Assembly: GCA_905479685.1 (NCBI GenBank)
Contig: CAJQNJ010000006.1
Span: 20,111-84,110 of the forward strand
Length of the DNA: 64,000 nt
Origin: an uncultured Acidimicrobiales bacterium
Lineage (GTDB): Bacteria > Actinomycetota > Acidimicrobiia > Acidimicrobiales > SHLQ01
Direction: 5' to 3'
Shown: positions 1 to 64,000 of the stretch, piece by piece
Layout: every line of letters begins with the position of its first letter
How positions within the stretch are numbered: position 1 is the stretch's first letter
Program-made: the position numbers and the translations under genes
Notes under the pieces: model-generated
Databases searched by the model: none
What the model was told of the DNA's origin: nothing
What the model saw: the letters and a program-made list of their open reading frames with translations, nothing else

Positions 1-50
1 CGGTAGCTCGCGAGTGACAACACAGCCGTTCGAACTCGTCCAATCGTCAT
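1..50 (-). CDS. partial 5' end of an unidentified gene running off the left edge
   Basis: ATG at 50-48 (minus) with GAGGAGG (57-63) 6 nt upstream. The frame MTIGRVRTAVLSLASY stays open to the window edge. Too short for a functional call. Confidence 0.25.
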   Translation of the reverse strand, partial: MTIGRVRTAVLSLASY

Positions 51-200
51 TGATGACCTCCTCGGCTCAACGCTTCCACATCACCCGCCGATAGACACAC
101 CTCGGTGTGTGACTGCCTCGATTCATGACAGCCGCGCTATCGTGGAAGTACAGCGAGACGTGTACGCCACTCGTCGGTAGCTGCAGGCGATGTTCGACCG

Positions 201-3200
201 ATGTCGAATCCCAGCCGAACACCACAGTTCGTCACTCTGACCCCGGTTCGAGTGCGGCCGTGGAATCGAAGACAAGGACAGCACGATCGTTGTCCTGACG
301 TGTGCAGCTTCCCGTGGCCGATCCATGACAGCTCCACACAACACCACAGGAGAATCCTCATCGCTACCATCGGGCAACAAGCAGATCTCGACGAGATTGC
401 GCAGGCCAACCTCGACGGCCTCGCAACTCCCGCTCAGCGCAAGATGCTCGAATCCGACCCCAAGGGGTGGGCAACGAGCCTCTGGCGCCTTCTCGACGAC
501 GCCGACGCCGCTCTCGAGCGGGCGCGACGAACCGTTCGCGGGCCAGAACGAGCGAACGTTCTGAACGACCTGGACGATGAGTGCTACCGCATTGATGAAG
601 CGCTGACTGCCCTCCTCGGACCACCATCTGACGATGAGCTGACGCCTGCCCCACCCGAACCGCCAGCACCTCGCGAGAAGAACGGAGTCGCTCTTCTCCA
701 ACTGTCATGGAACGACGGTCAGCTGGTTGCCTGGATGGCCGGCCACGAGGCACGCTACGAACAAGAAGACGTGATCCGTGAACTCCTCGAATCCACTGGC
801 GGAGGGGCAATCGCGTGGGAGAGCCGAAGTCCGCTACGTATCCCAACTGGCCAGCGGGTGCCGTGCCTCACCGCCCCAGTCAATGCAGCGCTCGGATGGC
901 TCGTCGCACAGGCACGACCAACCCACGACAAACGAATCGGTCCGAGTGTCCGCTGGATGGGTCTCGCCGCCGCTACGGCGATCTCAGCGGTGGCTCAAGG
1001 CCGCATGGCTCCCCAACTCCGCCAATCCCGGCGGGCTGGGAAGAAGGGCGAGCTGGCGACGTTCTCCGTGCGATGGTTGCCAGGGTTGATCGACTCGGAC
1101 AATCTGGCGAGTCTCGTCAGTTCCGTTCCAGGAGCCGCGATGGTCGGACAACAACGACAAGAACCATTGTCGTTCACGACTGCGGTCATGGGCGACATCA
1201 CCAACACGATCGTGCACACCGCTGCCGCCCAGGTCGACGTTCCGGCGCCGCCACCTGAGGTCAGGGACCGAAACGACATCGCCGAGGCATTCCTCGGACG
1301 GCTCGACGGGTCCAGCTTCACCGCTCCCGATGCGGCGGGCGCCGAGATCTCTCGCCGCATCGACCGCTGGGCCGCCCCGGTCGTTGGGACGAAGAACCCT
1401 CGCCTCACCGTGCAGCTCAGCCCACCGGACGAATCGAACGCCTGGTTCGCCGCCGTCCTCGGCACGTCTTCGGCAGGTGTCCTCGAACCGTTCGAAGTTG
1501 TTCTCGCCGAGGCCTCGAAAGAGCGGTCGCGTCTGTTCGAGCACCAAGCATCGCGCCTCGAGCGACTCTTCCCCGCGCTTCTCCGGCCTGGAGGTCGCCG
1601 CCGCGGCGAGGTCATGTTGAGTCAGGAAGAAGCGTGGCAGCTCATGACCGAAGTCGGCCCGGTCTTGACCGCAGCCGGATTCGACGTGCGTGTTCCACCA
1701 TTGTCGAGGAAGCGAACACCGCCCTCGCTTCGCCTCACCGCTGAAGAAGCTGAAGAGAGCGTTGTGGGCGCACAGCAGCTCGCGAATGTGCGCTGGTCGG
1801 CGGTCTTCGATGACGTCGAGCTGACGGCCGCAGACATCGCTCGTCTTGCGGCGCAAGCTCGGCCCCTCGTGAAGTCGAGAGGTCAATGGATCGAGCTCGA
1901 TCAAGTCGACTTGGCCGAGGCGGCTGCCGCATTGGCGGATCGGGCCGATCAGACAAAGCTCTCGGGCGCCGACATGTTGCGACATGCCATGGGTCTCGAG
2001 GGAAGTCCATTGGCGGGCGGCATCAACATCGCTGGCGACGGGTGGGCTGCGGAACTGCTCCGAAGCATGCACAACCTCCCCGATGATCCCGACACGAAGC
2101 CGGACGGCTTCGTGGGTGAGCTGCGGAGTTATCAGGCCGATGCGCTGTCGTGGCTCAACTTTCTCGACGACGCAGGCCTCGGTGGTTGCCTGGCCCTCGA
2201 CATGGGCCTCGGCAAGACCCCAACGACGCTCGCCGCGTTGTACGCAAATCGACAACACGGTCCAGGACTCGTGATTGCGCCGCCCGCAGTCGTCGGAAAC
2301 TGGGCGGCGGAAGCTCAAAAGTTCATGCCGGACCTTTCCGTGTACGTTCACCACGGGGCAACCAGAGCCAAGGGCGACCTCGATGACTCTTTTGACGATG
2401 TCGACGTCGTGATCACCACCTACGGAACGGCCGTCCGCGACATGGACAAGCTGTCCAAGATCTCGTGGGGAAAGGTCGTCATCGACGAGGCGCAAGCGAT
2501 CAAGAACCCTGCCGCAGAAACATCACAGCAGCTCCGCCGACTCGACGCTCGCACCCGGGTCGCCCTCACGGGAACGCCGATCGAGAACGGTCTCGGCGAC
2601 CTGTGGGCGATCATGGACTGGGCGAACGCCGGTCTGGTCGGGCCTCGAGCGCAATTCATCGCTCAGCTGACTCCGGCACGTAAGTCGTCGGGAACCAAGG
2701 GCGGCGAGGAAGCCTTGAAGGCACTCAATGGCATCTTGGTGTACCGCCGAACCAAGACCGAACCCGAAATTGCCGCCGAGTTGCCGGACCGGATCGACGA
2801 GCTCGATCACTGCGCAATGACGCCCGAGCAGATCGGTCTGTACCAAGCCGTGATCGACAACCTCGTGCTGGAGACCTCAGGCCGAGAGGCTGGCACTCCC
2901 GAGCGTAAGGGTGCTGTGCTGTCTGCGATCACCGCCTTGAAGCAGATCTGCAACCATCCGGTGAACTACCAGACCGACGACAAACCACTCGAAGGACGAT
3001 CTGGCAAACTTTCCCGTCTCAACGAGATCATGGACTCGGTGTTCGCGTCGGATGAGAAGATGCTGATCTTCACGCACTTCGCAACGTGGGGTGAACGCTT
3101 GGCCGACTACCTGACCGAACGCACCGGAAAGAAGATTGATTGTTATCACGGCGGTCTGGCCCGAGGGGCACGCGATCGAATGATCGACGAGTTTCAAGCT

Positions 3201-3611
3201 GGTGAAGGTGCTGGTGCGCTCGTGCTCTCACTCAAGGCAGGCGGTACGGGTCTCAATCTGACCGCTGCCAACCACGTGGTTCTCTATGACCGTTGGTGGA
3301 ACCCAGCAGTGGAGGATCAGGCTCGCGACCGCGCTTGGCGAATTGGCCAGACCAAGACAGTGATCGCACACCGCCTGGTGTGCCCCGGTACCGTCGACGA
3401 ACGCGTCGAAGAAGTGGTTGCCGGAAAACGCCAGATCGCCAATCTCGTGTTGCCGAAATCGAGTTCGGTCGGCGATCTCGATGCCGAACAGTTGCAGGTC
3501 GCGCTCGGAATCGATGCTGACCTGCTGATGAGCGCAGAGATCAGCACCGACGATGCAGTCGCTGACCTGACAACCCAGTTGGACGCTGAACCCGTCGGGG
3601 TGAGCTCATGA
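201..3611 (+). CDS. SNF2-family DEAD/DEAH helicase (HelZ-like) with a long N-terminal accessory region
   Basis: The C-terminal half carries LALDMGLGKT (motif I), DEAQAIKN (motif II), SLKAGGTGLNLT and WWNPAVEDQARDRAWRIGQ (motifs V/VI). The true start is uncertain; there is no ATG between 201 and about 466. Confidence 0.88.
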   Translation: MSNPSRTPQFVTLTPVRVRPWNRRQGQHDRCPDVCSFPWPIHDSSTQHHRRILIATIGQQADLDEIAQANLDGLATPAQRKMLESDPKGWATSLWRLLDDADAALERARRTVRGPERANVLNDLDDECYRIDEALTALLGPPSDDELTPAPPEPPAPREKNGVALLQLSWNDGQLVAWMAGHEARYEQEDVIRELLESTGGGAIAWESRSPLRIPTGQRVPCLTAPVNAALGWLVAQARPTHDKRIGPSVRWMGLAAATAISAVAQGRMAPQLRQSRRAGKKGELATFSVRWLPGLIDSDNLASLVSSVPGAAMVGQQRQEPLSFTTAVMGDITNTIVHTAAAQVDVPAPPPEVRDRNDIAEAFLGRLDGSSFTAPDAAGAEISRRIDRWAAPVVGTKNPRLTVQLSPPDESNAWFAAVLGTSSAGVLEPFEVVLAEASKERSRLFEHQASRLERLFPALLRPGGRRRGEVMLSQEEAWQLMTEVGPVLTAAGFDVRVPPLSRKRTPPSLRLTAEEAEESVVGAQQLANVRWSAVFDDVELTAADIARLAAQARPLVKSRGQWIELDQVDLAEAAAALADRADQTKLSGADMLRHAMGLEGSPLAGGINIAGDGWAAELLRSMHNLPDDPDTKPDGFVGELRSYQADALSWLNFLDDAGLGGCLALDMGLGKTPTTLAALYANRQHGPGLVIAPPAVVGNWAAEAQKFMPDLSVYVHHGATRAKGDLDDSFDDVDVVITTYGTAVRDMDKLSKISWGKVVIDEAQAIKNPAAETSQQLRRLDARTRVALTGTPIENGLGDLWAIMDWANAGLVGPRAQFIAQLTPARKSSGTKGGEEALKALNGILVYRRTKTEPEIAAELPDRIDELDHCAMTPEQIGLYQAVIDNLVLETSGREAGTPERKGAVLSAITALKQICNHPVNYQTDDKPLEGRSGKLSRLNEIMDSVFASDEKMLIFTHFATWGERLADYLTERTGKKIDCYHGGLARGARDRMIDEFQAGEGAGALVLSLKAGGTGLNLTAANHVVLYDRWWNPAVEDQARDRAWRIGQTKTVIAHRLVCPGTVDERVEEVVAGKRQIANLVLPKSSSVGDLDAEQLQVALGIDADLLMSAEISTDDAVADLTTQLDAEPVGVSS

Positions 3612-3991
3612 GTACTCCACCGGCCAGCAACAATCGAAGCCGCAAGAAACGCAAGAAGTCCGGTTCGGGAGGAAAGAAGAAGTTTGACCCAGTGGCGTTC
3701 TGGGGCACACCGGACTCGATCCCGACCCCCGAGGGATTCGAGACATCGACTCCTGACTCGGTCGCAGTCGTCAACTCTCTCGGTCAGCCGCCACTCCCAG
3801 GCCATGGCGCCGCATCACCGCACTACTTCAAGCTGGTCTATGACCGGTCGACCCAACTCGCTGCGGCATTGGCTATGGCTGGCGGCATCGAAGACCTCGC
3901 TCCCGAAGATCTCCCCGAGGCCGAGCCGGGCAACGAAGCCGAACTCATCGAGAACTCTGCCGACGAACCGTCCTCCAACGAAGAGGAATAG
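3608..3991 (+). CDS. hypothetical protein with a Lys-rich N-terminus and an acidic C-terminus
   Basis: ATGA stop/start overlap with the SNF2 gene (3608-3611). Contains RSRKKRKKSGSGGKKK near the N-terminus, and 14 of the last 33 residues are D/E. GC3-rich codon usage. No domain recognised. Confidence 0.5.
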   Translation: MSTPPASNNRSRKKRKKSGSGGKKKFDPVAFWGTPDSIPTPEGFETSTPDSVAVVNSLGQPPLPGHGAASPHYFKLVYDRSTQLAAALAMAGGIEDLAPEDLPEAEPGNEAELIENSADEPSSNEEE

Positions 3992-4022
3992 CGACAGTCG
4001 TCAGCGACTCGGCGAGTCCGGC

Positions 4023-4493
4023 TCACGCACGATGCAGCATTGCCTCGAGATGGTGCTGCAATGGCAGACCCACTGCAGCCATTTCGACTCGGTAGGACAA
4101 CCGATCACCATCGACGGTGACGAAACGATGCACCTCAGCCACTTGTTTCGCTGTCGGAGTGACGATCACCGATTCGGATCGTGCATGGATCGACCTACCC
4201 TCGACTGTGCCGCCGTGTAGTTCGAGAATTCCACTTGGTTGAGCGATCACCAGCTCGATTCTGTTCGTGCCGACGGGCCGTAGATAACCCGACTCTGAGT
4301 GAAGGGGAAGTCCTGTCTGGGCATCTTTCGTCCGTTGCACATACGACAAGAACGGCTTGCCGACATGACCGATCTCGACCTGCTCGGTGTACTCGAAGGA
4401 ATCGATGGTCGGGTATCGACCTGCCCCTGACCCCGCCCAGGTACCGACCAGCCAGCTCAGATGTGCGATATCAGCATGTAGTGCAGGACCCAT
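4023..4493 (-). CDS. nitrobindin / THAP4-like heme-binding beta-barrel (FABP family, DUF1794) protein
   Basis: The LSWLVGTWAGSGAGRYP N-terminal motif and a size of about 155 aa are typical of the actinobacterial nitrobindin family. Confidence 0.75.
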   Translation of the reverse strand: MGPALHADIAHLSWLVGTWAGSGAGRYPTIDSFEYTEQVEIGHVGKPFLSYVQRTKDAQTGLPLHSESGYLRPVGTNRIELVIAQPSGILELHGGTVEGRSIHARSESVIVTPTAKQVAEVHRFVTVDGDRLSYRVEMAAVGLPLQHHLEAMLHRA

Positions 4494-4585
4494 CCGTACC
4501 GTTCTAGACCCGATCTGTCCGCTGGGGAACGTTGGGCAGCCAGGTTGTCTGGCAACGCGAGACAGTCTCGACCGAAGTCGCGAGA

Positions 4586-7102
4586 TCAGAGCCAGGGGCG
4601 AAGCTGCACGAGAGCGTCGACCATACGACCGGGAATCTCGATCTGCCAGGTGCCCTCGTTGATCCAGGCAGCCGTAGCCAACTCCCCAGCTTCGACCTCA
4701 TCAGCGGGTCGGTACGCCCACGCCATGCCAACAGCCGCATCGACGGTGTGACCCCACATGCCACCGGTCACGTAGCCCACGCGCAGACCGTCTCTGTACA
4801 GCGGTTCATTGTGGTGGAGAAGAACGGATTCATCATGGACGGCTACCTGCACGAGGCGTCGGGTGTTGCCCTTCGTCTTCTGCGCGACCAGCGCCTCCTT
4901 ACCGACAAAGTCCTTCTCCCAATCCACGGCAAAGGAGAGCCCAGCCTGCAGGGGTGTGTCGTCCGGAGTGAGTTCATGCCCCCAGTGTCGATACCCCTTC
5001 TCGAACCGCAGCGAGTTGAGCGTGTGATAGCCGGCCAGTTCCATTCCGAGCGGAGTGCCCGCGTCCATGAGCTGGTCGAACACGTGCACGGCGAATTCAG
5101 TCGGAACAAAGAGCTCCCAACCAAGCTCGCCCACGTAGCTCATCCGATTTGCGCGCACGTGACACCCGCCAGCGTCGATCAGTTGATTCGTCGCGAACGG
5201 GAACGCCTTGTCTGACATGTCCGCCTGTGTGACGCCCTGGACGATCTCACGAGACCCAGGGCCCATGACGGCCAGAACGGCAAACGCCGACGTGATGTCA
5301 GTAACGGTGGCGTTCGCCGCGCGCTCTCCTCCTTCTCCATCTGCATGTGAAGCAAGGGCACGTTCGATCGCGAGAAGGTCTCGCGATCGGGTACCAGCGC
5401 CACCAATGACCCAGAATTCCCGCTCGGAAATTCGACTGATCGTCAGGTCGGCCTCGATACCGCCATGGCGGTTCAGCCATTGGGTGTACACCGAACCTCC
5501 CACCTCGCCAGCAACAGGACCAGATGACATGCGACTCAGCACCGCGGCAGCGTCACGCCCCTGGACCAGGAATTTGGCGAACGAGCTGAGGTCGAATAGT
5601 CCTGCCGTTTCTCGCACCGCGTTGTGTTCGAGCTCGTTCGCCTCGTGCCAGTTCTGCCGACCCCAGGAGTATTCGTAACGAGCCTCGATGCCGAGCTCGG
5701 GGCGAGCGAAGAAGTTGGGTCGTTCCCATCCCATCATCGAGCCGAAACATGCTCCCTTTTCCTCGAGCCGATCGTGCAGAGGTGATCGCCGGATGTCGCG
5801 GCCGGTCTCGTATTGACGATGCGGCCAGTGCGGCGCATAGAGAAGCCCGAGACCTTCGACTGTCCGATCACGCAAGAACTTCTCCGTGCCATGAAACGGC
5901 TCGAACCGGCCGATGTCGACATCGGCCAGGTCGATGTGCGGCTCGCCGTTGACGATCCAGTGAGCCAAAGCCATTCCAGCCCCACCTGCGGACTGGATGC
6001 CGATGGAGTTGAACCCAGCGGCGACGAACATGCCCCGCAGGTTGGGAGCTTCGCCAAGGATGTAGCTGTTGTCGGGAGTGAAGCTCTCCGGACCATCGAA
6101 GATCAAGCGCAGGCCGGTTTCATGGATGATCGGGATGCGATCGAATGTAGCGGGCAAGAACTCGGCCAAGTGATCAGAAGCAGGCTCGAGGGTGATGAAC
6201 GACTTGTCCGTGGGCGGCGGACCTGCCGCTGGCCATGGGCTGGCGACTGGCTCGAAGAGACCGACCAACATTGAGCCACCTGCTTCTGGCTTCAGGTACG
6301 CAAAGTGATCGGGGTCCCGAAGGATCGGCCATTCGGCATCGAGCCCCTCGATCGGTTCGGTGACCACGTAGTAGTGATGCGCTGCGTGAAGTGGTACCTG
6401 CACGCCATGCTTGGCCGCGAGGTGCCTGGTCCACAGTCCGCACGCCAACACGACCGTGTCGCACTCGATGCGCTCACCGTTGTCGGTGATCACTCCAACC
6501 ACTCGACCGTCTTCGACGATCAGATCGTCGACGCCGGTGCCCTCGTACATGTTGGCGCCACCCATTCGAGCACCCTTCGCAAGCGCTTGGGTTACGTCGG
6601 AGGGCCCGACAGCGCCATCCTGAGGCAGCCAGATTCCTCCTGCGACATCGCTGACCTCGCACATCGGGAACTTGTCCTGAATCTCCCTGGGACCGATCTC
6701 CTCGGCCTCCACCCCGAGGTAGCGCGCCATCGCCGCCGTGCGACGGAGTTCTTCCCACCGTGTCGCCGTGCTCGCTAGCGAGATGGCGCCAGGTGCCCGA
6801 AATCCCGTTGCCTGGCCGGTTTCGTTCTCCAGGTTCTTGTAGAGCTCGAGACTGTATTGGGCAAGTCGGGTGAGGTTTTCGGTCGCACGAAGTTGTGCGA
6901 CGAGACCTGCGGCGTGCCACGTCGTGCCGCTGGTGAGTTCGTGGCGTTCAAGGATTGCGACATCGGTGACGCCGAGCTTCGTGAGATGGTATGCAACGGA
7001 CGCACCGACGATGCCACCACCAACGACGACAACCTGCGCCCGATCAGGCAACGCCGACGATGTTGGACTCTCGACCGGAAGTGTCGCAGGTGGAGACGAC
7101 AT
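4586..7102 (-). CDS. FAD-dependent oxidoreductase fused to a GcvT-type folate-binding domain (dimethylglycine oxidase / sarcosine dehydrogenase family)
   Basis: N-terminal dinucleotide fold VVVVGGGIVGASVAYHL (DAO domain) plus a C-terminal aminomethyltransferase-like region. The 838-aa architecture matches DMGO-type enzymes. Confidence 0.85.
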   Translation of the reverse strand: MSSPPATLPVESPTSSALPDRAQVVVVGGGIVGASVAYHLTKLGVTDVAILERHELTSGTTWHAAGLVAQLRATENLTRLAQYSLELYKNLENETGQATGFRAPGAISLASTATRWEELRRTAAMARYLGVEAEEIGPREIQDKFPMCEVSDVAGGIWLPQDGAVGPSDVTQALAKGARMGGANMYEGTGVDDLIVEDGRVVGVITDNGERIECDTVVLACGLWTRHLAAKHGVQVPLHAAHHYYVVTEPIEGLDAEWPILRDPDHFAYLKPEAGGSMLVGLFEPVASPWPAAGPPPTDKSFITLEPASDHLAEFLPATFDRIPIIHETGLRLIFDGPESFTPDNSYILGEAPNLRGMFVAAGFNSIGIQSAGGAGMALAHWIVNGEPHIDLADVDIGRFEPFHGTEKFLRDRTVEGLGLLYAPHWPHRQYETGRDIRRSPLHDRLEEKGACFGSMMGWERPNFFARPELGIEARYEYSWGRQNWHEANELEHNAVRETAGLFDLSSFAKFLVQGRDAAAVLSRMSSGPVAGEVGGSVYTQWLNRHGGIEADLTISRISEREFWVIGGAGTRSRDLLAIERALASHADGEGGERAANATVTDITSAFAVLAVMGPGSREIVQGVTQADMSDKAFPFATNQLIDAGGCHVRANRMSYVGELGWELFVPTEFAVHVFDQLMDAGTPLGMELAGYHTLNSLRFEKGYRHWGHELTPDDTPLQAGLSFAVDWEKDFVGKEALVAQKTKGNTRRLVQVAVHDESVLLHHNEPLYRDGLRVGYVTGGMWGHTVDAAVGMAWAYRPADEVEAGELATAAWINEGTWQIEIPGRMVDALVQLRPWL

Positions 7103-7212
7103 TACTCAGCCTCGGAGTTGGTGGTTTGACGGGTCAAGCACTGATCCGTCGAGAACCGTTGCCCTTGCATCTTCGCTCACTGGTGATTCCTCGCTGCATT
7201 GCCTTGCTCGCT

Positions 7213-7229
7213 GGTGAGAGACTCTCACC
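7213..7229. promoter_or_regulatory. 17-bp palindrome GGTGAGAG-A-CTCTCACC in a divergent intergenic region
   Basis: Perfect 8-bp arms at 7213-7220 and 7222-7229, between the starts of the 7102(-) and 7342(+) genes. Confidence 0.4.
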
Positions 7230-7341
7230 TCACGACTCCGTACACACCCTTTCATGAGAGTTTGTGTCGCCAAGCACCCACGAGCCAACGTCGCGCTGCG
7301 TCACCTTCGGCCATCGTGACTAGAGTGCGTCAAGCGCGGCC

Positions 7342-8961
7342 ATGAAGGTGAAATTGTTGTCTCTCCAAGCTTCACGAGTTCCACGCTGTGTCGCCTTGCT
7401 GGCTCTGGCCATGGCAACGCTGGCGAGTCTCCTTGCCACCTCGCCTGCAGCCGCCGCAACGGCAACCGGGCAGATCAAGCAACAGAGGGCAACCGTGGAG
7501 GTCGCCATTTTTGCCAAAGGCGGAACTGGCTTGGAGCGAGTCGAGCTCCGGGTTGATGGCGAGACTGTCGCAAGCTTCTCGGTCACGACTCGGCTGAGCG
7601 AATACACCTACAGCACCACATCGACGATCGACAGCCGTTCATTGTCAGTGCACTTCGTCAACGACGCCCCGTCGGCGGGCACCGATCGCCGCGTCACCAT
7701 CGATCGCCTCGTCGTCAATGGTACGCAGTTCCAGACCGAGGCAGCGTCGGTCGAAATGCTCGGTGCGTGGGTGAATGGTTCGTGTAAGCGTCGCGGAATC
7801 CATCGGGCAGAAACCATGACGTGTAATGGGTACGCCAAGTTCGACATCGGTACCGCTGGACGACCCCAGCTTCCCCAGCCCGCCGCACCGAGGCGCGCAA
7901 AGCGGGACTTCCCCAAAGCTGGCAACAATGGACAGGTCGGTTGTATCCAGCGATGTCGAGTGGTTGGGTTTCAGGACTTCGACGGGAAGAAGGACGCGGT
8001 CCTCGAGAACGTCATCATCACGAACCCGAGCGGACCATGCCTTTCGCTTCGAGAGTCGGAGAACATCACTATTCGAAATGTCACACTTCGTAACTGTGCG
8101 AACAATCCCAACGGCGAGATCGCGCAGAAAAAGATCATCGACATCGTCAACTCGACCAACATCAAAATCGTGGGATCGCTGTTGACCGATAACGCATCTC
8201 GTTCGACGTCGAATCACGACCTCATCCATATCCACAACAGCACCGGGGTGAAGGTCTACAACAACGAAATTCGAAACGTCGCGAGCAATAGCAGAGGAGA
8301 TGACAGAGGCAACCGCGCGATCCTCATCACCGGGAGCAAATCGAAGAACGTCATGATCGACCGGAACAGTTTCTTCAGCCCAGGACGCAATGCAGTGCAG
8401 ATCAGTCGGGCGCGCCGGATCACCAACATTCGGATCACGAGAAACCGCATCGAAGGCCGCGCCCGCTGGAACAGCGACTTCGAAGACATGATCAACTTCT
8501 TCTCGACCACCGGCACCCCGGAGAGTCCTATCGTCGTACGCGGCAACTACATGCGCAACGGTGGACCGAGCGCTTCTGGCACCGCGATCATCCTCGGCGA
8601 TGGCCGAGGACGGTTTGGAACTGCGTACATCAACGTCGTGAAGAACGTGATCGTCGATCCGGGCCACGTCGGTATCAACGTCGCCGGCGGCCACCACTTC
8701 GTGGTCCGCGGCAACACGATCTACGGAGGAGCCGACGTCGGGCTCTGGACGGCCACGGGCCTCACGGTCAATCACTACCGCTACACCCCGGTGTGCCGAG
8801 ATCACAAGATCTACGGAAACCGAGTGTTTCTTCGCAACCAATTTCCACAGCATGACGGAACGAACCACACGTGGATCCCAGGAACGTGTACGAACAACGT
8901 GAGGATCCACAGCAACAGATTTGGTGATCGCACGCTGAGCTACGAAGTGTGGGACCTGTAG
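7342..8961 (+). CDS. secreted carbohydrate-binding module + right-handed parallel beta-helix protein (putative polysaccharide lyase/hydrolase)
   Basis: Signal peptide (LALAMATLASLLATSPAAAATA). CBM-like block (VHFVNDAPSAGTDRRVTIDRLVVNG). Repeated beta-helix turns (NITIRNVTLRNC, NIKIVGSLL, GVKVYNNEIRN, NVMIDRNSF, NIRITRNRIEG, FVVRGNTIYG). Confidence 0.7.
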   Translation: MKVKLLSLQASRVPRCVALLALAMATLASLLATSPAAAATATGQIKQQRATVEVAIFAKGGTGLERVELRVDGETVASFSVTTRLSEYTYSTTSTIDSRSLSVHFVNDAPSAGTDRRVTIDRLVVNGTQFQTEAASVEMLGAWVNGSCKRRGIHRAETMTCNGYAKFDIGTAGRPQLPQPAAPRRAKRDFPKAGNNGQVGCIQRCRVVGFQDFDGKKDAVLENVIITNPSGPCLSLRESENITIRNVTLRNCANNPNGEIAQKKIIDIVNSTNIKIVGSLLTDNASRSTSNHDLIHIHNSTGVKVYNNEIRNVASNSRGDDRGNRAILITGSKSKNVMIDRNSFFSPGRNAVQISRARRITNIRITRNRIEGRARWNSDFEDMINFFSTTGTPESPIVVRGNYMRNGGPSASGTAIILGDGRGRFGTAYINVVKNVIVDPGHVGINVAGGHHFVVRGNTIYGGADVGLWTATGLTVNHYRYTPVCRDHKIYGNRVFLRNQFPQHDGTNHTWIPGTCTNNVRIHSNRFGDRTLSYEVWDL

Positions 8962-8963
8962 CG

Positions 8964-9464
8964 TCAGCCCACGTCGGCGCCGTACATGCTCCCAAGCGAG
9001 TCGGCGAGGAGCTCGAGCCGTTCTCCATCGGGTCCCCTGAAATAGATCGACGTCTTGTAGTCGAAATCGATGGTGACCTCGTGTGCATTGAGTCGTTCGC
9101 GAAGCATCTCATGCTTCTCGGGCGACACCGAGATCGCAAGGTGATGCATACTCCCAAGCACCTCGGCATACGGACCGAGGTCCAACCCTGGAAAGTCAAA
9201 GAAGGCCAACAGGTTGCCATTTCCGATATCGAAGAAGAAGTGTGTCGACCCCGGATAGTCGCGGTTCTCGAAGAGTTCGGTGAGTGGGAAGCCGAGGATG
9301 CCTTGGTAGAACGCGATGGTCCTCTCGACGTCGGAAGACAGCAAGGCCAGATGATGCACACCGCGAGCGGTGGACTCGGCGCGCTCTGAGGCTGGCAGGA
9401 GATACTTTGCTCGCATCTGATCCCATTCTTCGGTTCGATCGACCTGCTCGGGATGTGTCGTCAT
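8964..9464 (-). CDS. VOC family protein (glyoxalase/bleomycin-resistance/dioxygenase fold)
   Basis: GVHHLALLSSDVERTIAFYQGILGF and HHLAISV motifs. I chose the ATG at 9464 because AAGGAG lies 7 nt upstream; the longest ORF extends to 9509. Confidence 0.8.
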   Translation of the reverse strand: MTTHPEQVDRTEEWDQMRAKYLLPASERAESTARGVHHLALLSSDVERTIAFYQGILGFPLTELFENRDYPGSTHFFFDIGNGNLLAFFDFPGLDLGPYAEVLGSMHHLAISVSPEKHEMLRERLNAHEVTIDFDYKTSIYFRGPDGERLELLADSLGSMYGADVG

Positions 9465-9512
9465 GTGTTTGCTCCTTTGGGCGTGGATGTCTTGTCTTGT
9501 CGCTGCCAACGG

Positions 9513-10058
9513 CTACGCAGCGGGTACGGCCTGAATCTCGAGTTCCACCTCGATCTTGTCACCGATCAGCATTCCGTCAAGGCCCACGGGCATGTTGAAG
9601 TCGATGCCGAAGGCAGATCGCAAGATCTTGCCTGTTGCGCTGAAGCCCGCGCGAGTCGTGCCATAGCCATCAACTGCGACCCCATGAAACTCGAGGTCGA
9701 ACGTCACTGGCTTCGTGATGCCGTTGAGGGTGAGATCTCCTGCAAGCGTCGACTCGGTGATCCGGGTCGACGAGAAAGTCATCTGGGGGTTGTTCTCGAT
9801 GCCGAAGAAGTCAGTGCTCTTGAGGTGTCCATCTCGGTCCGGGTTGTTTGTGTCGATCGACGAGAGGTCGACCGAGGCGGTGACGGAGCTGGAAAAAAGA
9901 TCGTCGGCGATTTCCACCGCACCAGTGAAGGCGTTGAACTGGCCGCGTACCTTGCTCAGTCCGAGATGGCGAACGGTGAACCCGACTGAAGAATGTACGG
10001 GTTCGATCGCCCACTCGCCTTTGGTGAGCGTCGGCATGGTTGCTTGCGTGCTGGTCAT
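9513..10058 (-). CDS. YceI family polyisoprenoid-binding protein
   Basis: WAIEPVHSSVGFTVRHLGLSKVRGQF is a typical YceI N-terminus. AAGGAG lies 8 nt upstream of the ATG. Confidence 0.85.
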   Translation of the reverse strand: MTSTQATMPTLTKGEWAIEPVHSSVGFTVRHLGLSKVRGQFNAFTGAVEIADDLFSSSVTASVDLSSIDTNNPDRDGHLKSTDFFGIENNPQMTFSSTRITESTLAGDLTLNGITKPVTFDLEFHGVAVDGYGTTRAGFSATGKILRSAFGIDFNMPVGLDGMLIGDKIEVELEIQAVPAA

Positions 10059-10079
10059 CGAGGTGTCTCCTTGAGAGAT

Positions 10080-10141
10080 GTAGTTAAGTATTGAATTAGA
10101 TGATACAGCGCACAGTTCATTATTTAACTACTTGAGGTATG
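10080..10141. promoter_or_regulatory. AT-rich promoter/operator region with a 13-bp inverted repeat
   Basis: GTAGTTAAGTATT (10080-10092) matches the reverse complement of ATTATTTAACTAC (10129-10141) at 11/13 positions. 10081-10130 is 28% G+C by hand count. Confidence 0.45.
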
Positions 10142-10218
10142 ACACTGTTCACAGCTCCGCGGCTCGATGCAGGGGAGCGTGCCATCCGCTCACGGCGTGA
10201 CTCTTCGTAACGTCTAGG

Positions 10219-12933
10219 TTGGCCCACATGACTGTGAGGAGACACATACTCGAACAACCCAGGCACTACCTCACCTCACTCTTCGAACCCAGGTCCGTCG
10301 CAGTGTTCGGTGCCAGCGAGCGAGCGACCGCTGTCGGCGGCGTCGTACTCCGAAACATTGTCTCTGGCGGATTCGACGGCGAGGTGTATCCGATCAATCC
10401 CCGACACGACGAGATCTCTGGCTTGCGGTGTTACCCCGACCTTGCGTCAGTCGACGGCGAGGTCGAATTGGTAGTCATTGCGACACCAGCCGCCACAGTC
10501 CCCTCGATCCTCGAGTCATGTGGAGAGAAGGGGGTGACCGCAGCGGTGGTCCTATCGGCCGGCTTTCGGGAGGCCGGCGACGACGGTCGACGACTCGAGC
10601 GCCAAGCGATCGAAGTGGCGCGGCTCTACGGGATCCGGTTCCTCGGACCGAACTGCCTTGGATTGATTCGGCCCAGCGTTGGGCTGAATGCGACATTTGC
10701 CAACGGCACCGCAGATGCCGGGAATCTCGCGTTGGTTTCACAATCGGGGGCTCTCTGCACAGCGATCGTCGACTGGGCGGAGAATCGTGACATCGGGTTC
10801 TCCGCGGTGGTCTCTCTGGGCATCTCAGCCAACATCGACTTCGGCGAGATCCTCGACTTCCTCGTGTCGGATCCCAAGACCGACAGCATCCTCATGTACG
10901 TCGAAGGCATACAGGATGCCCGCGCATTCATGAGTGCTCTCCGGGCAGCAGCGCGAGTCAAGCCGGTGATCGTGGTGAAGGCCGGTCGGCATCAAGCGGG
11001 TGAGCAGGCAGCCATTTCACACACGGGAGCGCTGTCCGGCTCAGACGACGTGTTCGACGCCGCACTGCGTCGTGCCGGTGTTGTGCGTGGCGTGCATGTG
11101 GGCGACCTCTTTGCCGCCGCCGCGGTTCTGGTCGGACGGACCCGGATCGATGGTGATCGGCTGACGATCGTCACGAATGCAGGCGGTCCCGCAGTGATGG
11201 CTTGCGACAAGGCCGCCGACCTCGACATCGCATTGGCCGAACTGTCGCAAGAGACGCTCGGGGCGCTCGATGCAGTGCTTCCCCCGATGTGGTCACATAG
11301 CAACCCCATCGACGTATTGGGAGATGCCGACGCGGAACGCTACGCGGAGGCAATCCGCGGCGCACTGGATGACCAGGGCACAGATGGCGTACTCGTGATG
11401 CTCACCCCGCAGGCGATGACTGATCCGACCGCCGTCGCCCGCCGCGTGATCGAGGTCGGCCAGAAGAGTACAAAGCCAGTTCTCACCTGTTGGATGGGTG
11501 GCGCGCAGGTTAGAGAATCGCGGGAGCTGTTCGCTCAGGCGCCGGTCCCGACCTTTCGTTTGCCCGAAACCGCCGTTCAGGGGTTTTCGTACCTCACGCA
11601 GTTTCACAAGAATCAGGAACTACTCGTCCAGACCCCAGGCCCGATGTCGTCGGAGTCGATCCCCGACATCGCCGGAGCACAGCTCATCATCGACAACGTG
11701 CTCGCAGAAGGGCGGTCGATCCTGACAGAGGTCGAGTCGAAGGCCGTCCTCGCAGCGTTCCGGGTACCGGTTACACCCTCGTCGATCGCACGCACCTCCA
11801 ACGAGGCGATCGTCGCGGCAGAGACTCTCGGCTTTCCGGTGGCGATGAAGATCCATTCGCACGACATCACACACAAGTCAGACATCGGCGGAGTGCGGCT
11901 CGATGTCGACAGTGCCGGCGCCGTTCAGCGAGCGTTCGACGAACTTCTCCGAGCAGCAGCCGAGCATCGTCCCGACGCCGATGTCGAAGGTGTTCTGGTG
12001 CAGCCCATGGTGCCCCTTGCGTCCGGTGTCGAGCTCCTGATCGGTATCAACCGCGACCCGATCTTCGGCCCCGTTGTCGTCTTCGGCAGTGGCGGTACCG
12101 AACTCGAGCTCTTGTCCGACAAGGCGGTCTGCCTTCCACCACTCAATCATCTGCTCATCGACGACATGATCGGCCGGACGCGGGCAGCGAGACGATTGGC
12201 GGGCTATCGGGGTAAGCCAGCGGCCGATCTGGAGGCAGTGCGAAACGTGTTGTTGCGGGTATCGGAGATGGCGTGCGAACTCCCATCCATCAAGGAACTC
12301 GACATCAACCCGCTGATTGCCGGACCCGACGGCGTCGTTGCAGCCGATGCTCGGATGGTGGTCGATCGATATTTCGTCGATTCGCGCCGATACTCACACA
12401 CAGCGATCCATCCGTATCCAAGCCATCTCGTTTCAACAACGCTGCTCGCTGGGGGGATGGCGTGCACGATTCGGCCGATTCGTCCCGAAGATGCCGAGAT
12501 GGAGCGAGCATTCGTCGACAACCTCTCTCCCGAGACGAAGCACTTCCGATTCATGAGCACCTTCAAACAGCTCTCAGCGACAATGCTGGCCCGTTTCACT
12601 CAGATCGACTACGACCGCGAAATGGCGTTCGTCGCCGTCATCGACCAGGACGGTGTGGACCTGGAGATCGGCGTGTGCCGATACATCATCAACCCTGATG
12701 GCGAGACCTGCGAGTTCGCGGTTGTGGTCGCGGACGATTGGCAGGGTCGAGGTGTTGCACACAAACTCATGGAGGTGCTCATCGAATACGCGCGATATCG
12801 CAGGCTCGAGACGATGGAGGGATTCGTTCTCGCAAACAACGAAGGGATGAAGGCCCTTGCGCGAAGCTTCGGATTCCGGGTCACGCCGGATCCACAAGAT
12901 CCGGGCATGGTCAGGACCGTGAAGTCTCTGTAA
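10219..12933 (+). CDS. bifunctional ADP-forming acyl-CoA synthetase-like / GNAT protein lysine acetyltransferase (PatZ/Pka type)
   Basis: The 904-aa architecture is: CoA-binding N-terminus (VAVFGASERATAVGG), succinyl-CoA-synthetase-like and ATP-grasp regions, then a C-terminal GNAT (FAVVVADDWQGRGVAHKLM). TTG at 10219; alternative ATG at 10228. Confidence 0.85.
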   Translation: MAHMTVRRHILEQPRHYLTSLFEPRSVAVFGASERATAVGGVVLRNIVSGGFDGEVYPINPRHDEISGLRCYPDLASVDGEVELVVIATPAATVPSILESCGEKGVTAAVVLSAGFREAGDDGRRLERQAIEVARLYGIRFLGPNCLGLIRPSVGLNATFANGTADAGNLALVSQSGALCTAIVDWAENRDIGFSAVVSLGISANIDFGEILDFLVSDPKTDSILMYVEGIQDARAFMSALRAAARVKPVIVVKAGRHQAGEQAAISHTGALSGSDDVFDAALRRAGVVRGVHVGDLFAAAAVLVGRTRIDGDRLTIVTNAGGPAVMACDKAADLDIALAELSQETLGALDAVLPPMWSHSNPIDVLGDADAERYAEAIRGALDDQGTDGVLVMLTPQAMTDPTAVARRVIEVGQKSTKPVLTCWMGGAQVRESRELFAQAPVPTFRLPETAVQGFSYLTQFHKNQELLVQTPGPMSSESIPDIAGAQLIIDNVLAEGRSILTEVESKAVLAAFRVPVTPSSIARTSNEAIVAAETLGFPVAMKIHSHDITHKSDIGGVRLDVDSAGAVQRAFDELLRAAAEHRPDADVEGVLVQPMVPLASGVELLIGINRDPIFGPVVVFGSGGTELELLSDKAVCLPPLNHLLIDDMIGRTRAARRLAGYRGKPAADLEAVRNVLLRVSEMACELPSIKELDINPLIAGPDGVVAADARMVVDRYFVDSRRYSHTAIHPYPSHLVSTTLLAGGMACTIRPIRPEDAEMERAFVDNLSPETKHFRFMSTFKQLSATMLARFTQIDYDREMAFVAVIDQDGVDLEIGVCRYIINPDGETCEFAVVVADDWQGRGVAHKLMEVLIEYARYRRLETMEGFVLANNEGMKALARSFGFRVTPDPQDPGMVRTVKSL

Positions 12934-12941
12934 GCGGTTTT

Positions 12942-13865
12942 TCACAGGCCAAGCAGAACGCGCACGTGTGCGGTCACAGACGCTCCAAGAGCAGCGAGGT
13001 CATATCCTCCTTCCAGTGCAGAGACCACTCGACCGCCCGCGTGTGATTGAGCGAGGTCGACGATCTCCTGGGTGAGCCATGCGAAATCGTCCTCGGTAAG
13101 GGCGAAGCTGGCCATGTGGTCTCGGACATGTGCGTCGAATCCAGCAGAGACGAGTATCAACTCGGGCTCGAACGCGTCGATTCGGGGAAGCCAGCTGTCT
13201 GCGACAGCAGAGCGGAAGTCGCTGCTTCGTGAGCCCGCCGGAAGTGGTAGATCGAGTACGCGATCGTCACCGTCGACCGATTCGGAGAATGGGTAGAACG
13301 GGTGCTGATAGGACGAGCAGAAGAGCACCCGAGGGTTGCGGCCGATGATGTCGAGGGTTCCGTTGCCCTGGTGGGCGTCGAAGTCGATGACTGCGATCCG
13401 CTCGAGACCGTGAGCTGCGAGCGCGTGGCATGCGCCTATCGCAATGTTGTTGAAGAAACAGAAGCCCATGGCGCGGTCCCGGGTCGCATGGTGGCCGGGT
13501 GGTCGGACGGCGCAGAACGCGTTGGCCAATTCGCCCGTGACCACCAGGTCAACCGCCCTCACCACAGCGCCAGCCGCGTGACGAGCGGCCTCGAAGGTAT
13601 GGGCATTCATCTGGGTATCCGCATCGACCTCGAAATATCCGGTATCGGGAACGTGTGCACCGACCCAGGCAATGTACTCACGGGAGTGCGCTCGCTCCAG
13701 CTGCTCCTCAGTCACCTCGGGGGCTTCGTAGGCTTCGAGGTAGTTCATGAGCCTTGCTTCGATCAGGGCATCGTTGATTGCCGACAGTCGCGCTGGCGAA
13801 TCGGGGTGGTCGTTGGGCATCTCGTGGGTAAGACACGCAGGATGGGTCAAGTAGCCGGTCGACAT
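12942..13865 (-). CDS. histone deacetylase family (Zn-dependent) deacetylase / acetylpolyamine amidohydrolase-like
   Basis: RPPGHHA and DFDAHQGNGT motifs, with a C-terminal EGGY. Confidence 0.85.
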   Translation of the reverse strand: MSTGYLTHPACLTHEMPNDHPDSPARLSAINDALIEARLMNYLEAYEAPEVTEEQLERAHSREYIAWVGAHVPDTGYFEVDADTQMNAHTFEAARHAAGAVVRAVDLVVTGELANAFCAVRPPGHHATRDRAMGFCFFNNIAIGACHALAAHGLERIAVIDFDAHQGNGTLDIIGRNPRVLFCSSYQHPFYPFSESVDGDDRVLDLPLPAGSRSSDFRSAVADSWLPRIDAFEPELILVSAGFDAHVRDHMASFALTEDDFAWLTQEIVDLAQSHAGGRVVSALEGGYDLAALGASVTAHVRVLLGL

Positions 13866-14261
13866 CCTCCGAGTTGAGCAGACTTCTCTGCACGCCGGGT
13901 ATTCATCACTGGCGTTGGACGCAGACTTGGCCGTGCGATTGCCCTCGAGTTCATCGAAAAAGGTAGTGAGGTTTGGGGCTCCACGCGAGACGGCAATCCG
14001 ATCTGCCGATCTCGGGTTGTGTTTCGCTCGACCTCGCCAGTGAAGCCACGGTTGTCGGTCCCAAGGTGTGCAACTCCGTACGCGATATCACGGTGACTGG
14101 TCCGATACTCGACACACGTTCTGAAAAACAGTTGGCGACGGAGACCATGTGTGAGAACTCCTTCTCGCTCCGTCGATTTTCCTGGTTCAGCATTCTCACG
14201 CGATGCTAGAGGGCGGCGTGCTCTGCAAGAGAACGTACTTGGAGGAGTTGTCGGACCGAGA

Positions 14262-15521
14262 GTGGGTGCTGTGACTGTTGCAGATTTGTTGATAGAGATC
14301 GTGGGGGAGGATTCGCCCGTACGAATCGAGGCATACGACGCGAGTTCCTTGGGTCCCACGAACAGCTCGACAACGATTCGGATCCTGTCCCCGCTTGCGC
14401 TCCAGCACGTCGTCGCTGCCCGCGGGAGGGAGATCGGCTTCGCTCGGGCGATCGTGGCGGGCGAGATCGAGATCGACGGTGATGTCTTTGGATTGTTCGA
14501 CATCAACGATCGGGTGGCCCAACAGACGATCAGCCATCAACTGATACGCCCCACTGCCGAACTCCTCGGCATAACCGGGCTTCGAGACCTGCTCCGATTC
14601 AGGCCACCTCCACCCCCGCCAGAGGAGATCAAGCTTCGAGGCAGGCTCCACAGCCGAGAGCGCGATGCCGAGGCGATCTCGAGTCACTATGACGTGTCGA
14701 ATTCGTTCTACGAAATCGTGCTCGGACGAGCAATGACCTACAGCTGCGCCGTGTTCGAGCGACCCGATGACGCATTGTTCACCGCGCAGGAGAACAAGCA
14801 TGACCTGATCAGCCGCAAACTTGGGCTGCGACCTGGTATGCGGCACCTCGATATCGGCTGTGGATGGGGCAGCATGGTCCTACACGCCGCGCGGCACTAC
14901 GGCGTGCAATCGGTAGGGGTGACCATCTCGCGGGCGCAGGCCGAACGAGCCCGAAAGCGCGTAGCCGACGCCGGATTGGCCGACCAGATCGAGATTCGCA
15001 TTCAGGACTATCGGGACGTCAACGACGGTCCTTTCGACGCCATCAGCTCCATCGGGATGGCTGAACACGTCGGCGGGCCAAACCAACTTCGCACCTACTT
15101 CTCACAGGTGCGGGGTCTTCTTGCCCCGAACGGTCGATTCCTCAACCATGCCATTGGACGTTCGGCGAATATCGAACCCGCCGGCCCCAGCGGGTTCATC
15201 CAGCGTTATGTGTTCCCAGACGGAGAACTCCACGAGCTGGGCGCAATGATCACCGCGATGCAAGAGAGTGGATTCGAAGCACGACACATGGAGACGCTGC
15301 GCTTGCACTACGCACGGACACTTCGAGCATGGGTCAGCAATCTCGAAGCGTCCTGGGATGAAGCCGTTGCCGAGGTCGGGCTCGGCCGTGCCATGGTGTG
15401 GCGCTTGTACATGGCTGGGTCAGCCGTTGCGTTCGAACGCGGCGAGATCGAAATCCACCAGGTGCTTGCGATGCCGCACGGAGCGGACCGCAACGCCATC
15501 CCATTGCGCCCCGACTGGTAG
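14262..15521 (+). CDS. cyclopropane-fatty-acyl-phospholipid synthase family SAM methyltransferase
   Basis: LDIGCGWGSM SAM motif and family-typical HYDVSNSFY. I chose the GTG at 14262, downstream of GGAGGAG at 14241-14247; the longest ORF starts at 14151. Confidence 0.85.
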   Translation: MGAVTVADLLIEIVGEDSPVRIEAYDASSLGPTNSSTTIRILSPLALQHVVAARGREIGFARAIVAGEIEIDGDVFGLFDINDRVAQQTISHQLIRPTAELLGITGLRDLLRFRPPPPPPEEIKLRGRLHSRERDAEAISSHYDVSNSFYEIVLGRAMTYSCAVFERPDDALFTAQENKHDLISRKLGLRPGMRHLDIGCGWGSMVLHAARHYGVQSVGVTISRAQAERARKRVADAGLADQIEIRIQDYRDVNDGPFDAISSIGMAEHVGGPNQLRTYFSQVRGLLAPNGRFLNHAIGRSANIEPAGPSGFIQRYVFPDGELHELGAMITAMQESGFEARHMETLRLHYARTLRAWVSNLEASWDEAVAEVGLGRAMVWRLYMAGSAVAFERGEIEIHQVLAMPHGADRNAIPLRPDW

Positions 15522-15581
15522 GCACTCGTTCAACCCCCAGTGCATCGTTGCGCTTGCTGGCGATGGGCGCGAAAGTGAACG

Positions 15582-16010
15582 ATGGCCGAGAACAAGACGA
15601 AGCCAACCGATGTCGACCCTGCAGCCTTCGTCGCCGACGTCGCACACGACACTCGCAGGGCCGATGCTGAGGTCCTCCTCGAAAGCATGGAACGCATCAC
15701 CGGGTACGCACCCAAGATGTGGGGTCCCGGGATCATTGGTTTCGGCCGATACCACTACGCCTATGAAAGTGGACGAGAAGGCGACTTCCTGATCGTTGGT
15801 TTCTCGCCGCGAAAGGCGAACCTCGTCGTGTACCTGATGCCTGGATACGACGACCTTGCCGAACCGCTGTCTCGACTTGGGAAACACAGAATTGGCAAGA
15901 GCTGCCTGTACATCAACAAGTTGGCTGACATCGATCAGAGCGTGCTCGAAGAGATGATCGCCGCCTCGGTCGAACGAATGCAGAAGATGTACGAAACCTT
16001 CTCGAGTTAG
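15582..16010 (+). CDS. DUF1801 (YdhG-like) domain protein
   Basis: KPTDVDPAAFVADV ... MWGPGIIGFGRYHY ... LVVYL pattern typical of DUF1801. Its stop overlaps the convergent gene's stop (TTAG, 16007-16010). Confidence 0.7.
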   Translation: MAENKTKPTDVDPAAFVADVAHDTRRADAEVLLESMERITGYAPKMWGPGIIGFGRYHYAYESGREGDFLIVGFSPRKANLVVYLMPGYDDLAEPLSRLGKHRIGKSCLYINKLADIDQSVLEEMIAASVERMQKMYETFSS

Positions 16011-17353
16011 TCGACGACGCCGGGGCCCTCAACGAACGAGCCACTGCGGAGCTGATGTGCCACGCCGTCTCTCGCGATCTCTTCCCCGCCCAGGTAGGTG
16101 GCGATCGCTTTGCCCTTGAGGACTCGGCCAGAGTACGGACTCCATCCGGCCTTCGAGAGCAGGTCACCCGCGTCGATCGTCCACGATCCATCCGGATCGA
16201 CGAGTACGAAATCGGCATCAGCGCCGACACCAAGATGACCCTTTCGGGGAAACAACCCATATCTCTTCGCTGGGGTCTCGCTATAGAGCCGTGCAACATT
16301 TGTTATGTCGATCTTGCCTCTCAGCGCGGCATCGATGAGTACAGGAAATGTCGTGTCCAAGCCTGGAAGCCCGAATGGAGAACTCCACATGTCTCCATCG
16401 AGCTTCTGCTCCATTGTCGACGGCGCATGATCGGTGGAGAAATGTGAGTAGGTGCCGTTTCGCACCAGTTCCCACATCGCTTCCTCGTCCTCATCTGAAC
16501 GAGCACGGGCTGGCGGCGTGAACTTACGGAGCGCGCCACACGAATGCACTTCATCCTCGCGTAGCAACAAGTACTGCGGGCACGCCTCTGCGGCGATGTT
16601 TGCCCCGCGCGCTTGGGCATCCGTGACGACGCCTGCCACGGCGGGGCTGCTCACATGAGCGATCGTTGCCCGAGCTCCCGTCACCGCAACCAGCGATGCT
16701 GCCGCCGCAGTTGCGGCCAGCTCGGCCTCGCGATTCCGCCACTCGAGCAGGATTCCGTTGTCGGTCCGTCCCGATTCCTTCAGCGCTTTCTCGGCAACTG
16801 CGGTGATCGATTCGTCTTCGCAGTGGATGAGCGTGGCCGCTCCGGCGCCCGAGATCTCGCGCAACGCCGCCAGCAGATTGGCCGGGTCAAGTCCGGGCAC
16901 GCCATGGGTCGAACAGGTGAAGATCTTGAAGAAGGCGACACCAGCGCGCCACAAGTCTCCGATCTGATCGACGCGGTCGGGCCACGTGTGCGCCGCCAGC
17001 GCATAGTCGACATTCGAACGTCCCACGAGGTGCGACTTCTTCGCGTGAAGGTCGACGACCTCTCGAATCGGGTGCCCATGGGTGTGTTCGATGATCGTGG
17101 TCACGCCCCGCGCCGCCGCCGCGGCGGTGCCAGATGGATAGTCCTCCCGACTGAGGTCCCCCGGCTCCATGAGGTGCACGTGCGTGTCGACACCTCCGGG
17201 CATGATCAGCAGATCGGTCGCATCGATTGTGATGTCTGCAGCGCCGAGGTCCTGCCCGACAGCTTCGACTCGGCCGTCTTGAATCCGCAGGTCGGCGCGT
17301 ACCTGCGCCGATCCAGAGACGATGATTCCCCCGCTCACGATGACAGCGGTCAT
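16007..17353 (-). CDS. cyclic amidohydrolase (allantoinase / dihydropyrimidinase / dihydroorotase superfamily)
   Basis: MPGGVDTHVHL metal-binding motif, a candidate carbamylated Lys in AFFKIF, and STDHAP. Confidence 0.8.
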   Translation of the reverse strand: MTAVIVSGGIIVSGSAQVRADLRIQDGRVEAVGQDLGAADITIDATDLLIMPGGVDTHVHLMEPGDLSREDYPSGTAAAAARGVTTIIEHTHGHPIREVVDLHAKKSHLVGRSNVDYALAAHTWPDRVDQIGDLWRAGVAFFKIFTCSTHGVPGLDPANLLAALREISGAGAATLIHCEDESITAVAEKALKESGRTDNGILLEWRNREAELAATAAAASLVAVTGARATIAHVSSPAVAGVVTDAQARGANIAAEACPQYLLLREDEVHSCGALRKFTPPARARSDEDEEAMWELVRNGTYSHFSTDHAPSTMEQKLDGDMWSSPFGLPGLDTTFPVLIDAALRGKIDITNVARLYSETPAKRYGLFPRKGHLGVGADADFVLVDPDGSWTIDAGDLLSKAGWSPYSGRVLKGKAIATYLGGEEIARDGVAHQLRSGSFVEGPGVVD

Positions 17354-18537
17354 GGTTCACTCCTGTTCGTTGAGAGGGCAGCCGCCGCTCGGAGCAACAT
17401 CTCCTCTGAGTTAGGTGCCCCGATGAGGCCGAGCGGCACGTATTGGGAGTCATGTTGTGTGGGAATGACAACCTGCGGAAGTCCAGCAAGCGTGCTCGGC
17501 GCACCGAGCCGAAACGAGTCGACCCGAAACGAGAGAAGCTCGTCGTCAGTCCATGCACGGAGCGGTCCGACTCGAGGTCTGACCGGCACGACCGCGATTG
17601 CACCTGCCGGTATCAGAGAGAAGAGCTCGTTCTTGTAGTCGATGTGCTGCTGACGATCTCGCCCCTGCTCCTCGAGTGGGTCGTCGGCGAGGGTCTCGCA
17701 TCGCCGCAAACGTTGTTGCACGTCGTCCGCGAGCGCCCTGATGTTGTCGGTTACCCATCGGGAGTGTTCCGCCCATATCTCACGGCCCTGGAGCCTGGCA
17801 AGAAGATCCCCCGAAGACTCGTCCATGAACCGACTCATGTCCGCCTCGGCGACAGAAGCACCGAATGCACTGCCGATCTGCTCGGCAGCAGCCTGCATGG
17901 ATGAGCGGTTCTTCGTGTCCTGGGAAGCCCACACATCCATCGGGCACAGGACCGTTGATGCCGCTGCAGTTGCACCGGTTGCTGGAGCGACCACGTCGAT
18001 GGCCTGTTGTAGGAGCCCTGGTTCACGAGCGAAGAACCCGATCACATCGAAGGACGGTGCAAGCGGGACCACACCAGTGGTGTCCACCCGGCCGTGGGTG
18101 GGCCGGATGCTGAACAGTCCACACGCGGCTGCGGGGACTCGAATCGACCCGGCAGTGTCGGTCCCGACGCCAAGATCCGCAGCATCTCCCGCTACCGCTG
18201 AGGCCGACCCCGACGACGATCCCCCGCAGTACGAATCCTCGTCGAACGAGTTGATCGGCGGCGACCCCTCGCCCACGTTGCCGATCAGCGAGTAGGCGAG
18301 CTGGTCCATCTTCGTTGTGCCGACGACCGTGCCTCCAGCGGCCCGGAGCTGCGCGACGATCGGAGCATCAACCGCGGATGGTTCATGTGTGTCGCGCCAT
18401 CGAGCGTGTCCGAAAGAAGACTGGTGACCAGCGATGTCGATCAGGTCCTTGACTGCGATTCGAACACCGTCGAGCGATCCGTGCGCGGTCGGTGCCAACG
18501 TTACGGACGGTTCGGTGAAGCACTCGAGTTCGTTCAC
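17350..18537 (-). CDS. amidase-signature family amidase
   Basis: GGSSSGSASAVA amidase signature. GTGA overlap with the upstream gene and ATGA overlap with the downstream gene. Confidence 0.85.
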   Translation of the reverse strand: MNELECFTEPSVTLAPTAHGSLDGVRIAVKDLIDIAGHQSSFGHARWRDTHEPSAVDAPIVAQLRAAGGTVVGTTKMDQLAYSLIGNVGEGSPPINSFDEDSYCGGSSSGSASAVAGDAADLGVGTDTAGSIRVPAAACGLFSIRPTHGRVDTTGVVPLAPSFDVIGFFAREPGLLQQAIDVVAPATGATAAASTVLCPMDVWASQDTKNRSSMQAAAEQIGSAFGASVAEADMSRFMDESSGDLLARLQGREIWAEHSRWVTDNIRALADDVQQRLRRCETLADDPLEEQGRDRQQHIDYKNELFSLIPAGAIAVVPVRPRVGPLRAWTDDELLSFRVDSFRLGAPSTLAGLPQVVIPTQHDSQYVPLGLIGAPNSEEMLLRAAAALSTNRSEP

Positions 18538-19823
18538 CTCTGACCAGCCGATCCATGTGGGTGGAGGTGGTCATGATCAGCGTGTTCGTTCGCCACGTGG
18601 TGCCCCGTCGAGTGATCGTATCGCTCGTGGTGTTGTCGCAGAAGATCGATCCCGTAGTCGCCTCCGTTCGGGGTACGAACCACCGAATGCACGTGATGAC
18701 GGGTGCGCATGTCATTGTCGAACACGATCCCCTCCAGGTGATCGAACTCGATGAGAATCACCGGACTCTGCACGCGGTAGTAGAAGGGGCCGTCGCCGGT
18801 CGAACCCATCCAGGCGAACCAGGTTTCATCGAGGTGAGCATCGACCTCGTCCATCTTCACGTCTGCATGACCATTGCGAGTCCACCCGACGTAGGTGCTG
18901 ACGAGGGTTCGGAGCAAGCGACGTTGCGCATCGTCGAGGTCGGTCGCTTGGACACCCTCGGTTTCTATCACGGCGTTGTCCATGAAGGCGCTGGCCTGCA
19001 TCAACGGGTCAAATGGCCCGCGCAGCTCGGCTGGGAGATCGCTGGGCTGAATCGATGGTCGAAGAAGTGCTTTCGCGGTCTGGCTGGCATCGAGTGCACG
19101 TATCAGATCGAGTCCTCTTGCCTCCTCCTTGTCGAAGACGGAGGTTCCCGCATACGGACCCGCATCCACGCGACACGGTTCGGATCCCATGAACGTGGGC
19201 GTCATCACGAGTTGGTCGCCAATGATCACACAATTGATGTTCAGATGGTGGCCATCGAACTGCCAGCCCCACGGCTCTTCGCTTCCCGGGTTGCCGAAGA
19301 TCGATACGAAATACGGCCATTCGCCGTACTCGTCTGGTCGGCCCGAGACGATCGCCAACAGCTCGTTGAGACGCATGATGTCTCGAGCCTGCGAGAACCC
19401 GTGAGCTGACAATGTGGTTCGAAGAAGATCGAGGCCACGCTGTCGGCCCTCGGTCGACAGTTGTTCGAGCATCACTCCATGTCGGAAGAAGTTCATGTGT
19501 ACGTTGACCCACGACCGCCAATGATTCGAGTCGAGCGAAAACTGGCATCGTTCTCGTTGCTCGATGCTGAGTCCATCCAAGAAGCCGAGCGCAGCTTCGG
19601 CGATCGGCGCCGTACTGACGCCGGTGGGGCTCAGGGTGAAGAGGCCCGCCCGAGTGGTGCCATCGGTCGTGATCCCGGTGAAGGGCTCCCGATGAAGCTC
19701 GCGACGCCGCTCCACCACTGGCTGTAGCGGACCCGGGATCGCATCGACGCGGGATCGAGCTGACATCGGCGGGCTGTTGCGAAGGCCAAAGCTGTTCCAG
19801 TGCGTCATGCCTTCTTTCACCAT
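18534..19823 (-). CDS. DUF3500 domain protein with a His-rich C-terminal tail
   Basis: The WGWQFDGHHLNINC block is typical of DUF3500 as I remember it. I trimmed the start to the ATG at 19823, which overlaps the upstream stop; the longest ORF (to 20141) runs deep into the Ldh2 gene. Confidence 0.6.
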   Translation of the reverse strand: MVKEGMTHWNSFGLRNSPPMSARSRVDAIPGPLQPVVERRRELHREPFTGITTDGTTRAGLFTLSPTGVSTAPIAEAALGFLDGLSIEQRERCQFSLDSNHWRSWVNVHMNFFRHGVMLEQLSTEGRQRGLDLLRTTLSAHGFSQARDIMRLNELLAIVSGRPDEYGEWPYFVSIFGNPGSEEPWGWQFDGHHLNINCVIIGDQLVMTPTFMGSEPCRVDAGPYAGTSVFDKEEARGLDLIRALDASQTAKALLRPSIQPSDLPAELRGPFDPLMQASAFMDNAVIETEGVQATDLDDAQRRLLRTLVSTYVGWTRNGHADVKMDEVDAHLDETWFAWMGSTGDGPFYYRVQSPVILIEFDHLEGIVFDNDMRTRHHVHSVVRTPNGGDYGIDLLRQHHERYDHSTGHHVANEHADHDHLHPHGSAGQR

Positions 19824-20914
19824 GGCACCGCCACTCCGAGCTGCTCGCTCACGTTCTCCAGGTCCTGACGTACAGGTTTGGTGATCGGGATTCCCAACTC
19901 GGTATTCTCCCGCTGCGCGATCTCCTCTGGTTCTCCGGGAATGAAGATCCGGTCGTGACCCTGCGACTTCTTCGCACCACGCACGATGTCGAATGTCTCC
20001 TCCATCGACTGGTGTGTGTCCTCGACAGGACGAAAACCATCCAGCCGAATCGCTCCCATGAAGTGACTCATCGCCGCGGCAGATTCTCCGGAGGCCCCTG
20101 CAATTCGATCGCTGAGTGGTGTCCCACTCAAGGCGCCACACACGAGTTCCACCATCAGACTGAGCCCGAATCCCTTGTGACCACCAGAGTCGTCCCCTTC
20201 CCCGCCGAGCGGAAGCAGTGGAGAATCGAAGGACAACACACCTCGCTCGTCGAGCATCGGCTCACCGGTCTGGCGGGTGACCCAGCTGTCCGGAACGGGC
20301 CGGCCCTCGCGTAGCGCCGTCTCGATCTTGCCCACTGCGACAGCCGAAGTCGCCATGTCGAGTACGAAGTCGGTCTCATTTGGTCGACCGCCCAAGGCGA
20401 CGGAGAGTGGATTGGTGCCCAGAATTGACTCAGCTCCAAACGTCGGTGTCACCCGGCGTCCGCTGTTCGACATGCTGATACCCAGGCAGTTGCGCGCCAT
20501 CGCGCGTTCGGCCCAGTAGCCGGCAAAACCGAAGTGATTGCTGTTGGCAACCGCGATGAATCCCGAACCGAATTCCTCGGCAAGCTCGATCGCACGATCC
20601 ATTGCAACCGCGCTGGCAACAATACCGAGCCCGTTGTCTGCATCGAGCAAGCCCGTCGTGTCAGAACCCAGGGTCATTGCAAATTGCGGATTGGGATTGA
20701 GCGTGCCCCGCTCGACGCGGACCATGAAATAGCCGATTCGGGCAACGCCGTGGCTTCGCACGCCACGCAGATCGGCAGCGACGAGCACGTCGGCCACCAG
20801 TTCCGCGTCCGTTGCCGGGAAGCCAGCAGCGACGAAGACGTCGCAGGCGAAATGGCGCGCGTCGACGTGTTGGACCCGCAGCGTGTCGCTCGGTAACGGC
20901 GCTGACTCCACCAA
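19817..20914 (-). CDS. Ldh family (malate/L-lactate dehydrogenase type 2) oxidoreductase
   Basis: Length and blocks (LRGVRSHGVARIGYF, NHFGFAGYW, GGHKGFGLS) are typical of the Ldh_2 family, which includes ureidoglycolate, sulfolactate and piperideine-carboxylate dehydrogenases. Confidence 0.8.
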   Translation of the reverse strand: MVESAPLPSDTLRVQHVDARHFACDVFVAAGFPATDAELVADVLVAADLRGVRSHGVARIGYFMVRVERGTLNPNPQFAMTLGSDTTGLLDADNGLGIVASAVAMDRAIELAEEFGSGFIAVANSNHFGFAGYWAERAMARNCLGISMSNSGRRVTPTFGAESILGTNPLSVALGGRPNETDFVLDMATSAVAVGKIETALREGRPVPDSWVTRQTGEPMLDERGVLSFDSPLLPLGGEGDDSGGHKGFGLSLMVELVCGALSGTPLSDRIAGASGESAAAMSHFMGAIRLDGFRPVEDTHQSMEETFDIVRGAKKSQGHDRIFIPGEPEEIAQRENTELGIPITKPVRQDLENVSEQLGVAVPW

Positions 20915-21009
20915 AGCAGCCTCCTTGCATCAGCTGATCACCCGGTGCGATCGTTCAGATCATATATCTAGTGAGATGACGGCTCACGTGCCAGGCGCCG
21001 CCGAGGCTG

Positions 21010-21651
21010 ATGGACGTTCGATACCCTCGCCACATGAACGAGTCGAGTGACATGAATCGGTGGACCGAGATCATCGCCAAAGATCCGGGGCATTCTCAGC
21101 GCTACATCGAACGCTTCGAGAAGATGGAAGCTGAAGGTCGCGACCTCGATGGTGAGGCTCGGCTCATCGATGCCATCACCGGTCGAGAGAGTCGCATTCT
21201 CGACGCCGGCTGTGGCCCAGGGCGCGTCGGTGCGAAGTTGGCGGGCCTTGGCCACATCGTTGTCGGAGTTGATCTCGATCCCGTACTGATCGCCGCCGCG
21301 AAGGCAAAACATCCTGGGGCGACCTGGGTCGTTGGAGATCTCTCCAAGATTGATCTCGCTGGAGCCGAGGTGGGTGGGTCAATCGATGTCCTGGTGTGTG
21401 CCGGCAACGTGATGCGCTTTCTGGCGCCCGATAACCGACAAGCGGTCCTGATGAATTTCCGACGTTCTCTCGCACCTTCTGGACGCGCCGTACTCGGCTT
21501 TGGTTCGGGTGGAGGTGAGTACGAATTCGATGACTACCGTGCCGATGTTTCCGCAGCGGGCCTGGTCATCGATGCACAGTTCTCGAGCTGGGACCTACGG
21601 CCGGTTGCGAGCGACCCGGGCTTCCTGATCTCGTTTCTGAGCGTGGCGTAG
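21010..21651 (+). CDS. class I SAM-dependent methyltransferase
   Basis: ILDAGCGPGRVG motif I followed by VVGVDLD. Confidence 0.8.
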   Translation: MDVRYPRHMNESSDMNRWTEIIAKDPGHSQRYIERFEKMEAEGRDLDGEARLIDAITGRESRILDAGCGPGRVGAKLAGLGHIVVGVDLDPVLIAAAKAKHPGATWVVGDLSKIDLAGAEVGGSIDVLVCAGNVMRFLAPDNRQAVLMNFRRSLAPSGRAVLGFGSGGGEYEFDDYRADVSAAGLVIDAQFSSWDLRPVASDPGFLISFLSVA

Positions 21652-21708
21652 GCCAAGCAACAACCATTCGGCCAGCGGGCATGCGTCCAAGTTCTGCGAT
21701 CTACAGCT

Positions 21709-22968
21709 TCAGTCGGGAAGCATCGGCACACTCAATCCCATGTCACGACCGACAGTGTTCGCTCGCCCGATCGAGGACGAACCGAACTTGTCTCGCACAC
21801 CATCGAGCGCCGCGTCGAGCTCGGTGCCGTCTGAAAAGGCGAGCTCGGAGAACGGAAGCGCCAGCTGCACCGCGTCGGCGTCGGAGAGGTTGGTGATCGA
21901 CAATCCGAGCAGGGTGATGCCCTTCTCGGCGATCGTCGGCGCCATCGAGTCAAGAAGGCGATCGCACGCTCCAAGAATCAGGGACGTGTCAGCGGTCGAC
22001 TCGGGCAACGTGTACGACCGAGTCGACCGGGTGTAGTCGTCAAAGCGGAACCGAACAACGACCGTTCGCCCCACTCGGTCGGATTGACGCAGTCGATGGG
22101 TCACTCGATCGACGATCCCTCGAAGAATGGCATCGAGTTCCCCCGGTTTCTTCGGTTTACGTCCAAGCGCACGTTGTGACCCGATCGAGGAACGGCGTTT
22201 GCCGACCACCACCGATCGAGGGTCACGATTGTGCGCCAGTGCATGCAGCTTTCGACCAGTGGCGACGCCAACCAGCCCGATGAGCGTGTCGAGTGGGAGG
22301 TCCGCTACCTCGCCGACCGTGGACAACTCGACGGCCCTCAGTTTCTCCGCCGTCACGTTGCCGACACCCCACAGTCGCTCCACCGGCAACGGACGCAAGA
22401 ACTCGAGCTCGCCGTTCGGATCTACGACGAGCAGTCCATCGGGTTTCGCGACACCGCTCGCCACCTTGGCGAGAAACTTCGTGCGAGCAATACCAACCGT
22501 GATGTTGAGTCCGACCTCTTCGGCGACCCGTTCCCGAAGCCGGGTGGCGATCTGTTGGGGGGTTCCCGAAATTCTCGCTAGCCCACCGACATCGAGGAAG
22601 GCTTCGTCGATCGACAATCCCTCCACCAATGGGGTGGTGTCGTCGAAGACGTCGAACACCGCCTTGCTCGCATCGGAATAGGCCTCCATGCGCGGAGGAA
22701 CCACGATGGCCTGCGGGCACAAATCACGCGCCTGACCGCCGGTCATCGCTGTGCGCACACCGAATGCTTTCGCCTCGTAACTCGCCGCAAGAACAACCCC
22801 ACCACCAACGAGGACCGGCTGTCCACGCAACTCGGGCGCGTCGCGCTGTTCGACCGATGCGTAGAACGCATCGAGGTCGGCGTGGAGTATCGATGCCGTC
22901 GTGCGCTCATACGATGTGGACACGAACATATGTTCGCATTGATTGCGTCCGCTGTAAACAACGGTCAC
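21709..22968 (-). CDS. dinB: DNA polymerase IV (Y-family)
   Basis: ILHADLDAFYASVEQ, SIDEAFLDV, and a little-finger region. The true start may be the ATG at 22929. Confidence 0.9.
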   Translation of the reverse strand: MTVVYSGRNQCEHMFVSTSYERTTASILHADLDAFYASVEQRDAPELRGQPVLVGGGVVLAASYEAKAFGVRTAMTGGQARDLCPQAIVVPPRMEAYSDASKAVFDVFDDTTPLVEGLSIDEAFLDVGGLARISGTPQQIATRLRERVAEEVGLNITVGIARTKFLAKVASGVAKPDGLLVVDPNGELEFLRPLPVERLWGVGNVTAEKLRAVELSTVGEVADLPLDTLIGLVGVATGRKLHALAHNRDPRSVVVGKRRSSIGSQRALGRKPKKPGELDAILRGIVDRVTHRLRQSDRVGRTVVVRFRFDDYTRSTRSYTLPESTADTSLILGACDRLLDSMAPTIAEKGITLLGLSITNLSDADAVQLALPFSELAFSDGTELDAALDGVRDKFGSSSIGRANTVGRDMGLSVPMLPD

Positions 22969-23056
22969 GCGTTGAGCATCACGCGTTACAGACCCGTGAC
23001 ACTTCTTCGATACAAGCCGATTCGCCTAAAGAAAACTGCAACGGTCGGCCGAAGAC

Positions 23057-23473
23057 GTGATCGTGCTTGGTACCCGATCCCCACGAACGATCGCCTCGGT
23101 CAACTCGGGGCTGGCGACTGCCTCGGAGCTGGATCTCGAACTGTTCGACATCCTCTACGGCCGGAGCGCGCACGAGTTGATCACGTTCTTCTATCGTCGC
23201 ACTCGAAATCCTGATGCAGCGGCGGAGCTCCTCGCCGAGACCTTCGCGGTCGGTGTGCTTCGTCGACGCAGCGACCCTGACCTTTCCGTGAACGAACCCG
23301 AGTGGTTACGGAACATCGCGAAGCTCCAGTTGTCCCGATACTTCCGCAAGCTCGAGGTCGAACTCGTGGCCGTGAATCGCCTCGGGATGGAGATCCCGAG
23401 GCTCACAGACACAGAGATCGTTGTTCTCGAGGCGGAGATCTACGAGGAGCGAAACATCCGACTGGGCGGCTGA
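23057..23473 (+). CDS. sigma-70 region-2-like protein (short; possible ECF sigma remnant)
   Basis: LITFFYRRTRNPDAAAELLAETF resembles ECF region 2. I saw no convincing region-4 HTH, and the protein is only 138 aa. Confidence 0.3.
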   Translation: MIVLGTRSPRTIASVNSGLATASELDLELFDILYGRSAHELITFFYRRTRNPDAAAELLAETFAVGVLRRRSDPDLSVNEPEWLRNIAKLQLSRYFRKLEVELVAVNRLGMEIPRLTDTEIVVLEAEIYEERNIRLGG

Positions 23474-23570
23474 ACATCGCGGTGTCAACGCGGAGTCAGA
23501 GGCGACTGCATGGGAGTTACTTGTCGGGTGTCGAACCACCGGGTGAAAACCCAAGCCAGATCGAAGGGAA

Positions 23571-24170
23571 CTACGCGTCCCGATGACTCTCCGGGCCCTT
23601 GGTCCTGGCTGCCTCGAGATCGGTCATCGCCGCCCGCAGTTCATCGATCCACCGTGCCTCGTTCTCGGCGACAAGACGCACACACCACGCCATCGCTTCG
23701 CTACGTGAACGAGCAACGCCTGCGTCGATGAGCGTGTCGAGAAGTTGGCGGTCCTCGAGATGGAGACGGGTCATCACCGGGACGCTCGCCCTGGTGAATG
23801 ACCGATGTTCGTCACCGCACCGAACCGCCCACGAAACAGATCGCTCGAATTGTTGTTCAGCGCGCTGAGCGATCGAAATCCGGTGATCTCGAGTGTCTTC
23901 ACGGAATGCCGCGATTCGCGTTTCGGCAGCAAGCGCGCCGTCGTCGCCATCTGCGAGCTTTGGCATGACGAGCGATCCTGTGACGACGATCTCGTCGCGA
24001 TCGAAGATGACTTCGACCGGATCGGAGAACCAATCATCGGGCAACGAGCCGGCGAACCAGGCCCGAAGCTCCTCTCGGCTTGTGGTTGGTGGTGCCGGCT
24101 GGCGGCGACCTCTTCCTCGGGGACCTCGTTGTGGTCCAGACTGTTTCTGCATGGGGTTTAGTGTAATCAT
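23571..24170 (-). CDS. hypothetical protein with a C-terminal ribbon-helix-helix (CopG-like) DNA-binding domain
   Basis: The C-terminus VMTRLHLEDRQLLDTLIDAGVARSRSEAMAWCVRLV has a strand-helix-helix pattern. The N-terminus is Arg/Gly-rich. An alternative start exists at Met7. Confidence 0.5.
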   Translation of the reverse strand: MITLNPMQKQSGPQRGPRGRGRRQPAPPTTSREELRAWFAGSLPDDWFSDPVEVIFDRDEIVVTGSLVMPKLADGDDGALAAETRIAAFREDTRDHRISIAQRAEQQFERSVSWAVRCGDEHRSFTRASVPVMTRLHLEDRQLLDTLIDAGVARSRSEAMAWCVRLVAENEARWIDELRAAMTDLEAARTKGPESHRDA

Positions 24171-24178
24171 GATTACAC
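24161..24178. promoter_or_regulatory. perfect 18-bp palindrome GTGTAATCATGATTACAC
   Basis: Self-complementary over all 18 nt. It is centred on the ATG (24170-24168, minus) of the RHH-domain gene. Confidence 0.5.
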
Positions 24179-24192
24179 GTAACTTCTATTAC

Positions 24193-25068
24193 TTACCGAT
24201 TATTCCCATTTGATTGCCACCTCGTCAACATGTCCAGGACCAGGGATTTCGCGCTGCCATCCGCGCTGATCAGGCCGAGATGATCGACCGGAGCGACCGA
24301 CGGGTCGCCCCCAGCACTCGGTCCCAGGGTGTACTTCGCCGGAACCGTGTCATCGTCTGCCCCGGTGATGACGAGCACGGCGCCGTCGGCTCCCGCGCTC
24401 GCCACGCGGTACCGATCGGCAACGTCTTGTGGTTGTCCCCCGAGCAACTTCGCGACCGCGTCGTTTCCAAGTCCATCTGTGGCAGCCAATTGAAGATCTC
24501 GGATTGGTGCCAGACCGATGACCAATGACGGAAGAATGATCGGGTCGGCGCCGGGATCACCGGGCCGAAGAGCATCTCTACCCCCTGCCCAGATCGCCAA
24601 GTGTCCCCCCGCTGAATGCCCGAGTACCGCCACCCGATCTGCGTCGAGCCCGTAGCTACCAGAGAGAACAGATACGTGATCAACTGCCGCTGCCACATGG
24701 TTGAATGTGTGCGGCCACCCACCGCTACGTTCGCCGACGCGACCGTATTCGATGTTCCACACCGCAAACCCAGAGTCGAACACGACTTCGGCCAGTGGTG
24801 ACATCAACGAGCGGTTGCCGCCTTGACGATTCCAGAAGCCTCCATGAATCATCACCACCACCGGCAATGATGTGGAGTTCGTCTCTGGAACCCACAACTC
24901 GCCGAACTGACTCGGCGCCGGCCCATAGGTGATCAGTTCGCCTCGCACTTCTCCGTTCTTCAAAGGTCCAGCGCCAGTATCCGCAGCGCCATATGTGAGA
25001 CAAAGAATGCCAAGTGCAAGTACCAACACGGTCACGAACGGCGCAACACGGTGCCCGCTTCGCAACAT
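24193..25068 (-). CDS. alpha/beta hydrolase (esterase/lipase-like), membrane-anchored or secreted
   Basis: N-terminal hydrophobic segment, HGGFW oxyanion motif, and GHSAGGHLA (GxSxG). Confidence 0.8.
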   Translation of the reverse strand: MLRSGHRVAPFVTVLVLALGILCLTYGAADTGAGPLKNGEVRGELITYGPAPSQFGELWVPETNSTSLPVVVMIHGGFWNRQGGNRSLMSPLAEVVFDSGFAVWNIEYGRVGERSGGWPHTFNHVAAAVDHVSVLSGSYGLDADRVAVLGHSAGGHLAIWAGGRDALRPGDPGADPIILPSLVIGLAPIRDLQLAATDGLGNDAVAKLLGGQPQDVADRYRVASAGADGAVLVITGADDDTVPAKYTLGPSAGGDPSVAPVDHLGLISADGSAKSLVLDMLTRWQSNGNNR

Positions 25069-25076
25069 TGGATCGA

Positions 25077-25454
25077 TCAGAGAATCCCGGCTTCGCGAAT
25101 CGTTGCGGCGTCGACTCCCATTTGTTTGAATGCAGCCCTGCTGATGCCTTTGGATTCTGAGTATCGACGCGCTGCTTCGACGAAGGCCGCCCGCAACTCG
25201 CTTCCATCGACCTGCTCCCCCATGGCCTCGAGTTCAGCAGCCAAGTCCATCTGTTCCTGGTACATGTTCAACCGCGCAAGAGGTGATGCAGACTCGAGTT
25301 CGGATTCGATGATCAAGAGGCGCTGTTTGATGCCCTCTTCTGTGCGGCGACGGCCTCGTTTTGGACGGTTGTCCTCGAGGAATTCGAGGTACCCCTTCAC
25401 GGCTCGTGCATCGTTTCTACCCTGAGCCAACTTCGCCTTGTGTGCTTCATCCAT
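25077..25454 (-). CDS. hypothetical protein (helical, charged)
   Basis: ATG at 25454 preceded by GGAGGG. Coding-like GC3. No domain recognised. Confidence 0.45.
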   Translation of the reverse strand: MDEAHKAKLAQGRNDARAVKGYLEFLEDNRPKRGRRRTEEGIKQRLLIIESELESASPLARLNMYQEQMDLAAELEAMGEQVDGSELRAAFVEAARRYSESKGISRAAFKQMGVDAATIREAGIL

Positions 25455-25571
25455 GTCGACAACCCTCCGAGTGATTGATCGTATACAAGCCAACACCGGA
25501 ACAAGGACGTGATCAAAGCCTTCGAGATTTCTCCACTGGCACAGGCCGCTGATGCGGACCGCCGACTCGGA

Positions 25572-26510
25572 ATGCGCAAGTCTGTGGAGGTGGAAGGACT
25601 CTTCGAATCGTTCTCACGGCGCGAATGGTCCGCCCTTCGCGCCGCGACCCCATTGACCCTCTCGAAAGGCGACCTCGAATCCCTCCGTGGAATCAACGAA
25701 GAACTCGACATGATCGAGGTCGAGGAGGTCTACCTTCCGCTCTCCCGCCTACTCAATCTGCACATCCTCGCGACCCAACAACTCTCAGCGGTCACTGACA
25801 CCTTTCTTTCGACCGCTCCGGCGCCCGTCCCCTACATCATTGGAATTGGCGGCAGCGTTGCCGTCGGGAAGAGCACAACTGCTCGTGTGATGCAATCGCT
25901 GCTCTCCCATTGGCCGACGCACCCCAAGGTAGATTTGATCACCACAGATGGCTTCTTGTTCCCAAACAGTGAGCTGACCAGGCTCGGTTTGATGGCCCGA
26001 AAAGGTTTTCCCGAGAGTTACAACACTCCTGCACTCATCGAGTTGTTGCGAAGGCTGAAGTCGGGAGCCAAATCCGTCACAGCGCCCGTCTACTCACACC
26101 TCACCTATGACATCGTCCCAGACCAAGAGGTCGTCGTCGAACAACCAGATGTCCTGATCGTCGAAGGGCTCAATGTCCTGCAAGGCAACGGCACGTCAAA
26201 CAACCAATTCGTGTCTGACTTCTTCGATTTTTCGATCTATGTGGACGCCGACGAAGCCACCATCAAGTCATGGTATGTCGAGCGATTCCTGACGCTCCGA
26301 GACTCAGTATTTCAAAATCCGGACTCGTACTTCCGGAACTATGCCGACCTCAGTGTCGAAGATGCCACCACCATTGCATCTGGCATCTGGGACGAGATCA
26401 ATGCCCCGAACCTTGCGCTGAACATCGCTCCAACGCGCCAGCGATCACGGTGCATCCTCACCAAGGGTGACAACCACCGAGTGGAGAAGGTCCAAATCCA
26501 GAAGTCCTGA
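25572..26510 (+). CDS. coaA: type I pantothenate kinase
   Basis: GIGGSVAVGKSTTARV P-loop and EVYLPLSRLLN. The ATG at 25572 gives 312 aa, typical for CoaA; the longest ORF starts at GTG 25509. Confidence 0.9.
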   Translation: MRKSVEVEGLFESFSRREWSALRAATPLTLSKGDLESLRGINEELDMIEVEEVYLPLSRLLNLHILATQQLSAVTDTFLSTAPAPVPYIIGIGGSVAVGKSTTARVMQSLLSHWPTHPKVDLITTDGFLFPNSELTRLGLMARKGFPESYNTPALIELLRRLKSGAKSVTAPVYSHLTYDIVPDQEVVVEQPDVLIVEGLNVLQGNGTSNNQFVSDFFDFSIYVDADEATIKSWYVERFLTLRDSVFQNPDSYFRNYADLSVEDATTIASGIWDEINAPNLALNIAPTRQRSRCILTKGDNHRVEKVQIQKS

Positions 26511-27560
26511 TCAACCGAGCAGGCGCGGAAGGCGCAGGAGCAACGCAGTGAGCCACAGCTCTTCATTCGGATTCCGGTCGAGAACATCAGCAGCGTCCCT
26601 GAGCGTGTCGAACACCGCAAGATCCGCACCGGGAGATCCGAGATGTTCGCGATACCGATGCGCCAAGGTCGCCAAACCCATCCGCCACTCGTCGGTTCGA
26701 TGCAGCCGCGCCTCACGTTTGTGCCGTGCCTCCATGGCCCGTCGACCAGATCCGCGCGTGCCGGTGAGTTCCTCGGTCTGATCCATTGCGATCACGTCGA
26801 GCTCGTGTCGAGCGTCGAGCGGGGCCTGCGCCTCGTCGACTGCGTCACGAATCACCATGACGATTTCGCTCACTGCATAGCCAGACCCGTCCAGCTGTGT
26901 CGGAGCGTTCCACCACAACCCGCGGCGGGCTGCGAATGCCTCATCGGACACCAACAGCTCGGCGCGGCCCACATCCCCACCTGATCCGCGAGCTGCAGCG
27001 TCTGCGGTTTCGGGATCGATACCGCGCCTGACGAGTGCTTCAGCGATCGACCCGATCGGTACCGAGGGAAAATCGATTCGTGTCGATCGGGACGCGATGG
27101 TGACATGCTCGGGAGGAACCTCCTCACTCAACAAGACGAACACGATTGCGCCAGCGGGTTCCTCAATCGGTTTCAGGAGCTTCGCTGCTGCCTCGCCCGT
27201 GGCATCGTGGAAGCGATCGATCAGGATGACCTTGTAACCCGCCTCGGTTGCGGAACGTGAAGCTTCAACCACCACCGCCTCGGCTTCCTCGACTCGAAAC
27301 GAGTTCCCTTCCGGCTCGAAGATCACGAGGTCGGGGTGCTCTTCGCGAGCAGCGAGGTCACGGTTTCTGGCGCGGTCATCATCATCTCCAACCAGTTCGC
27401 CAGCGAATCGTGCTGCGGCCCGCCTTTTTCCCGACCCACGAGGACCAACGAAGAGGTACGCATGAACGGGTGCGTGTATCGCCGAGCGCAGCTGTTCGAC
27501 CGCACGCTGCTGGCCAACGATCGCGTCGAATGGGTCCATCACCGGTGCATCCAACGTCAC
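26511..27560 (-). CDS. holB: DNA polymerase III subunit delta'
   Basis: IVGQQRAVEQL ... HAYLFVGPRGSGKR clamp-loader AAA+ N-terminus. Coupled to the upstream tmk. Confidence 0.85.
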   Translation of the reverse strand: MTLDAPVMDPFDAIVGQQRAVEQLRSAIHAPVHAYLFVGPRGSGKRRAAARFAGELVGDDDDRARNRDLAAREEHPDLVIFEPEGNSFRVEEAEAVVVEASRSATEAGYKVILIDRFHDATGEAAAKLLKPIEEPAGAIVFVLLSEEVPPEHVTIASRSTRIDFPSVPIGSIAEALVRRGIDPETADAAARGSGGDVGRAELLVSDEAFAARRGLWWNAPTQLDGSGYAVSEIVMVIRDAVDEAQAPLDARHELDVIAMDQTEELTGTRGSGRRAMEARHKREARLHRTDEWRMGLATLAHRYREHLGSPGADLAVFDTLRDAADVLDRNPNEELWLTALLLRLPRLLG

Positions 27561-28183
27561 AGTCCGAGCCGTTCAGCGACAACCACATCAACTCGTCTCG
27601 CTACATCACCGATGGTTCCGCGGCCATCGACCACCGCCCAGCGTCCCGGATCGGCGGCAGCCAACCCGCGGTACGTCTCCTGCACGAGTTCGGCAAGCTC
27701 CGACCCTGCGTGTTCGATGCGATCGAGGTCAGAACCGAGTCTGTCGCGGGCATCATGCGCGTCAACTCCGAGAAGGATCACGAGATCAGGTGACAACCCA
27801 TTGACGGCAAAAGCGTTGAGATCGGAGACCACCTCGAGTCCGAGGCCACGCCCGACCCCCTGATATGCCAACGATGACGCCACATGGCGGTCGCTCACAA
27901 CGTGTTGACCACTCACCAAGGCCGGCGCAATCCGTTCATGTACATGTTGTGCTCGATCGGCAGCCATGAGTAGTGCCTCGGTTCGATCGGACATTTCGCC
28001 ATGTACAGGATCGAGCACCAGCGATCGGATCCTTGCACCGACGGCGGTTCCTCCCGGCTCTCTCGTCAGGACAGCCCCGATACGCTCCGCCAGAACTCGG
28101 GCCTGTGTCGACTTGCCAGACCCGTCGCCACCTTCGAACACGATGAACTTGCCCTTTGGCCCGGGTGAGGCATCAGCTGGCAC
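27557..28183 (-). CDS. tmk: dTMP (thymidylate) kinase
   Basis: FIVFEGGDGSGKSTQ P-loop and TREPGGT. I trimmed the start to the GTG at 28183; the longest ORF (to 28717) overlaps the divergent membrane gene. Confidence 0.9.
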   Translation of the reverse strand: MPADASPGPKGKFIVFEGGDGSGKSTQARVLAERIGAVLTREPGGTAVGARIRSLVLDPVHGEMSDRTEALLMAADRAQHVHERIAPALVSGQHVVSDRHVASSLAYQGVGRGLGLEVVSDLNAFAVNGLSPDLVILLGVDAHDARDRLGSDLDRIEHAGSELAELVQETYRGLAAADPGRWAVVDGRGTIGDVARRVDVVVAERLGL

Positions 28184-28264
28184 CAGCCCGAAGCTACCAA
28201 GGCGAAACGACGCTACCAAAGGCCACCGCCCAGAGCCGACACGTTCGCCAGGTACGATTCCACC

Positions 28265-29383
28265 ATGACCACCGGTGGGGACGCGCGCGAAGAACGCCAG
28301 CCCACCCGCTCTGACACCGACCAGAGCTCCACGAGCGGGATGCCGAAAATCGGCGAACTCGACTACATCGGGGGCGCAGTCAAACGAGCGCTGCTCCTTG
28401 CGACCTTGGTCTTGTTGGTCTCGTTGTTCGCGCCGCAGGTCTTCGACAAACTGCTGGAAGTACTGAGCGAAGCAGAGCGCCTCCGCACCATCAATCCAGG
28501 GTGGATCGTGCTCATGGTCATAGCCGAAGTCCTCAGTTTTGTCTGCTTGTGGTGGTTGATTCGGATCCTCCTGCCGAAGGTCTCCTGGTTCGTCGCTGCT
28601 ACGAGCCAGCTGACCTCCAACTCGGTCAGCCGGGTGGTTCCAGGTGGCGGTGGGGCGGCAGCAGGTGGCGCCACCCTGTATCGAATGCTCGCCGTGAGCG
28701 GCACCAACCCCACCCAAGCCGGCGGCGCACTCGCTGCCATGTCGCTCCTATCGACTGCGGCGCTTGCTGCGATCCCGGCAATTGGCGTGGCGATTGCACT
28801 CTTCGGCGCGCCGATTCCCGAAGGTCTCTCACCGATCGCGATTGCGTCAGCGTTGTTTTGTGGGCTCCTACTCATCGTCGGAGCGCTCGCCCTGCGTACC
28901 ACGGCCCCGCTGCTCTTTGCAGGACGGGTGGTCGACACCGTCCTACGGGCCGCTGGACGTGTCCTGCGAAAGGACTGGAGCGTTGACACCGACAACCTCC
29001 TGATCGAACGCGACCGGCTCGCACGGTTGCTCGGTAAGCGATGGCCCGCAGCCACCGCTGCAAGCGCCCTGAACTGGACCTTCGACTACCTCGTTCTTGT
29101 GTTCGCGCTCTATGCGGTCAACGCTGAACCACGGTTGAGTCTCGTGATGGTTGCCTATGCGTCGGGCGCAGTGCTGTCGATGATCTCGATCACACCAGGG
29201 GGCTTCGGTTTCGTCGAGGTTGGCCTCGTCAGCGTGCTCACGCTGTCTGGAATTCCTTCAGATGCCGCCGGCGTGGCCGTTCTCGCATATCGAGGTCTCT
29301 CATTGTGGCTTCCCATCGCCAGTGGGCTCTTTGCGTGGCTCCTGTTTCGAGTCAAACACCCGCGGCGCACGGCACCCAGTTGA
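28265..29383 (+). CDS. flippase-like / lysylphosphatidylglycerol-synthase transmembrane-domain (UPF0104) membrane protein
   Basis: Polytopic membrane protein, about 8 hydrophobic segments by eye. The PGGFGFVE motif is typical of the family. The start could be Met26 (28340). Confidence 0.6.
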   Translation: MTTGGDAREERQPTRSDTDQSSTSGMPKIGELDYIGGAVKRALLLATLVLLVSLFAPQVFDKLLEVLSEAERLRTINPGWIVLMVIAEVLSFVCLWWLIRILLPKVSWFVAATSQLTSNSVSRVVPGGGGAAAGGATLYRMLAVSGTNPTQAGGALAAMSLLSTAALAAIPAIGVAIALFGAPIPEGLSPIAIASALFCGLLLIVGALALRTTAPLLFAGRVVDTVLRAAGRVLRKDWSVDTDNLLIERDRLARLLGKRWPAATAASALNWTFDYLVLVFALYAVNAEPRLSLVMVAYASGAVLSMISITPGGFGFVEVGLVSVLTLSGIPSDAAGVAVLAYRGLSLWLPIASGLFAWLLFRVKHPRRTAPS

Positions 29384-29390
29384 TGGGCTG

Positions 29391-30302
29391 TCAGCCGAAG
29401 AACCCGTCGTAGGTCTCACGCAATTCGTCGACCACAGCCGGCTCGTTGAGGAGAATGACCGCCAGAGCGATCAGCGCAAACAAGACCACGGCCGCGATCT
29501 GGGTCTGCCGTCCCAACTTCTGTGGCACTTTGGTGATGTCGAATCCCTCAGCTGGACGAAGGCTCTCGAGCTCGTTTCGACTGTCGGAGATTTCCGAACC
29601 CGTGCGTCCGGTTTCGATTGGTTCGGGGATCGCTCGGGCAGCTTCGTTCGCCGATTCGTGGTCCCACACGACCGCGAGGTCATTGTCTGCCCACACGCCC
29701 GTGAAGTCGGGAAGGGGGAGATCCTCGTCAGATTCGTAGATGGGGCCGTTGTGAACCGAAGTATCGGAGCTGTCTTCTTGAACGACGTCCTCCTCGACAT
29801 CGACCCAGTCCGACACACCAACCAAGGACTCATCTTCGGCCGGTGTTTCGAACTCGACGTTGAGCGCGGGTGCGGCGAACACGTCCACCTGCGTCTCGTC
29901 CACGTGATGGCCGGGCTCGATCCCGAGATCAAACTGGTCGGTCATCTCAGCAGGAGTTGCGATGGGAGCATGTTCGATGACGACCGGTTCGAACGGTGGA
30001 GGAACCAGACCGAGGCTCGGGCCAGGTTCGGAAGGTTCTTGCTGCTCGAGCGGATCCCCTTCATCGACCACCGGTTCGGCCGCTGGCTCAGCGTGAAGAT
30101 CGGGAACACTCCGCAGGCCCATCTCTGGCGCATCTACCGATGGCGGCGAGCCTCCCAACGTGTTCAGTTGCTCGAGGATGGCATCAAGTTGTGAGTCGGT
30201 CGATGTGAACTCTCCCGACGGCTCAGCATTCTGTCCGGACATGTGGTGTGCTCCCAGTTCGTGCCACCCATTTGGCACTTCTTGGAATCCATCGGCACAC
30301 AC
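29391..30302 (-). CDS. hypothetical acidic, Pro-rich protein with a single C-terminal transmembrane helix
   Basis: D/E/P-rich low-complexity body, with IAAVVLFALIALAVILL near the C-terminus. The likely start is Met21 (30242). Confidence 0.45.
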   Translation of the reverse strand: MCADGFQEVPNGWHELGAHHMSGQNAEPSGEFTSTDSQLDAILEQLNTLGGSPPSVDAPEMGLRSVPDLHAEPAAEPVVDEGDPLEQQEPSEPGPSLGLVPPPFEPVVIEHAPIATPAEMTDQFDLGIEPGHHVDETQVDVFAAPALNVEFETPAEDESLVGVSDWVDVEEDVVQEDSSDTSVHNGPIYESDEDLPLPDFTGVWADNDLAVVWDHESANEAARAIPEPIETGRTGSEISDSRNELESLRPAEGFDITKVPQKLGRQTQIAAVVLFALIALAVILLNEPAVVDELRETYDGFFG

Positions 30303-30327
30303 ACATCAAAATGGAGCCGTTCCGATG

Positions 30328-32982
30328 TCAGGCCTCGTGTGCTGGCGCCTTCTTCTTGGCCGCAGCCTTCTTCTTGGCGGGAGCCTTCTTCTTCGCCTTC
30401 TTTTTGGCAGGCCCTGCCGCACGTCGGATCGCCAACAACTCGGCCGCACGCTCGTCAGTGAGCTCTTCGACCGTGTCACCCTTACGCAGCGACGCGTTGG
30501 TCTCGCCATCGGTGACGTACGGTCCGAACCGACCGTCCTTGACCACCATTGGTTTCTCGGTATCGGGATCGATTCCCATCTCCCGCAGCGGCGGTTTGAC
30601 CACCTGACCGCGGCGGGTCTTCGGCTGCGCAAGAATCGACAGGCATTCCTCGAGGGTGATGTCAAACAGCTGCTGCTCTGTCTCGAGGCTTCGACTGTCC
30701 TTCTCTTTCTTCAGATACGGGCCGTAGCGGCCGTTCTGTACGGTGATCTCGATGTTGTCCGCCGGGTCGACACCAACGAGACGAGGCAGTGACAACAAAC
30801 GCAGCGCATCGTCCAAGGACACCGTCTCGGGAGTCATTGCTGCAAACAGCGATGCACGTTTCGGTTTGTCCTCGCCGTCCAACATCTCACCGAGTTGGAC
30901 ATACGCGCCGAATCGTCCGTTGAGCACATAGACCGCCATGTTGGTCTCGGGGTCATCACCAAGCGACACCGGGCCCTTGGCCGCTTCCTCGATGTAGTTG
31001 ACCGCTTTGTCGACGGTGAGTTCGTCAGGCGGAATGTCGTCGGGAATCGAGGCTGTGTCGTCCTCACCGCGCTGCACGTACGGCCCGTACTTCCCCACAC
31101 GAGCGACGACCATTTCGCCATCGTCGGTGACACCGAGTGGGATCGAGTTGATCGCGCGGGCATCAATTTCACCGAGACGCTCGTCTACCTTCTTCTTCAA
31201 CCCCTCGGTCTGATCGGCACCGAAGTAGAACTTGTGCAACCACGGGATGGCCTCGGACGTACCACCAGCGATCGAGTCGAGCTCGTTCTCCATACGTTTG
31301 GTGTAGTCATAGTCGACGAGGTCCGGGAAGTGTTTCTCGAGAAGGCTCACCACCGAGAAGGCCGTCCAGGAAGGAATCAGGGCAGAACCCTTCTTCCACA
31401 CGTATTCACGATCTTGAATCGTGCCCATGATCGACGCGTAGGTCGACGGACGCCCGATCTCGAGATCGGCGAGCTTCTTGACGAGCGACGCCTCGGTATA
31501 CCGAGCGGGAGGTTGCGTCTCGTGGCCGTCGGCCGTGATGGCACCCGGCACCAACGTGTCTGACACCGCCAGGCTGGGTAGCTGACCACCTTCGGTTTCG
31601 TCACGCTCGTCGTCGGTGTCCTCGATGTATGCGCGGCGGAAGCCCTGATGAGTGATGATCGTTCCACTCGCCGAGAACACGGCGTCGCGGCCATCGCTGG
31701 CCGCAGCGCCGAGGCGCACTGACACGGTCTCTCCGACAGCATCGTTCATCTGGGAAGCGACCGTGCGCTTCCAGATCATCTCATAGACCCGAGCTTCGGA
31801 TTTTGCCACCTGCTTGGCGACCTCGGAAGGTGACTCGAACATTTCGCCGGCGGGACGAATTGCTTCGTGGGCTTCCTGGGCGTTCTTCGACTTGGTCGCA
31901 TACGTTCGCGGTTCGTCGGGAAGGAACTTCTCGCCGTACTCGGCAGTGATGAGGGCGCGCGCCGCGGCAATTGCGGTCTCGGACAACGTCGTCGAATCGG
32001 TACGCATGTAGGTGATGAGACCCTTTTCGTACAGGGACTGCGCAGAGCGCATCGCCATCGAAGAGCTCATGGCGAGTTTGCGCCCGGCCTCTTGCTGGAA
32101 TGTCGATGTCATGAATGGGGCCGACGGGCGTCGGCGATACGGCTTGGGCTCGACAGCGCGGACGGTGAAGTCAGCGCCCGACAACGCCTGGACCAGACCA
32201 TTTGCACCCACTTCATCGAGCACAACAGCGTCAGCCTTCGACAGCCTGCCCGTCTCGTCGAAGTCTTTTCCACTCGCTACTCGCCTGCCGTCGAGCTCGA
32301 GGAGTTTCGCACCGAAACTCGTTGGTTCGCCATCGGCGACCGCGCCGTTCTTGGCGAACTGTCCTTCGAGATCCCAATATGACGCCCGAACGAACGCCAT
32401 ACGTTCTCGCTCGCGTTCGACGACGATACGGGTCGCCACGCTCTGGACTCGCCCAGCCGACAGACGAGGCATGACCTTTTTCCACAACACTGGCGACACT
32501 TCGTACCCGTACAACCGGTCGAGCATCCGTCGAGCCTCTTGGGCGTCGACGAGGTGGCGGTCGAGTTCACGGGGATTCGCGAGGGCCTCGAGGATCGCTG
32601 TCTTGGTGATCTCGTGAAAGACCATACGTTTGACCGGGACCTGTGGATTGAGTACTTCGAGAAGGTGCCACGCAATGGCCTCACCCTCACGATCCTCATC
32701 CGTTGCGAGATAGAGCTCGTCGCTGTCCTTCAACAGCGACTTCAACTTCTTGATCTGATCCTTCTTGTCCGGAGAAATCACATAGAGCGGCTTGAAGTCA
32801 TTGTCGACATCGATGCCCATCCGGGACCAGCTCTCGCCCTTGTAGGCCGCCGGCACATCGGCAGCGTTTCTCGGCAGGTCACGAATGTGGCCGATCGAGG
32901 ACTCGACGAGAAAGTCGTCGCCGAGATACTCCGCGATTTTCTTTGCTTTCGCCGGGCTCTCCACGATCACGAGTGCGGTCAT
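30328..32982 (-). CDS. topA: DNA topoisomerase I
   Basis: TOPRIM N-terminus (LVIVESPAKAKKI), active-site region GLITYMRTDS, and a Lys/Ala-rich C-terminal tail. Confidence 0.95.
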   Translation of the reverse strand: MTALVIVESPAKAKKIAEYLGDDFLVESSIGHIRDLPRNAADVPAAYKGESWSRMGIDVDNDFKPLYVISPDKKDQIKKLKSLLKDSDELYLATDEDREGEAIAWHLLEVLNPQVPVKRMVFHEITKTAILEALANPRELDRHLVDAQEARRMLDRLYGYEVSPVLWKKVMPRLSAGRVQSVATRIVVERERERMAFVRASYWDLEGQFAKNGAVADGEPTSFGAKLLELDGRRVASGKDFDETGRLSKADAVVLDEVGANGLVQALSGADFTVRAVEPKPYRRRPSAPFMTSTFQQEAGRKLAMSSSMAMRSAQSLYEKGLITYMRTDSTTLSETAIAAARALITAEYGEKFLPDEPRTYATKSKNAQEAHEAIRPAGEMFESPSEVAKQVAKSEARVYEMIWKRTVASQMNDAVGETVSVRLGAAASDGRDAVFSASGTIITHQGFRRAYIEDTDDERDETEGGQLPSLAVSDTLVPGAITADGHETQPPARYTEASLVKKLADLEIGRPSTYASIMGTIQDREYVWKKGSALIPSWTAFSVVSLLEKHFPDLVDYDYTKRMENELDSIAGGTSEAIPWLHKFYFGADQTEGLKKKVDERLGEIDARAINSIPLGVTDDGEMVVARVGKYGPYVQRGEDDTASIPDDIPPDELTVDKAVNYIEEAAKGPVSLGDDPETNMAVYVLNGRFGAYVQLGEMLDGEDKPKRASLFAAMTPETVSLDDALRLLSLPRLVGVDPADNIEITVQNGRYGPYLKKEKDSRSLETEQQLFDITLEECLSILAQPKTRRGQVVKPPLREMGIDPDTEKPMVVKDGRFGPYVTDGETNASLRKGDTVEELTDERAAELLAIRRAAGPAKKKAKKKAPAKKKAAAKKKAPAHEA

Positions 32983-34412
32983 TGCTTCACCTCTGGGGGG
33001 ACGGGGGACGAACGTAACTGGCTTTTGTCAGGACGTGTCGCTCTCGACAACATCGCCAGACCAAGGATTGATGCGATCAACGAAGCGAGAAGAATACCCA
33101 TGCGGGCCTGCGTATCGAACACTTCAAGACCATCGCCCTTGTAGGCGAGGCCGGTAATGAACAGTGCAACAGTAAACCCGATGCCTGCCAACATGGCGAC
33201 GGCAACCATCTGTAGCCAGTTCACACCTCGAGGCAGCGTCGAGACGCCGAAATGGATCGCGAGCCACGAAAAGAGCGTGACTCCGACGGTCTTTCCCACG
33301 ATGAGTCCAAGGATGATTCCCAGTGTGACGGACGAAGTCGACGCGTCGGAGACTCCCTCCGAGCTGAGCTCGATACCTGCATTTGCAAGTGCGAAGAGCG
33401 GAAGGATGACAAAACTCGAAAACGGATGGATGAGCGTCTCGAGACGCTCGGCAACCGAGACCGACTCTCGCACGAACAAGCTTGCACGTCGCGCACCGGC
33501 TGCGTCGAGGTCCTCGGGGTCAACGACCGTGCCAACCACTTCGTCGGGCGCAACCTCACGTTGCAGCGGTATTGCCGGCGTGAGGAACCCCAACGCGACC
33601 CCAGCAATGGTCGCGTGGATTCCGGACTTGAGGACCGCATACCAGATGACGACGCCGATGACGACGTAGATCGGCGTGTACCAGATCTGCTGTCGCTGCA
33701 TGGTGAACACGAGGACCAACAGCCCCACCGCTGCCATGAGCCAGGGTTCGTTGATCTCGTCGGTGTAGAAGATGGCAATGACGGCGATCGCGCCGACGTC
33801 GTCGACGATCGCCAAGGCGAGGAGGAACAACTTCAGTTGAGTTGGCACTCGATTTCCGAGCAGCGACATGACGCCGAGAGCGAACGCAATGTCGGTCGCC
33901 ATGGGGATACCCCAACCTTTGGCTTCCGGGCCCGATGTGTTCAACGCGAAGAACAAGAGAGCTGGCAACACCATCCCGCCTACAGCGGCGATCGTGGGCA
34001 ATGCCGCGGCGCGCGGATCTCGCAGCTCTCCTGCGACCAGTTCGCGCTTGATCTCGAGACCAACGACGAAGAAAAAGATGGCCATCAGGCCGTCGTTGAT
34101 CAGATGCTCCACCGATTCGTCGAGAATGATCGTTTCACCGAACTCGATCAGGAGGTGGAAGTCGAGAAGCTCGTGGTAAACGTCGGACCATGGCGAGTTG
34201 GCCCACACCAGCGCCACGATCGTGGCGATGACCAGCACGACACCCGACGCCGCCTCGATTGCCATGAACTCGCGGACGGGACGAGCCACGCTTCGAGCGA
34301 GTCGTCGATCGCTTCCGATCCAGGTCAGTGAGGAGGGTGGGGGTTGATGTCCGGACATGGTCCTATGAGATACGCGGGAGGCTGCGGGCGTTGCGACGAC
34401 GACCGATTGCAT
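32979..34412 (-). CDS. nhaA: Na+/H+ antiporter NhaA
   Basis: GWGIPMATDIAFALGV and AIVDDVGAI motifs. The start may be Met19 (34358). Confidence 0.9.
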   Translation of the reverse strand: MQSVVVATPAASRVSHRTMSGHQPPPSSLTWIGSDRRLARSVARPVREFMAIEAASGVVLVIATIVALVWANSPWSDVYHELLDFHLLIEFGETIILDESVEHLINDGLMAIFFFVVGLEIKRELVAGELRDPRAAALPTIAAVGGMVLPALLFFALNTSGPEAKGWGIPMATDIAFALGVMSLLGNRVPTQLKLFLLALAIVDDVGAIAVIAIFYTDEINEPWLMAAVGLLVLVFTMQRQQIWYTPIYVVIGVVIWYAVLKSGIHATIAGVALGFLTPAIPLQREVAPDEVVGTVVDPEDLDAAGARRASLFVRESVSVAERLETLIHPFSSFVILPLFALANAGIELSSEGVSDASTSSVTLGIILGLIVGKTVGVTLFSWLAIHFGVSTLPRGVNWLQMVAVAMLAGIGFTVALFITGLAYKGDGLEVFDTQARMGILLASLIASILGLAMLSRATRPDKSQLRSSPVPPEVKQ

Positions 34413-34495
34413 AGTCTGGCGTGCGCCAGGTGTATTACAGCAGCATTTTGGTTGATTTCACAGCGTCGACACGCCCACCGAGCCTGTCGGTCGGA

Positions 34496-34936
34496 TCAAT
34501 CCGGTTTCAACGACGTGTCGATGATGAGCCGTACCAGGGTTCCCTTGTCGCCCGTTTCGATGTCCGTCTTGTCTACAAGACGGCGCATGAGCGGTATGCC
34601 CAAGCCATGTTCGAACAAGAGACGATCTGCAGACTCAGCATCGGGAACAACAGGAATGTCGTCGGGGTCGAACCCTGGTCCGCGGTCCCTGACCGTGACC
34701 TCGACTTGATTGCCCTGCGTGACACAACGGACCTCAACATGGCTGTCCGTTCCCGCAGCTTTGTGCGATTCGACGGCGTTGGTGACCGCCTCCGACACCG
34801 CTACACGAAGATCGTCGATCCGATCATCTCGTGAGTCGGGCTCGATCGCAGCGGCGGCCGCGAGAACAACACGAACCAACGCGATGTAGTCAGATTTCGC
34901 CGGAACACGAAGCACCACCTCGTCGCCGTCGGTCAC
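34496..34936 (-). CDS. anti-sigma factor / serine kinase (RsbW/SpoIIAB-like HATPase)
   Basis: Size of about 146 aa, with EAVTNAVEH and DRGPGFD blocks. ATGA-type overlap with the upstream STAS gene. Confidence 0.75.
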   Translation of the reverse strand: MTDGDEVVLRVPAKSDYIALVRVVLAAAAAIEPDSRDDRIDDLRVAVSEAVTNAVESHKAAGTDSHVEVRCVTQGNQVEVTVRDRGPGFDPDDIPVVPDAESADRLLFEHGLGIPLMRRLVDKTDIETGDKGTLVRLIIDTSLKPD

Positions 34937-35295
34937 GTTGCCCAGGGCCCCTGCGCGATCAACGACTTCGCATCGTCGACAGTCGATGAAACCACGAACA
35001 GTTGGTCGACCTCAGCAGATCGGAGGAGTTGTTCCACTTGGGTCGTCATTTCCGCTAACACACACTCTCCATCGGCCGCAATACACCGTCTGCGAAGCCC
35101 GATCAGCACCCCAATTCCAGCGGAGTCGATGAATTCGACAGCTCCGAGGTCGAGGACGACTCGATTCCAGCCATCTGCGGCGAGTTCGATCGATGCGCTG
35201 CGAAGCGCAGGTACACCCGACAGGTCGAGATCGCCGATCACACTGATGACCATCACATCATCACTCGAGGCCGACCTGCGCAACACCTGCATCAC
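34933..35295 (-). CDS. STAS-domain anti-sigma-factor antagonist
   Basis: 120 aa. VVLDLGAVEFIDSAGIGVLIG carries the conserved phosphorylatable Ser context (DSAG). Confidence 0.8.
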   Translation of the reverse strand: MMQVLRRSASSDDVMVISVIGDLDLSGVPALRSASIELAADGWNRVVLDLGAVEFIDSAGIGVLIGLRRRCIAADGECVLAEMTTQVEQLLRSAEVDQLFVVSSTVDDAKSLIAQGPWAT

Positions 35296-35474
35296 CGCCA
35301 GGGTAGTTGGGCGGACCCCTTCACAACCGAACTTTTCCTCGATCAGATCGGCTGGTCCACGGCACCACTGCCATGTCCGACGCCAAACGAGCTGGTGGGT
35401 ACGAGGAGAGGTTGTCGAGGGGGCCCAACCCTGGTCTGTCGCTGCTCTGTCACGTGTCGGTGCGATACTTGTAC

Positions 35475-37808
35475 ATGGCGATCGTCGAGGTGTCGGACCT
35501 GAGAGCGACCCCGGTCGATGATCTCAACCAATTCGACGACCTCATCGACATGCTGAGCGCTGACGGACGTCTCGCCCACGTCGAGCATCAACGCGCTCGA
35601 CCTGCTCGGTACGCCAATTCGATCGCACCCATGAGCCCCGGAGTCCTTCTAGCGCTCGGCAGCGAAAGGCTCTGGACGCACCAGGCCGAAGCAATCGATC
35701 TCGTGCACGCCGGTCATTCGGTTGTCGTCGCGACCGGCACGGCGTCTGGAAAGTCCCGCTGTTATCAGATACCGATCGCTGAGTCTGCCGCACGACTGGG
35801 CAACACCGGGACCGCATTGCTGATCTTTCCGACGAAGGCCCTGGCCCAAGATCAGCTTCGTTCGTTCCACTCCCACGGCTTCCCCGAGGTCGTGGCGGGC
35901 ACCTACGACGGAGATTCGACCCCTGAACAACGAAGCTGGGTTCGTTCGACCGCCAACGTGGTCCTCACGAATCCAGAGATGCTTCATGCTGGGATCCTCC
36001 CCGGCCACGCTCGATGGGCGACGTTTCTCAGCCGCCTCGATCATGTCGTGATCGACGAGCTCCACATTCTCCGTGGTGTCTTTGGCACGCATGTGTCGCA
36101 CGTCCTTCGTCGCCTCCGACGGCTCTGCCACCACTACGGGTCAGACCCCAAGTTCATCTTCACCTCCGCCACGATCGGCGAACCTGCAACTTTGGCGACC
36201 CAATTGTGCGGTGTGCCGGTCACCGAGGTGAACAACGACGGATCACCCCGAGGCGAACGCACTATCGTCATGCTCAACCCCCCGATCGTCGATGAGGCCC
36301 AGGGTCTGCGCACCTCCGCGAACGCCGAATCGTCGAGTGTCGGCGCGGAGCTGATCAAGCGCGGACACCGCACCATCGTGTTCTGCCGTAGTCGGCGCGG
36401 TACCGAGCTCGTCACTGGCGACATCGCTCGGAGGCTTCCCGCCGATGCATCCAACAGCGTTCGGGCCTATCGAGCCGGATATCTCGCAGCAGAGCGCCGC
36501 ACGATCGAGCACGAGTTGTTCGAAGGAAGCCTGCGTGGTGTCGTTGCCACGTCGGCGCTCGAACTCGGGATTGACGTCGGTGGACTCGACGCTTGTGTGC
36601 TCAACGGCTTCCCCGGCACGGTCGCATCGATGTGGCAACAGATCGGGCGAGCCGGGCGTGGTCAGCAACGCTCGGCGGCCTTCTTGGTCGCTGGCGATGA
36701 CCAACTCGATCAATGGATCATGTCGCACCCAACCGAATTGTTGAACCGACAACCCGAGCGCGCGGTCATCAACCCCACGAACCCGTTCATCCTCGGACCC
36801 CACCTCGCGTGCGCAGCGTTTGAGAAGCCCATATCTCACGATGACGATCAGTACTGGGGCGACGCGCTCGACGATGGCATCAGAGATCTCGTCCTCGACG
36901 ACCGCATCCTCCTCAAACCCTCCGGGGTGGGATCACCCCTCGCGGTCTATGCGGGTCAAGGACGTCCCACTCGAGCCATCGGCCTTCGCTCGGGCAGCGC
37001 TGACGAACTTCAAATCGTTCGAAAGGATGGCTCGATCGTCGGCACGGTCGACTCGTCACGTGCATGCGCAGTCGTACATCCGGGTGCCATCTATCTGCAC
37101 CAGGGCAAGCCGTATCAAGTCGCACGTCTCGATCTCGACGATCGAGTCGCCACGGTCGAGAACGCTGACGGCGAGCACTACACACAAGCCCGCACGAAGG
37201 TCGACATCTCCGTTGTACGCGCGGACGAACGCACCATGTGGGGCGGGGGTGCGTCCGGCGTCGAGGTATGTGTGGGCGAGGTCGAAGTCGTCAGCCAGGT
37301 CACCGGCTACCAGCGTCGCGAAGTTCGTAGCAGGCGTATTCTCGCAAACGAAGTACTCGACCTTCCACCGTCGACACTTCGAACGAGAGCGTTCTGGTAC
37401 GTGATTCCCGTCGACCAGATTGAGCGTGCAGGCCTCGATGCCAGCCAGGTACCTGGCGCCCTGCACGCCGCCGAACATGCCGGCATCGGCATGCTTCCCC
37501 TTTTCACCATCTGTGACCGCTGGGACGTGGGCGGTGTCTCGACACCGTGGCATGCAGGTGCCGGTGGTCCCACGATCTTCATCTATGACGCACACCCCGG
37601 CGGATCTGGGATCGCCGAACTCGGCTTCCAGGAACAAGACCGGCATTTGCGCGCGACTCGAGACGCAATGGCGACATGTGGGTGCAGCGACGGTTGTCCC
37701 TCCTGCGTGCAATCACCCAAGTGCGGCAACGGTAATGAGCCGCTCGACAAACACGGGGCTGTTGCTCTGCTCGATCAGATCCTCGGCGTGTCAGACGTAG
37801 ACGTCTGA
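35475..37808 (+). CDS. DEAD/DEAH-box helicase with a C-terminal DUF1998 zinc-ribbon domain (MrfA/YprA-like)
   Basis: TGTASGKS (motif I), VIDELH (motif II), and the C-terminal CGCSDGCPSCVQSPKCGNGNEPLDK. I chose the ATG at 35475; the longest ORF starts at 35307. Confidence 0.9.
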   Translation: MAIVEVSDLRATPVDDLNQFDDLIDMLSADGRLAHVEHQRARPARYANSIAPMSPGVLLALGSERLWTHQAEAIDLVHAGHSVVVATGTASGKSRCYQIPIAESAARLGNTGTALLIFPTKALAQDQLRSFHSHGFPEVVAGTYDGDSTPEQRSWVRSTANVVLTNPEMLHAGILPGHARWATFLSRLDHVVIDELHILRGVFGTHVSHVLRRLRRLCHHYGSDPKFIFTSATIGEPATLATQLCGVPVTEVNNDGSPRGERTIVMLNPPIVDEAQGLRTSANAESSSVGAELIKRGHRTIVFCRSRRGTELVTGDIARRLPADASNSVRAYRAGYLAAERRTIEHELFEGSLRGVVATSALELGIDVGGLDACVLNGFPGTVASMWQQIGRAGRGQQRSAAFLVAGDDQLDQWIMSHPTELLNRQPERAVINPTNPFILGPHLACAAFEKPISHDDDQYWGDALDDGIRDLVLDDRILLKPSGVGSPLAVYAGQGRPTRAIGLRSGSADELQIVRKDGSIVGTVDSSRACAVVHPGAIYLHQGKPYQVARLDLDDRVATVENADGEHYTQARTKVDISVVRADERTMWGGGASGVEVCVGEVEVVSQVTGYQRREVRSRRILANEVLDLPPSTLRTRAFWYVIPVDQIERAGLDASQVPGALHAAEHAGIGMLPLFTICDRWDVGGVSTPWHAGAGGPTIFIYDAHPGGSGIAELGFQEQDRHLRATRDAMATCGCSDGCPSCVQSPKCGNGNEPLDKHGAVALLDQILGVSDVDV

Positions 37809-37891
37809 GGCATCAGCGAAAGCATCGAGGAACCGAAGCGCGTAGCGTCATCTGAGCGCGATCCTTGCGGCGTTCGACGATATCGACTCGC

Positions 37892-39538
37892 CTAGTTCGG
37901 AACGGTGACCGTGACCGTGGCCCGCTCACAGCGGCCATTCGTGTCACAGATCTGGTAGACGATGATGTCGACGACGTCTTGCACATCCCGCCTGTATTGG
38001 ATGTGGTTGGAGCGCACGGCGTAATCGGTGGCATAGCGCGGCGCAACGATGATCTCGAGCGTGGCTTCGTCGATTGGATGCTCGCCTGGAGCATCGTTAT
38101 CGAGGACGTCTATCTGGTTGACTCCGGCGTTTGTGATCGTGATCGCGTCATCGTTTGCGTCGGGACCACCCCGCGGCGGTGCACTGGTTGTGGTCGTCGG
38201 TGACGGCCCTGCCGTGGTCGCTGCCGTCGTCGTTGATGACGGCCCTGATGTTGTGACCGCGCTTGACGCTGCCGTCGTCGTCGGAACCGGCCCAGCAGCA
38301 GTCGTCGTCGGTGACGGATCCGTGTTGGGAACGGCCGCCGCAGGCTGCGGCACAACGGGCGCCAGGCCCGTCTCCTCAACGACAACCTCTTCGGCCGCAG
38401 GACCTGAGTCGTCGAACGCAAGAGCCTGAGGAGCCTCGACACTGCCGGCGGCGGCAAGCGACGCAGCAGATACCGACACAGCCATCGCCACCGTGGCCAT
38501 TGCGGAGCCGACCGTCGGGCTCGCTGTGGCTACCGAACTCGTCACGCGCATCAGCGTGGGAAGTTCGAGCAACCAACCGAGGAATCCCGCGGAACGACCA
38601 TCCTCGAGTCCAATTCGGAGGAAGGCCTTGACCACAGCGGGATCGAACTGTGTTCCGGCGCAGCGATAGAGCTCCTCTCGCGCGGCACTCGGTGACATCG
38701 GCTCCTTGTAGCTTCGCTTGGACGTGATGACGTCGTAGGTGTCCGCGACCGCCGCGATTCGGCCACCAAGGCTGATCTCAGTTGCCTCGAGTTGAGCGGG
38801 GTATCCACCGCCGTCCCAGCGTTCGTGATGGTGCAGTGCGACAAAACCCCACTCGCCAAGCCAACCATGAAGGGGCTCGAGGATCTTCTGCCCCTCGACT
38901 GGATGCTGTTTGAGAATACGCCACTGCTCTTCTGTAGGCGCTTCCTTACTGTTGAGAATGTGGGCCGGAACTGTCAGCTTGCCAACGTCATGGAGCAACA
39001 TTCCCCAGCGAAGTCGATTCAGCTCATCGTCGGTCAGGCCCATTTCCTGACCGATGAGCTCGGCGTATGTTCGGACTCGTTCTGTGTGTCCACGAGTCCG
39101 GGGCTCATGTGCTCCGAGGGCTGCGACCAACGCCATTGCTTGCTCGGCTGCCTCTTGGGTGTCGTTACTCAATGTCAATTGCTCGGGCGTCAACTTCTTG
39201 ATGTTTCCGGCTCGCAACGTGACACCAAATCGAGACGGGGCATGGTCGGGGAACACCATCGTCATGTTGAGAAGCGCCGACATGGGAGCGAGTCTGTTGG
39301 CGACGGTCTTGGTGCTGTGCGCGGCGACCGACGCAACAACGATCGCTTGCACGATCCAGAACCCAGTACCGATCCACCCCTCGGGTCGATAGAAGATCGG
39401 GGCGATAATACGAACCGCCAACCAGCCAATGATGATCGGCGAAACAAACAAGAGCAGGCGTACCAGCTTGGCGAGCACGGGACGTGAGGCCCATGCCGAC
39501 AAGCTCTCGCTTGCGCCAGTAGTAGGTCCCGTAATCAC
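37892..39538 (-). CDS. membrane HD-GYP domain protein with a Pro/Thr-rich linker and a C-terminal cadherin-like (VCBS/Ig-like) domain
   Basis: Two N-terminal TM helices. HDVGK ... HHERWDGGGYP (HD-GYP). A third Ala/Val-rich hydrophobic segment, then a P/T linker. The C-terminus ANDDAITITNAGVNQIDVLDNDAPG ... ATVTVTVPN looks cadherin-like. Confidence 0.85.
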   Translation of the reverse strand: MITGPTTGASESLSAWASRPVLAKLVRLLLFVSPIIIGWLAVRIIAPIFYRPEGWIGTGFWIVQAIVVASVAAHSTKTVANRLAPMSALLNMTMVFPDHAPSRFGVTLRAGNIKKLTPEQLTLSNDTQEAAEQAMALVAALGAHEPRTRGHTERVRTYAELIGQEMGLTDDELNRLRWGMLLHDVGKLTVPAHILNSKEAPTEEQWRILKQHPVEGQKILEPLHGWLGEWGFVALHHHERWDGGGYPAQLEATEISLGGRIAAVADTYDVITSKRSYKEPMSPSAAREELYRCAGTQFDPAVVKAFLRIGLEDGRSAGFLGWLLELPTLMRVTSSVATASPTVGSAMATVAMAVSVSAASLAAAGSVEAPQALAFDDSGPAAEEVVVEETGLAPVVPQPAAAVPNTDPSPTTTAAGPVPTTTAASSAVTTSGPSSTTTAATTAGPSPTTTTSAPPRGGPDANDDAITITNAGVNQIDVLDNDAPGEHPIDEATLEIIVAPRYATDYAVRSNHIQYRRDVQDVVDIIVYQICDTNGRCERATVTVTVPN

Positions 39539-39590
39539 TACTTCTTATATCGACTGTCGAAATTGAGCAGTTGCTGGGCCGAATGGACCG

Positions 39591-39959
39591 TCAAGAACGT
39601 TCGATGATGTCTTCCCTTCGCATGTGAGCCTCCGCTGATAGCACCCGTTCGCCCACTCCGATCCACGGCACGCCATCGACGGTTCGAGTGACTCTCACCA
39701 CGACGAATTCTGGATCGAGTTCTGTTGAGACATCCAACTCGCCTGCCACTCTCGACACTGCCGTCGATGCCACTGCCATGGCGTTCTCGGGCTCGACAGC
39801 GGCTGCACGTACACCTTCTCGCGCGGCATGTTCGAGTTGAAGTTGCAGGGCGATCACCTGCCCCACCCACACGATCCCGGCAATACAGATGACGAGCAGC
39901 GGGAGGATCAGCGCGAACTCGACCGTGGCTTGCCCTCGATCCTCCCGACCGCCGCACAT
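39591..39959 (-). CDS. tadE: TadE-like pilus assembly (pseudopilin) protein
   Basis: GQATVEFALILPLLVICIAGIV is a TadE N-terminal motif. Its start overlaps the flp stop (TGATG). Confidence 0.75.
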   Translation of the reverse strand: MCGGREDRGQATVEFALILPLLVICIAGIVWVGQVIALQLQLEHAAREGVRAAAVEPENAMAVASTAVSRVAGELDVSTELDPEFVVVRVTRTVDGVPWIGVGERVLSAEAHMRREDIIERS

Positions 39960-40195
39960 CAGACCTTGCCGATGATCGAGTCGACAACTGCGTCGAACAA
40001 TTCGCCGATCTTTCCAGTACCGGAAGCCCAGGACACGACGATCAATGCGATTGTCGCTGCCCCCAGAAGGAGCAGTGCGTACTCAGCCGTGGATTGCCCA
40101 CGCTCGTCTCTCCGGTTCGTGAACACGATTGCCGTTCCGAGGAGCTCGTCGAGCCGATGAATGCACTTCAGGATGGATCTGGTTGCCATGTACAT
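39959..40195 (-). CDS. flp: Flp-type pilin (actinobacterial DUF4244-like)
   Basis: GQSTAEYALLLLGAATIALIVV matches the Flp G/xxxxEY motif plus a hydrophobic helix. AAGGAA lies upstream of the ATG. Confidence 0.65.
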   Translation of the reverse strand: MYMATRSILKCIHRLDELLGTAIVFTNRRDERGQSTAEYALLLLGAATIALIVVSWASGTGKIGELFDAVVDSIIGKV

Positions 40196-40259
40196 GACAT
40201 GTTCCTTTCAAGTTGTTGAGGGCGAGAGCTCGCCGATAAGAACTGTTGGCGTTGTTGAT

Positions 40260-40769
40260 TCAGCCCGGGAGTGAACTGAGCGCTCCCAGGAGGAGGGGGA
40301 CCACGGCGAGCAGAATGAAGGCTGGCAAGATGCACAACACCAGCGGAAAGAGGAGCGACACAGTGAGCCGCTGTGCTGCTGCATCGAGAGACACTGCACG
40401 TTCGCGTCGCAGGTCCCGGACGAGAAGCTCGAGATGTAGAGCGAGCTCGACACCATCGAGTTCCGCCCGACGAAGCACATCGAGCACCCGGACGAATCCT
40501 GTCGATGAATTTTCGGGCTCGAGGCGGATGATCGCCGACGACAGGTCGGCCCCCAGTCCGAGTCTCCCTCCGATGGCTGCGAAGTCATCGGACGCAGTGC
40601 CGAGCGCTCCCCGATCGATCGGGAGACCACCGACAACTTCAATCGCTCGCCGTGGACCGAGCCCTGCGGCGGTCGCAATCTGCAGCAGCAATACAGCGCT
40701 CGGAAGCCCACGAACACGGCGCTCGAGGCGGCGACGGTCGTTCCGACGACGGGACAAGGTCCCGATCAT
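40260..40769 (-). CDS. tadC: type II secretion system F-family membrane protein (TadC)
   Basis: T2SSF-like helices. The ATG at 40769 gives an ATGA overlap with the tadB stop; the longest ORF extends to 40799. Confidence 0.75.
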   Translation of the reverse strand: MIGTLSRRRNDRRRLERRVRGLPSAVLLLQIATAAGLGPRRAIEVVGGLPIDRGALGTASDDFAAIGGRLGLGADLSSAIIRLEPENSSTGFVRVLDVLRRAELDGVELALHLELLVRDLRRERAVSLDAAAQRLTVSLLFPLVLCILPAFILLAVVPLLLGALSSLPG

Positions 40770-41587
40770 CGGAGCCGCCGCATTGCTGCCCGCATCCACA
40801 GCAGGCCGGCTGCGTCGAGGGTGAGACCACCAGCGAGAAGAACAAGGCCGAGCGGGCCCTCGTAGATGACTTCGCCGCGCACCAATGATGCCGCTGCCGA
40901 GAAGCCAACGGGTAACGACACAAGTACGAGCGCGGACATGGTCGTCTGCATGAGCAGCACTCGACGGCGCTCCGCGAGCTCCAGATCATCTCGTATTCCT
41001 TCCCCAACCATGTCCAGGGTGCGAGCAAGGTCACCTCCGTGTTCCACTCCGATCACGAGGGCTGCGACCAGAAGCAGTTCGGCACTCGAAGATGCTGTAT
41101 GCCCCCAGCCGTCGAGCGCATCGGATATTGGTCTCCCACGCTCGACCTGATTCACCATCACGACGAACCCTTCGGGGAGTGGAGTCATCTCCGATGCCAC
41201 GGTTCGGATTGCCCGGTCGATCGGCTGCCCCGAGCGGACATCCCTCGACAGACGGAGCGTCAGTTCGGGAAGCGCGGCCTGCGACCGCTCACGTGTCCTC
41301 GTGCGAGCGACGCGGTCGCCGATCGACAGTGAGATGGCGAGACTGGCGATCGCCATGGCAACACCGATGATCCCACCGAGATGTGCGCCGAGGGACACCA
41401 CCGACCCGGCCACCCCCAGGAAGAGCGCCGAAGGCGACCATTCGAGATCGACACCAGCTTCCTGCATTCGGGTTCGCACGTAGTCGTCGACGCGGTGTCG
41501 TTTGGCGATGTCGTTGGGGTCGCTGCGGTTGCGCGCGATGTGTTGCGCAGTCGACTTCTGATCCGCCGCGATTCTCGAGGGAATCAT
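40766..41587 (-). CDS. tadB: type II secretion system F-family membrane protein (TadB)
   Basis: T2SSF-like. The ATG at 41587 gives an ATGA overlap with the tadA stop; the longest ORF extends to 41629. Confidence 0.75.
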   Translation of the reverse strand: MIPSRIAADQKSTAQHIARNRSDPNDIAKRHRVDDYVRTRMQEAGVDLEWSPSALFLGVAGSVVSLGAHLGGIIGVAMAIASLAISLSIGDRVARTRTRERSQAALPELTLRLSRDVRSGQPIDRAIRTVASEMTPLPEGFVVMVNQVERGRPISDALDGWGHTASSSAELLLVAALVIGVEHGGDLARTLDMVGEGIRDDLELAERRRVLLMQTTMSALVLVSLPVGFSAAASLVRGEVIYEGPLGLVLLAGGLTLDAAGLLWMRAAMRRLR

Positions 41588-42708
41588 GATCGGGAAACCT
41601 CGGCGCCGAATACCGTGTCGAGGCTCCATCCACTGGTGGGCCGATCCGGGACGTTGGCGATCTCGACGACCTGACGGCTGCCCTCGCTTGCTCTGCCCAT
41701 CATCACAACCATGTCGATGCAGGACGCCAGCTGCTCCCGAATTGCTGCGAGCGGCAGATCTGCATCGCCGAGCAACATCAACGTCTCGATCCTGCGCATG
41801 GCGTCCGAAGGGCTGTTGGCATGGATCGTTGACAGCGATCCCCGATGGCCGGTGTTCATCGCCTGAACCAGATCGAGAGCTTCGGCGCCCCGCATCTCGC
41901 CACAGATGATCCGATCTGGACGCATCCGAAGCGCGTGGCGAGCAAGTTCACGAAGACCCACAGCTGCAGTCCCCTCTGTTGCGTTTCTGGTCTCTAGTCG
42001 CACGACATGGCGACCTGGGAGCCGGAGCTCCGCGGCATCCTCGATCGTCACGATTCGGGTGTCGGGTTCGATCTCTGCGCCGAGAGCGTTCAGCATCGTC
42101 GTCTTGCCCGACGATGTCGCACCGGCGATGATGATCGTCTTGCCATCTCTGATCGCCGCACGGAGATGGCTACACATCTCCGGTGGCGCCATCTCGTTGA
42201 TCGCAATCACCTGCGCCGCAAATCGCCTGATCGTGATGCACGGACCGTCAACGGCCAACGGTGGGATGATGGCATGAAGCCTGGAACCATCGGCAAGCCT
42301 GACATCCACACTCGGATGCGTGAGATCCACGCGTCTTCCAACGCTGGCTGCCAGACGTCGCACCAGGTGTTCCACTTCACCGGCTTCGAGATGTTGATCG
42401 GTCCGTTCGAGCGCACCTCGGCGTTCGACCCAAACCGTGCCGTCACCATTCACCATGATCTCGGTGACAGTCGAATCGAAGGTATGTCGTTGTAGAGCAC
42501 CGAGGCCATCGATGCGGGCGCGGACCTCGACGCTGAGCTCCTCGATGCGCACATCGGACGCCAGCGGCTCGGATGCGGCGATCAGCTCACGAATCCTCCG
42601 ATCGATGCGTTCGTCGCCAGCGGTCGGAACCGACGCATCAGATTCATCCCACAGCGATTGGTGAACGAGATCGATCGTGCCCTGATCGTCCGATGTCGGC
42701 ATCATCAT
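41584..42708 (-). CDS. tadA: Tad pilus secretion ATPase (CpaF/TadA, VirB11-like)
   Basis: IIAGATSSGKTTMLNAL Walker A, VTIEDAAEL, and the GHRGSLSTIHANS His box. Confidence 0.9.
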   Translation of the reverse strand: MMMPTSDDQGTIDLVHQSLWDESDASVPTAGDERIDRRIRELIAASEPLASDVRIEELSVEVRARIDGLGALQRHTFDSTVTEIMVNGDGTVWVERRGALERTDQHLEAGEVEHLVRRLAASVGRRVDLTHPSVDVRLADGSRLHAIIPPLAVDGPCITIRRFAAQVIAINEMAPPEMCSHLRAAIRDGKTIIIAGATSSGKTTMLNALGAEIEPDTRIVTIEDAAELRLPGRHVVRLETRNATEGTAAVGLRELARHALRMRPDRIICGEMRGAEALDLVQAMNTGHRGSLSTIHANSPSDAMRRIETLMLLGDADLPLAAIREQLASCIDMVVMMGRASEGSRQVVEIANVPDRPTSGWSLDTVFGAEVSRS

Positions 42709-43427
42709 CGCCCTCCGAGAAGGTTCCCGATGGACCTGGCTTCGTGCCTGTCCAATGGCAGACCGATCTCGAGGTCTGTGACGAGACGCCGCAGCGATCG
42801 AGGAAGTCGGCGGCGCATCAAGCCGGCATCGACAGCACGGGCGATCTGGGGATCGAACGGCAGCCGAGCCGTCACCGGCTGACCGAGGACAGCCTCGATG
42901 TCAACGGTCGTCAACGCTCGTCCCCCTTCGACGATCTCGACGACATCGTCGACGACCATGGGTATCGACCGAGCGCGCCTCAGGGCCAGGTAGCAGGCGC
43001 GTACGACCAGCGTGGTTCGGTCTCCCGCAGCGGCGATCAAGGACGTGGAGGCCAGCGGGTCGGGATTGACGACGCCGAGATCAGCAATGACCGTTCCTCC
43101 GGCACTCAGAGATCGCACCAACTCGGTACAGCGCTGCGGATCCGCTCCACCGACGAATGAGGTGGTGCCGGTTGAAATGATTCGAAGGGTTCGCCCTACA
43201 TCAACCGCAAGATGGCCGAGCGCGCTCACTGCGACGCTCTCGTCGGCAAGCAGCCAATCCACGACACCAGGCGTCGCCGGCTCCGCACCGAGACCAAAGA
43301 TGTCCATCTGATCTCCGGCAAAGTCGACGATGGTCACCGGCTGCTCGATCGAGAGCTGACACGCCACAGCTGCAACGACGACAGAAAGCCCAACGCCGCC
43401 CTTGGGCGCAACAAAAGTCCAGAACAT
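42705..43427 (-). CDS. CpaE/TadZ-like ParA/MinD-fold protein (Ssd-like)
   Basis: Degenerate deviant Walker A (APKGGVGLSV). Positioned immediately upstream of and overlapping tadA, as in actinobacterial tad loci. Confidence 0.7.
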   Translation of the reverse strand: MFWTFVAPKGGVGLSVVVAAVACQLSIEQPVTIVDFAGDQMDIFGLGAEPATPGVVDWLLADESVAVSALGHLAVDVGRTLRIISTGTTSFVGGADPQRCTELVRSLSAGGTVIADLGVVNPDPLASTSLIAAAGDRTTLVVRACYLALRRARSIPMVVDDVVEIVEGGRALTTVDIEAVLGQPVTARLPFDPQIARAVDAGLMRRRLPRSLRRLVTDLEIGLPLDRHEARSIGNLLGGR

Positions 43428-43572
43428 GATGCTCCGTGCGCATCAGCGCACCACAAGACAACTGGGGAAGTGTCGGGGTCGCCATGGCGACGAGAGGGTC
43501 ATCGGAGGACCAAGGTCTACTTTGGCACGCGGCGAGCCCTCGGCGCAACGCCGCCGCTCTAGGCTTGCCCGT

Positions 43573-44382
43573 ATGGGCGATCAAACGGTAGTCCCTGCGC
43601 GTAACGCGGCGGCCTTTTTCGATCTCGACAAGACCACGATTGCGACCGCGTCCATGTTTGCGTTCGGCTCCACGCTCCGCAACGCCGGCTTCATCAACTC
43701 GCGTCTGATCATGCGCGCGGTGTGGGGACGCCTCGTATTCAAATACCTCGGCGCCGATCACGAACGTATGGAGGACATGCGCAACAGTGCGCTTCGCCTC
43801 TGCAAAGGCTGGGATCAAAAGGAGGTCTCCGCGCTGGTGACCGACGCGTTGGAAGAGGTGATCGAACCGATCGTCTATCGCGAGGCGATGGAGGAGATGG
43901 CAGCACACCGCGCCGCCGGCCACAAAATCTTCGTTGTCTCGGCTTCTCCCGAGGAGATCGTGGTTCCGCTCTCCAAGTATCTGGGCGCGGATGGCGCCGT
44001 TGCGACCATCGCCGAGACGAACCGAGAGGGCAAGTACACCGGAGAGGTCGAATTCTACTCCTATGGTCCCTTCAAGGTCGATGGGATCGAGGCGTTGGCT
44101 CTCGAGCACGATCTAGACCTCGACCACTCGTATGCATACACCGACTCGATCACCGACCTCCCGATGCTCGAAGCGGTTGGGCACCCAATCGTCGTGAACC
44201 CCGACAAGGCCCTGGCCCAGATCGCCGCCGACCGCGGTTGGGAGATCCGGTGGTTCTCGAACACGGTTCCACTTCGCCAACGCGTCGGCGAACATGCCAT
44301 GACCGGCGCTCTGGTCGCTGGGGTCGGGGCGGTCGCTGGGGGAGCAAGTTGGTACGTGCGTTCGCGTCGCCGAACCGCCTGA
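43573..44382 (+). CDS. HAD-IB family hydrolase (SerB-like) with a C-terminal membrane segment
   Basis: FFDLDKTTI (DxDxT) and YTDSITDLPML. I chose the ATG at 43573; the longest ORF starts at 43402. Confidence 0.8.
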   Translation: MGDQTVVPARNAAAFFDLDKTTIATASMFAFGSTLRNAGFINSRLIMRAVWGRLVFKYLGADHERMEDMRNSALRLCKGWDQKEVSALVTDALEEVIEPIVYREAMEEMAAHRAAGHKIFVVSASPEEIVVPLSKYLGADGAVATIAETNREGKYTGEVEFYSYGPFKVDGIEALALEHDLDLDHSYAYTDSITDLPMLEAVGHPIVVNPDKALAQIAADRGWEIRWFSNTVPLRQRVGEHAMTGALVAGVGAVAGGASWYVRSRRRTA

Positions 44383-44398
44383 CCAACACCGAAGGGCC

Positions 44399-45736
44399 TC
44401 AGCCCGCAACGATACGAAAGAGCCCGCCGCTTCGACTCACCACGACGGGTTCGCCGTCGCCATCAACCCCGAAGCTCGACAATCGATCGACTGGCGCAAG
44501 GTCGAGTCTGACGGGTTCGGCGCTGTCATCGACGCGGTAGCCGAACACCTCACCGGTACAGAAGTCGCCGTAGAGATACGTTCCTCGAAGTGCCGGAATC
44601 GACTCTCCCCGGTAGACCTCGCCTCCAGTGATCGAACACCGTCCATCAATGTGTGCGTACGTGATGACCGGAGCGACGTGTTCGGCTGGGGCTGTCCCCC
44701 CGCGGAAGGGTTCGTCCCCTTCCACCTCGTTCCAACCGAGGTTTGCGCCATTGCCTCCTCCGTCATCGCCTCGAAGGACGGTCACCTCTTCGAAGCGATC
44801 CTGACCCACATCCCCAATCCAGAGATCGCCGGTGACGGGGTCGAACGCGAATCGCCAGGCATTGCGGATTCCCCAGAGGAAGACCTCGGGCGCCTGTCCG
44901 TTGGGGAAGGGGTTGTCGCTCGGAATCGCATACCCATCGGGGCCCGATACGTCGATCCGAAGAATCGATCCAAGCAGTGTGTCGGGGTTCTGCCCGTGCT
45001 CATCGGGGTCGCCGGCCCCTCCCCCGTCACCCAGCCCGATGTAGAGGTAGCCGTCTGGGCCAAAGGCCAACTGCCCACCGTTGTGGTTGCCGCGTGGTTG
45101 CGGGATCGTGAGAAGAACCTCAGCCGACTCAGCGTCCGCGACTGGTCCCGCCATCACGTACCGAGCAATTGTGGTCGTGCCGACCTCGTCGGTGTAGTCG
45201 ACGTACAGGTCATCTCCGTCGGGGGAAAACACGAGGCCGAGAAGCCCTTGCTCGTTCCCGAGACTCACGTCGCCACGAAGGTCAAGCGCAACATCAGCCC
45301 CATCAGGGGAGCCTCCGGGGAGTCGGACAATTCGACCCCGTTGTTCAACCACGTACAGATCGTCTGTCTCAGGGCGAACCGCCACTGCGACCGGACTCGT
45401 GAAGGTGGAAACCAGTTCGAGTTCGAGCCCGATGGTCTCGATCGGCACCGTGACGATGGTGGTCGACGGCGACGCTGTCGTCTCGGGAGTGGCGTTCGAC
45501 GTTGGAGGAGCCGTGGCTGTCGTTGATGACCCGGTCGTGGCGCTCGAAGCGGTCACGGTCACATCGTCATCAACTGCGAGCTCGGCGCCTGGCCGACCAT
45601 CGTTGGTCTCTGGTTCTGCTGTGCCGGATCTCGCCGAGGACCCACAGGCACTCAGCACCATGCCCACCCCAAGCGCCCAGAGGGCTATCGATGGTCGACG
45701 GTGCATCACCTCGATCGTACCGATCGGCTGCCGCAT
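44399..45736 (-). CDS. PQQ-dependent sugar (glucose/sorbosone) dehydrogenase-like beta-propeller lipoprotein
   Basis: Lipobox LSAC. A Thr/Ser/Pro linker, then GNHNGGQLAFGPDGYLY and WIGDVGQDRFEE motifs. Confidence 0.75.
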   Translation of the reverse strand: MRQPIGTIEVMHRRPSIALWALGVGMVLSACGSSARSGTAEPETNDGRPGAELAVDDDVTVTASSATTGSSTTATAPPTSNATPETTASPSTTIVTVPIETIGLELELVSTFTSPVAVAVRPETDDLYVVEQRGRIVRLPGGSPDGADVALDLRGDVSLGNEQGLLGLVFSPDGDDLYVDYTDEVGTTTIARYVMAGPVADAESAEVLLTIPQPRGNHNGGQLAFGPDGYLYIGLGDGGGAGDPDEHGQNPDTLLGSILRIDVSGPDGYAIPSDNPFPNGQAPEVFLWGIRNAWRFAFDPVTGDLWIGDVGQDRFEEVTVLRGDDGGGNGANLGWNEVEGDEPFRGGTAPAEHVAPVITYAHIDGRCSITGGEVYRGESIPALRGTYLYGDFCTGEVFGYRVDDSAEPVRLDLAPVDRLSSFGVDGDGEPVVVSRSGGLFRIVAG

Positions 45737-45769
45737 CCCTGCTCGTGGTTGAATCGACGAAGGTTCGAC

Positions 45770-46657
45770 TCAGACCGTTCGCCACGGCCGTGCTGTCGCC
45801 ACCGCCATTGCACGGAGCTCTGCGAATCGCTCGCTGACCTCACCGTGAATCACGTCATGGCGCAGCGTCGGGCTCGCGTCCGAAGCTGGACGCCAAATTG
45901 CTCGCCCTCCAGTGAATCCGGAGCACCCATGTTCGAAGGCGACCTGCAGCTGGGCCCGATACTGCTCGAAGGTGACGCCGGACGACAGCAACACCCATGG
46001 CTGTCGACAAGCTGCATCAACAGCGGCGCATGCATCGGCCCATCCTTCGGGATGGGATGGATCTCCGGGAAACTCGAGCTTCAAGACGTCGATGGGAAGG
46101 TCGGTCAACTGGCGAACCGTGTCGAGCACAACCGCTGGACGGTCGGCATCGTTCATCCCGAACGCGACGGGTTCCACCAAGAACGCCAGATCGAGGTCCG
46201 CGCAGATACCTGCGGTATCGGCGACGACCTTGCGCTGCTGCGCGGCGTGGTCGAGCCGCTCCGGTGCGTACGGCAACAGCAGCTTGGCTGCGCTCGCTCC
46301 GAACCTCTTTGCGTCGAGCGCCGTCCATCCTTCGAGCATTGTCGTCGGTCCAGCCCATGGGTCCTGCATGTACCCCTGCGCCTCGAGCGCGGCCATGAAC
46401 CCGCTGGTCCCCGAGAGAGCACCTGACTCGATCGCGTGAGGAAGGCTGAACTCGGGTTCGAGCATCACTCCGCTGGCCTGTGCACCAACGCCCCTGATCA
46501 GCTGCATCTTGAAATTCGTGATGTCCTGTGCGGATGCCTCGCCCGGTAGGACGGCCTTGAGCGAATCGCGATGGTCGATCGCGAGTACGGCGAACACGCC
46601 TTCGTTCGTCGCAAGCGTGTCGATGCCACGCATCTTTCCTGGGGTCAGTACATTCAT
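45770..46657 (-). CDS. class I aldolase of the LacD (tagatose-1,6-bisphosphate aldolase) family
   Basis: VFAVLAIDHRDSLK, DVLKLEFP, and PWVLLSSGVTFEQY ... GCSGFTGGRAIW, as in LacD/YihT-type aldolases. Confidence 0.7.
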   Translation of the reverse strand: MNVLTPGKMRGIDTLATNEGVFAVLAIDHRDSLKAVLPGEASAQDITNFKMQLIRGVGAQASGVMLEPEFSLPHAIESGALSGTSGFMAALEAQGYMQDPWAGPTTMLEGWTALDAKRFGASAAKLLLPYAPERLDHAAQQRKVVADTAGICADLDLAFLVEPVAFGMNDADRPAVVLDTVRQLTDLPIDVLKLEFPGDPSHPEGWADACAAVDAACRQPWVLLSSGVTFEQYRAQLQVAFEHGCSGFTGGRAIWRPASDASPTLRHDVIHGEVSERFAELRAMAVATARPWRTV

Positions 46658-46751
46658 GTCAGGCTCCCGTCTGCGGCGGGAGACCGCCAGGATTCTGGAG
46701 ATTCGGAGCGTCGATCACCGGCTGCGTCCAAGCCCCGACATCACCCTGTTC

Positions 46752-47537
46752 TCAGTCGTCGTGGATCCAAGTGAAGTCTGCATGGAAACAGGGCGGTGTG
46801 ATCCGCTCCTTGTCGACCAGCTCTCCGGCCAAGTAGTTCAGGAAGAACATGTTCGACCCAGGGCACGCGACGCTCGAGTGGTACCCCTTCGGCACGAGGG
46901 CGACATCACCGTCGTGTAGAACCACGGTCTCGTCGAAGCCATCCTCGGGAGCCCAGTTGCGATGAATTGCGAAGCCGTTCCCAGGGTCGAGGCGGAAGAG
47001 GTAGGTCTCCTCGAGGTACGGCGATCCTTCCACACCGTCGTGTCGATGTGGGGCCCAACCCGACCAGCTCCCTCGAGGCACGTACACCTCGTACAGGATC
47101 AGTCGTTCGGCATCGACCGGCGGGGCGAGGACGTGGTTGACCTGGCGGTGCGACGCACCGCCGCCACGGACTTCGCTCTTCATCTGGTCGGGAGTGATCA
47201 ACCGGGTCGGATACATGCCCTCGGCCGGCGCGGACCCAATCGCAAATTCGAACCGGTCGCCGATTGCCGTGATCGACATGGAATCGCCAGGTGTCGCGTA
47301 CACGATCTCGGGCATCTCGGTGAAGACGCTTGTGCGCCCGATCTCATAACTCTCGACACCGGCTCGCACGGCGCCGCGTCCAGAGAGCGGAACGATGGCG
47401 GTTTCTTGACCGGGGCGGGTGTCTTGATGCACCTCACCTTCGGCAAGGCTCACGACCGAGAAGCTGAGGAACCGCCACCGTGCCGATTCTGGCGTAACAG
47501 CCAGTCCTCCATCGTTTCGAATCAAGCTGTTGCTCAT
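46752..47537 (-). CDS. iolB: 5-deoxy-glucuronate isomerase family protein (IolB paralog, short form)
   Basis: WSGWAPHRHD, and PKGYHSSVACPGSNMFFLNYLAG (cupin, KduI/IolB family). Confidence 0.75.
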   Translation of the reverse strand: MSNSLIRNDGGLAVTPESARWRFLSFSVVSLAEGEVHQDTRPGQETAIVPLSGRGAVRAGVESYEIGRTSVFTEMPEIVYATPGDSMSITAIGDRFEFAIGSAPAEGMYPTRLITPDQMKSEVRGGGASHRQVNHVLAPPVDAERLILYEVYVPRGSWSGWAPHRHDGVEGSPYLEETYLFRLDPGNGFAIHRNWAPEDGFDETVVLHDGDVALVPKGYHSSVACPGSNMFFLNYLAGELVDKERITPPCFHADFTWIHDD

Positions 47538-48403
47538 TTGTCTTCCCAGTCATAGTGCTCGGGTACAGGTTTGGCACGAGGAAGGTCGCCAACTCCAGGG
47601 ATCGTCTGATCGAAGTCGATGCTCGCGCCGGTCATCATTCCAGACTCGGCCGAAGACAAGAAACAGATGCCCCGCGCGACTTCTTGAGGTTTGAGCAGCC
47701 GTCCCGTGGGTTGTGCTGCCTCGGCAGCGACGAGCCAGTCTTGCGGCGCATTGTGGAACCTCATCTGCGTGTCGTGTTCTGCAGGAGTGTCCATCCACCC
47801 AGGGTTGAGCATGTTGACCCGGATGTTCTCGGGCATCAGGGAGAATGCCGCGTTCTTCACCAGCGTCTCGAGCGCGTGTTTGGACGCCGAGTATGCCCAC
47901 AAGACCTCATTGCCACCGTGATGCGCGACGCTACCGATCAGCACCATCGAACCCGCCACACCCTCTCGTTTCATGATCTTGGCGAGGCCCGTCACCAAAA
48001 GAGCTGGCATCTTGACATTCAGGCCGAGCATCTCGTCCCACATGTCTGCCGTCGTGTTCCAGACCGAGCCGCGGAACGTTCCCGCTGCACAGTTGACAAA
48101 AGCGTGCACGACGCCGAACTCGGCGTCGACACGTTCGATCACGGTCTGCACGCCCGCGTGATCTCCGAGGTCGACCGAGTGGAAGACCGCTCGGCAGCCG
48201 TCTCCGTTCAATGACGCCGCCGCGGCTTCGCCCTTCTCGACGTTTCGCCCGACGAGCAACAAGCCCGCAGCACCTCGTGCCTTCATGAGTTCGGCTGTTG
48301 CGAACCCAAGACCCTGGGACCCACCGGTAATAACGGCGATCTTTCCCTCGAAGGATGCATGCGCGAACGGGTTGTTCGCATCGAGCGTTTGGTCGAGAGG
48401 CAT
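47534..48403 (-). CDS. classical SDR family oxidoreductase
   Basis: TGGSQGLG and YSASK motifs. I trimmed the start to the ATG at 48403 (TGATG junction with the iolG stop). Confidence 0.85.
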   Translation of the reverse strand: MPLDQTLDANNPFAHASFEGKIAVITGGSQGLGFATAELMKARGAAGLLLVGRNVEKGEAAAASLNGDGCRAVFHSVDLGDHAGVQTVIERVDAEFGVVHAFVNCAAGTFRGSVWNTTADMWDEMLGLNVKMPALLVTGLAKIMKREGVAGSMVLIGSVAHHGGNEVLWAYSASKHALETLVKNAAFSLMPENIRVNMLNPGWMDTPAEHDTQMRFHNAPQDWLVAAEAAQPTGRLLKPQEVARGICFLSSAESGMMTGASIDFDQTIPGVGDLPRAKPVPEHYDWEDK

Positions 48404-49407
48404 CAGGCCACCTCGTCGACCCGTACCGGGCGACCCTCCTTGGCAGAGCGGGCCGCAGCCATACCGATCGCAAGCGGGGCACGACCGTCCTTGCCAGTGA
48501 CCGGCATCTGGCCGCTCTTCAAACCATCGACAAACGCTGACCACTCGGCGAGGTAACTCGGGATGTAGCGCTCGAGAAAGAAGTACGGGATGTTCGAGAG
48601 ATGCGTCCCATCGGGACCATGAATCTCAGCGGTGTGGCTGCGAGGATTCTCCGACACTGCCATGCCCCCCGAGCCGAACACCTCGACACGCTGGTCGTAG
48701 CCGTACACGGCCTGACGGCTGTTGTCGATCGTTGTGATCGCCTCGTTCTCGTGTGTCAGCACGACCACGGCCGTATCGACATCACCGGCCTCACCGATCG
48801 CAGGGTCAACCCGCACCGCGGCGGTGGCGTACACCTGCACGACCTCGCTGCCGGTCACGAAACGCGCCATGTCAAAGTCATGAATCGTCATGTCATTGAA
48901 GATGCCGCCCGAGACCTTGATGTACTCGATTGGCGGCGGGGCGGGGTCACGGCTCGTGATTCGAACCATGTGGACATCGCCCACAGAGCCGTTTGCCACC
49001 GCCTGCTGAACAGCCGCGTGTGCGGGGTCAAAGCGACGATTGAACCCGATCTGCAACGGAACACCTGCCATCTCGACTGCCGCCAGAGCGCGATCGACCT
49101 CGGCAAGGTTCAGCGAGATCGGCTTCTCGAGAAAGATCGCCTTGCCCGCTTCGGCAGCCGCCACCACGAGATCGACGTGGGTGTCGGTGCTCGTGCAGAT
49201 CGCGACGGCATCGACATCACTTGCCATGACGTGCTCGGCGCTCTCGGCGACGTCGCAACCGAGGTCGGCGGCAACGGCATGTGCTGAATCGGCAAAAACG
49301 TCGAAGACCGAATGAAGATCGAGGGCGGGGACCTGGCGATCGATGAGTTCTGCATGCATCTTTCCGATGCGTCCCGTGCCGAGCACAGCGATGGTCGTGT
49401 TGGTCAT
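48403..49407 (-). CDS. iolG: inositol 2-dehydrogenase (Gfo/Idh/MocA family)
   Basis: IAVLGTGRIGKMH, EKP, GFNRRFDP, and SRDPAPPP ... SGGIFNDMTIHDFD. I trimmed the start to the ATG at 49407 (ATGA overlap). Confidence 0.8.
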   Translation of the reverse strand: MTNTTIAVLGTGRIGKMHAELIDRQVPALDLHSVFDVFADSAHAVAADLGCDVAESAEHVMASDVDAVAICTSTDTHVDLVVAAAEAGKAIFLEKPISLNLAEVDRALAAVEMAGVPLQIGFNRRFDPAHAAVQQAVANGSVGDVHMVRITSRDPAPPPIEYIKVSGGIFNDMTIHDFDMARFVTGSEVVQVYATAAVRVDPAIGEAGDVDTAVVVLTHENEAITTIDNSRQAVYGYDQRVEVFGSGGMAVSENPRSHTAEIHGPDGTHLSNIPYFFLERYIPSYLAEWSAFVDGLKSGQMPVTGKDGRAPLAIGMAAARSAKEGRPVRVDEVA

Positions 49408-50384
49408 GAGGTTGCTCCTGAGTGAGGGGTGGGCTCGGTCCGGGTGGAAGTCCCGGCGAGATATTGCGCTTTGAAACGTTCGAGGAGTGCTCGAACCGGA
49501 GTGGCACGTCGGCCGAGCACACGATCGGTGCGCGGTGTGCTGAGTGAGGTGTCGAACGGGATTGGCGCCGACAACATCGATTCTGGATCTGGCGGTCCGA
49601 AGTGCAGCAGGCTCTCGTCGAGATCGAAGACGTCGACTGCGAGTTCGGCCAGTTCGCGACGCGTCACCGCATCGGCGCCACAGCAGTGAAACACACCACC
49701 CAGGCGTCGTTCGCCGATTTGTATCATGATCTCGCCACACTCCAGTGCCAATGACGGCGTCGCGATCATATTGATGTCGTCACCCTCCCAGACCGTGAAC
49801 GGTCTGCCTGACCCGAGGGCGTCGACCAGGCTTGCCACAAAGTACCCGAAGCCCCGATCTTGTGACCGAGGAGTCTGGGGGCGCGCAACGTGCATTCCGT
49901 TCACGCCGCTCACGCGGGCCACCGCTCCGCCAGATTCGAGGGTGACCATCTCCGAGGCCAGCTTCAAGGTGCCGTAGAGATTGATGGGGTTGGGGGGTGT
50001 CTCCTCATGCGCTCCGCCTTGTGTGCCATCGAAGACCCAGTCGGTCGAGACCAGAACATATGCAGCACCCGCATCGTCCAACGCCGCTTTGGCAGTCGAA
50101 CGAGTTGCACCCACATACGCGGCCCACGAGGCATCACGATCTGCATACATTCGGTGCCAGTCGTTCATGATCGCGCAGTGCACGACAAGGTCTGGTGCGA
50201 ACTGTTCGATACTCCCTCGGACCGCTGAGTCGTCGACCATGTCGACCCGATCCACGGAATATCGCGCATCAACAGGTGCCACGAACGTGTGCGCTGAGGT
50301 CAGGACTTCGTGACCGCCATCGACTGCCGCCCGGACGATGTTGGAACCGACAAAACCACCGCCACCCGAGATCCACACCCTCAC
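49404..50384 (-). CDS. extended SDR, RmlD (dTDP-4-dehydrorhamnose reductase)-like NAD(P)-dependent reductase/epimerase
   Basis: SGGGGFVGSN, STDWVFDG, and YGTLK. The GTG at 50384 overlaps the upstream TGA (GTGA). Confidence 0.75.
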   Translation of the reverse strand: MRVWISGGGGFVGSNIVRAAVDGGHEVLTSAHTFVAPVDARYSVDRVDMVDDSAVRGSIEQFAPDLVVHCAIMNDWHRMYADRDASWAAYVGATRSTAKAALDDAGAAYVLVSTDWVFDGTQGGAHEETPPNPINLYGTLKLASEMVTLESGGAVARVSGVNGMHVARPQTPRSQDRGFGYFVASLVDALGSGRPFTVWEGDDINMIATPSLALECGEIMIQIGERRLGGVFHCCGADAVTRRELAELAVDVFDLDESLLHFGPPDPESMLSAPIPFDTSLSTPRTDRVLGRRATPVRALLERFKAQYLAGTSTRTEPTPHSGATS

Positions 50385-51784
50385 GACGTGCCGAAGGTTT
50401 CGACGCGACCATCGCGCATTCGGATCGGGTAGGTGGTCAGCGCTTCCTTGATCGGACGACGGGTCCCTTCGCCGGTGCGAAGATCGAAACGCCCATTGTG
50501 TTTCGGGCACTCGATCTCACAACCAAGGATCGTGCCGCCCGCAAGATCGGCGTCGCCGTGCGTGCACATCCGATCGATGAGGACCATGTCGCCGTCCTCG
50601 GTGCATGCGAGCAGGCGCTCGCTGCCATCGATGGTGACGGCGCGCGACTGACCTGCAGCGAGATCGCCTGGTCCGAGATCGAGCCAGCCATCGTTGGTGG
50701 TTTCACCGGACCATTCGAACCCTTGAACGATCGAACCCCGCACGCCCGGAACATCGGGAACTTCACGCTCCAGCTCCCACGTCGGATCGACGTGCTGGTG
50801 GCGGAACGCCGTGACGATCTCTCTGTAGGCAGCGAACGTGTTCGGTACGGGAAGCGCCAACTGATCCCGTATCTCTCGATGGAGCGCGGGCAAGTTGTAG
50901 TACGGCACTGCCGGGAACATGTGGTGCTCGACGTGGTAGTTCATGTTGAGATAGAGGAATCGGAAGATTGGATTCATGAGCACTGTTCGCGTGGAGTACC
51001 GGTGATCGAGCACGTCCTCGCGCAGACCAGCGTGCTGGGTCACCCCGAAGAAGACGACGAGCCATCCCCCGTAGATGGTTGGCCCGCCGATGAGAAGTAA
51101 TGGGTACAACGAGGTCGTTGCGATCGACCACACGATCACGGCCAACCAGATGCCAACGTAGATGCGAGCTTCCCAAGCCACCCGTTTACGGTCGCCCTCA
51201 GGGACAAGCACATCGACGACCGGGTCCTTCCAACCAGCAGCGTGTTTGAAAACGGTGCCGATCAGGGTCAAACCGCCCTGGATGTGGGTGAACGTCCATG
51301 CAAGGCGCCCAACCGATGGAGGCCTCGGAAAAACGATCTCCGCATCGCGGCCCACGATGATCGTGTCGGTGTGGTGCCGGAAGTGCGACCACCGCCAGTG
51401 TGTAGCACCCCGGGCGAGCAAGAAACTCGCTGGATAGTAGACAACGTCGTTCAACCACGGCGTCCGGAACGCAGTTCCATGTCCACTCTCGTGCCATCGT
51501 GCGTCAGCCGCGCCACCGAGGACAGCTCCGTAGGCGATGAAGGCCGGCAGCGCCCACCAACTGCCACGAAGGCTCCATGCGAGCGCTCCGAGTCCGATGA
51601 TGAGGCCGACCCAGATGATCGTGTCGGCAAGCGGGCGAAGATCCCGGCGCTCCATCAGCTGCTGCATTCGGTCGGGAGCGACCTCGGCCTGGAACCATTT
51701 GCCCTCGGCAAGTCCGCGTTCCTCGGCGCGCGCGGATTCGGATCCGACCAAGCTGTAGTCACGGGCAGGAATGGTTGTGGTCAT
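50381..51784 (-). CDS. membrane fatty-acid-desaturase-family di-iron oxygenase fused to a C-terminal Rieske [2Fe-2S] domain (MocD::MocE-like)
   Basis: His boxes HESGHG, HFRHH and HVEHH. The C-terminal Rieske motif is CTH-x16-CPKH. Confidence 0.85.
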   Translation of the reverse strand: MTTTIPARDYSLVGSESARAEERGLAEGKWFQAEVAPDRMQQLMERRDLRPLADTIIWVGLIIGLGALAWSLRGSWWALPAFIAYGAVLGGAADARWHESGHGTAFRTPWLNDVVYYPASFLLARGATHWRWSHFRHHTDTIIVGRDAEIVFPRPPSVGRLAWTFTHIQGGLTLIGTVFKHAAGWKDPVVDVLVPEGDRKRVAWEARIYVGIWLAVIVWSIATTSLYPLLLIGGPTIYGGWLVVFFGVTQHAGLREDVLDHRYSTRTVLMNPIFRFLYLNMNYHVEHHMFPAVPYYNLPALHREIRDQLALPVPNTFAAYREIVTAFRHQHVDPTWELEREVPDVPGVRGSIVQGFEWSGETTNDGWLDLGPGDLAAGQSRAVTIDGSERLLACTEDGDMVLIDRMCTHGDADLAGGTILGCEIECPKHNGRFDLRTGEGTRRPIKEALTTYPIRMRDGRVETFGTS

Positions 51785-52749
51785 CGGTGGTACACCTCCG
51801 GAGTGTTGTGGTCAGAGACAGGCGAGGGCCCGCCCTGAATGAGTGAGGTCACCGCGGCTTCAGCGACGAGCTGCGCTGCGAGACCATCGAGAGCCGACGG
51901 CCCTGTGGCCTCGGGATCGTCGAGCGATGCGACCCATCTCCGATCTTGGATTCGATAGGCGTCGGCAAACCAACCAAACCAGTCGAGGCCGATGGGGGTT
52001 CGGTGGTCGCCATCGATGCGAAGTCGGGGTCGTTGAGGGGCCGACGTCGTCACCATGCCTTTGGCCGCCGTGGCTTCGACTTCCACCTCGTACGCGTAGG
52101 TGTCATCGCTGAATTCGATCGTGGCCGTTGCCCCCGACGCGAGTCGAAGGACGAGCAAGACGTGGGTCAGTCCGCCGGGGCGAGGCGTCGAACGGGCATC
52201 GACGTAGACCACGCGCCCGGCGAGCCAATGGATCGTGTGAATGTCGTGGATCAATGACTGGACGATCACGGCCTCTGGGGGCCGAGCCACCTCGTTCGTG
52301 TTGCGATGGCTGCAGCGGAGATAGTGGAGATCACCAAGGTCCGCGAGCTGAGCGGCGAAGGCCAGGTGCGCCGGATCGACCTCGCGCATGAACCCGACCT
52401 GCACGCGCCGCTGACCGATCGACACTTCTTTGTCGATCACCGCACGCGCACCAGCGAGGTCGTTGGACAACGGCTTCTCGCACAGGACTCGGCTGCCGGC
52501 ATCGAGGGCTGCGATGGTCAACTCTGCGTGGGTGCTGTCCGGGGAGGCAATGATCACGCCATCCCATCCCTCTGCTGCGCATGCGTGCACGTCGGTGCTC
52601 ACCGGTACGTCGAATCGTTCGAGATCGGGGTGGGGATACGGATCGGCAATCGCGGCCAACTTCACACCGGGCACGTTGATCATCGTGTCCGCGTGGAAAC
52701 GACCCATTCCCCCTGCACCGATGACCGCGACCTGTTTCACGCTCGCCAC
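51781..52749 (-). CDS. Gfo/Idh/MocA family oxidoreductase (inositol dehydrogenase-like)
   Basis: VAVIGAGGMGRFH Rossmann N-terminus and the CEKP motif. ATGA overlap with the downstream oxygenase gene. Confidence 0.8.
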   Translation of the reverse strand: MASVKQVAVIGAGGMGRFHADTMINVPGVKLAAIADPYPHPDLERFDVPVSTDVHACAAEGWDGVIIASPDSTHAELTIAALDAGSRVLCEKPLSNDLAGARAVIDKEVSIGQRRVQVGFMREVDPAHLAFAAQLADLGDLHYLRCSHRNTNEVARPPEAVIVQSLIHDIHTIHWLAGRVVYVDARSTPRPGGLTHVLLVLRLASGATATIEFSDDTYAYEVEVEATAAKGMVTTSAPQRPRLRIDGDHRTPIGLDWFGWFADAYRIQDRRWVASLDDPEATGPSALDGLAAQLVAEAAVTSLIQGGPSPVSDHNTPEVYHR

Positions 52750-52810
52750 TTCCGACCGAGATCGGGCCGCTCGCTTTGCTCACCAACCGAGCAAACGTGA
52801 TGAGCCCACA

Positions 52811-54664
52811 TCAGATTCGCTGCGCCTTCTTGCCTTCGACCATGTCGGCCTTGGCCGTGCGCACACCCTCGAGATCGCTCACCTCAGGAACGCCCACCTC
52901 CCAGAACGAGCCACCCTCGGTCCAACTGTACGCATCGGTGACGAGCGCGATCACATACGTGCCGTCGGCTGCTCTGGCCCGCCCAAATGCGTCTTCGAGC
53001 TCGTCGATCGATGTCACCGTCTCGCTCGTAGCACCCATGGCCTCGGCATGTTTTGCGAAGTCGACAGGCACCGGATTGACCACGGTGGGATTGTCCTTGA
53101 TCAGATTGTTGTACGGCTCTCCGCCCATGTTGGTCTGCAGGCGATTGATCACCGCGAAGCCACCGTTGTCACACACGATCACGATCATCTTGTGACCGTG
53201 GATCACCGAGCTGTAGATATCGCTGTTGAGCATCATCCAAGAGCCGTCACCGGTGAACACGACAACTTCCTTGTCGGGCATCGCCATCGCTGCGCCCCAG
53301 CCCCCGCTCGTCTCGTACCCCATACAGCTGAAGCCATATTCGCAGTCGAAGCTGTTGAGGTATTTGGCACGCCACCCGTTGTTGACCTCTCCGGGGAATC
53401 CACCAGCAGCTGCGAGCGCATAGGTGTTCTCATCGGCCAGTCGATCGATTGCGCCCACGACCTGTGCATACGTTGGTAGACCGCTATCGCTCGTCGCTTC
53501 CTTCGCCGCGATCTTGTCGATGTAGGCGTTGTGCTGCGCGACCTCGGTTGCCATCGTGGTCGACCAATCGTCGCCTGCTCGATACTCGCCCAGTGCCTCA
53601 CCAAGTTCGACGAGCGTCTCCTTGGCGTCTCCGACCAATGCCATCGAGTGTCGCTTGGTGGCGTCGAACCGGGCCGTGTTGAGCCCAATGATCTTGACGT
53701 TCTCGTTCTTGAAGACGGTCCACGAACCGGTCGTGAAATCGAGAAGCCGTGTACCGACTGCGAGAACGACGTCAGCCTCCGCAGCAAGGGCGTTGGCAGA
53801 CGATCCTCCGGTCACGCCGATCGGTCCGCCGTACATCGAATGATTCCATTCCACGCACGCCTTACCCGCCACGGTCTCGACGACTGGAATGTTGTGGGTG
53901 TCAGCAAACGCAGCGAGCTCGGCTTCGGCCAGCGAGTAATGCACGCCCCCACCAGCGACGATCAAAGGTTTCTTCGCAGTTCGAAGCGCTGCTGCTGCAG
54001 CTTCGAGTTGCCGACGATCGGCGCGAGGTCGAGAGATGTCGTGTACGCGTTCATCGAACCACTGCTCCGGGAAGTCCCATGCCTGCGCGCCAACATCTTG
54101 GGGAAGCCCGAGGAACGCTGGTCCGCAGTCGGCTGGGTCGAGCATGGTCTGAATCGCATGTGGCAGAGAGCTGGTGAGCTGTTCGGGTCGCGTGATCCGA
54201 TCCCAATAGCGGGTCACCGCACGGAAGCTGTCATTCACGGTTTGTGTGGGGTCGCCGAAGTGTTCGACTTGCTGGAGGACCGGATCGGGGAGACGACTGG
54301 TGAACGTGTCACCCGAGATCAACAGCAGTGGCAGACGGTTGCTGTGTGCAACACCAGCAGCGGTGACCATGTTCGTCGCACCGGGTCCGACCGAACTCGT
54401 CGCAACCATGATCTGACGCCGGCGCGTTGCCTTTGCGTAGGCCACGCCAGCAAGCGCCATACCCTCTTCGCTCTGGCCACGGAAGGTCGGGAGCTCGCTC
54501 TTTGCGCGCTCGAGCGCATGGCCGAGTGATGTCACGTTGCCATGTCCGAAGATCCCGTACACGCCGCCAAAAAGTGGTCCGACAGAACCGTCCTTGAGCA
54601 CCGATTTCTGCGCAATCAAATACCGGACGATCGCCTGCGACGTAGTCAATCGAATCGTGCTCAT
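52811..54664 (-). CDS. iolD: 3D-(3,5/4)-trihydroxycyclohexane-1,2-dione acylhydrolase (ThDP-dependent)
   Basis: 617 aa. MSTIRLTTSQAIVRYL N-terminus and a GDGS ThDP motif region, typical of IolD. Confidence 0.9.
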   Translation of the reverse strand: MSTIRLTTSQAIVRYLIAQKSVLKDGSVGPLFGGVYGIFGHGNVTSLGHALERAKSELPTFRGQSEEGMALAGVAYAKATRRRQIMVATSSVGPGATNMVTAAGVAHSNRLPLLLISGDTFTSRLPDPVLQQVEHFGDPTQTVNDSFRAVTRYWDRITRPEQLTSSLPHAIQTMLDPADCGPAFLGLPQDVGAQAWDFPEQWFDERVHDISRPRADRRQLEAAAAALRTAKKPLIVAGGGVHYSLAEAELAAFADTHNIPVVETVAGKACVEWNHSMYGGPIGVTGGSSANALAAEADVVLAVGTRLLDFTTGSWTVFKNENVKIIGLNTARFDATKRHSMALVGDAKETLVELGEALGEYRAGDDWSTTMATEVAQHNAYIDKIAAKEATSDSGLPTYAQVVGAIDRLADENTYALAAAGGFPGEVNNGWRAKYLNSFDCEYGFSCMGYETSGGWGAAMAMPDKEVVVFTGDGSWMMLNSDIYSSVIHGHKMIVIVCDNGGFAVINRLQTNMGGEPYNNLIKDNPTVVNPVPVDFAKHAEAMGATSETVTSIDELEDAFGRARAADGTYVIALVTDAYSWTEGGSFWEVGVPEVSDLEGVRTAKADMVEGKKAQRI

Positions 54665-54860
54665 GCGGTGAGCCTCCTAGCTGAAGTGAAGATGGAAGGC
54701 GGGCTTGCGGTGTGGACCGAACGTGGTGGTGCAGGTGACCAGCGGTCCGTCGAGCGCGGCCCGACGTTGTGTAGCGAGCAAAGCGATGCGGAGCGGGAGG
54801 GCGGCGCCGACGGGACGATGGTCGGCAGAGCAGCCAAGCCCGGCGAGGAGAGCAGGCGCA

Positions 54861-56033
54861 TCACGGCATGCTCAGATTCACGACGTCTTGCCAGGTGCCG
54901 GTCTCGGTCGACTTGAGGAGCGCCGCTTGCACGCTCACGTAGTCGACTGCTTCCTTGAAACTCGCTGAGTGTTTCGTCCCGGACGCGACGGCCTTGAGGA
55001 ACTCATAGTCCTCGATCGTAATGAGATCTTCGAACGCGATGCTGTTCGCGTCACCGGGCACGAAGTTGCCGTGATACGGATACCGATCACCGCCGCGTAC
55101 GGTCGTGTACCCCCGGGCTTCGTCCTTGAGAAGGAACAACCCCATCTCGTTCATGGTTTCGAGGTTCCAGTTCGCTGCGCCCTTGGTGCCATAGACGTCG
55201 AACGCGTTCTGGCTTTCGGGGCCGATGATCGACCGACTCGTCTCGAACGTTCCGATTGCGCCGTTCTCGAACTCGCAGAATGCGCCGAAGTAGTCCTCGT
55301 TCGTCACCGGTCCGGTTGGGTCGCCCGCTTCGCCCCGTTCGTAGTGGGTTCCGCCCGCCTTGGGGAGGGGCCGCTCGGTGATGAACGTCTTCTGCATTCC
55401 CATCACGCGTGTGATCGGGCCGACCAACATGTGGGCAAGATCCATCGAATGGCTGAGGATGTCCGTGCTCACGCCATACCCAGCCTGATCCACCTCGAAC
55501 CGCCACGAGAGCAACCCAAGCGGGTCTGACCCGTACATGGAAAAGAAGCGGCCGCGGTAGTTCGTGATCTCGCCGAGTTCGCCGTCCGCGATCAGGTTCT
55601 TCAAGTACTGCACGAGGGGAGCAAAGCGGTAGTTGTATCCAACACCGGTGACCACCTGCGCATCACGTGCCGCCTTCTCTGCCCGTACGGTCTGCTCGGG
55701 TTTGCCACCAACAGGCTTCTCACAAAAGATGTGCTTTCCTGCCTCGGCGGCGGCCACACAGATCTCTTCATGAAGCATGTTCGGTGCCGTGCAGGTGATC
55801 ACATCGATGTCGTCGCGGTCCATGACCTCGCGCCAGTCCGATACCGCCTCCTGAAAGCCGAAGCTGTGCACGGCTTGATCTCGCCGGTACTCCATGTTGT
55901 CAGCGCAGATCGCGAGTACCGGGTCGTATTCACGGTCCTCGAAGAGTTGCGGAATGCGCGCATAACTACGACTGTGTGCCTGCCCCATCCAGCCGAGACC
56001 GATGACGGCGATTCTGAGAGGTTGACGATCCAT
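54861..56033 (-). CDS. Gfo/Idh/MocA family oxidoreductase
   Basis: IAVIGLGWMGQAH, CEKP, and GYNYRF blocks. Confidence 0.8.
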   Translation of the reverse strand: MDRQPLRIAVIGLGWMGQAHSRSYARIPQLFEDREYDPVLAICADNMEYRRDQAVHSFGFQEAVSDWREVMDRDDIDVITCTAPNMLHEEICVAAAEAGKHIFCEKPVGGKPEQTVRAEKAARDAQVVTGVGYNYRFAPLVQYLKNLIADGELGEITNYRGRFFSMYGSDPLGLLSWRFEVDQAGYGVSTDILSHSMDLAHMLVGPITRVMGMQKTFITERPLPKAGGTHYERGEAGDPTGPVTNEDYFGAFCEFENGAIGTFETSRSIIGPESQNAFDVYGTKGAANWNLETMNEMGLFLLKDEARGYTTVRGGDRYPYHGNFVPGDANSIAFEDLITIEDYEFLKAVASGTKHSASFKEAVDYVSVQAALLKSTETGTWQDVVNLSMP

Positions 56034-56068
56034 GTTGATTTCCTTGACTGCGGGGGGTTTGTGCGGGG

Positions 56069-56983
56069 CTAGCGAGCGCCCAGGACGAGCGGGTTGAGGA
56101 GGTGCGTCGGTTCGTAGCCGGTGAGCGCCATCCTCACTTGTTCGAACGCCATGCGCTCCATGCGGGCGCGTCCAGCGCCCGTGTTGGAGGCGATGTGGGG
56201 GGTCACAACAACGTTGTCCATGTGGAGCAAGGGATGATCTGGGTCGAGCGGTTCGGGGTCGGTCACATCGAGGCCAGCACCCATGAGGTGACCGGATTCG
56301 AGCGCTGCCACGAGATCGTCGGTCACGACGACCGGTCCCCGAGCGCAGTTGATCAGCACGGAGCCACGTCGCATGTTGGCGAGAGCCGTCGCATCGATGA
56401 TGCCGGTGGTCTCGGGAGTCGCGGGCACATGAAGGGACAGAACATCACTCCGTTCGAGAAGCTCCTCGAAGGACACAGAATTGTCGTGCACGGGATCCGA
56501 CACGACCACCTCCATGCCGATCGCGCGTGCCATGCCCGCCACTGCTTGACCAATTCTGCCGTAGCCGAGCAGCCCGAGCGTCCGTCCGTTCAACTCCATG
56601 CTGTTCTGGCGGTTGACGTAGTCGCCCGTCGCAGCGCGGAGACGATTGGCGGAGGCGGTCAACTCGTGGCTGACTGCCATCATCAATGCGATGGTGTGCT
56701 CCGCGGTCGAGGTGGTCGGCCCTTCCGGGGTGTTCGTGACCATCACCTTGCGCTCGGTAGCAGCCGTCAGGTCAACAGCGTCATAGCCAATTCCGACGCG
56801 CGCGAGGACCTGCAGCTCTGGGAGCGTGTCGAGCACTTCAGCGGTGTACGGCTCACCACCCGCCATCACTGCTACCGCGCTCGGACGTGCGTCGAGCTCG
56901 GGGCCGACCGCAGTGAGACCAGCTTCTGCAAGTGGACCCCGTAGGTGTTCCGGACAGCCACGACAGAACCACACCGCCGTCAT
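56069..56983 (-). CDS. D-isomer-specific 2-hydroxyacid dehydrogenase family protein
   Basis: GLLGYGRIGQAVA NAD-binding motif, and NCARG ... PHIAS. I trimmed the start to the ATG at 56983; the longest ORF crosses the repeat element into iolB. Confidence 0.85.
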   Translation of the reverse strand: MTAVWFCRGCPEHLRGPLAEAGLTAVGPELDARPSAVAVMAGGEPYTAEVLDTLPELQVLARVGIGYDAVDLTAATERKVMVTNTPEGPTTSTAEHTIALMMAVSHELTASANRLRAATGDYVNRQNSMELNGRTLGLLGYGRIGQAVAGMARAIGMEVVVSDPVHDNSVSFEELLERSDVLSLHVPATPETTGIIDATALANMRRGSVLINCARGPVVVTDDLVAALESGHLMGAGLDVTDPEPLDPDHPLLHMDNVVVTPHIASNTGAGRARMERMAFEQVRMALTGYEPTHLLNPLVLGAR

Positions 56984-56996
56984 CGCCCAACCCCAG

Positions 56997-57102
56997 TTCT
57001 GTGCAGCATGATGCGCCGATCTGGCACCTGGCCCTGCACAGATCCGTGCGTGGGATTCTGTGCAGGGCGAGGTGTCGAACTGGCACCTGGCGCTGCACAG
57101 AA
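56997..57102. repeat. two tandem 59-nt units, each a 9-10 bp stem enclosing a 27-nt loop
   Basis: TTCTGTGCAG (56997-57006) pairs with CTGCACAGA (57034-57042). TTCTGTGCAG (57056-57065) pairs with CTGCACAGAA (57093-57102). Both loops share CTGGCACCTGGC. Confidence 0.7.
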
Positions 57103-57122
57103 CTGCAGCTTGTACTGCGGGG

Positions 57123-58067
57123 TCATCGGGATCTCCCGTGCGATGCGGACGGACCAACAGCGCTCATCAGAGGTAGACGAGCGTCCATCGGCTGGCCGGA
57201 CAGTTCGTCTCGTACCCAGTGATGCGTTGGGTCGTCACAGAACGCCATACTTCGGTCACCGCCTGGTCCGGCGAGCACGTTCAGGTAGTACATGTTGTAC
57301 CCCGGAGCAGCGATACACGGACCGTGGTAGCCACGCGGCACCAGGAAGACATCACCATCGCGCACGACGACATTCTCGTCGATCACAGGCAGGCCATCGT
57401 GCCCAATCCCCGTATAGGTGCGGTGCATGCCGAAGCCACGATCTGAGTATTCAGTAGCGCCGGCAGCGCCGATTCGGAAGTAGTAGATCTCTTCGTTGTT
57501 CACCTCACATTCGGGTGAATCGTCATGTTTGTGCGGCGGATACGACGACCAGTTCCCGTCAGGGGTGTAAACCTCGACACACATCAACTTGTTGGCTCCG
57601 GGAAATTGTTCGGGCGAGCAGAAGTTGTTGATCTGCCGGCTCGCCTGGCCACCACCTCGGAGCTCCACACTCACATCCTCCGAAGAGCCGTAGTGGAGTT
57701 CGGTGCGGTCCGTTGCACGAGCCGAGCACAGTGCCAGTTCAACTGGCTCCTCGCCGGTCGCGGTCAGGGTCATCGTCGTCTCGATCGGCACATATGCCCA
57801 ATCGGTCACCCGGGCAAAAACGGTGCCTCGTCCCTCGAGATCGAATCGCGTTCCTTCAGCCTCGACGGTGCTTGACGATCCCGAGAGCGGCACGATCGCG
57901 AACTCTTCAGACCCCGTATCGAATGTTCGAGAATCGCCCGGGGCGAGCGTCACCGTACGCAGTCCGCTGTAGGACCAGCCTGCATCTTCGGGGGTGAGAA
58001 CGATCGCATCATCCCCTGAGGCGAGCGACCCGTTGGGTCGGTGAAGCTGACGGGTCTCTATCGTCAT
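57123..58067 (-). CDS. iolB: 5-deoxy-glucuronate isomerase
   Basis: WSSYPPHKHD, and PRGYHGPCIAAPGYNMYYLNVLAG. Confidence 0.85.
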   Translation of the reverse strand: MTIETRQLHRPNGSLASGDDAIVLTPEDAGWSYSGLRTVTLAPGDSRTFDTGSEEFAIVPLSGSSSTVEAEGTRFDLEGRGTVFARVTDWAYVPIETTMTLTATGEEPVELALCSARATDRTELHYGSSEDVSVELRGGGQASRQINNFCSPEQFPGANKLMCVEVYTPDGNWSSYPPHKHDDSPECEVNNEEIYYFRIGAAGATEYSDRGFGMHRTYTGIGHDGLPVIDENVVVRDGDVFLVPRGYHGPCIAAPGYNMYYLNVLAGPGGDRSMAFCDDPTHHWVRDELSGQPMDARLPLMSAVGPSASHGRSR

Positions 58068-59020
58068 GTGCCGTCCCGTTCCTCGAGCAGTGTCTCGATG
58101 TCTTGGATCGTGGGCATGTCGTCAGCGCACATCAATCGACCAGCAACGATCGCTCCGGCAGCATTACCCCACTTGATGATCGTTTCGGGGTCCCAGCCCG
58201 AGAGCAGCCCGTGGCAGAACGCTCCCCCGAATGCATCACCCGAACCGAGACCGCAGACAACGTCGACCCAGTACGGAGGGACAGATACTCGCGTGCCGTC
58301 CGCGGTGGCGATCATGACTCCATCAGCGCCAAGCTTCATCACCGCCATCTCGAGACCAGCTTCGAGCAGCCGATCAGCGGCGAGATTCATGTCCCGCGTT
58401 CCGACGGCAATCTCACATTCGTCCTTGTTGCCTATGGCAATCGTGAACCGATCGAGCATCGGCCTGATGGCCTCACTCGCCTGCTCGGGTGAGTCCCAGA
58501 ACATCGGCCGCCAATCGAGGTCGAGAACCGTGTGGCTCTTTCGGCCACGGATCTCGAGGAGCTCGGTCACTGTCGCTGAGGATCGCTCATCGGAAAACCG
58601 CGACGCGGGCAGCCAGAAGATGGGGACTTCGCGGACAACGTCGGCATCGACGTCACCTGGATCGATGTTCTGGTCCGGTGCACGTGGCGATCGATAGAAG
58701 ATGATCGATGGGTCCTCAGGCGGATCCAGTTCGGCAAATGCCAGTGGTGTCTGGAGATCTGGATCGGTCGCAATGAAGCGATTATCGACGCCGAACGTGT
58801 GCTCGAGCGCGTGTCGGATGTAGTCGCCGAATTGATCGTCGCCCACTTTGGTCGCAAGCGCCACCTTGTGGCCGAGTCGTGCAGCGGCGACCGCGACATT
58901 GGTTGCCGTGCCCCCAACCGATTTCTGGAAGGTCGTCACGTTGCGCATCGGCTCACCGACTTGCAGCGCGTACAAATCGACGCTCACCCGCCCGATCGTC
59001 AAGAGCTCGAGCTCGGTCAT
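58064..59020 (-). CDS. iolC: 5-dehydro-2-deoxygluconokinase (PfkB family)
   Basis: GRVSVDLY ... GGTATNVA N-terminus and the GLGSGDAFGGAF C-terminal PfkB motif. Confidence 0.85.
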   Translation of the reverse strand: MTELELLTIGRVSVDLYALQVGEPMRNVTTFQKSVGGTATNVAVAAARLGHKVALATKVGDDQFGDYIRHALEHTFGVDNRFIATDPDLQTPLAFAELDPPEDPSIIFYRSPRAPDQNIDPGDVDADVVREVPIFWLPASRFSDERSSATVTELLEIRGRKSHTVLDLDWRPMFWDSPEQASEAIRPMLDRFTIAIGNKDECEIAVGTRDMNLAADRLLEAGLEMAVMKLGADGVMIATADGTRVSVPPYWVDVVCGLGSGDAFGGAFCHGLLSGWDPETIIKWGNAAGAIVAGRLMCADDMPTIQDIETLLEERDGT

Positions 59021-59835
59021 GCTGTTCCCCGCTCAACACTTCCGCTCGAGATCTCGGCGTAGAAGGACGCCAATTCGTCATCGGCGATCGGGACGAGCTG
59101 AGACTGGTCCGGAAACGCTCCCGCCGCAACGTCGGCCACATACTCAGCGAAGGCTGCGACTCGCTCGGTCTGAAGACGGTCTTCTTCGGCTGCCAGATCG
59201 CGATACTGCTTCGCATGTCGAGGTACGTGCCCTCGGTTGGTCCCAAGGATGTCTGTGGAGAAGAGGTACTGGGCGTCACAGCCGCCACCCGATCCCATCG
59301 AGATCATGTACAGCCCCGTGCGTTCCGAGATCGCTGTCGCCACTGCGGCAGGGACGACTTCGATCTCTGCGGCGAATGCGCCCGCCTCTTCGAGGGCCCT
59401 CGTCTGCTCGAATACCGCCATGGCGCTCGCTGCGGTCTTGCCAACGGCGCGGAATCCACCGGTCCACGTGCGTCGCGCCGGAATCAGACCGACATGACCG
59501 ACCACCGGAATCCCTTCGGCTCGCATACGCGAGATCGTCTCCAGACTGGCAGCGCTCCACACGGCATCGGCTCCGAGCTCCATCATCGAGAATCCGGCTC
59601 GGAGATAGTCGTCGGTGGTGACGTGCACCCCGTATTCCAACCCAGCAACCATGAAGGCCGACGGAGCCGCAAGGCGGTAGTCGTTGCTCATGATGCTGTC
59701 TTGCACCGTGATGATATCGATCCCACCCTCGTGCGCAGCGCGAGCTTCGTCCAGCGAATCGACATAGACATTCGTTCGTTGTCGTGAGCCCTTTTCGGCA
59801 AGGAGATCCGCCACGGTGGGACGCATCGAAGTCAT
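59017..59835 (-). CDS. PanB-family (3-methyl-2-oxobutanoate hydroxymethyltransferase-like, ICL/PEP-mutase superfamily) protein
   Basis: VVGHVGLIPARRTWTGGFRAVGK and MISMGSGGGCDAQYLFSTDILG align by eye with PanB blocks (GHIGLTPQ ... GGY ... GIGAG..CDGQ.LV..D.LG). Confidence 0.65.
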   Translation of the reverse strand: MTSMRPTVADLLAEKGSRQRTNVYVDSLDEARAAHEGGIDIITVQDSIMSNDYRLAAPSAFMVAGLEYGVHVTTDDYLRAGFSMMELGADAVWSAASLETISRMRAEGIPVVGHVGLIPARRTWTGGFRAVGKTAASAMAVFEQTRALEEAGAFAAEIEVVPAAVATAISERTGLYMISMGSGGGCDAQYLFSTDILGTNRGHVPRHAKQYRDLAAEEDRLQTERVAAFAEYVADVAAGAFPDQSQLVPIADDELASFYAEISSGSVERGTA

Positions 59836-59907
59836 GTCGAGCCTCCTCGGGAGGGATTCAGTACTACCAAAATGGGCAAGCCGTACCGGACACCCACACC
59901 TACTGGG

Positions 59908-60702
59908 CTAGCTGCCGTTCCCGGTCGTCGCCTGCTCGAGCTCGTGTTGAAGGGCCTCGAGCTCAGCACCGCCGGCCATGAGCGATGTCAGCTCCTGCTG
60001 GCTGATTTCTTCCTTGGCGAAGTTCCCCATCGACTGCCCGCGGTTGAGGATCAGAAAACGATCGCCAACCGGGTAGGCGTGGGCCGGGTTGTGCGTGATG
60101 AAGATCACACCGAGGCCACGCTTGGCCGCCTCGACGATGTAGCGCAGCACGACACCCGACTGTTTCACGCCGAGCGCTGACGTGGGCTCGTCGAGGATCA
60201 GCACCTTGGCTCCGAAATACACCGCTCGAGCGATGGCTACCGACTGTCGCTCACCACCCGAGAGCGTTCCGACCGTCTGTTCGGTGTCGCGGATGTCGAT
60301 GCCCATCTTGGCCATCTCTTCCTTGGCAATCTCCTTGGCCTTGCGCTTTTCGACCCATTGGATGGGCCAGCGGCCCTTAGTGGGCTCAGCACCGAGGAAG
60401 AAGTTTCGCCACACAGACATCAATGGAACCATCGCGAGATCCTGGTACACGGCAGCGATACCCACGTCGAGCGCCTCGCGAGGCGAGTCGAAGTTCACCC
60501 CTTGTCCCTCGAGCTTGAAGGTTCCTTCATCATGTTTGTGTACACCGGCGAGGATCTTGATGAAGGTCGACTTGCCAGCGCCATTGTCGCCCAGCACGCA
60601 GGTGACCTCCCCCGCGTTCACCTCGGTCGTGACACCTTGCAGGGCGATGATGTTGCCGTAGAACTTGCCTATGTTGTCGAGTTCCAGAAGTGCGTCGCTC
60701 AT
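59908..60702 (-). CDS. sugar ABC transporter ATP-binding protein (single NBD)
   Basis: GDNGAGKST Walker A, LSGGERQ signature, and LILDEPT Walker B. I trimmed the start to the ATG at 60702 (ATGA overlap with the permease stop). Confidence 0.9.
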
Positions 60703-62618
60703 CGTAGGTTCTCCGCTTTGGTCTTGATGAAGTTGTTGCCGATCACCGCGAGCAGCAGGATCGCCCCGAGGAACACGAACCGCCAGTCCGAGTTCCAATT
60801 CGAATTCGGAATTCCGAGTACCGACATCGCCATGATCACTGCGCCGATCGAGGCACCGATCGTGGATCCGTAGCCACCGGTGAGCATCGTGCCGCCGACC
60901 ACGGCAGCGATGATGTACTCGAACTCGAGTCCGTTACCTGTGTTTGCCTGCAGCGTGTTGATCCGGAAGGCGAGCAGAGTGCCCACCAACCAAGCTGCGA
61001 CGGAGACGAGCATGAAGAGTTGTGTCTTGGTGCGTGCTGCTGGCACACCGACCTGGCGCGAAGCCTGCTTGTTGCCACCGACAGCGAACACCCAACTGCC
61101 GAACTTCGTGCTCGCTAGTACCCAGGAACACGCAATGGTGAAGGCGACGAACCAGAGGATGCGAACGCTGTACTTCGCCGGTGCGATCCCCGCCTCGATC
61201 TCGGCATCGACCGTGAACAACAGCCGGATCAGCATGCCGATCAGGAAGATGAGCAGGCCGGCAATCGCGATCCTCGTACCGAGATGTTCGATGTGGATGT
61301 CGCTCGAACCGCGGTTCTGGAAGAAGTAGTTGGCAATGGCCCACGTGAGAGCGAGCGCCGACACGACGAGGATGATCGAAAAGGCCTCGTTGCGGAACTT
61401 CTCGGACTCGGATTCGGATTGTACGAAGAAGGCCATCAGAAGACCGATCACTGCCGTTCCGACGGTGAACGCGCTGGCCGACATACGCGACACTCGGCCT
61501 GCCTGGTGCACGCCAACCATCAGGGACACGAACCCAAGAGCACTTAAGCCGACGAAGAGAATCGCCCGCAGCCCCTGTTCGGTCGTGAGCGGGAGGACCT
61601 GCTCGTTGGAATCTGAGTCGAGGACGATGGCCGAGATCACACCGAGCACGATGAGGACGATCCCGATTCCGACCGAACGAACTGCATCGGAGGGCATCTT
61701 CAGCGTCCCTCGATCGCCCCGCATCTCGTATCGCCAGACGCCCAGCCCGAGGAAGCCGATCAACATGGCGGCGAGGCCCACGATTGCGCCGAACCAGTTT
61801 CCGGCGGTGTCGTCCGTGAGGTGCAGTATTGCCACACTCGCCACACCCAATGCGGCGCCAGCGACGAACATGATCATGCCGATCGGGTTGTGCTGCGCCT
61901 TCCGTTTGAAATGGAGTTCGTAGACAGCGATGACGACGAGCGACAGACCGACGATCACCAGGCCGGTGTAGAGGGCGTCGCGAAGCGCCCACTGATGATC
62001 ATTACGCTGCCATTCGTAGGCGAAGACCTTCTGGAAGAACTCGTAGCCCTTGTTCTCGCCCTTCAGGTCGTCCATCTTGCCAACCTGGATCTGGTCGACG
62101 ATGAGCTTTGCAAAGCCGAGCTTCATGCCTCGAAGTACGAAGAAGGTCGCAAGGGTGACGATGAAGCTCGGCAATCCCGTGCGCTCGACCATCGTGCCGT
62201 TCAGCCAGCCGAGCGCAAGAGCGACGATGAACGAAAGCGGAAGGGCAATCAACAGATGGAGACCGAGCCCACCGGCGGTGCCGGTCACATCGCGTACCAA
62301 CAACAGCGTCACGATGCCAAGCGCGCCCGTTGCAGCACCAGATGACAGATCGAATTCACCACCGATCATGAGCATCGCCACCGCAACGGCCATGATGCCA
62401 AGCGTTGCTGAAACATCGAGGATGTTCGAGGCACCACCCGCCGTGCCGAACGGTATTGACACCGCCCAGAAGAATGTCCAGATCGCGGTGGCGCCGAGGA
62501 CAGCGCCGATCTCGGGTCGGATGAAAAGCTTTTGGAAGACACCTTGGAACGAAAGGCGTTCGTCGTCCCCGGTTGCTGACTCAGCTTCGGCGGCGTCAGC
62601 CGTCACTACGTCGGTCAC
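60699..62618 (-). CDS. sugar ABC transporter permease (RbsC/XylH type) with a large internal polytopic insertion
   Basis: Canonical blocks [42 protein letters not shown] and [12 protein letters not shown] chose the GTG at 62618 (GGGGGA upstream), because the ATG at 62711 lies inside a strong hairpin. Confidence 0.85.
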
Positions 62619-62672
62619 GTGTATTCCCCCTAGTTGCGTAATCCCCTCAGGTGAACGTTCGCTCCCCTGTTT

Positions 62673-62717
62673 GAGTGAGCGGGGCGTGGCCTGGACGGCC
62701 ACGCCCCGCATTCACTC
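62673..62717 (-). other. intercistronic GC-rich stem-loop between the binding-protein and permease genes
   Basis: GCGGGGCGTGGCC (62679-62691) pairs perfectly with GGCCACGCCCCGC (62697-62709) around a 5-nt loop. The stem is extended by GAGTGA/TCACTC. No U-tract follows. Confidence 0.65.
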
Positions 62718-62749
62718 TTGCCGAGTCAGTGATGAATCGGCAAGTTCAC

Positions 62750-63832
62750 TCAGCGAGTGCTCTGCTCCACGAGCGAGGCAACCGCCGAAACATTGTTGCT
62801 GTCGACGAAGCCCGGACCGGTGAGGATCGGGAGACCGCCGCCAGCGGTGTTCTTGTTGGTGGCCTCGAGGAACATCAGCACGATCGGCAGGTAACCCTGC
62901 AGATACTGTTGCTGGTCAACAGTGAACTGAATCGTCCCGGCATCGATGGCATCGATGATCTCGGGTGTGATGTCGAACGCCGCGATCGTGAGGTCACGAC
63001 CGAGAGCCTCCGACGCGCGCAGACCAGAGAGACCGATGACTGGGCCTGCGCCCATGAAGCCGTCGATATCAGGGTTTGCGGCCAGGGTGGCGTTGATGTT
63101 GGCCTCTTGGGCCGCAGCGTCTTGATCAAGGCCCATGAACTCGGAAAGCACGTCGCCCTCGAAGGTGTCAGCAAGGCCGTCGCAACGCTCTTCGAGCGCA
63201 ACGTTCGACTCTTCCTGACGACCACAGAGAATGCTGGTGGCGCCGAGATCATTGAAGCGCTTACCCGCGCCCTGTCCTGCGATGAACTCGGTCTGACCGA
63301 CGTGCGTGGTCGCACCGATGGACTCGTAGTCGTTCACACCAGAGTTCAGTGTGTACACGGGAATGCCGCCATCAGCGGCAGCCTTGAGACCCGGGATCAA
63401 CTGATCGGGACTTGGCAGCGACGATGCGATGCCATCAGATCCCTCAGAGATCGCCTGATCGATCAGCTGCGCCTGGACGTCTGGCATGTTGTTCGAGGCG
63501 AGCCAAACGAGGTTGACACCCATCGCCTCGGCCGCAGCCTCGGCTCCATTCTGCACAACCGTCCAGAACGGACCGTCGTCGGAGTGGGTGATCATGTGGA
63601 ACGTGAGGTCCCCACCTTGAGCGACATCGACCTCGTCGGTGCCTTCGTCGGTGCCTTCGTCAGTGCCTTCGTCGGTACCTTCGTCGGTACCTTCGTCGGT
63701 GCCTTCGTCGGTGCCTTCGTCGGTGCTTTCGTCGGTTCCGCCATCAGCGGTTCCTGTGTCGTCATCGCTACCGCACGCTGCGGCAACCATGACGATAGCT
63801 AGCAGCATGGCCAGCCAACGCATCTTCTTCAT
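62750..63832 (-). CDS. sugar ABC transporter substrate-binding lipoprotein (periplasmic binding protein type I)
   Basis: Lipobox VAAAC, an acidic (TDEG)n tether, then an RbsB-like fold (LTFHMITHSDDGPFW ..., IAAFDITPE ...). Confidence 0.85.
   Translation of the reverse strand: MKKMRWLAMLLAIVMVAAACGSDDDTGTADGGTDESTDEGTDEGTDEGTDEGTDEGTDEGTDEGTDEVDVAQGGDLTFHMITHSDDGPFWTVVQNGAEAAAEAMGVNLVWLASNNMPDVQAQLIDQAISEGSDGIASSLPSPDQLIPGLKAAADGGIPVYTLNSGVNDYESIGATTHVGQTEFIAGQGAGKRFNDLGATSILCGRQEESNVALEERCDGLADTFEGDVLSEFMGLDQDAAAQEANINATLAANPDIDGFMGAGPVIGLSGLRASEALGRDLTIAAFDITPEIIDAIDAGTIQFTVDQQQYLQGYLPIVLMFLEATNKNTAGGGLPILTGPGFVDSNNVSAVASLVEQSTR
63635..63730 (-). repeat. in-frame 12-nt tandem repeat (8 units) encoding (T-D-E-G)n
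   Basis: The unit gtcggtgccttc occurs 8 times, with synonymous or near-synonymous variants (gtcagtgccttc, gtcggtaccttc, gtcggtgctttc). Confidence 0.9.
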
Positions 63833-63910
63833 TGTGTTCCCCTCCTGAAATGGGATCTATTGCTTGTTGTTCCCGGAGCCTACGTGGTTGGCGCGCGGTA
63901 TGACCGTCGG

Positions 63911-64000
63911 TCATGCAGCGAGCCGAACCTCGAGTCCCCTGAGATAGTTGACACTCTTTTGCACGTCTTCGATTGGACCTTCGCCCACGCCGGGCTCTTC
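63911..64000 (-). CDS. 3' end of an unidentified gene entering from the right edge (partial)
   Basis: Open frame ...EPGVGEGPIEDVQKSVNYLRGLEVRLAA ending in a TGA at 63913-63911. Same strand as the iol cluster. Only 29 codons are visible. Confidence 0.3.
   Translation of the reverse strand, partial: EEPGVGEGPIEDVQKSVNYLRGLEVRLAA

What the first reader, a model, noticed from the sequence alone, without database searches (positions are those of the whole stretch)
16007..20914. Translationally coupled Ldh2 / DUF3500 / amidase / cyclic-amidohydrolase operon: candidate uncharacterised amide or ureide catabolic pathway
Seen in sequence: four minus-strand genes are joined by overlapping stop/start codons (ATG at 19823 overlaps the TGA at 19817-19819; GTGA at 18534-18537; ATGA at 17350-17353). 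There is no room for internal promoters. Established knowledge: cyclic amidohydrolases open hydantoin, dihydropyrimidine or allantoin-type rings. Amidase-signature enzymes hydrolyse the resulting carbamoyl or amide bond. Ldh_2-family enzymes include ureidoglycolate dehydrogenase and cyclic imino-acid reductases. Those three make chemical sense together. The second gene, a 429-aa DUF3500 protein, has no known function as far as I know, yet it is stoichiometrically embedded between them. Inference: DUF3500 is an enzyme or accessory factor of a ring-opening and deamidation pathway for a N-heterocycle. This context is a handle for assigning its function.
Basis: partly seen in the sequence, partly recalled or inferred. 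Interest (0 to 1): 0.6.

Follow-up and report, generated by a model that had tools for sequence, protein, structure and literature searches.

The report
Lineage-specific amidase operon that recruited DUF3500
Four tightly packed genes in a marine Ilumatobacter-like bacterium form a real operon, but DUF3500 sits next to amide-hydrolysing enzymes only in one small lineage, whereas elsewhere the DUF3500 family is found with aromatic ring-degradation genes, so the find is a modest local variant rather than a key to the family's function.

Summary
Four minus-strand genes (Ldh_2, DUF3500, amidase-signature amidase, cyclic amidohydrolase) are joined by 7-, 4- and 4-nt overlaps, and all Pfam assignments are correct.

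- Of the 80 most similar DUF3500 loci in species-representative genomes (52-67% identity), only one carries the cluster. The cluster-bearing DUF3500s form one small clade.
- The conserved core is the amidase + amidohydrolase pair, which occurs alone in related Ilumatobacter genomes. The arrangements seen are the pair alone, DUF3500 plus the pair, and all four genes.
- DUF3500 is not a blank. [quoted passage not shown] PDB 9X86 (ApmL/Amc20) is deposited as a dehydratase. Bacterial homologs are fused to an aromatic-ring hydroxylase or a dienelactone hydrolase, and sit beside FAH, Rieske, cupin and luciferase-like oxygenase genes.
- None of the three known-family enzymes reaches any NCBIfam equivalog cutoff (allantoinase, hydantoinase, AllD and others).

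Best reading: a portable catabolic module for a hydroxylated nitrogen-containing ring compound. DUF3500 would do metal-dependent ring cleavage or dehydration, and the two hydrolases would remove the amide nitrogen. The substrate is unknown. Interest is modest.

The parts
19817..20914 (-). Ldh_2-family NAD(P) oxidoreductase, first gene of the operon. Start is TTG 20914 or GTG 20911.
   Evidence: Pfam Ldh_2 1.3e-101. NCBIfam best hits are all below cutoff: sulfolactate DH 213.8 against 500, ureidoglycolate DH 186.8 against 356. RGVRSHG motif at residue 50. Orthologs at 63-68% identity are normally followed by a split ThDP decarboxylase-like pair, not by DUF3500.
18534..19823 (-). DUF3500 (PF12006) protein of 429 aa (alternative start ATG 19808). 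Probably a metalloenzyme, with a His-rich C-terminal tail.
   Evidence: Pfam 1e-94 and no NCBIfam model. Homolog PDB 9X86 ApmL/Amc20: profile E 4.7e-38, Foldseek E 6.7e-19, target TM-score 0.86. Residues conserved over 28-74% identity include H193, E215, Y348, R350, E359, H377, H379 and D389. The tail NEHADHDHLHPHG is seen only in this protein among the aligned orthologs.
17350..18537 (-). Short (395 aa) amidase-signature amidase with a GTG start that overlaps the DUF3500 stop.
   Evidence: Pfam Amidase 4.5e-48. NCBIfam PRK08310 'amidase' matches over the full length at 307 bits, below its 391 cutoff. Signature elements K30 (KDL), GGSSSGS at 105 and GTDTAGSIRVP at 125 are present. The 4-nt DUF3500-amidase overlap is kept in L082, L084 and the P0002 contig.
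16007..17353 (-). Cyclic amidohydrolase of the dihydroorotase / hydantoinase / allantoinase type, last gene of the operon.
   Evidence: Pfam Amidohydro_1 3e-24. NCBIfam allantoinase 284.8 against 357.85 and D-hydantoinase 256.3 against 393.25, both below cutoff. Roughly equidistant from PDB allantoinases and from L- and D-hydantoinases. Metal-site motifs DTHVH (56), FKIF (142), IHCE (176), AHVS (232) and TDHAP (307) are present. 83-89% identical across all amidase-linked loci.
20915..21009 (.). 95-nt divergent intergenic region upstream of Ldh_2. It holds the Shine-Dalgarno sequence AAGGAGG (20926-20920) and an A+T-rich stretch, and is the presumed operon promoter/operator region.
   Evidence: Read from the sequence. 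The only promoter-like consensus hit in the scanned region lies on the + strand at 21047-21074, and hit counts are at chance level. Promoter function is inferred, not shown.

Best explanation
This is a genuine, compact catabolic operon of a marine Ilumatobacter-like actinobacterium. The arrangements seen in relatives suggest it was built in steps.

The conserved core is an amidase-signature amidase followed by a binuclear-metal cyclic amidohydrolase. This pair stands alone in related genomes, inside an aromatic-type catabolic island.

In one small monophyletic sub-lineage a DUF3500 gene sits upstream of the pair, and in part of that lineage an Ldh_2 gene sits upstream of DUF3500. The four-gene version occurs as a unit in at least three unrelated genomic contexts.

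DUF3500 is most likely a metal-dependent enzyme acting on polyhydroxylated six-membered rings, doing ring cleavage or dehydration. Family-wide it is found with ring hydroxylases and with hydrolases of ring-fission products.

Proposed mechanism (inferred, not shown):
- The operon degrades a hydroxylated, nitrogen-containing ring compound, such as an aromatic amide or an N-heteroaromatic.
- Ldh_2 performs an NAD(P)-dependent hydroxy/oxo (or imine) redox step.
- DUF3500 opens or dehydrates the ring.
- The cyclic amidohydrolase and the amidase hydrolyse the resulting cyclic and linear amide bonds and release ammonia.

The order of steps and the substrate are unknown.
For: Shown:
- Operon anatomy and family calls.
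- Catalytic and metal motifs are present in the amidase and the amidohydrolase.
- The arrangements form a graded series: amidase-amidohydrolase alone (L159, L090, L092, L160), DUF3500-amidase-amidohydrolase (L082), and the full four genes (L084/L087/L088/L064, P0002 contig, window).
- The cluster-bearing DUF3500s are monophyletic.
- The flanking genes differ between the window, P0002 and L084. None of the L159/L084 island genes is found in the window apart from weak GFO_IDH_MocA paralogs.

DUF3500 family evidence:
- Fusions to an aromatic-ring hydroxylase (FAD_binding_3 + Rng_hyd_C), a dienelactone hydrolase and an alpha/beta-hydrolase.
- The nearest annotated homologs (36-43% identity) sit beside FAH, Rieske, cupin, LLM, HpaH and HpcH/HpaI genes.
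- A luciferase-like monooxygenase is the commonest neighbour of the orthologs, in 23 of 80 loci.
- Fungal deletion data point to 1,2,3,5-tetrahydroxybenzene ring cleavage.
- PDB 9X86 is titled 'dehydratase ApmL'.
- His, Glu, Asp and Tyr residues are conserved across the family, and the window protein has a His-rich tail.

Context evidence:
- The island that hosts the pair carries MR_MLE, CMD, IclR, HpcH_HpaI, Amidohydro_2 and PF04199 cyclase genes.
- More distant amidohydrolase orthologs lie next to Mo-hydroxylases, RidA and amine-oxidase genes, which are typical of N-heterocycle catabolism.
Against: - No substrate, cofactor or transcript evidence exists.
- 79 of the 80 closest DUF3500 orthologs lack the amidase context, and most have no operonic partner at all (only 29 of 80 do, and those partners are heterogeneous). 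The ortholog group may therefore have a general function unrelated to amides.
- Ring-fission products of polyhydroxybenzenes contain no nitrogen, so the chemical link between DUF3500 and the two hydrolases is conjecture.
- The two functional leads for DUF3500 (oxygenolytic ring cleavage and dehydratase) disagree, and neither is backed by published enzymology that I could read.
- There is no transporter or regulator next to the operon in the window.
- The stepwise series could equally reflect gene loss.
Confidence: 0.4

Rival explanations
1. The operon is a ureide or cyclic-amide pathway of the hydantoin, dihydropyrimidine or allantoin type. The amidohydrolase opens the ring and the amidase removes the carbamoyl or amide group. 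Ldh_2 acts like ureidoglycolate dehydrogenase. DUF3500 is a new enzyme filling a missing step, for example a ureidoglycine-aminohydrolase analogue, which would give a four-gene route from allantoin to oxalurate.
For: - The best NCBIfam hit of the amidohydrolase is allantoinase AllB (284.8 bits), and Ldh_2 hits AllD models.
- The closest solved structures to the amidase include allophanate hydrolases and a chain deposited as biuret hydrolase, alongside GatA subunits.
- The reverse gene order (amidohydrolase, amidase, DUF3500, Ldh_2) matches the order of steps in the allantoin pathway. The graded series of arrangements (pair, then DUF3500, then Ldh_2) follows the same order.
Against: - Every equivalog score is below its curated cutoff: allantoinase 284.8 against 357.85 and 277.1 against 631; AllD 169.5 against 496.2 and 186.8 against 356.
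- The amidohydrolase is equally close to L- and D-hydantoinases and to dihydroorotases.
- Ldh_2 is closer to 'malate dehydrogenase' and sulfolactate dehydrogenase structures than to AllD. Its orthologs pair with split ThDP decarboxylase-like genes.
- No purine or ureide genes or permeases lie nearby.
- DUF3500 relatives show aromatic, not ureide, contexts.
Confidence: 0.15
2. An operon of convenience. Ldh_2 and DUF3500 are co-transcribed with the amidase-amidohydrolase pair but belong to a different pathway or a general function. The adjacency is a lineage-specific accident that hitch-hiked when the block moved.
For: - The linkage is absent from 79 of the 80 closest DUF3500 loci.
- It is also absent from most amidohydrolase orthologs at 81% identity or less.
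- Ldh_2 orthologs have other partners.
- The amidase-amidohydrolase pair functions without DUF3500 in widespread Ilumatobacter lineages.
- 4-nt overlaps are the default gene spacing in this genome.
Against: - The DUF3500-amidase junction (4-nt overlap) and the gene order are kept in four lineages whose DUF3500 proteins are only 70-83% identical to the window copy and whose amidases are 58-76% identical to it. Their flanking genes differ completely.
- The block appears to have moved as a unit.
Confidence: 0.2
3. A hydratase/dehydratase reading. The pair converts a cyclic imide or lactam into a dicarboxylate (imidase, then half-amidase). DUF3500, like the deposited 'dehydratase' ApmL, then hydrates or dehydrates the carbon skeleton. 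Ldh_2, whose nearest solved relatives are annotated as malate dehydrogenases, oxidises the resulting 2-hydroxy acid.
For: - PDB 9X86 is titled 'dehydratase'.
- The top PDB hits of Ldh_2 are 'malate dehydrogenase' entries 1V9N and 3I0P.
- Each of the four genes gets a step in this scheme.
Against: - The scheme is purely chemical reasoning.
- ApmL is only 26% identical in the structural alignment and acts in nucleoside-antibiotic sugar biosynthesis.
- No imide-pathway markers are present.
- The fusions and gene neighbourhoods of the family favour aromatic ring-fission chemistry.
Confidence: 0.1

Closest known systems
Fungal gallate / 1,2,3,5-tetrahydroxybenzene pathway cluster (monooxygenase + DUF3500 AN10530 + FAH-like + short protein; Martins et al., bioRxiv 10.1101/2023.06.06.543907 = PMC10832562)
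   Same: It contains a PF12006 protein embedded in a catabolic cluster. Bacterial homologs at 36-43% identity to the window protein show the same partners: FAH, ring hydroxylases and dienelactone hydrolase.
   Different: The window operon has no monooxygenase, FAH or lactone hydrolase. Its partners are an amidase, a cyclic amidohydrolase and Ldh_2. The fungal function rests on deletion phenotypes only and was still 'putative' in 2025.
ApmL / Amc20, PDB 9X86, deposited as 'dehydratase ApmL in amipurimycin biosynthesis'
   Same: It is the only solved structure with this fold (Foldseek E 6.7e-19, target TM-score 0.86). It shares the motifs WGW..GHH, YYRVQ.P..LIE.D and H.HSV.R.P.
   Different: It is shorter (297 aa), 26% identical in the structural alignment, and belongs to a secondary-metabolite sugar pathway. 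I could not find or read a paper on it.
Allantoin pathway AllB / AllC / AllD (E. coli type) and hydantoinase-carbamoylase (Hyu) systems
   Same: They combine a cyclic amidohydrolase, a C-N hydrolase for the opened ring and, in the Ldh_2 family, ureidoglycolate dehydrogenase.
   Different: Here the second hydrolase is an amidase-signature enzyme rather than an M20 or nitrilase-type enzyme. All equivalog models fall below their cutoffs. There are no permease, regulator or purine genes. The DUF3500 gene has no counterpart in those systems.
Pyridine-ring maleamate pathway (NicX dioxygenase, NicD deformylase, NicF amidase) and aminophenol meta-cleavage pathways that use an amidase-signature 2-aminomuconate deaminase (CnbZ). 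Both are cited from my own knowledge and were not retrieved here.
   Same: The logic is what I propose here: ring cleavage of a hydroxylated nitrogen-containing ring followed by hydrolytic removal of the nitrogen.
   Different: The protein families for ring cleavage and hydrolysis are unrelated to those in this operon. This is a 'works like' analogy only.
Ldh_2 + split ThDP decarboxylase modules (ComC / ComDE-like)
   Same: The window Ldh_2 is 63-68% identical to Ldh_2 genes that head such modules. Those genes overlap the next gene by 4-7 nt, as in the window.
   Different: In the window the downstream partner is DUF3500 rather than the split ThDP enzyme. The split subunits score far below the ComD/ComE cutoffs, so their specificity is unknown as well.

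Membership tests
PF12006 DUF3500 | Pfam HMM score above the gathering threshold (27.2 bits) over the full model | tested here: met
   317.9 bits, E 1e-94, model positions 2-296 of 297
PF12006 DUF3500 | Same fold as the one solved member (9X86) | tested here: met
   AF2 model pLDDT 76, pTM 0.79. Foldseek against 9X86 gave E 6.7e-19 and target TM-score 0.86, with no other PDB fold match.
DUF3500-associated aromatic ring-fission clusters (fungal THB type) | Adjacent ring hydroxylase and FAH-like or lactone hydrolase genes | tested here: not met
   The window operon and its flanks contain none of these. They are present around homologs at 36-43% identity and in gene fusions.
Cyclic amidohydrolases (Amidohydro_1; dihydroorotase / hydantoinase / allantoinase group) | HxH, carboxylated Lys, two further His and an Asp forming the binuclear metal site | tested here: met
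   Motifs DTHVH (56), FKIF (142), IHCE (176), AHVS (232) and TDHAP (307) are present. Pfam E 3e-24. The assignment of these motifs to metal ligands rests on established knowledge of the family.
Allantoinase AllB (TIGR03178 / NF004839) | Score at or above the curated equivalog cutoff | tested here: not met
   284.8 against 357.85, and 277.1 against 631
D-hydantoinase / dihydropyrimidinase (TIGR02033) | Score at or above the curated equivalog cutoff | tested here: not met
   256.3 against 393.25
Amidase signature family (PF01425) | Ser-cisSer-Lys catalytic triad within the GGSS[GS]GS signature | tested here: met
   K30, GGSSSGS at 105-111 and S131 within GTDTAGSIRVP. Pfam E 4.5e-48.
Ureidoglycolate dehydrogenase AllD (TIGR03175 / NF011599) | Score at or above the curated equivalog cutoff | tested here: not met
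   169.5 against 496.2, and 186.8 against 356
L-sulfolactate dehydrogenase ComC (NF040650) | Score at or above the curated equivalog cutoff | tested here: not met
   213.8 against 500
Operon (single transcription unit) | Co-transcription of all four genes | not testable with these tools
   Only indirect evidence is available: overlaps of 7, 4 and 4 nt, and no promoter or terminator signal above chance inside the block.
Conserved gene cluster (recurrent linkage across the DUF3500 family) | Amidase, amidohydrolase or Ldh_2 neighbours recur among DUF3500 homologs | tested here: not met
   1 of 80 closest species-level loci has the cluster. The linkage is confined to one clade.

The most novel reading that the evidence does not exclude
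In this Ilumatobacter clade DUF3500 could be a previously unrecognised metal-dependent ring-opening enzyme that acts on a hydroxylated N-heterocycle or aromatic amide. It would feed its product directly to a dedicated amidase and cyclic amidohydrolase. That would define a new bacterial route for marine nitrogen-containing ring compounds and give the first tractable bacterial system for working out the chemistry of the DUF3500 fold.
Probability: 0.2. Interest if true: 0.6.

Novelty: new variant of a known kind. Interest (0 to 1): 0.3.

Why it matters
DUF3500 is a mid-sized family: 4,756 clusters at 50% identity match at E ≤ 1e-3. Its fold has only one solved relative, and I could not find published enzymology for any member. 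Any conserved operon that contains it is therefore a possible experimental handle.

This operon offers one such handle. It could also point to an unknown nitrogen-releasing catabolic route in abundant marine Acidimicrobiia.

Its value is limited. The linkage is confined to one small clade, and stronger, family-wide clues already exist: aromatic hydroxylase, FAH and dienelactone-hydrolase linkage and fusions, the fungal genetics, and the ApmL structure.

Tried and rejected
- **Literature on Amc20/ApmL:** no paper was found, and Romo et al. 2019 (PMC6774755) is not held. The 'dehydratase' label therefore rests on the PDB title alone.
- **CnbZ** (amidase-signature 2-aminomuconate deaminase) was not found in the library. 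It is cited from memory only.
- **Promoter and terminator scan of the operon:** hit counts were at chance level.
- **Flanking repeats that could mark a mobile unit:** only short chance matches were found. Base composition is uniform.
- **First crude gene calling by longest ORF:** it picked antisense ORFs in these high-GC loci. I replaced it with a GC3-based choice anchored on the query gene.
- **Sulfolactate pathway idea:** the Ldh_2 orthologs with a split ThDP enzyme looked ComC/ComDE-like, but the scores are far below cutoff and the large neighbouring ThDP enzyme is not Xsc-like. I rejected this as an assignment.
- **Island genes elsewhere in the window:** I looked for the L159/L084 island genes (TauD, CMD, MR_MLE, cyclase, Amidohydro_2, HpcH) and found none, apart from weak GFO_IDH_MocA paralogs.
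- **Urate-oxidase-like role for DUF3500:** considered, but no supporting evidence was found.

Full report
**1. The observation**

The region holds four minus-strand ORFs:
- 16007-17353, 448 aa
- 17350-18537, 395 aa, GTG start
- 18534-19823, 429 aa counted from ATG 19823
- 19817-20914, 365 aa, TTG start; a public gene call on the same contig starts at GTG 20911

Pfam assigns the four products to Amidohydro_1 (3e-24), Amidase (4.5e-48), DUF3500 (1e-94) and Ldh_2 (1.3e-101).

The block is bounded by a divergent methyltransferase gene and a convergent DUF1801 gene. The wider neighbourhood is housekeeping: DinB-type polymerase, topoisomerase I and helicases. A good Shine-Dalgarno sequence (AAGGAGG) precedes Ldh_2.

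Two qualifications apply.
- Orthologs of DUF3500 start at the equivalent of Met6 (ATG 19808). The 7-nt overlap may therefore really be an 8-nt gap.
- 4-7-nt overlaps are the norm in this genome. They occur in 10 of 25 same-strand neighbouring pairs. The overlaps argue for an operon but are not remarkable.

Promoter and terminator scans give only chance-level counts.

**2. The three enzymes from known families**

- The cyclic amidohydrolase has the motifs that carry all the binuclear-metal-site ligands.
- The amidase has the Ser-cisSer-Lys signature elements.
- None of the three reaches any curated NCBIfam cutoff:
  - allantoinase 284.8 against 357.85
  - D-hydantoinase 256.3 against 393.25
  - PRK08310 amidase 307 against 391
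  - sulfolactate dehydrogenase 213.8 against 500
  - ureidoglycolate dehydrogenase 186.8 against 356
- Against solved structures, the amidohydrolase is about equally distant from allantoinases, L- and D-hydantoinases and dihydroorotases.
- The nearest structures to the amidase include allophanate hydrolases, GatA subunits and a chain deposited as biuret hydrolase.
- Ldh_2 is nearest to archaeal-type 'malate dehydrogenase' and sulfolactate dehydrogenase structures.

Substrate specificity therefore cannot be read from homology.

**3. Does the linkage recur? Anchored on DUF3500**

The window protein belongs to a strongly conserved ortholog group: about 409 aa, 52-67% identity, spread across Acidimicrobiia, Alpha-, Beta- and Gammaproteobacteria and Dormibacterota.

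In the 80 most similar loci from species-representative genomes, each with up to 10 kb of flank on either side:
- Only one locus (L064, an Ilumatobacter MAG) carries Ldh_2, amidase and amidohydrolase next to DUF3500.
- Two others have an unrelated amidase paralog 6-7 kb away.
- Only 29 of 80 have any same-strand neighbour within 80 nt. Those neighbours are heterogeneous: luciferase-like monooxygenase 4, D-Ala-D-Ala ligase 3, cupin, 2OG oxygenase, alpha/beta-hydrolase and others.
- The commonest gene within five positions is a luciferase-like monooxygenase, in 23 of 80 loci.
- Homologs of FAH, HpcH-aldolase and Rieske genes occur in 4-8 loci each.

The closest relatives do keep the cluster:
- The P0002 contig (83% identity) has Ldh_2, DUF3500, amidase and a truncated fourth gene, with the same 7- and 4-nt overlaps.
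- L084, L087 and L088 (about 74-75%) have all four genes.
- L082 (70%) has DUF3500, amidase and amidohydrolase but no Ldh_2.

In a neighbour-joining tree these sequences form a single clade inside the ortholog group.

**4. Anchored on the other genes**

*Amidohydrolase.* Orthologs at 49-87% identity were recovered from 67 metagenome loci. The amidase is adjacent only where the amidohydrolase is at least 86% identical. Two Tara contigs carry the amidase-amidohydrolase pair, and in L092, which keeps 5.8 kb upstream of the amidase, no DUF3500 is found.

More distant amidohydrolase orthologs lie among GFO/IDH/MocA, NAD_binding_2, Zn-ADH and SDR dehydrogenases. Other neighbours are PF04199 cyclases, Amidohydro_2, M24 creatinase-like proteins, molybdenum hydroxylases, RidA and amine oxidases.

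*Amidase.*
- L159 (60% identity; its protein cluster includes a member named 'uncultured Ilumatobacter sp.') shows the same island as L082 and L084, but with the amidase-amidohydrolase pair alone.
- L160 (55%) also has the pair, next to a divergent split ThDP enzyme.
- L161 (51%) has no amidohydrolase.

*Ldh_2.* Orthologs at 63-68% identity are followed, with a 4-7-nt overlap, by a split ThDP decarboxylase-like pair rather than by DUF3500.

*Rates.* Across amidase-linked loci the amidohydrolase is 83-89% identical, while the amidase is only 50-63% identical.

*Reading.* The core is the amidase-amidohydrolase pair. The observed arrangements (pair alone, DUF3500 plus pair, all four genes) suggest that DUF3500 and then Ldh_2 were added upstream in one sub-lineage, although stepwise loss would fit equally well. 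The four-gene block then appears in different genomic contexts. The window lacks every other gene of the ancestral island apart from weak GFO_IDH_MocA paralogs.

**5. What is known about DUF3500**

The claim that it has no known function is out of date.
- In Aspergillus nidulans, deleting the DUF3500 gene AN10530 causes transient accumulation of 1,2,3,5-tetrahydroxybenzene. The authors propose a new ring-cleavage enzyme and note that bacterial DUF3500 genes often sit near FAH-like genes. A 2025 review still calls it a putative dioxygenase.
- One homolog has a crystal structure, 9X86 (molecule name Amc20), titled 'dehydratase ApmL in amipurimycin biosynthesis'. My AF2 model (pLDDT 76) matches it with a target TM-score of 0.86 and matches nothing else in the PDB.
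- Gene fusions among the 50%-identity representatives point the same way:
  - an aromatic-ring hydroxylase (FAD_binding_3 + Rng_hyd_C) fused to DUF3500, 42% identical to the window protein
  - DUF3500 fused to a dienelactone hydrolase
  - DUF3500 fused to an alpha/beta-hydrolase
  - an inositol-monophosphatase-family domain fused to DUF3500
- The nearest annotated homologs on plasmids or chromids (36-43% identity) all sit in aromatic-type clusters:
  - Streptomyces: IclR, aldolase, DUF3500, Rieske, epoxide hydrolase, PDR/VanB reductase
  - Rhodococcus: TetR, DUF3500, cupin, AMP-ligase, FAH
  - Thioclava: GntR, DUF3500, FAH, HpaH, HpcH/HpaI aldolase, with HpaD and a dienelactone hydrolase nearby
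  - Paraburkholderia: LLM, Rieske, FAH, DUF3500, FAH, cupin
- More distant members (26-32% identity) have other contexts again.

Residues conserved over 28-74% identity include H193, E215, Y348, R350, E359, H377, H379 and D389. The window protein also ends in a His-rich tail. These features suggest a metalloenzyme; that is my inference.

**6. Synthesis**

The operon is real, and within its clade the coupling of DUF3500 to the amidase-amidohydrolase pair is conserved across changing contexts. A shared pathway is therefore the most economical reading.

Family-wide, however, DUF3500 is found with ring hydroxylation and ring-fission genes, not with amide hydrolysis. The island hosting the ancestral pair also looks aromatic: MR_MLE, CMD, IclR, HpcH_HpaI, Amidohydro_2 and PF04199 cyclase.

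I therefore favour (confidence about 0.4) a module for a hydroxylated, nitrogen-containing ring compound:
- DUF3500 opens or dehydrates the ring.
- The two hydrolases remove the amide nitrogen.
- Ldh_2 adds a redox step.

Every step of this mechanism is inferred, and the substrate is unknown.

The rivals, and the tests that would separate them, are:
- an operon of convenience (0.2)
- a hydratase scheme ending at a malate-type dehydrogenase (0.1)

**7. Verdict**

The finding is a new variant of a familiar kind of thing, a lineage-specific catabolic operon assembled from known families plus one poorly characterised family. As a handle on DUF3500 function it is weaker than the clues already available family-wide.

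Interest 0.3.

Noticed in passing
window 10219-12933 (+) and 12942-13865 (-): A 904-aa protein combines CoA-binding, succinyl-CoA-ligase-like, ATP-grasp and GNAT domains, the architecture of Pat-type protein acetyltransferases. It lies tail-to-tail with a histone-deacetylase-family gene, which could make an acetylation writer/eraser pair.
   Followed up: no
window 50381-51784 (-): A 467-aa protein fuses a fatty-acid-desaturase domain to a C-terminal Rieske [2Fe-2S] domain.
   Followed up: no
window 4586-7102 (-): An 838-aa DAO-FAO_M-GCV_T protein has the dimethylglycine/sarcosine dehydrogenase architecture typical of marine one-carbon and betaine catabolism.
   Followed up: no
window 18534-18600 (C-terminus of DUF3500): The His-rich tail NEHADHDHLHPHG is absent from most orthologs, although P0050 has a different His-rich tail. 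It may be a metal-binding extension.
   Followed up: partly
L162 6001-7220; L163 6001-8200; L164 6001-8203; L160 5698-6899: Ldh_2 orthologs (63-68% identity) head a conserved module with a split ThDP enzyme whose subunits weakly resemble ComD/ComE or phosphonopyruvate decarboxylase (all far below cutoff). A divergent large ThDP enzyme lies alongside in L163 and L164. The same kind of split pair sits divergent to the amidase-amidohydrolase pair in L160. The function of this module is unknown.
   Followed up: partly
L097, L098, L136 and related loci (amidohydrolase orthologs at 57-64% identity): These cyclic amidohydrolase orthologs lie beside molybdenum hydroxylases (MoCoBD), RidA, M24 creatinase-like proteins, S15 peptidase-like proteins and PF04199 cyclases. 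The mix looks like uncharacterised N-heterocycle catabolic islands.
   Followed up: partly
P0390, P0443, P0365, P0361/P0104 (DUF3500 fusion proteins): DUF3500 occurs fused to an aromatic-ring hydroxylase, a dienelactone hydrolase, an alpha/beta-hydrolase and an inositol-monophosphatase-family domain.
   Followed up: partly
window 16007-18537 compared with L082, L084, L159, L160: Adjacent genes evolve at very unequal rates. The amidohydrolase is 83-89% identical across lineages in which the amidase next to it is only 50-63% identical. I have no explanation.
   Followed up: no
L064 5888-6925: The DUF3500 copy in the one GTDB genome that has the cluster gives a shortened match (1,038 nt, 59% identity in the best segment). 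Yet in the tree it clusters tightly with L084. It may contain a deletion, a frameshift or an assembly defect.
   Followed up: no
window 15582-16010 (+) against 16007-17353 (-): The convergent DUF1801 gene and the amidohydrolase gene overlap by 4 nt at their 3' ends, and no terminator-like structure lies between them.
   Followed up: no

Follow-up and report, generated by a model that had tools for sequence, protein, structure and literature searches.

The gene described here closes a run of tad pilus genes on the minus strand of the window, by which we mean the whole 64,000-nucleotide stretch of DNA that was analysed (Table 1). It starts with a GTG codon, supported by homologues that open with M-x-x-GPTxGAxE at the same position, has the sequence AAGAAG 3 nt upstream of that codon, and ends with a stop codon at 37892-37894. 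Both the N-terminus and the C-terminus of the 548-amino-acid product are kept in homologues. A preliminary description of this DNA had divided the protein into two N-terminal transmembrane (TM) helices, an HD-GYP domain, a third hydrophobic segment with a linker, and a C-terminal domain, and this four-part architecture was borne out by the reading frame, by Pfam and by the homologues. We considered whether the reading frame might be an artefactual fusion of a gene for a cytoplasmic HD-GYP protein with a downstream gene for a secreted one (an internal 'MRVTSS...' resembles a signal peptide), and excluded it, because the same unbroken architecture recurs in hundreds of diverged relatives.

The gap between tadE and the HD-GYP gene, which lie on the same strand, is exactly 52 nt, as had been described, and is AT-rich, with a GC content of 0.48 against about 0.61 for the window. 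Neither a terminator-like nor a promoter-like site turned up in it in a consensus scan; since the scan was limited to sigma-70 sites, this is weak evidence. The HD-GYP gene probably shares a transcript with tadZ-A-B-C-flp-tadE, as the last member of that operon. Orthologues of the tadZ-like gene hold the same position in syntenic loci. An open reading frame at 40208-40717 was rejected as tadC, being in the wrong frame. The HD-GYP protein itself showed no homology to a known Tad component, its only matches in Pfam and NCBIfam being to HD/HD_5 and Big_9. Within the window, we found no second HD-GYP paralogue by similarity and no GGDEF-motif reading frame, and neither a c-di-GMP riboswitch nor any other Rfam family was present in the window or around the operon; these negative results count against the function proposed below.

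Table 1. Features of the HD-GYP gene, its product and the adjoining tad genes.
Feature	Position	Strand	Residues	Basis or remark
Whole gene, three-pass membrane HD-GYP protein with C-terminal ectodomain (predicted)	37892..39538	minus	548 aa	ORF, translation, Pfam
N-terminal peptide, predicted cytoplasmic, family motif GPTxGAxE...W..RP	39482..39538	minus	1-19	conserved in two alignments
TM helix 1	39395..39481	minus	20-48	Kyte-Doolittle (KD), AlphaFold2
TM helix 2, helix running on to aa 91	39308..39376	minus	55-77	KD, AlphaFold2
Juxtamembrane family motif P-x3-LLNMTxVFPDxAPSRFG	39224..39286	minus	85-105	alignment, 59 sequences
HD-GYP catalytic domain (Pfam span)	38633..39121	minus	140-302	Pfam, structure-sequence matches, Foldseek
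Third hydrophobic segment AMATVAMAVSVSAASLAAA, putative TM3, inside to outside	38447..38503	minus	346-364	hydrophobicity, conserved position
Linker, acidic then Pro/Thr/Ser/Ala-rich, putative wall-spanning stalk	38174..38446	minus	365-455	composition
Big_9 / cadherin-like Ig domain, Cys pair C531 and C537	37895..38173	minus	456-548	Pfam, AlphaFold2
Spacer between tadE and HD-GYP gene	39539..39590	minus	52 nt	GC 0.48
tadE-like pseudopilin gene	39591..39959	minus	122 aa	Pfam TadE, 56.1 bits
Flp-type pilin gene, G/QSTAEY processing motif	39959..40195	minus	78 aa	Pfam DUF4244, 29.2 bits; Flp_Fap weak
tadC	40260..40769	minus	169 aa	Pfam T2SSF, 32.3 bits; same length as L081 orthologue
tadB, start uncertain	40766..41629	minus	orthologue 273 aa	Pfam T2SSF, E 4e-12
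tadA, secretion ATPase gene	41584..42708	minus	374 aa	Pfam T2SSE, E 2.5e-44
tadZ-like gene, ParA/MinD-type protein, first of the minus-strand run	42705..43427	minus	240 aa	weak CbiA match

We found the HD-GYP catalytic domain to be complete, as had been claimed: HD_5 (PF13487) matched with an E-value of 1.6e-33 and 116.3 bits (cut-off 27.2), and HD (PF01966) with 60.1 bits (cut-off 22). The metal ligands H151, H183-D184, H212, H237-H238-E239 and D266, together with the GYP motif (G245-Y246-P247), align with those of the solved structures of PmGH (4mcw) and V-cGAP3 (5z7c). The same holds for K187 and R275-S-Y-K278, that is, for the lysine of HDxGK and the RxxK motif, which contact c-di-GMP (10.1101/2021.11.05.467447). 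Three sets of family members, with 59, 67 and 28 sequences, show no variation in these metal-binding and c-di-GMP-contacting residues. PA4781 (4r8z) was also among the sequence matches of solved structure and, by Foldseek, this bimetallic enzyme was the best fold match (TM-score 0.74). The position of PmGH E185, the third-metal glutamate four residues ahead of the first metal-binding histidine, is taken by R147 in our protein and by L, R, K, M or G in the family (20-sequence alignment); E/D145, two residues upstream of R147, is conserved and aligns with PmGH D183. The protein thus lacks the acidic residue at the E185 equivalent that marks the trinuclear subfamily, and a binuclear HD-GYP, of the class described earlier (10.1101/2021.11.05.467447), is therefore predicted from the sequence; it most likely opens c-di-GMP to pGpG. 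We regard it as likely that the domain is an active phosphodiesterase.

The first two hydrophobic segments are confident AlphaFold2 helices. TM1 is modelled at residues 20-48 with pLDDT above 90 and has a mean Kyte-Doolittle hydropathy of 2.33 over 19 residues (28-46); TM2 (residues 55-73) has a mean of 1.72 and lies in a modelled helix spanning 55-91. The loop joining them is only about 6 residues long, and therefore leaves no sensor domain between them. The juxtamembrane motif that follows has low pLDDT in the model, and P85, F96, P97, D98, P101 and S102 within it are invariant among 59 family sequences. The third segment, rich in Ala, Ser and Thr, is marginally hydrophobic, with a hydropathy mean of 1.75 and a Hessa sum of +2.35 against +2.88 for TM2. 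A counterpart sits at the same place in 96% of 118 homologues when a hydropathy of 1.4 suffices, and in 85% when 1.6 is required; it is also there in almost every one of 132 diverse representatives, making about 240 relatives overall; its distance from GYP is 95-100 residues in nearly all of them, and its sequence is not conserved. In the AlphaFold2 model of the full protein, residues 314-454, the putative TM3 included, form a coil with pLDDT below 50, and because of this low confidence the model weighs neither for nor against a membrane span. The putative TM3 directly abuts the last helix of the HD-GYP domain.

The linker had been described as Pro/Thr-rich and about 60 residues long. Its composition was confirmed (T 20%, A 15% and P 15% family-wide), but its length is about 90 residues and its first part is acidic. 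The length is polymorphic: one relative (P0001) is identical to our protein apart from 45 extra residues of duplicated units. The C-terminal domain matched Big_9 (PF17963) at residues 459-545 with 20.9 bits in the full-protein scan, below the cut-off of 23.6, and with 27.2 bits (E 7e-6), above it, when residues 452-548 were scanned alone. All 35 homologous C-terminal domains matched Big_9 (best E 2e-16), 18 of them also Cadherin_5 and 7 Cadherin_4; the related profiles beside PF17963 were PF17892 and PF17803. The domain is modelled as a seven-strand beta-sandwich (AlphaFold2 pLDDT 94.2), and its nearest folds by Foldseek are RTX-adhesin split domains, PKD, Rib and cadherin EC (desmocollin EC) domains, with TM-scores, normalised to the query, of 0.55-0.67 and every E-value above 0.001. 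C531 and C537 are invariant in the alignments, as are D464, N481 and D482 of the VLxND motif. Of the earlier label 'cadherin-like/VCBS', the first half stands, Big_9 being a cadherin-like bacterial Ig domain, and 'VCBS' is imprecise. The domain, putatively stabilized by a disulfide, would be carried by the stalk through the cell wall to the surface.

Homology searches showed that the protein is the smallest form of a large family of Actinomycetota, mostly Acidimicrobiia. In a word-indexed search the full-length query matched thousands of proteins, and the top 150 cluster representatives (clustering at 50% identity) each had an E-value below 1e-82. The N-terminal 340 residues are conserved, and the portion past the third hydrophobic segment is freely exchanged, the extremes being a single Big_9 domain and over 1,800 residues of adhesin-type repeats, with up to 13 Big_9-like repeats among relatives. 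The family is thus a fixed chassis of two TM helices, HD-GYP and TM3 on which the ectodomain is swapped among adhesin-type modules. A search with the N-terminal 135 residues alone for other output domains on the two-helix module gave no match, reflecting a limit of the word-indexed search. The family is common in environmental Acidimicrobiia, and Ilumatobacter species encode members of it. Literature searches turned up no paper on HD-GYP in combination with a cadherin- or Ig-like ectodomain, with Tad pili or in Acidimicrobiia, in agreement with the preliminary description, which knew of no characterization of this combination of domains. The architecture itself is not rare.

The preliminary description had placed catalysis inside the cell and the adhesin-like domain outside, and the family comparison supported this. 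In the 60 residues past the third segment, Lys and Arg make up 1.5% family-wide, compared with 12% in the cytoplasmic part, an approximately eightfold depletion, and our protein has neither residue between R331 and R456. Of the tails, 204 have an even number of cysteines, 8 an odd number and 25 none, in contrast to the cytoplasmic parts, of which 51% have an odd number. The tails carry Big_9, Cadherin_4/5, Cadherin, CshA_repeat, LTD, FG-GAP, PKD, NHL, Lectin_C, PepSY and CBM2 domains; pentapeptide repeats, which do not by themselves mark a protein as extracellular, were seen in 14 of the 67 relatives of middle size. On the strength of four features (the conserved position of the segment, the depletion of Lys and Arg, the extracellular type of the tail domains and the even number of tail cysteines), we consider it highly likely that the N-terminus and HD-GYP lie inside and the tail outside, with TM3 predicted to insert into the membrane. 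Were the third segment not membrane-spanning, the protein would be a two-helix HD-GYP enzyme whose linker and Big_9 form an intracellular Ig-like interaction domain, a reading in keeping with the absence of an AlphaFold2 helix at residues 346-364 and with the composition and marginal hydrophobicity of the segment. However, it accords poorly with the conserved place of a segment whose sequence varies, with the loss of positive charge and the paired cysteines beyond it, and with tails built of CBM2, lectin, cadherin, FG-GAP, PKD and PepSY domains, and we regard it as very improbable. The substrate invites a similar question. Of the solved structures, the cGAMP-specific V-cGAP3 of V. cholerae gave the best sequence match (E 6e-29), and c-di-GMP as the substrate is therefore less secure: the domain might act on another cyclic dinucleotide, such as 3'3'-cGAMP, or might chiefly bind a nucleotide as a receptor instead of acting as an enzyme. 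Against this, PmGH, a c-di-GMP enzyme, scored equivalently (E 1.4e-28, phmmer), the top fold matches, PA4781 and DvhD, are c-di-GMP enzymes as well, and the invariance of all the catalytic residues argues against a degenerate receptor. We thus take c-di-GMP as the presumed substrate, the alternatives being quite improbable.

On balance, we lean towards a three-pass HD-GYP phosphodiesterase with an outside Big_9 ectodomain, coupled to contact and tied to the tad pili. The ectodomain would bind a surface, a polymer or a neighbouring cell, and binding could cluster the protein or put tension on TM3, altering c-di-GMP hydrolysis locally; in the orthologous lineage, co-transcription with the tad genes would link the making of pili with the turnover of c-di-GMP. 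The flexible linker of about 90 residues cannot relay a conformational change, so coupling of the classical receptor type is unlikely. That the ectodomain is coupled to the enzyme at all is a possibility that we advance with some doubt, and the contact-sensor role is the more conjectural since the adjacency to tad is confined to the orthologous lineage. It is somewhat unlikely that the protein is instead an anchored adhesin or localization device, in which the ectodomain tethers to wall polymers, matrix or cells, no signal crosses TM3, and HD-GYP is constitutive or is controlled from the hairpin of TM1 and TM2 together with the conserved motifs at the N-terminus and next to the membrane. The linker, differing in length between otherwise identical proteins, the interchangeable adhesin-type ectodomains and the cytoplasmic or membrane-embedded location of the most conserved non-catalytic elements (GPTxGAxE and FPDxAPSRFG) would suit such a device; in hundreds of clusters, however, an intact enzyme is always found fused to the ectodomain, which suggests joint action, and TM3 comes right after the last HD-GYP helix.

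The tie to tad is tentative as well. The adjacency pointed out in the preliminary description is conserved in the orthologous lineage, in three of four syntenic contexts at 55-89% identity (the tadE/HD-GYP junction is kept in L081, at 89%, L082/83, at 69%, and L086, at 57%, and may have been lost in L085), but tad genes lay within 8-10 kb of none of 18 other, non-syntenic family members. Moreover, every neighbour is conserved in the syntenic loci and the whole region is collinear, so that the adjacency is weak evidence of function. There is thus close to an even chance that the position is accidental, the gene having landed at the 3' end of an ancient, strongly collinear actinobacterial block (tad, an MrfA-type helicase, a STAS/anti-sigma kinase and topA) and acting on general c-di-GMP pools rather than on pili; the 248-nt gap between tadE and the HD-GYP gene in L082, and the IS fragments that take the place of tad upstream of the gene in L085, fit this account. 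Conversely, the junction has outlived the gain and loss of genes immediately downstream (fn3 lipoprotein, LysR and GGDEF genes in L082, L085 and L086), and in three lineages the gap is 52-65 nt without a terminator-like site. A functional link of the HD-GYP gene to tad is therefore proposed only tentatively. The L082 neighbourhood contains a PAS-GGDEF gene, and the lineage is thus able to make c-di-GMP.

Our protein shares the HD-GYP fold and the catalytic and c-di-GMP-contacting residues with PA4781, PmGH and DvhD (9rbz), and, like PA4781 and in contrast to PmGH, it lacks the third-metal glutamate. Those enzymes are soluble, with N-terminal REC, PAS or other domains, whereas here HD-GYP is predicted to be flanked by membrane helices, with an ectodomain beyond the second flank. 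HD-GYP domains are typically C-terminal, and in the dCache-, PBPb- and CHASE2-HD-GYP proteins, none of which has been characterized experimentally, they follow N-terminal extracytoplasmic sensors; the text of that survey mentions neither Actinobacteria nor cadherin (Galperin & Chou, 10.1101/2021.11.05.467447). These proteins, like ours, combine an outside domain and a cytoplasmic HD-GYP in one polypeptide, but their sensor binds a ligand and is framed by two TM helices ahead of HD-GYP, while here the TM1-TM2 loop is minimal and the outside domain is C-terminal, of adhesin type and on a long flexible stalk. Streptomyces HdgA (MASE9-HD-GYP) is likewise an actinobacterial membrane-bound HD-GYP protein. 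It has a polytopic N-terminal MASE9, with 6 TM helices according to PMC6205966 and 8 predicted by Galperin & Chou (10.1101/2021.11.05.467447), and no C-terminal ectodomain, unlike the present family with its two-helix hairpin, TM3 and ectodomain.

More distant parallels concern the coupling of adhesion to signalling. In the LapD-LapG-LapA system, c-di-GMP signalling controls the display of a giant surface adhesin of cadherin/Ig repeats. It divides the work among separate proteins, namely a GGDEF-EAL receptor that is degenerate, a protease in the periplasm and an adhesin exported by type I secretion, and it works inside-out in diderm bacteria, whereas here, in a monoderm, a single chain contains both a phosphodiesterase, predicted to be active, and the adhesin-like repeats. 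In Caulobacter, obstruction of the Tad pilus on surface contact stimulates diguanylate cyclases encoded elsewhere; the putative system described here would likewise join Tad pili, surface contact and c-di-GMP, but with a phosphodiesterase gene at the end of the tad operon. Eukaryotic receptor tyrosine phosphatases and similar proteins combine an Ig, fn3 or cadherin ectodomain, a single span and a cytoplasmic signalling hydrolase, and for such receptor-type enzymes clustering, and not a conformational relay, is often the means of regulation. The catalytic domain of our protein is not related to theirs, and its enzyme stands N-terminal to the ectodomain, the opposite of their order. Two extra N-terminal TM helices are needed to hold it inside.

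The known routes by which surface contact changes c-di-GMP in bacteria are indirect, via flagella, pili or envelope stress, and, to our knowledge, almost nothing has been established on contact sensing to c-di-GMP in monoderm Actinomycetota outside Streptomyces. The family inverts the usual order of an N-terminal sensor and a C-terminal HD-GYP. It is unlikely, but conceivable, that its members are a hitherto unrecognized class of 'adhesion-receptor phosphodiesterases' of monoderm Actinomycetota, displaying on a wall-spanning stalk anything between one Big_9 and long arrays of cadherin, FG-GAP or LTD repeats, converting surface or cell-cell contact into c-di-GMP hydrolysis via clustering or TM3 tension and, in this lineage, also setting the behaviour of the Tad pilus. 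The protein described here, the smallest member, with a single Big_9 and a gene behind a Tad operon, is a handy one with which to begin biochemical work and the mapping of topology. Should the role as a sensor prove wrong, the family would still be a new way to anchor surface adhesins in monoderm bacteria; if it is right, the joining of an intact HD-GYP, through the membrane, to adhesin-type ectodomains that can be exchanged would make the family a direct candidate for a transducer of contact into a second messenger.

Translation, Pfam scanning and three hydrophobic windows bore out the reading frame and multi-part architecture proposed for the 548-aa HD-GYP protein, and its start codon was backed by alignment, in which homologues open with the same M-x-x-GPTxGAxE peptide. 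In the full-length protein, Pfam matched HD_5 (aa 140-302, E 1.6e-33), HD and, weakly, Big_9 at aa 459-545 (20.9 bits, where the cut-off is 23.6). In a separate scan, the last 97 aa scored 27.2 bits for Big_9, and homologous C-terminal domains matched Big_9 in 35/35 cases, Cadherin_5 in 18/35 and Cadherin_4 in 7/35. The label 'cadherin-like', given to this domain in the preliminary description, is thus fair, but 'VCBS' is imprecise. AlphaFold2 modelled the domain as a seven-strand Ig sandwich (pLDDT 94), with the RTX-adhesin split domains of FrhA and MpIBP, PKD, Rib and cadherin EC domains as nearest folds. The linker before it (aa 365-455) is acidic first and Pro/Thr/Ser/Ala-rich after, and not one Lys or Arg lies between R331 and R456. 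A protein from an ENA metagenome, P0001, had 100% identity to the window protein save for 45 extra residues in the linker (38174-38446), which are duplicated linker units PTTTAAGPV, SSAVTTSGPSSTTTAA and TTAGPSPTTTT; they reflect either strain-level polymorphism of stalk length or the collapse of repeats in one assembly.

Features of the HD-GYP gene, its product and the surrounding locus (nucleotide positions in the window unless marked aa; KD, Kyte-Doolittle mean)
Feature	Position	Strand	Description
HD-GYP gene	37892-39538	-	ORF, GTG start, 548 aa
Hydrophobic window 1	aa 28-46		KD 2.33
Hydrophobic window 2	aa 55-73		KD 1.72
Hydrophobic window 3	aa 346-364		KD 1.75
tadE	39591-39959	-	TadE, 56 bits
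flp	39959-40195	-	DUF4244, 29 bits
tadC	40260-40769	-	T2SSF, 32 bits; overlaps tadB stop by 4 nt
tadB	40766-41629	-	T2SSF
tadA	41584-42708	-	T2SSE, E 2.5e-44
tadZ-like	42705-43427	-	weak CbiA match
Helicase gene	35307-37808		MrfA-type DEAD-box, convergent; stop codon 83 nt from HD-GYP gene end
STAS/anti-sigma kinase pair	34496-35295	-	STAS anti-sigma antagonist and HATPase_c_2 kinase, adjoining helicase gene
topA	30328-32982	-	DNA topoisomerase I, 884-aa ORF (TIGR01051, 788 bits); without precomputed Pfam annotation in related loci

The catalytic set is complete in the protein (H151, H183-D184, K187, H212, H237-H238-E239, G245-Y246-P247, D266, R275 and K278) and invariant across alignments of 20 and 59 relatives, and the equivalent motif residues were invariant or nearly so in separate 67- and 28-member alignments, which speaks for a presumably active enzyme, not a degenerate receptor. 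The closest solved structures by sequence were V-cGAP3 (5z7c, E 6e-29), PmGH (4mcw, 1.4e-28) and PA4781 (4r8z, 2.3e-22). The domain was modelled with pLDDT above 90 throughout; bimetallic PA4781 gave the closest superposition (TM-score 0.74), ahead of PmGH and c-di-GMP-bound DvhD. R147 aligns with the third-metal ligand of PmGH, E185, a position held by L, R, K, M or G in the 20-sequence family alignment. HD-GYP domains lacking an equivalent of this glutamate belong to a binuclear class, in which hydrolysis tends to end at pGpG (10.1101/2021.11.05.467447), and this criterion places the window domain in the predicted binuclear class. Apart from the trinuclear Glu, every HD-GYP membership feature that can be tested in sequence was present, and on these grounds we regard the domain as bona fide HD-GYP; its sequence would fit either c-di-GMP or cGAMP as substrate.

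The arrangement proposed earlier, with catalysis inside and the adhesin-like domain outside, depends on the third hydrophobic segment; were this not membrane-spanning, the C-terminal domain would stay in the cytoplasm. Residues 314-454, which include the segment, are coil with pLDDT below 50 in the AlphaFold2 model, and the segment is only marginally hydrophobic, observations that are neutral or count against an external tail. However, in 118 close homologues the best 19-residue window after HD-GYP reached a KD of 1.6 or more in 85% (1.4 or more in 96%), and it lay 95-100 aa past the GYP motif in every case, although its sequence is not conserved; nearly all of 132 additional representatives likewise had a hydrophobic window at the same place. 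By a crude Hessa score, the third segment of the query (+2.35) was better than TM2 (+2.88), itself a confident helix in the model. Within 60 aa past the segment, K+R fell to 1.5%, versus 12% in the cytoplasmic part, while D+E stayed at ~13.5%, the bias expected under the positive-inside rule. Among tails of at least 120 aa, counted over related and therefore not independent sequences, 204 had an even number of cysteines, 8 an odd number and 25 none, while 51% of cytoplasmic portions had an odd number; such pairing points to disulfides and hence to export. The window protein has one such pair, C531/C537, invariant in relatives. The tail domains are also of types found in secreted or surface proteins, pentapeptide repeats being uninformative on location. 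The proposed arrangement has good, though indirect, support, and we consider a three-TM topology, N-in and C-out, highly probable. With the above caveats, the cytoplasmic face carries an intact HD-GYP domain, anchored by the TM hairpin before it and, most probably, by a third TM helix after it, and a flexible stalk ends in an Ig-like adhesin-type domain; extended, the ~90-residue stalk would be long enough to traverse a monoderm cell wall.

This architecture is common but uncharacterised. Of 2,759 proteins from a word-indexed search, the 120 best all had E < 1e-107; the organism-named matches came from Acidimicrobiales, Ilumatobacter/Ilumatobacteraceae or unclassified Actinomycetota. At E ≤ 1e-30, an exhaustive HMMER search with aa 1-345 gave 7,746 cluster representatives, of which the best 150 all fell below 2e-82 and ranged from 312 to 2,237 aa; nearly all of these 150 spanned the N-terminal membrane module and HD-GYP. 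A scan of GTDB representatives found further members in Thermoleophilia, Gaiellaceae, Acidothermaceae and Frankiales. The window protein is, then, no singleton, and the domain combination no rarity. Conserved throughout the family are an N-terminal peptide GPTxGAxE...W..RP, TM1, a ~6-residue loop, TM2, a juxtamembrane motif LLNMTLVFPDxAPSRFG, the HD-GYP domain, LxWLxELP and the hydrophobic segment after HD-GYP. Everything beyond that segment varies: a Pro/Thr-rich linker is followed by one of several tail types. In the 120 closest matches the tail is a single Big_9 (as in the window), pentapeptide repeats or CBM2. Among 67 mid-size representatives lacking a Big_9-like domain, 14 had pentapeptide repeats, a few had LTD, DUF11, C-type lectin or PKD, and most had a tail with no Pfam match. 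All 28 proteins of at least 900 aa carried Big_9, together with Cadherin_4 (27), Cadherin_5 (26), CshA_repeat (12), Cadherin (10), LTD (9) and FG-GAP (5); He_PIG, PKD, NHL and PepSY were also present. By a local profile, the window-type C-terminal domain reaches up to 13 copies per protein. Tandem pairs of members in an Acidimicrobiia chromosome (OZ244213; L003, 7471-12445) and an Acidimicrobiales MAG (L005, 7664-11929) suggest local duplication and paralogue expansion. Public annotation calls members 'HD domain-containing phosphohydrolase' or 'HD-GYP domain-containing protein'; there is no dedicated NCBIfam model, the sole strong match being a partial NosR-family one, far under its cut-off.

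Pfam identified the genes upstream, on the strand of the HD-GYP gene, as a Tad/Flp cluster. The AT-rich spacer noted after tadE is exactly 52 nt, with a GC content of 0.48 versus ~0.61 across the window, and no site resembling a terminator or promoter turned up there in a consensus scan; co-transcription with the tad genes is plausible. An ORF at 40208-40717 (169 aa), considered as tadC, is in the wrong frame, and a 302-aa ORF at 43201-44109 (-) looks spurious, as orthologous loci hold a divergent HAD-family gene there. The 64-kb window held no Rfam family at gathering score, no ORF with a GGDEF motif, and no riboswitch, GGDEF gene or second HD-GYP gene hinting at c-di-GMP action on the pilus.

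Four contexts were collinear with the window. The order tadZ-A-B-C-flp-tadE-HD-GYP is kept in L081 (HD-GYP protein 89% identical, gap 52 nt), and the tad arrangement also in L082/83 (69%, 248 nt) and L086 (57%, 65 nt). In L085 (55%), ISL3- and rve-type transposase gene fragments (1432-3002) occupy the tad position and the contig starts 3.3 kb upstream; the cluster there may have been displaced through IS activity. The helicase gene is kept as well, as are the STAS/anti-sigma kinase pair and topA in L081, L082/83 and L085, and an Na+/H+ antiporter in L081 and L082/83 (the L086 contig stops just past the helicase gene). Since these neighbours are also conserved, tad adjacency is not independent of general synteny; in favour of linkage, genes directly downstream of the HD-GYP gene are gained or lost while the tadE junction persists. 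Outside the block, tad genes, including any for a TadA-like ATPase, were missing within 8-10 kb of all 18 family members checked (L001-L011, L084, L087-L092); these members are isolated genes amid unrelated metabolic genes, with the two tandem pairs. The tad link is therefore real only among orthologues and specific to one lineage. A topA-helicase-tad neighbourhood also occurs in mycobacteria, so the block may be ancient.

Several loci showed further features. A gene of ~440 aa with fn3 matches (two stretches in L086, one in L082) directly follows the HD-GYP gene in L082 (11926-13251), L085 (5145-6491) and L086 (11625-12938); the L086 product, the only one translated, carries a lipoprotein-like signal, MIGRRVACIASVSLALLASAC... 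Neither the window nor L081 has this gene, HD-GYP-to-helicase spacing there being just ~90 nt. Also downstream in L082 are a LysR gene and, ~5 kb from the HD-GYP gene, a PAS-GGDEF diguanylate cyclase gene (17019-18356). In L007 (Thermoleophilia; 13393-16986), a member lies 1.3 kb from topA, with neither tad nor helicase. In L089 (8001-12194), a pentapeptide-repeat paralogue, P0059 (813 aa), is convergent to DeoC/KduI(IolB)/GFO inositol-catabolism genes, homologues of which lie upstream of the window tad cluster (45770-47537); this may be coincidence or the trace of a rearrangement.

As had been proposed, the window protein may act as a sensor. The TM1-TM2 loop is too short for one, so we infer that the ectodomain is the only candidate external input. 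The long, low-complexity stalk varies in length (by 45 residues in P0001), making a rigid conformational relay unlikely. Coupling could instead come from clustering induced by a ligand or surface, or from tension on TM3, which comes straight after the last HD-GYP helix. If there is no coupling, the remaining option is an anchor or localisation role for the ectodomain. Our tentative preference is that contact modulates c-di-GMP hydrolysis locally, although this is perhaps only a one-in-three prospect.

Functional analogies are offered by LapD/LapG/LapA, Tad-dependent surface sensing in Caulobacter and eukaryotic receptor-type phosphatases. According to the dedicated survey by Galperin & Chou (10.1101/2021.11.05.467447), an HD-GYP domain typically follows a sensor at the N-terminus, and the extracytoplasmic types that it lists (dCache-, PBPb- and CHASE2-HD-GYP, none characterised) differ from the window architecture; its text names neither Actinobacteria nor cadherin. 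Streptomyces HdgA, the single actinobacterial membrane HD-GYP protein known to have been studied, is in contrast MASE9 polytopic. In line with the preliminary description, in which this combination was not known to have been characterised, we found no description in the literature searched on HD-GYP with Tad pili, cadherin, Acidimicrobiia or Ig-like/ectodomains. The greater value lies in the whole family: HD-GYP enzymes fused across the membrane to exchangeable, sometimes giant, adhesin-type ectodomains.
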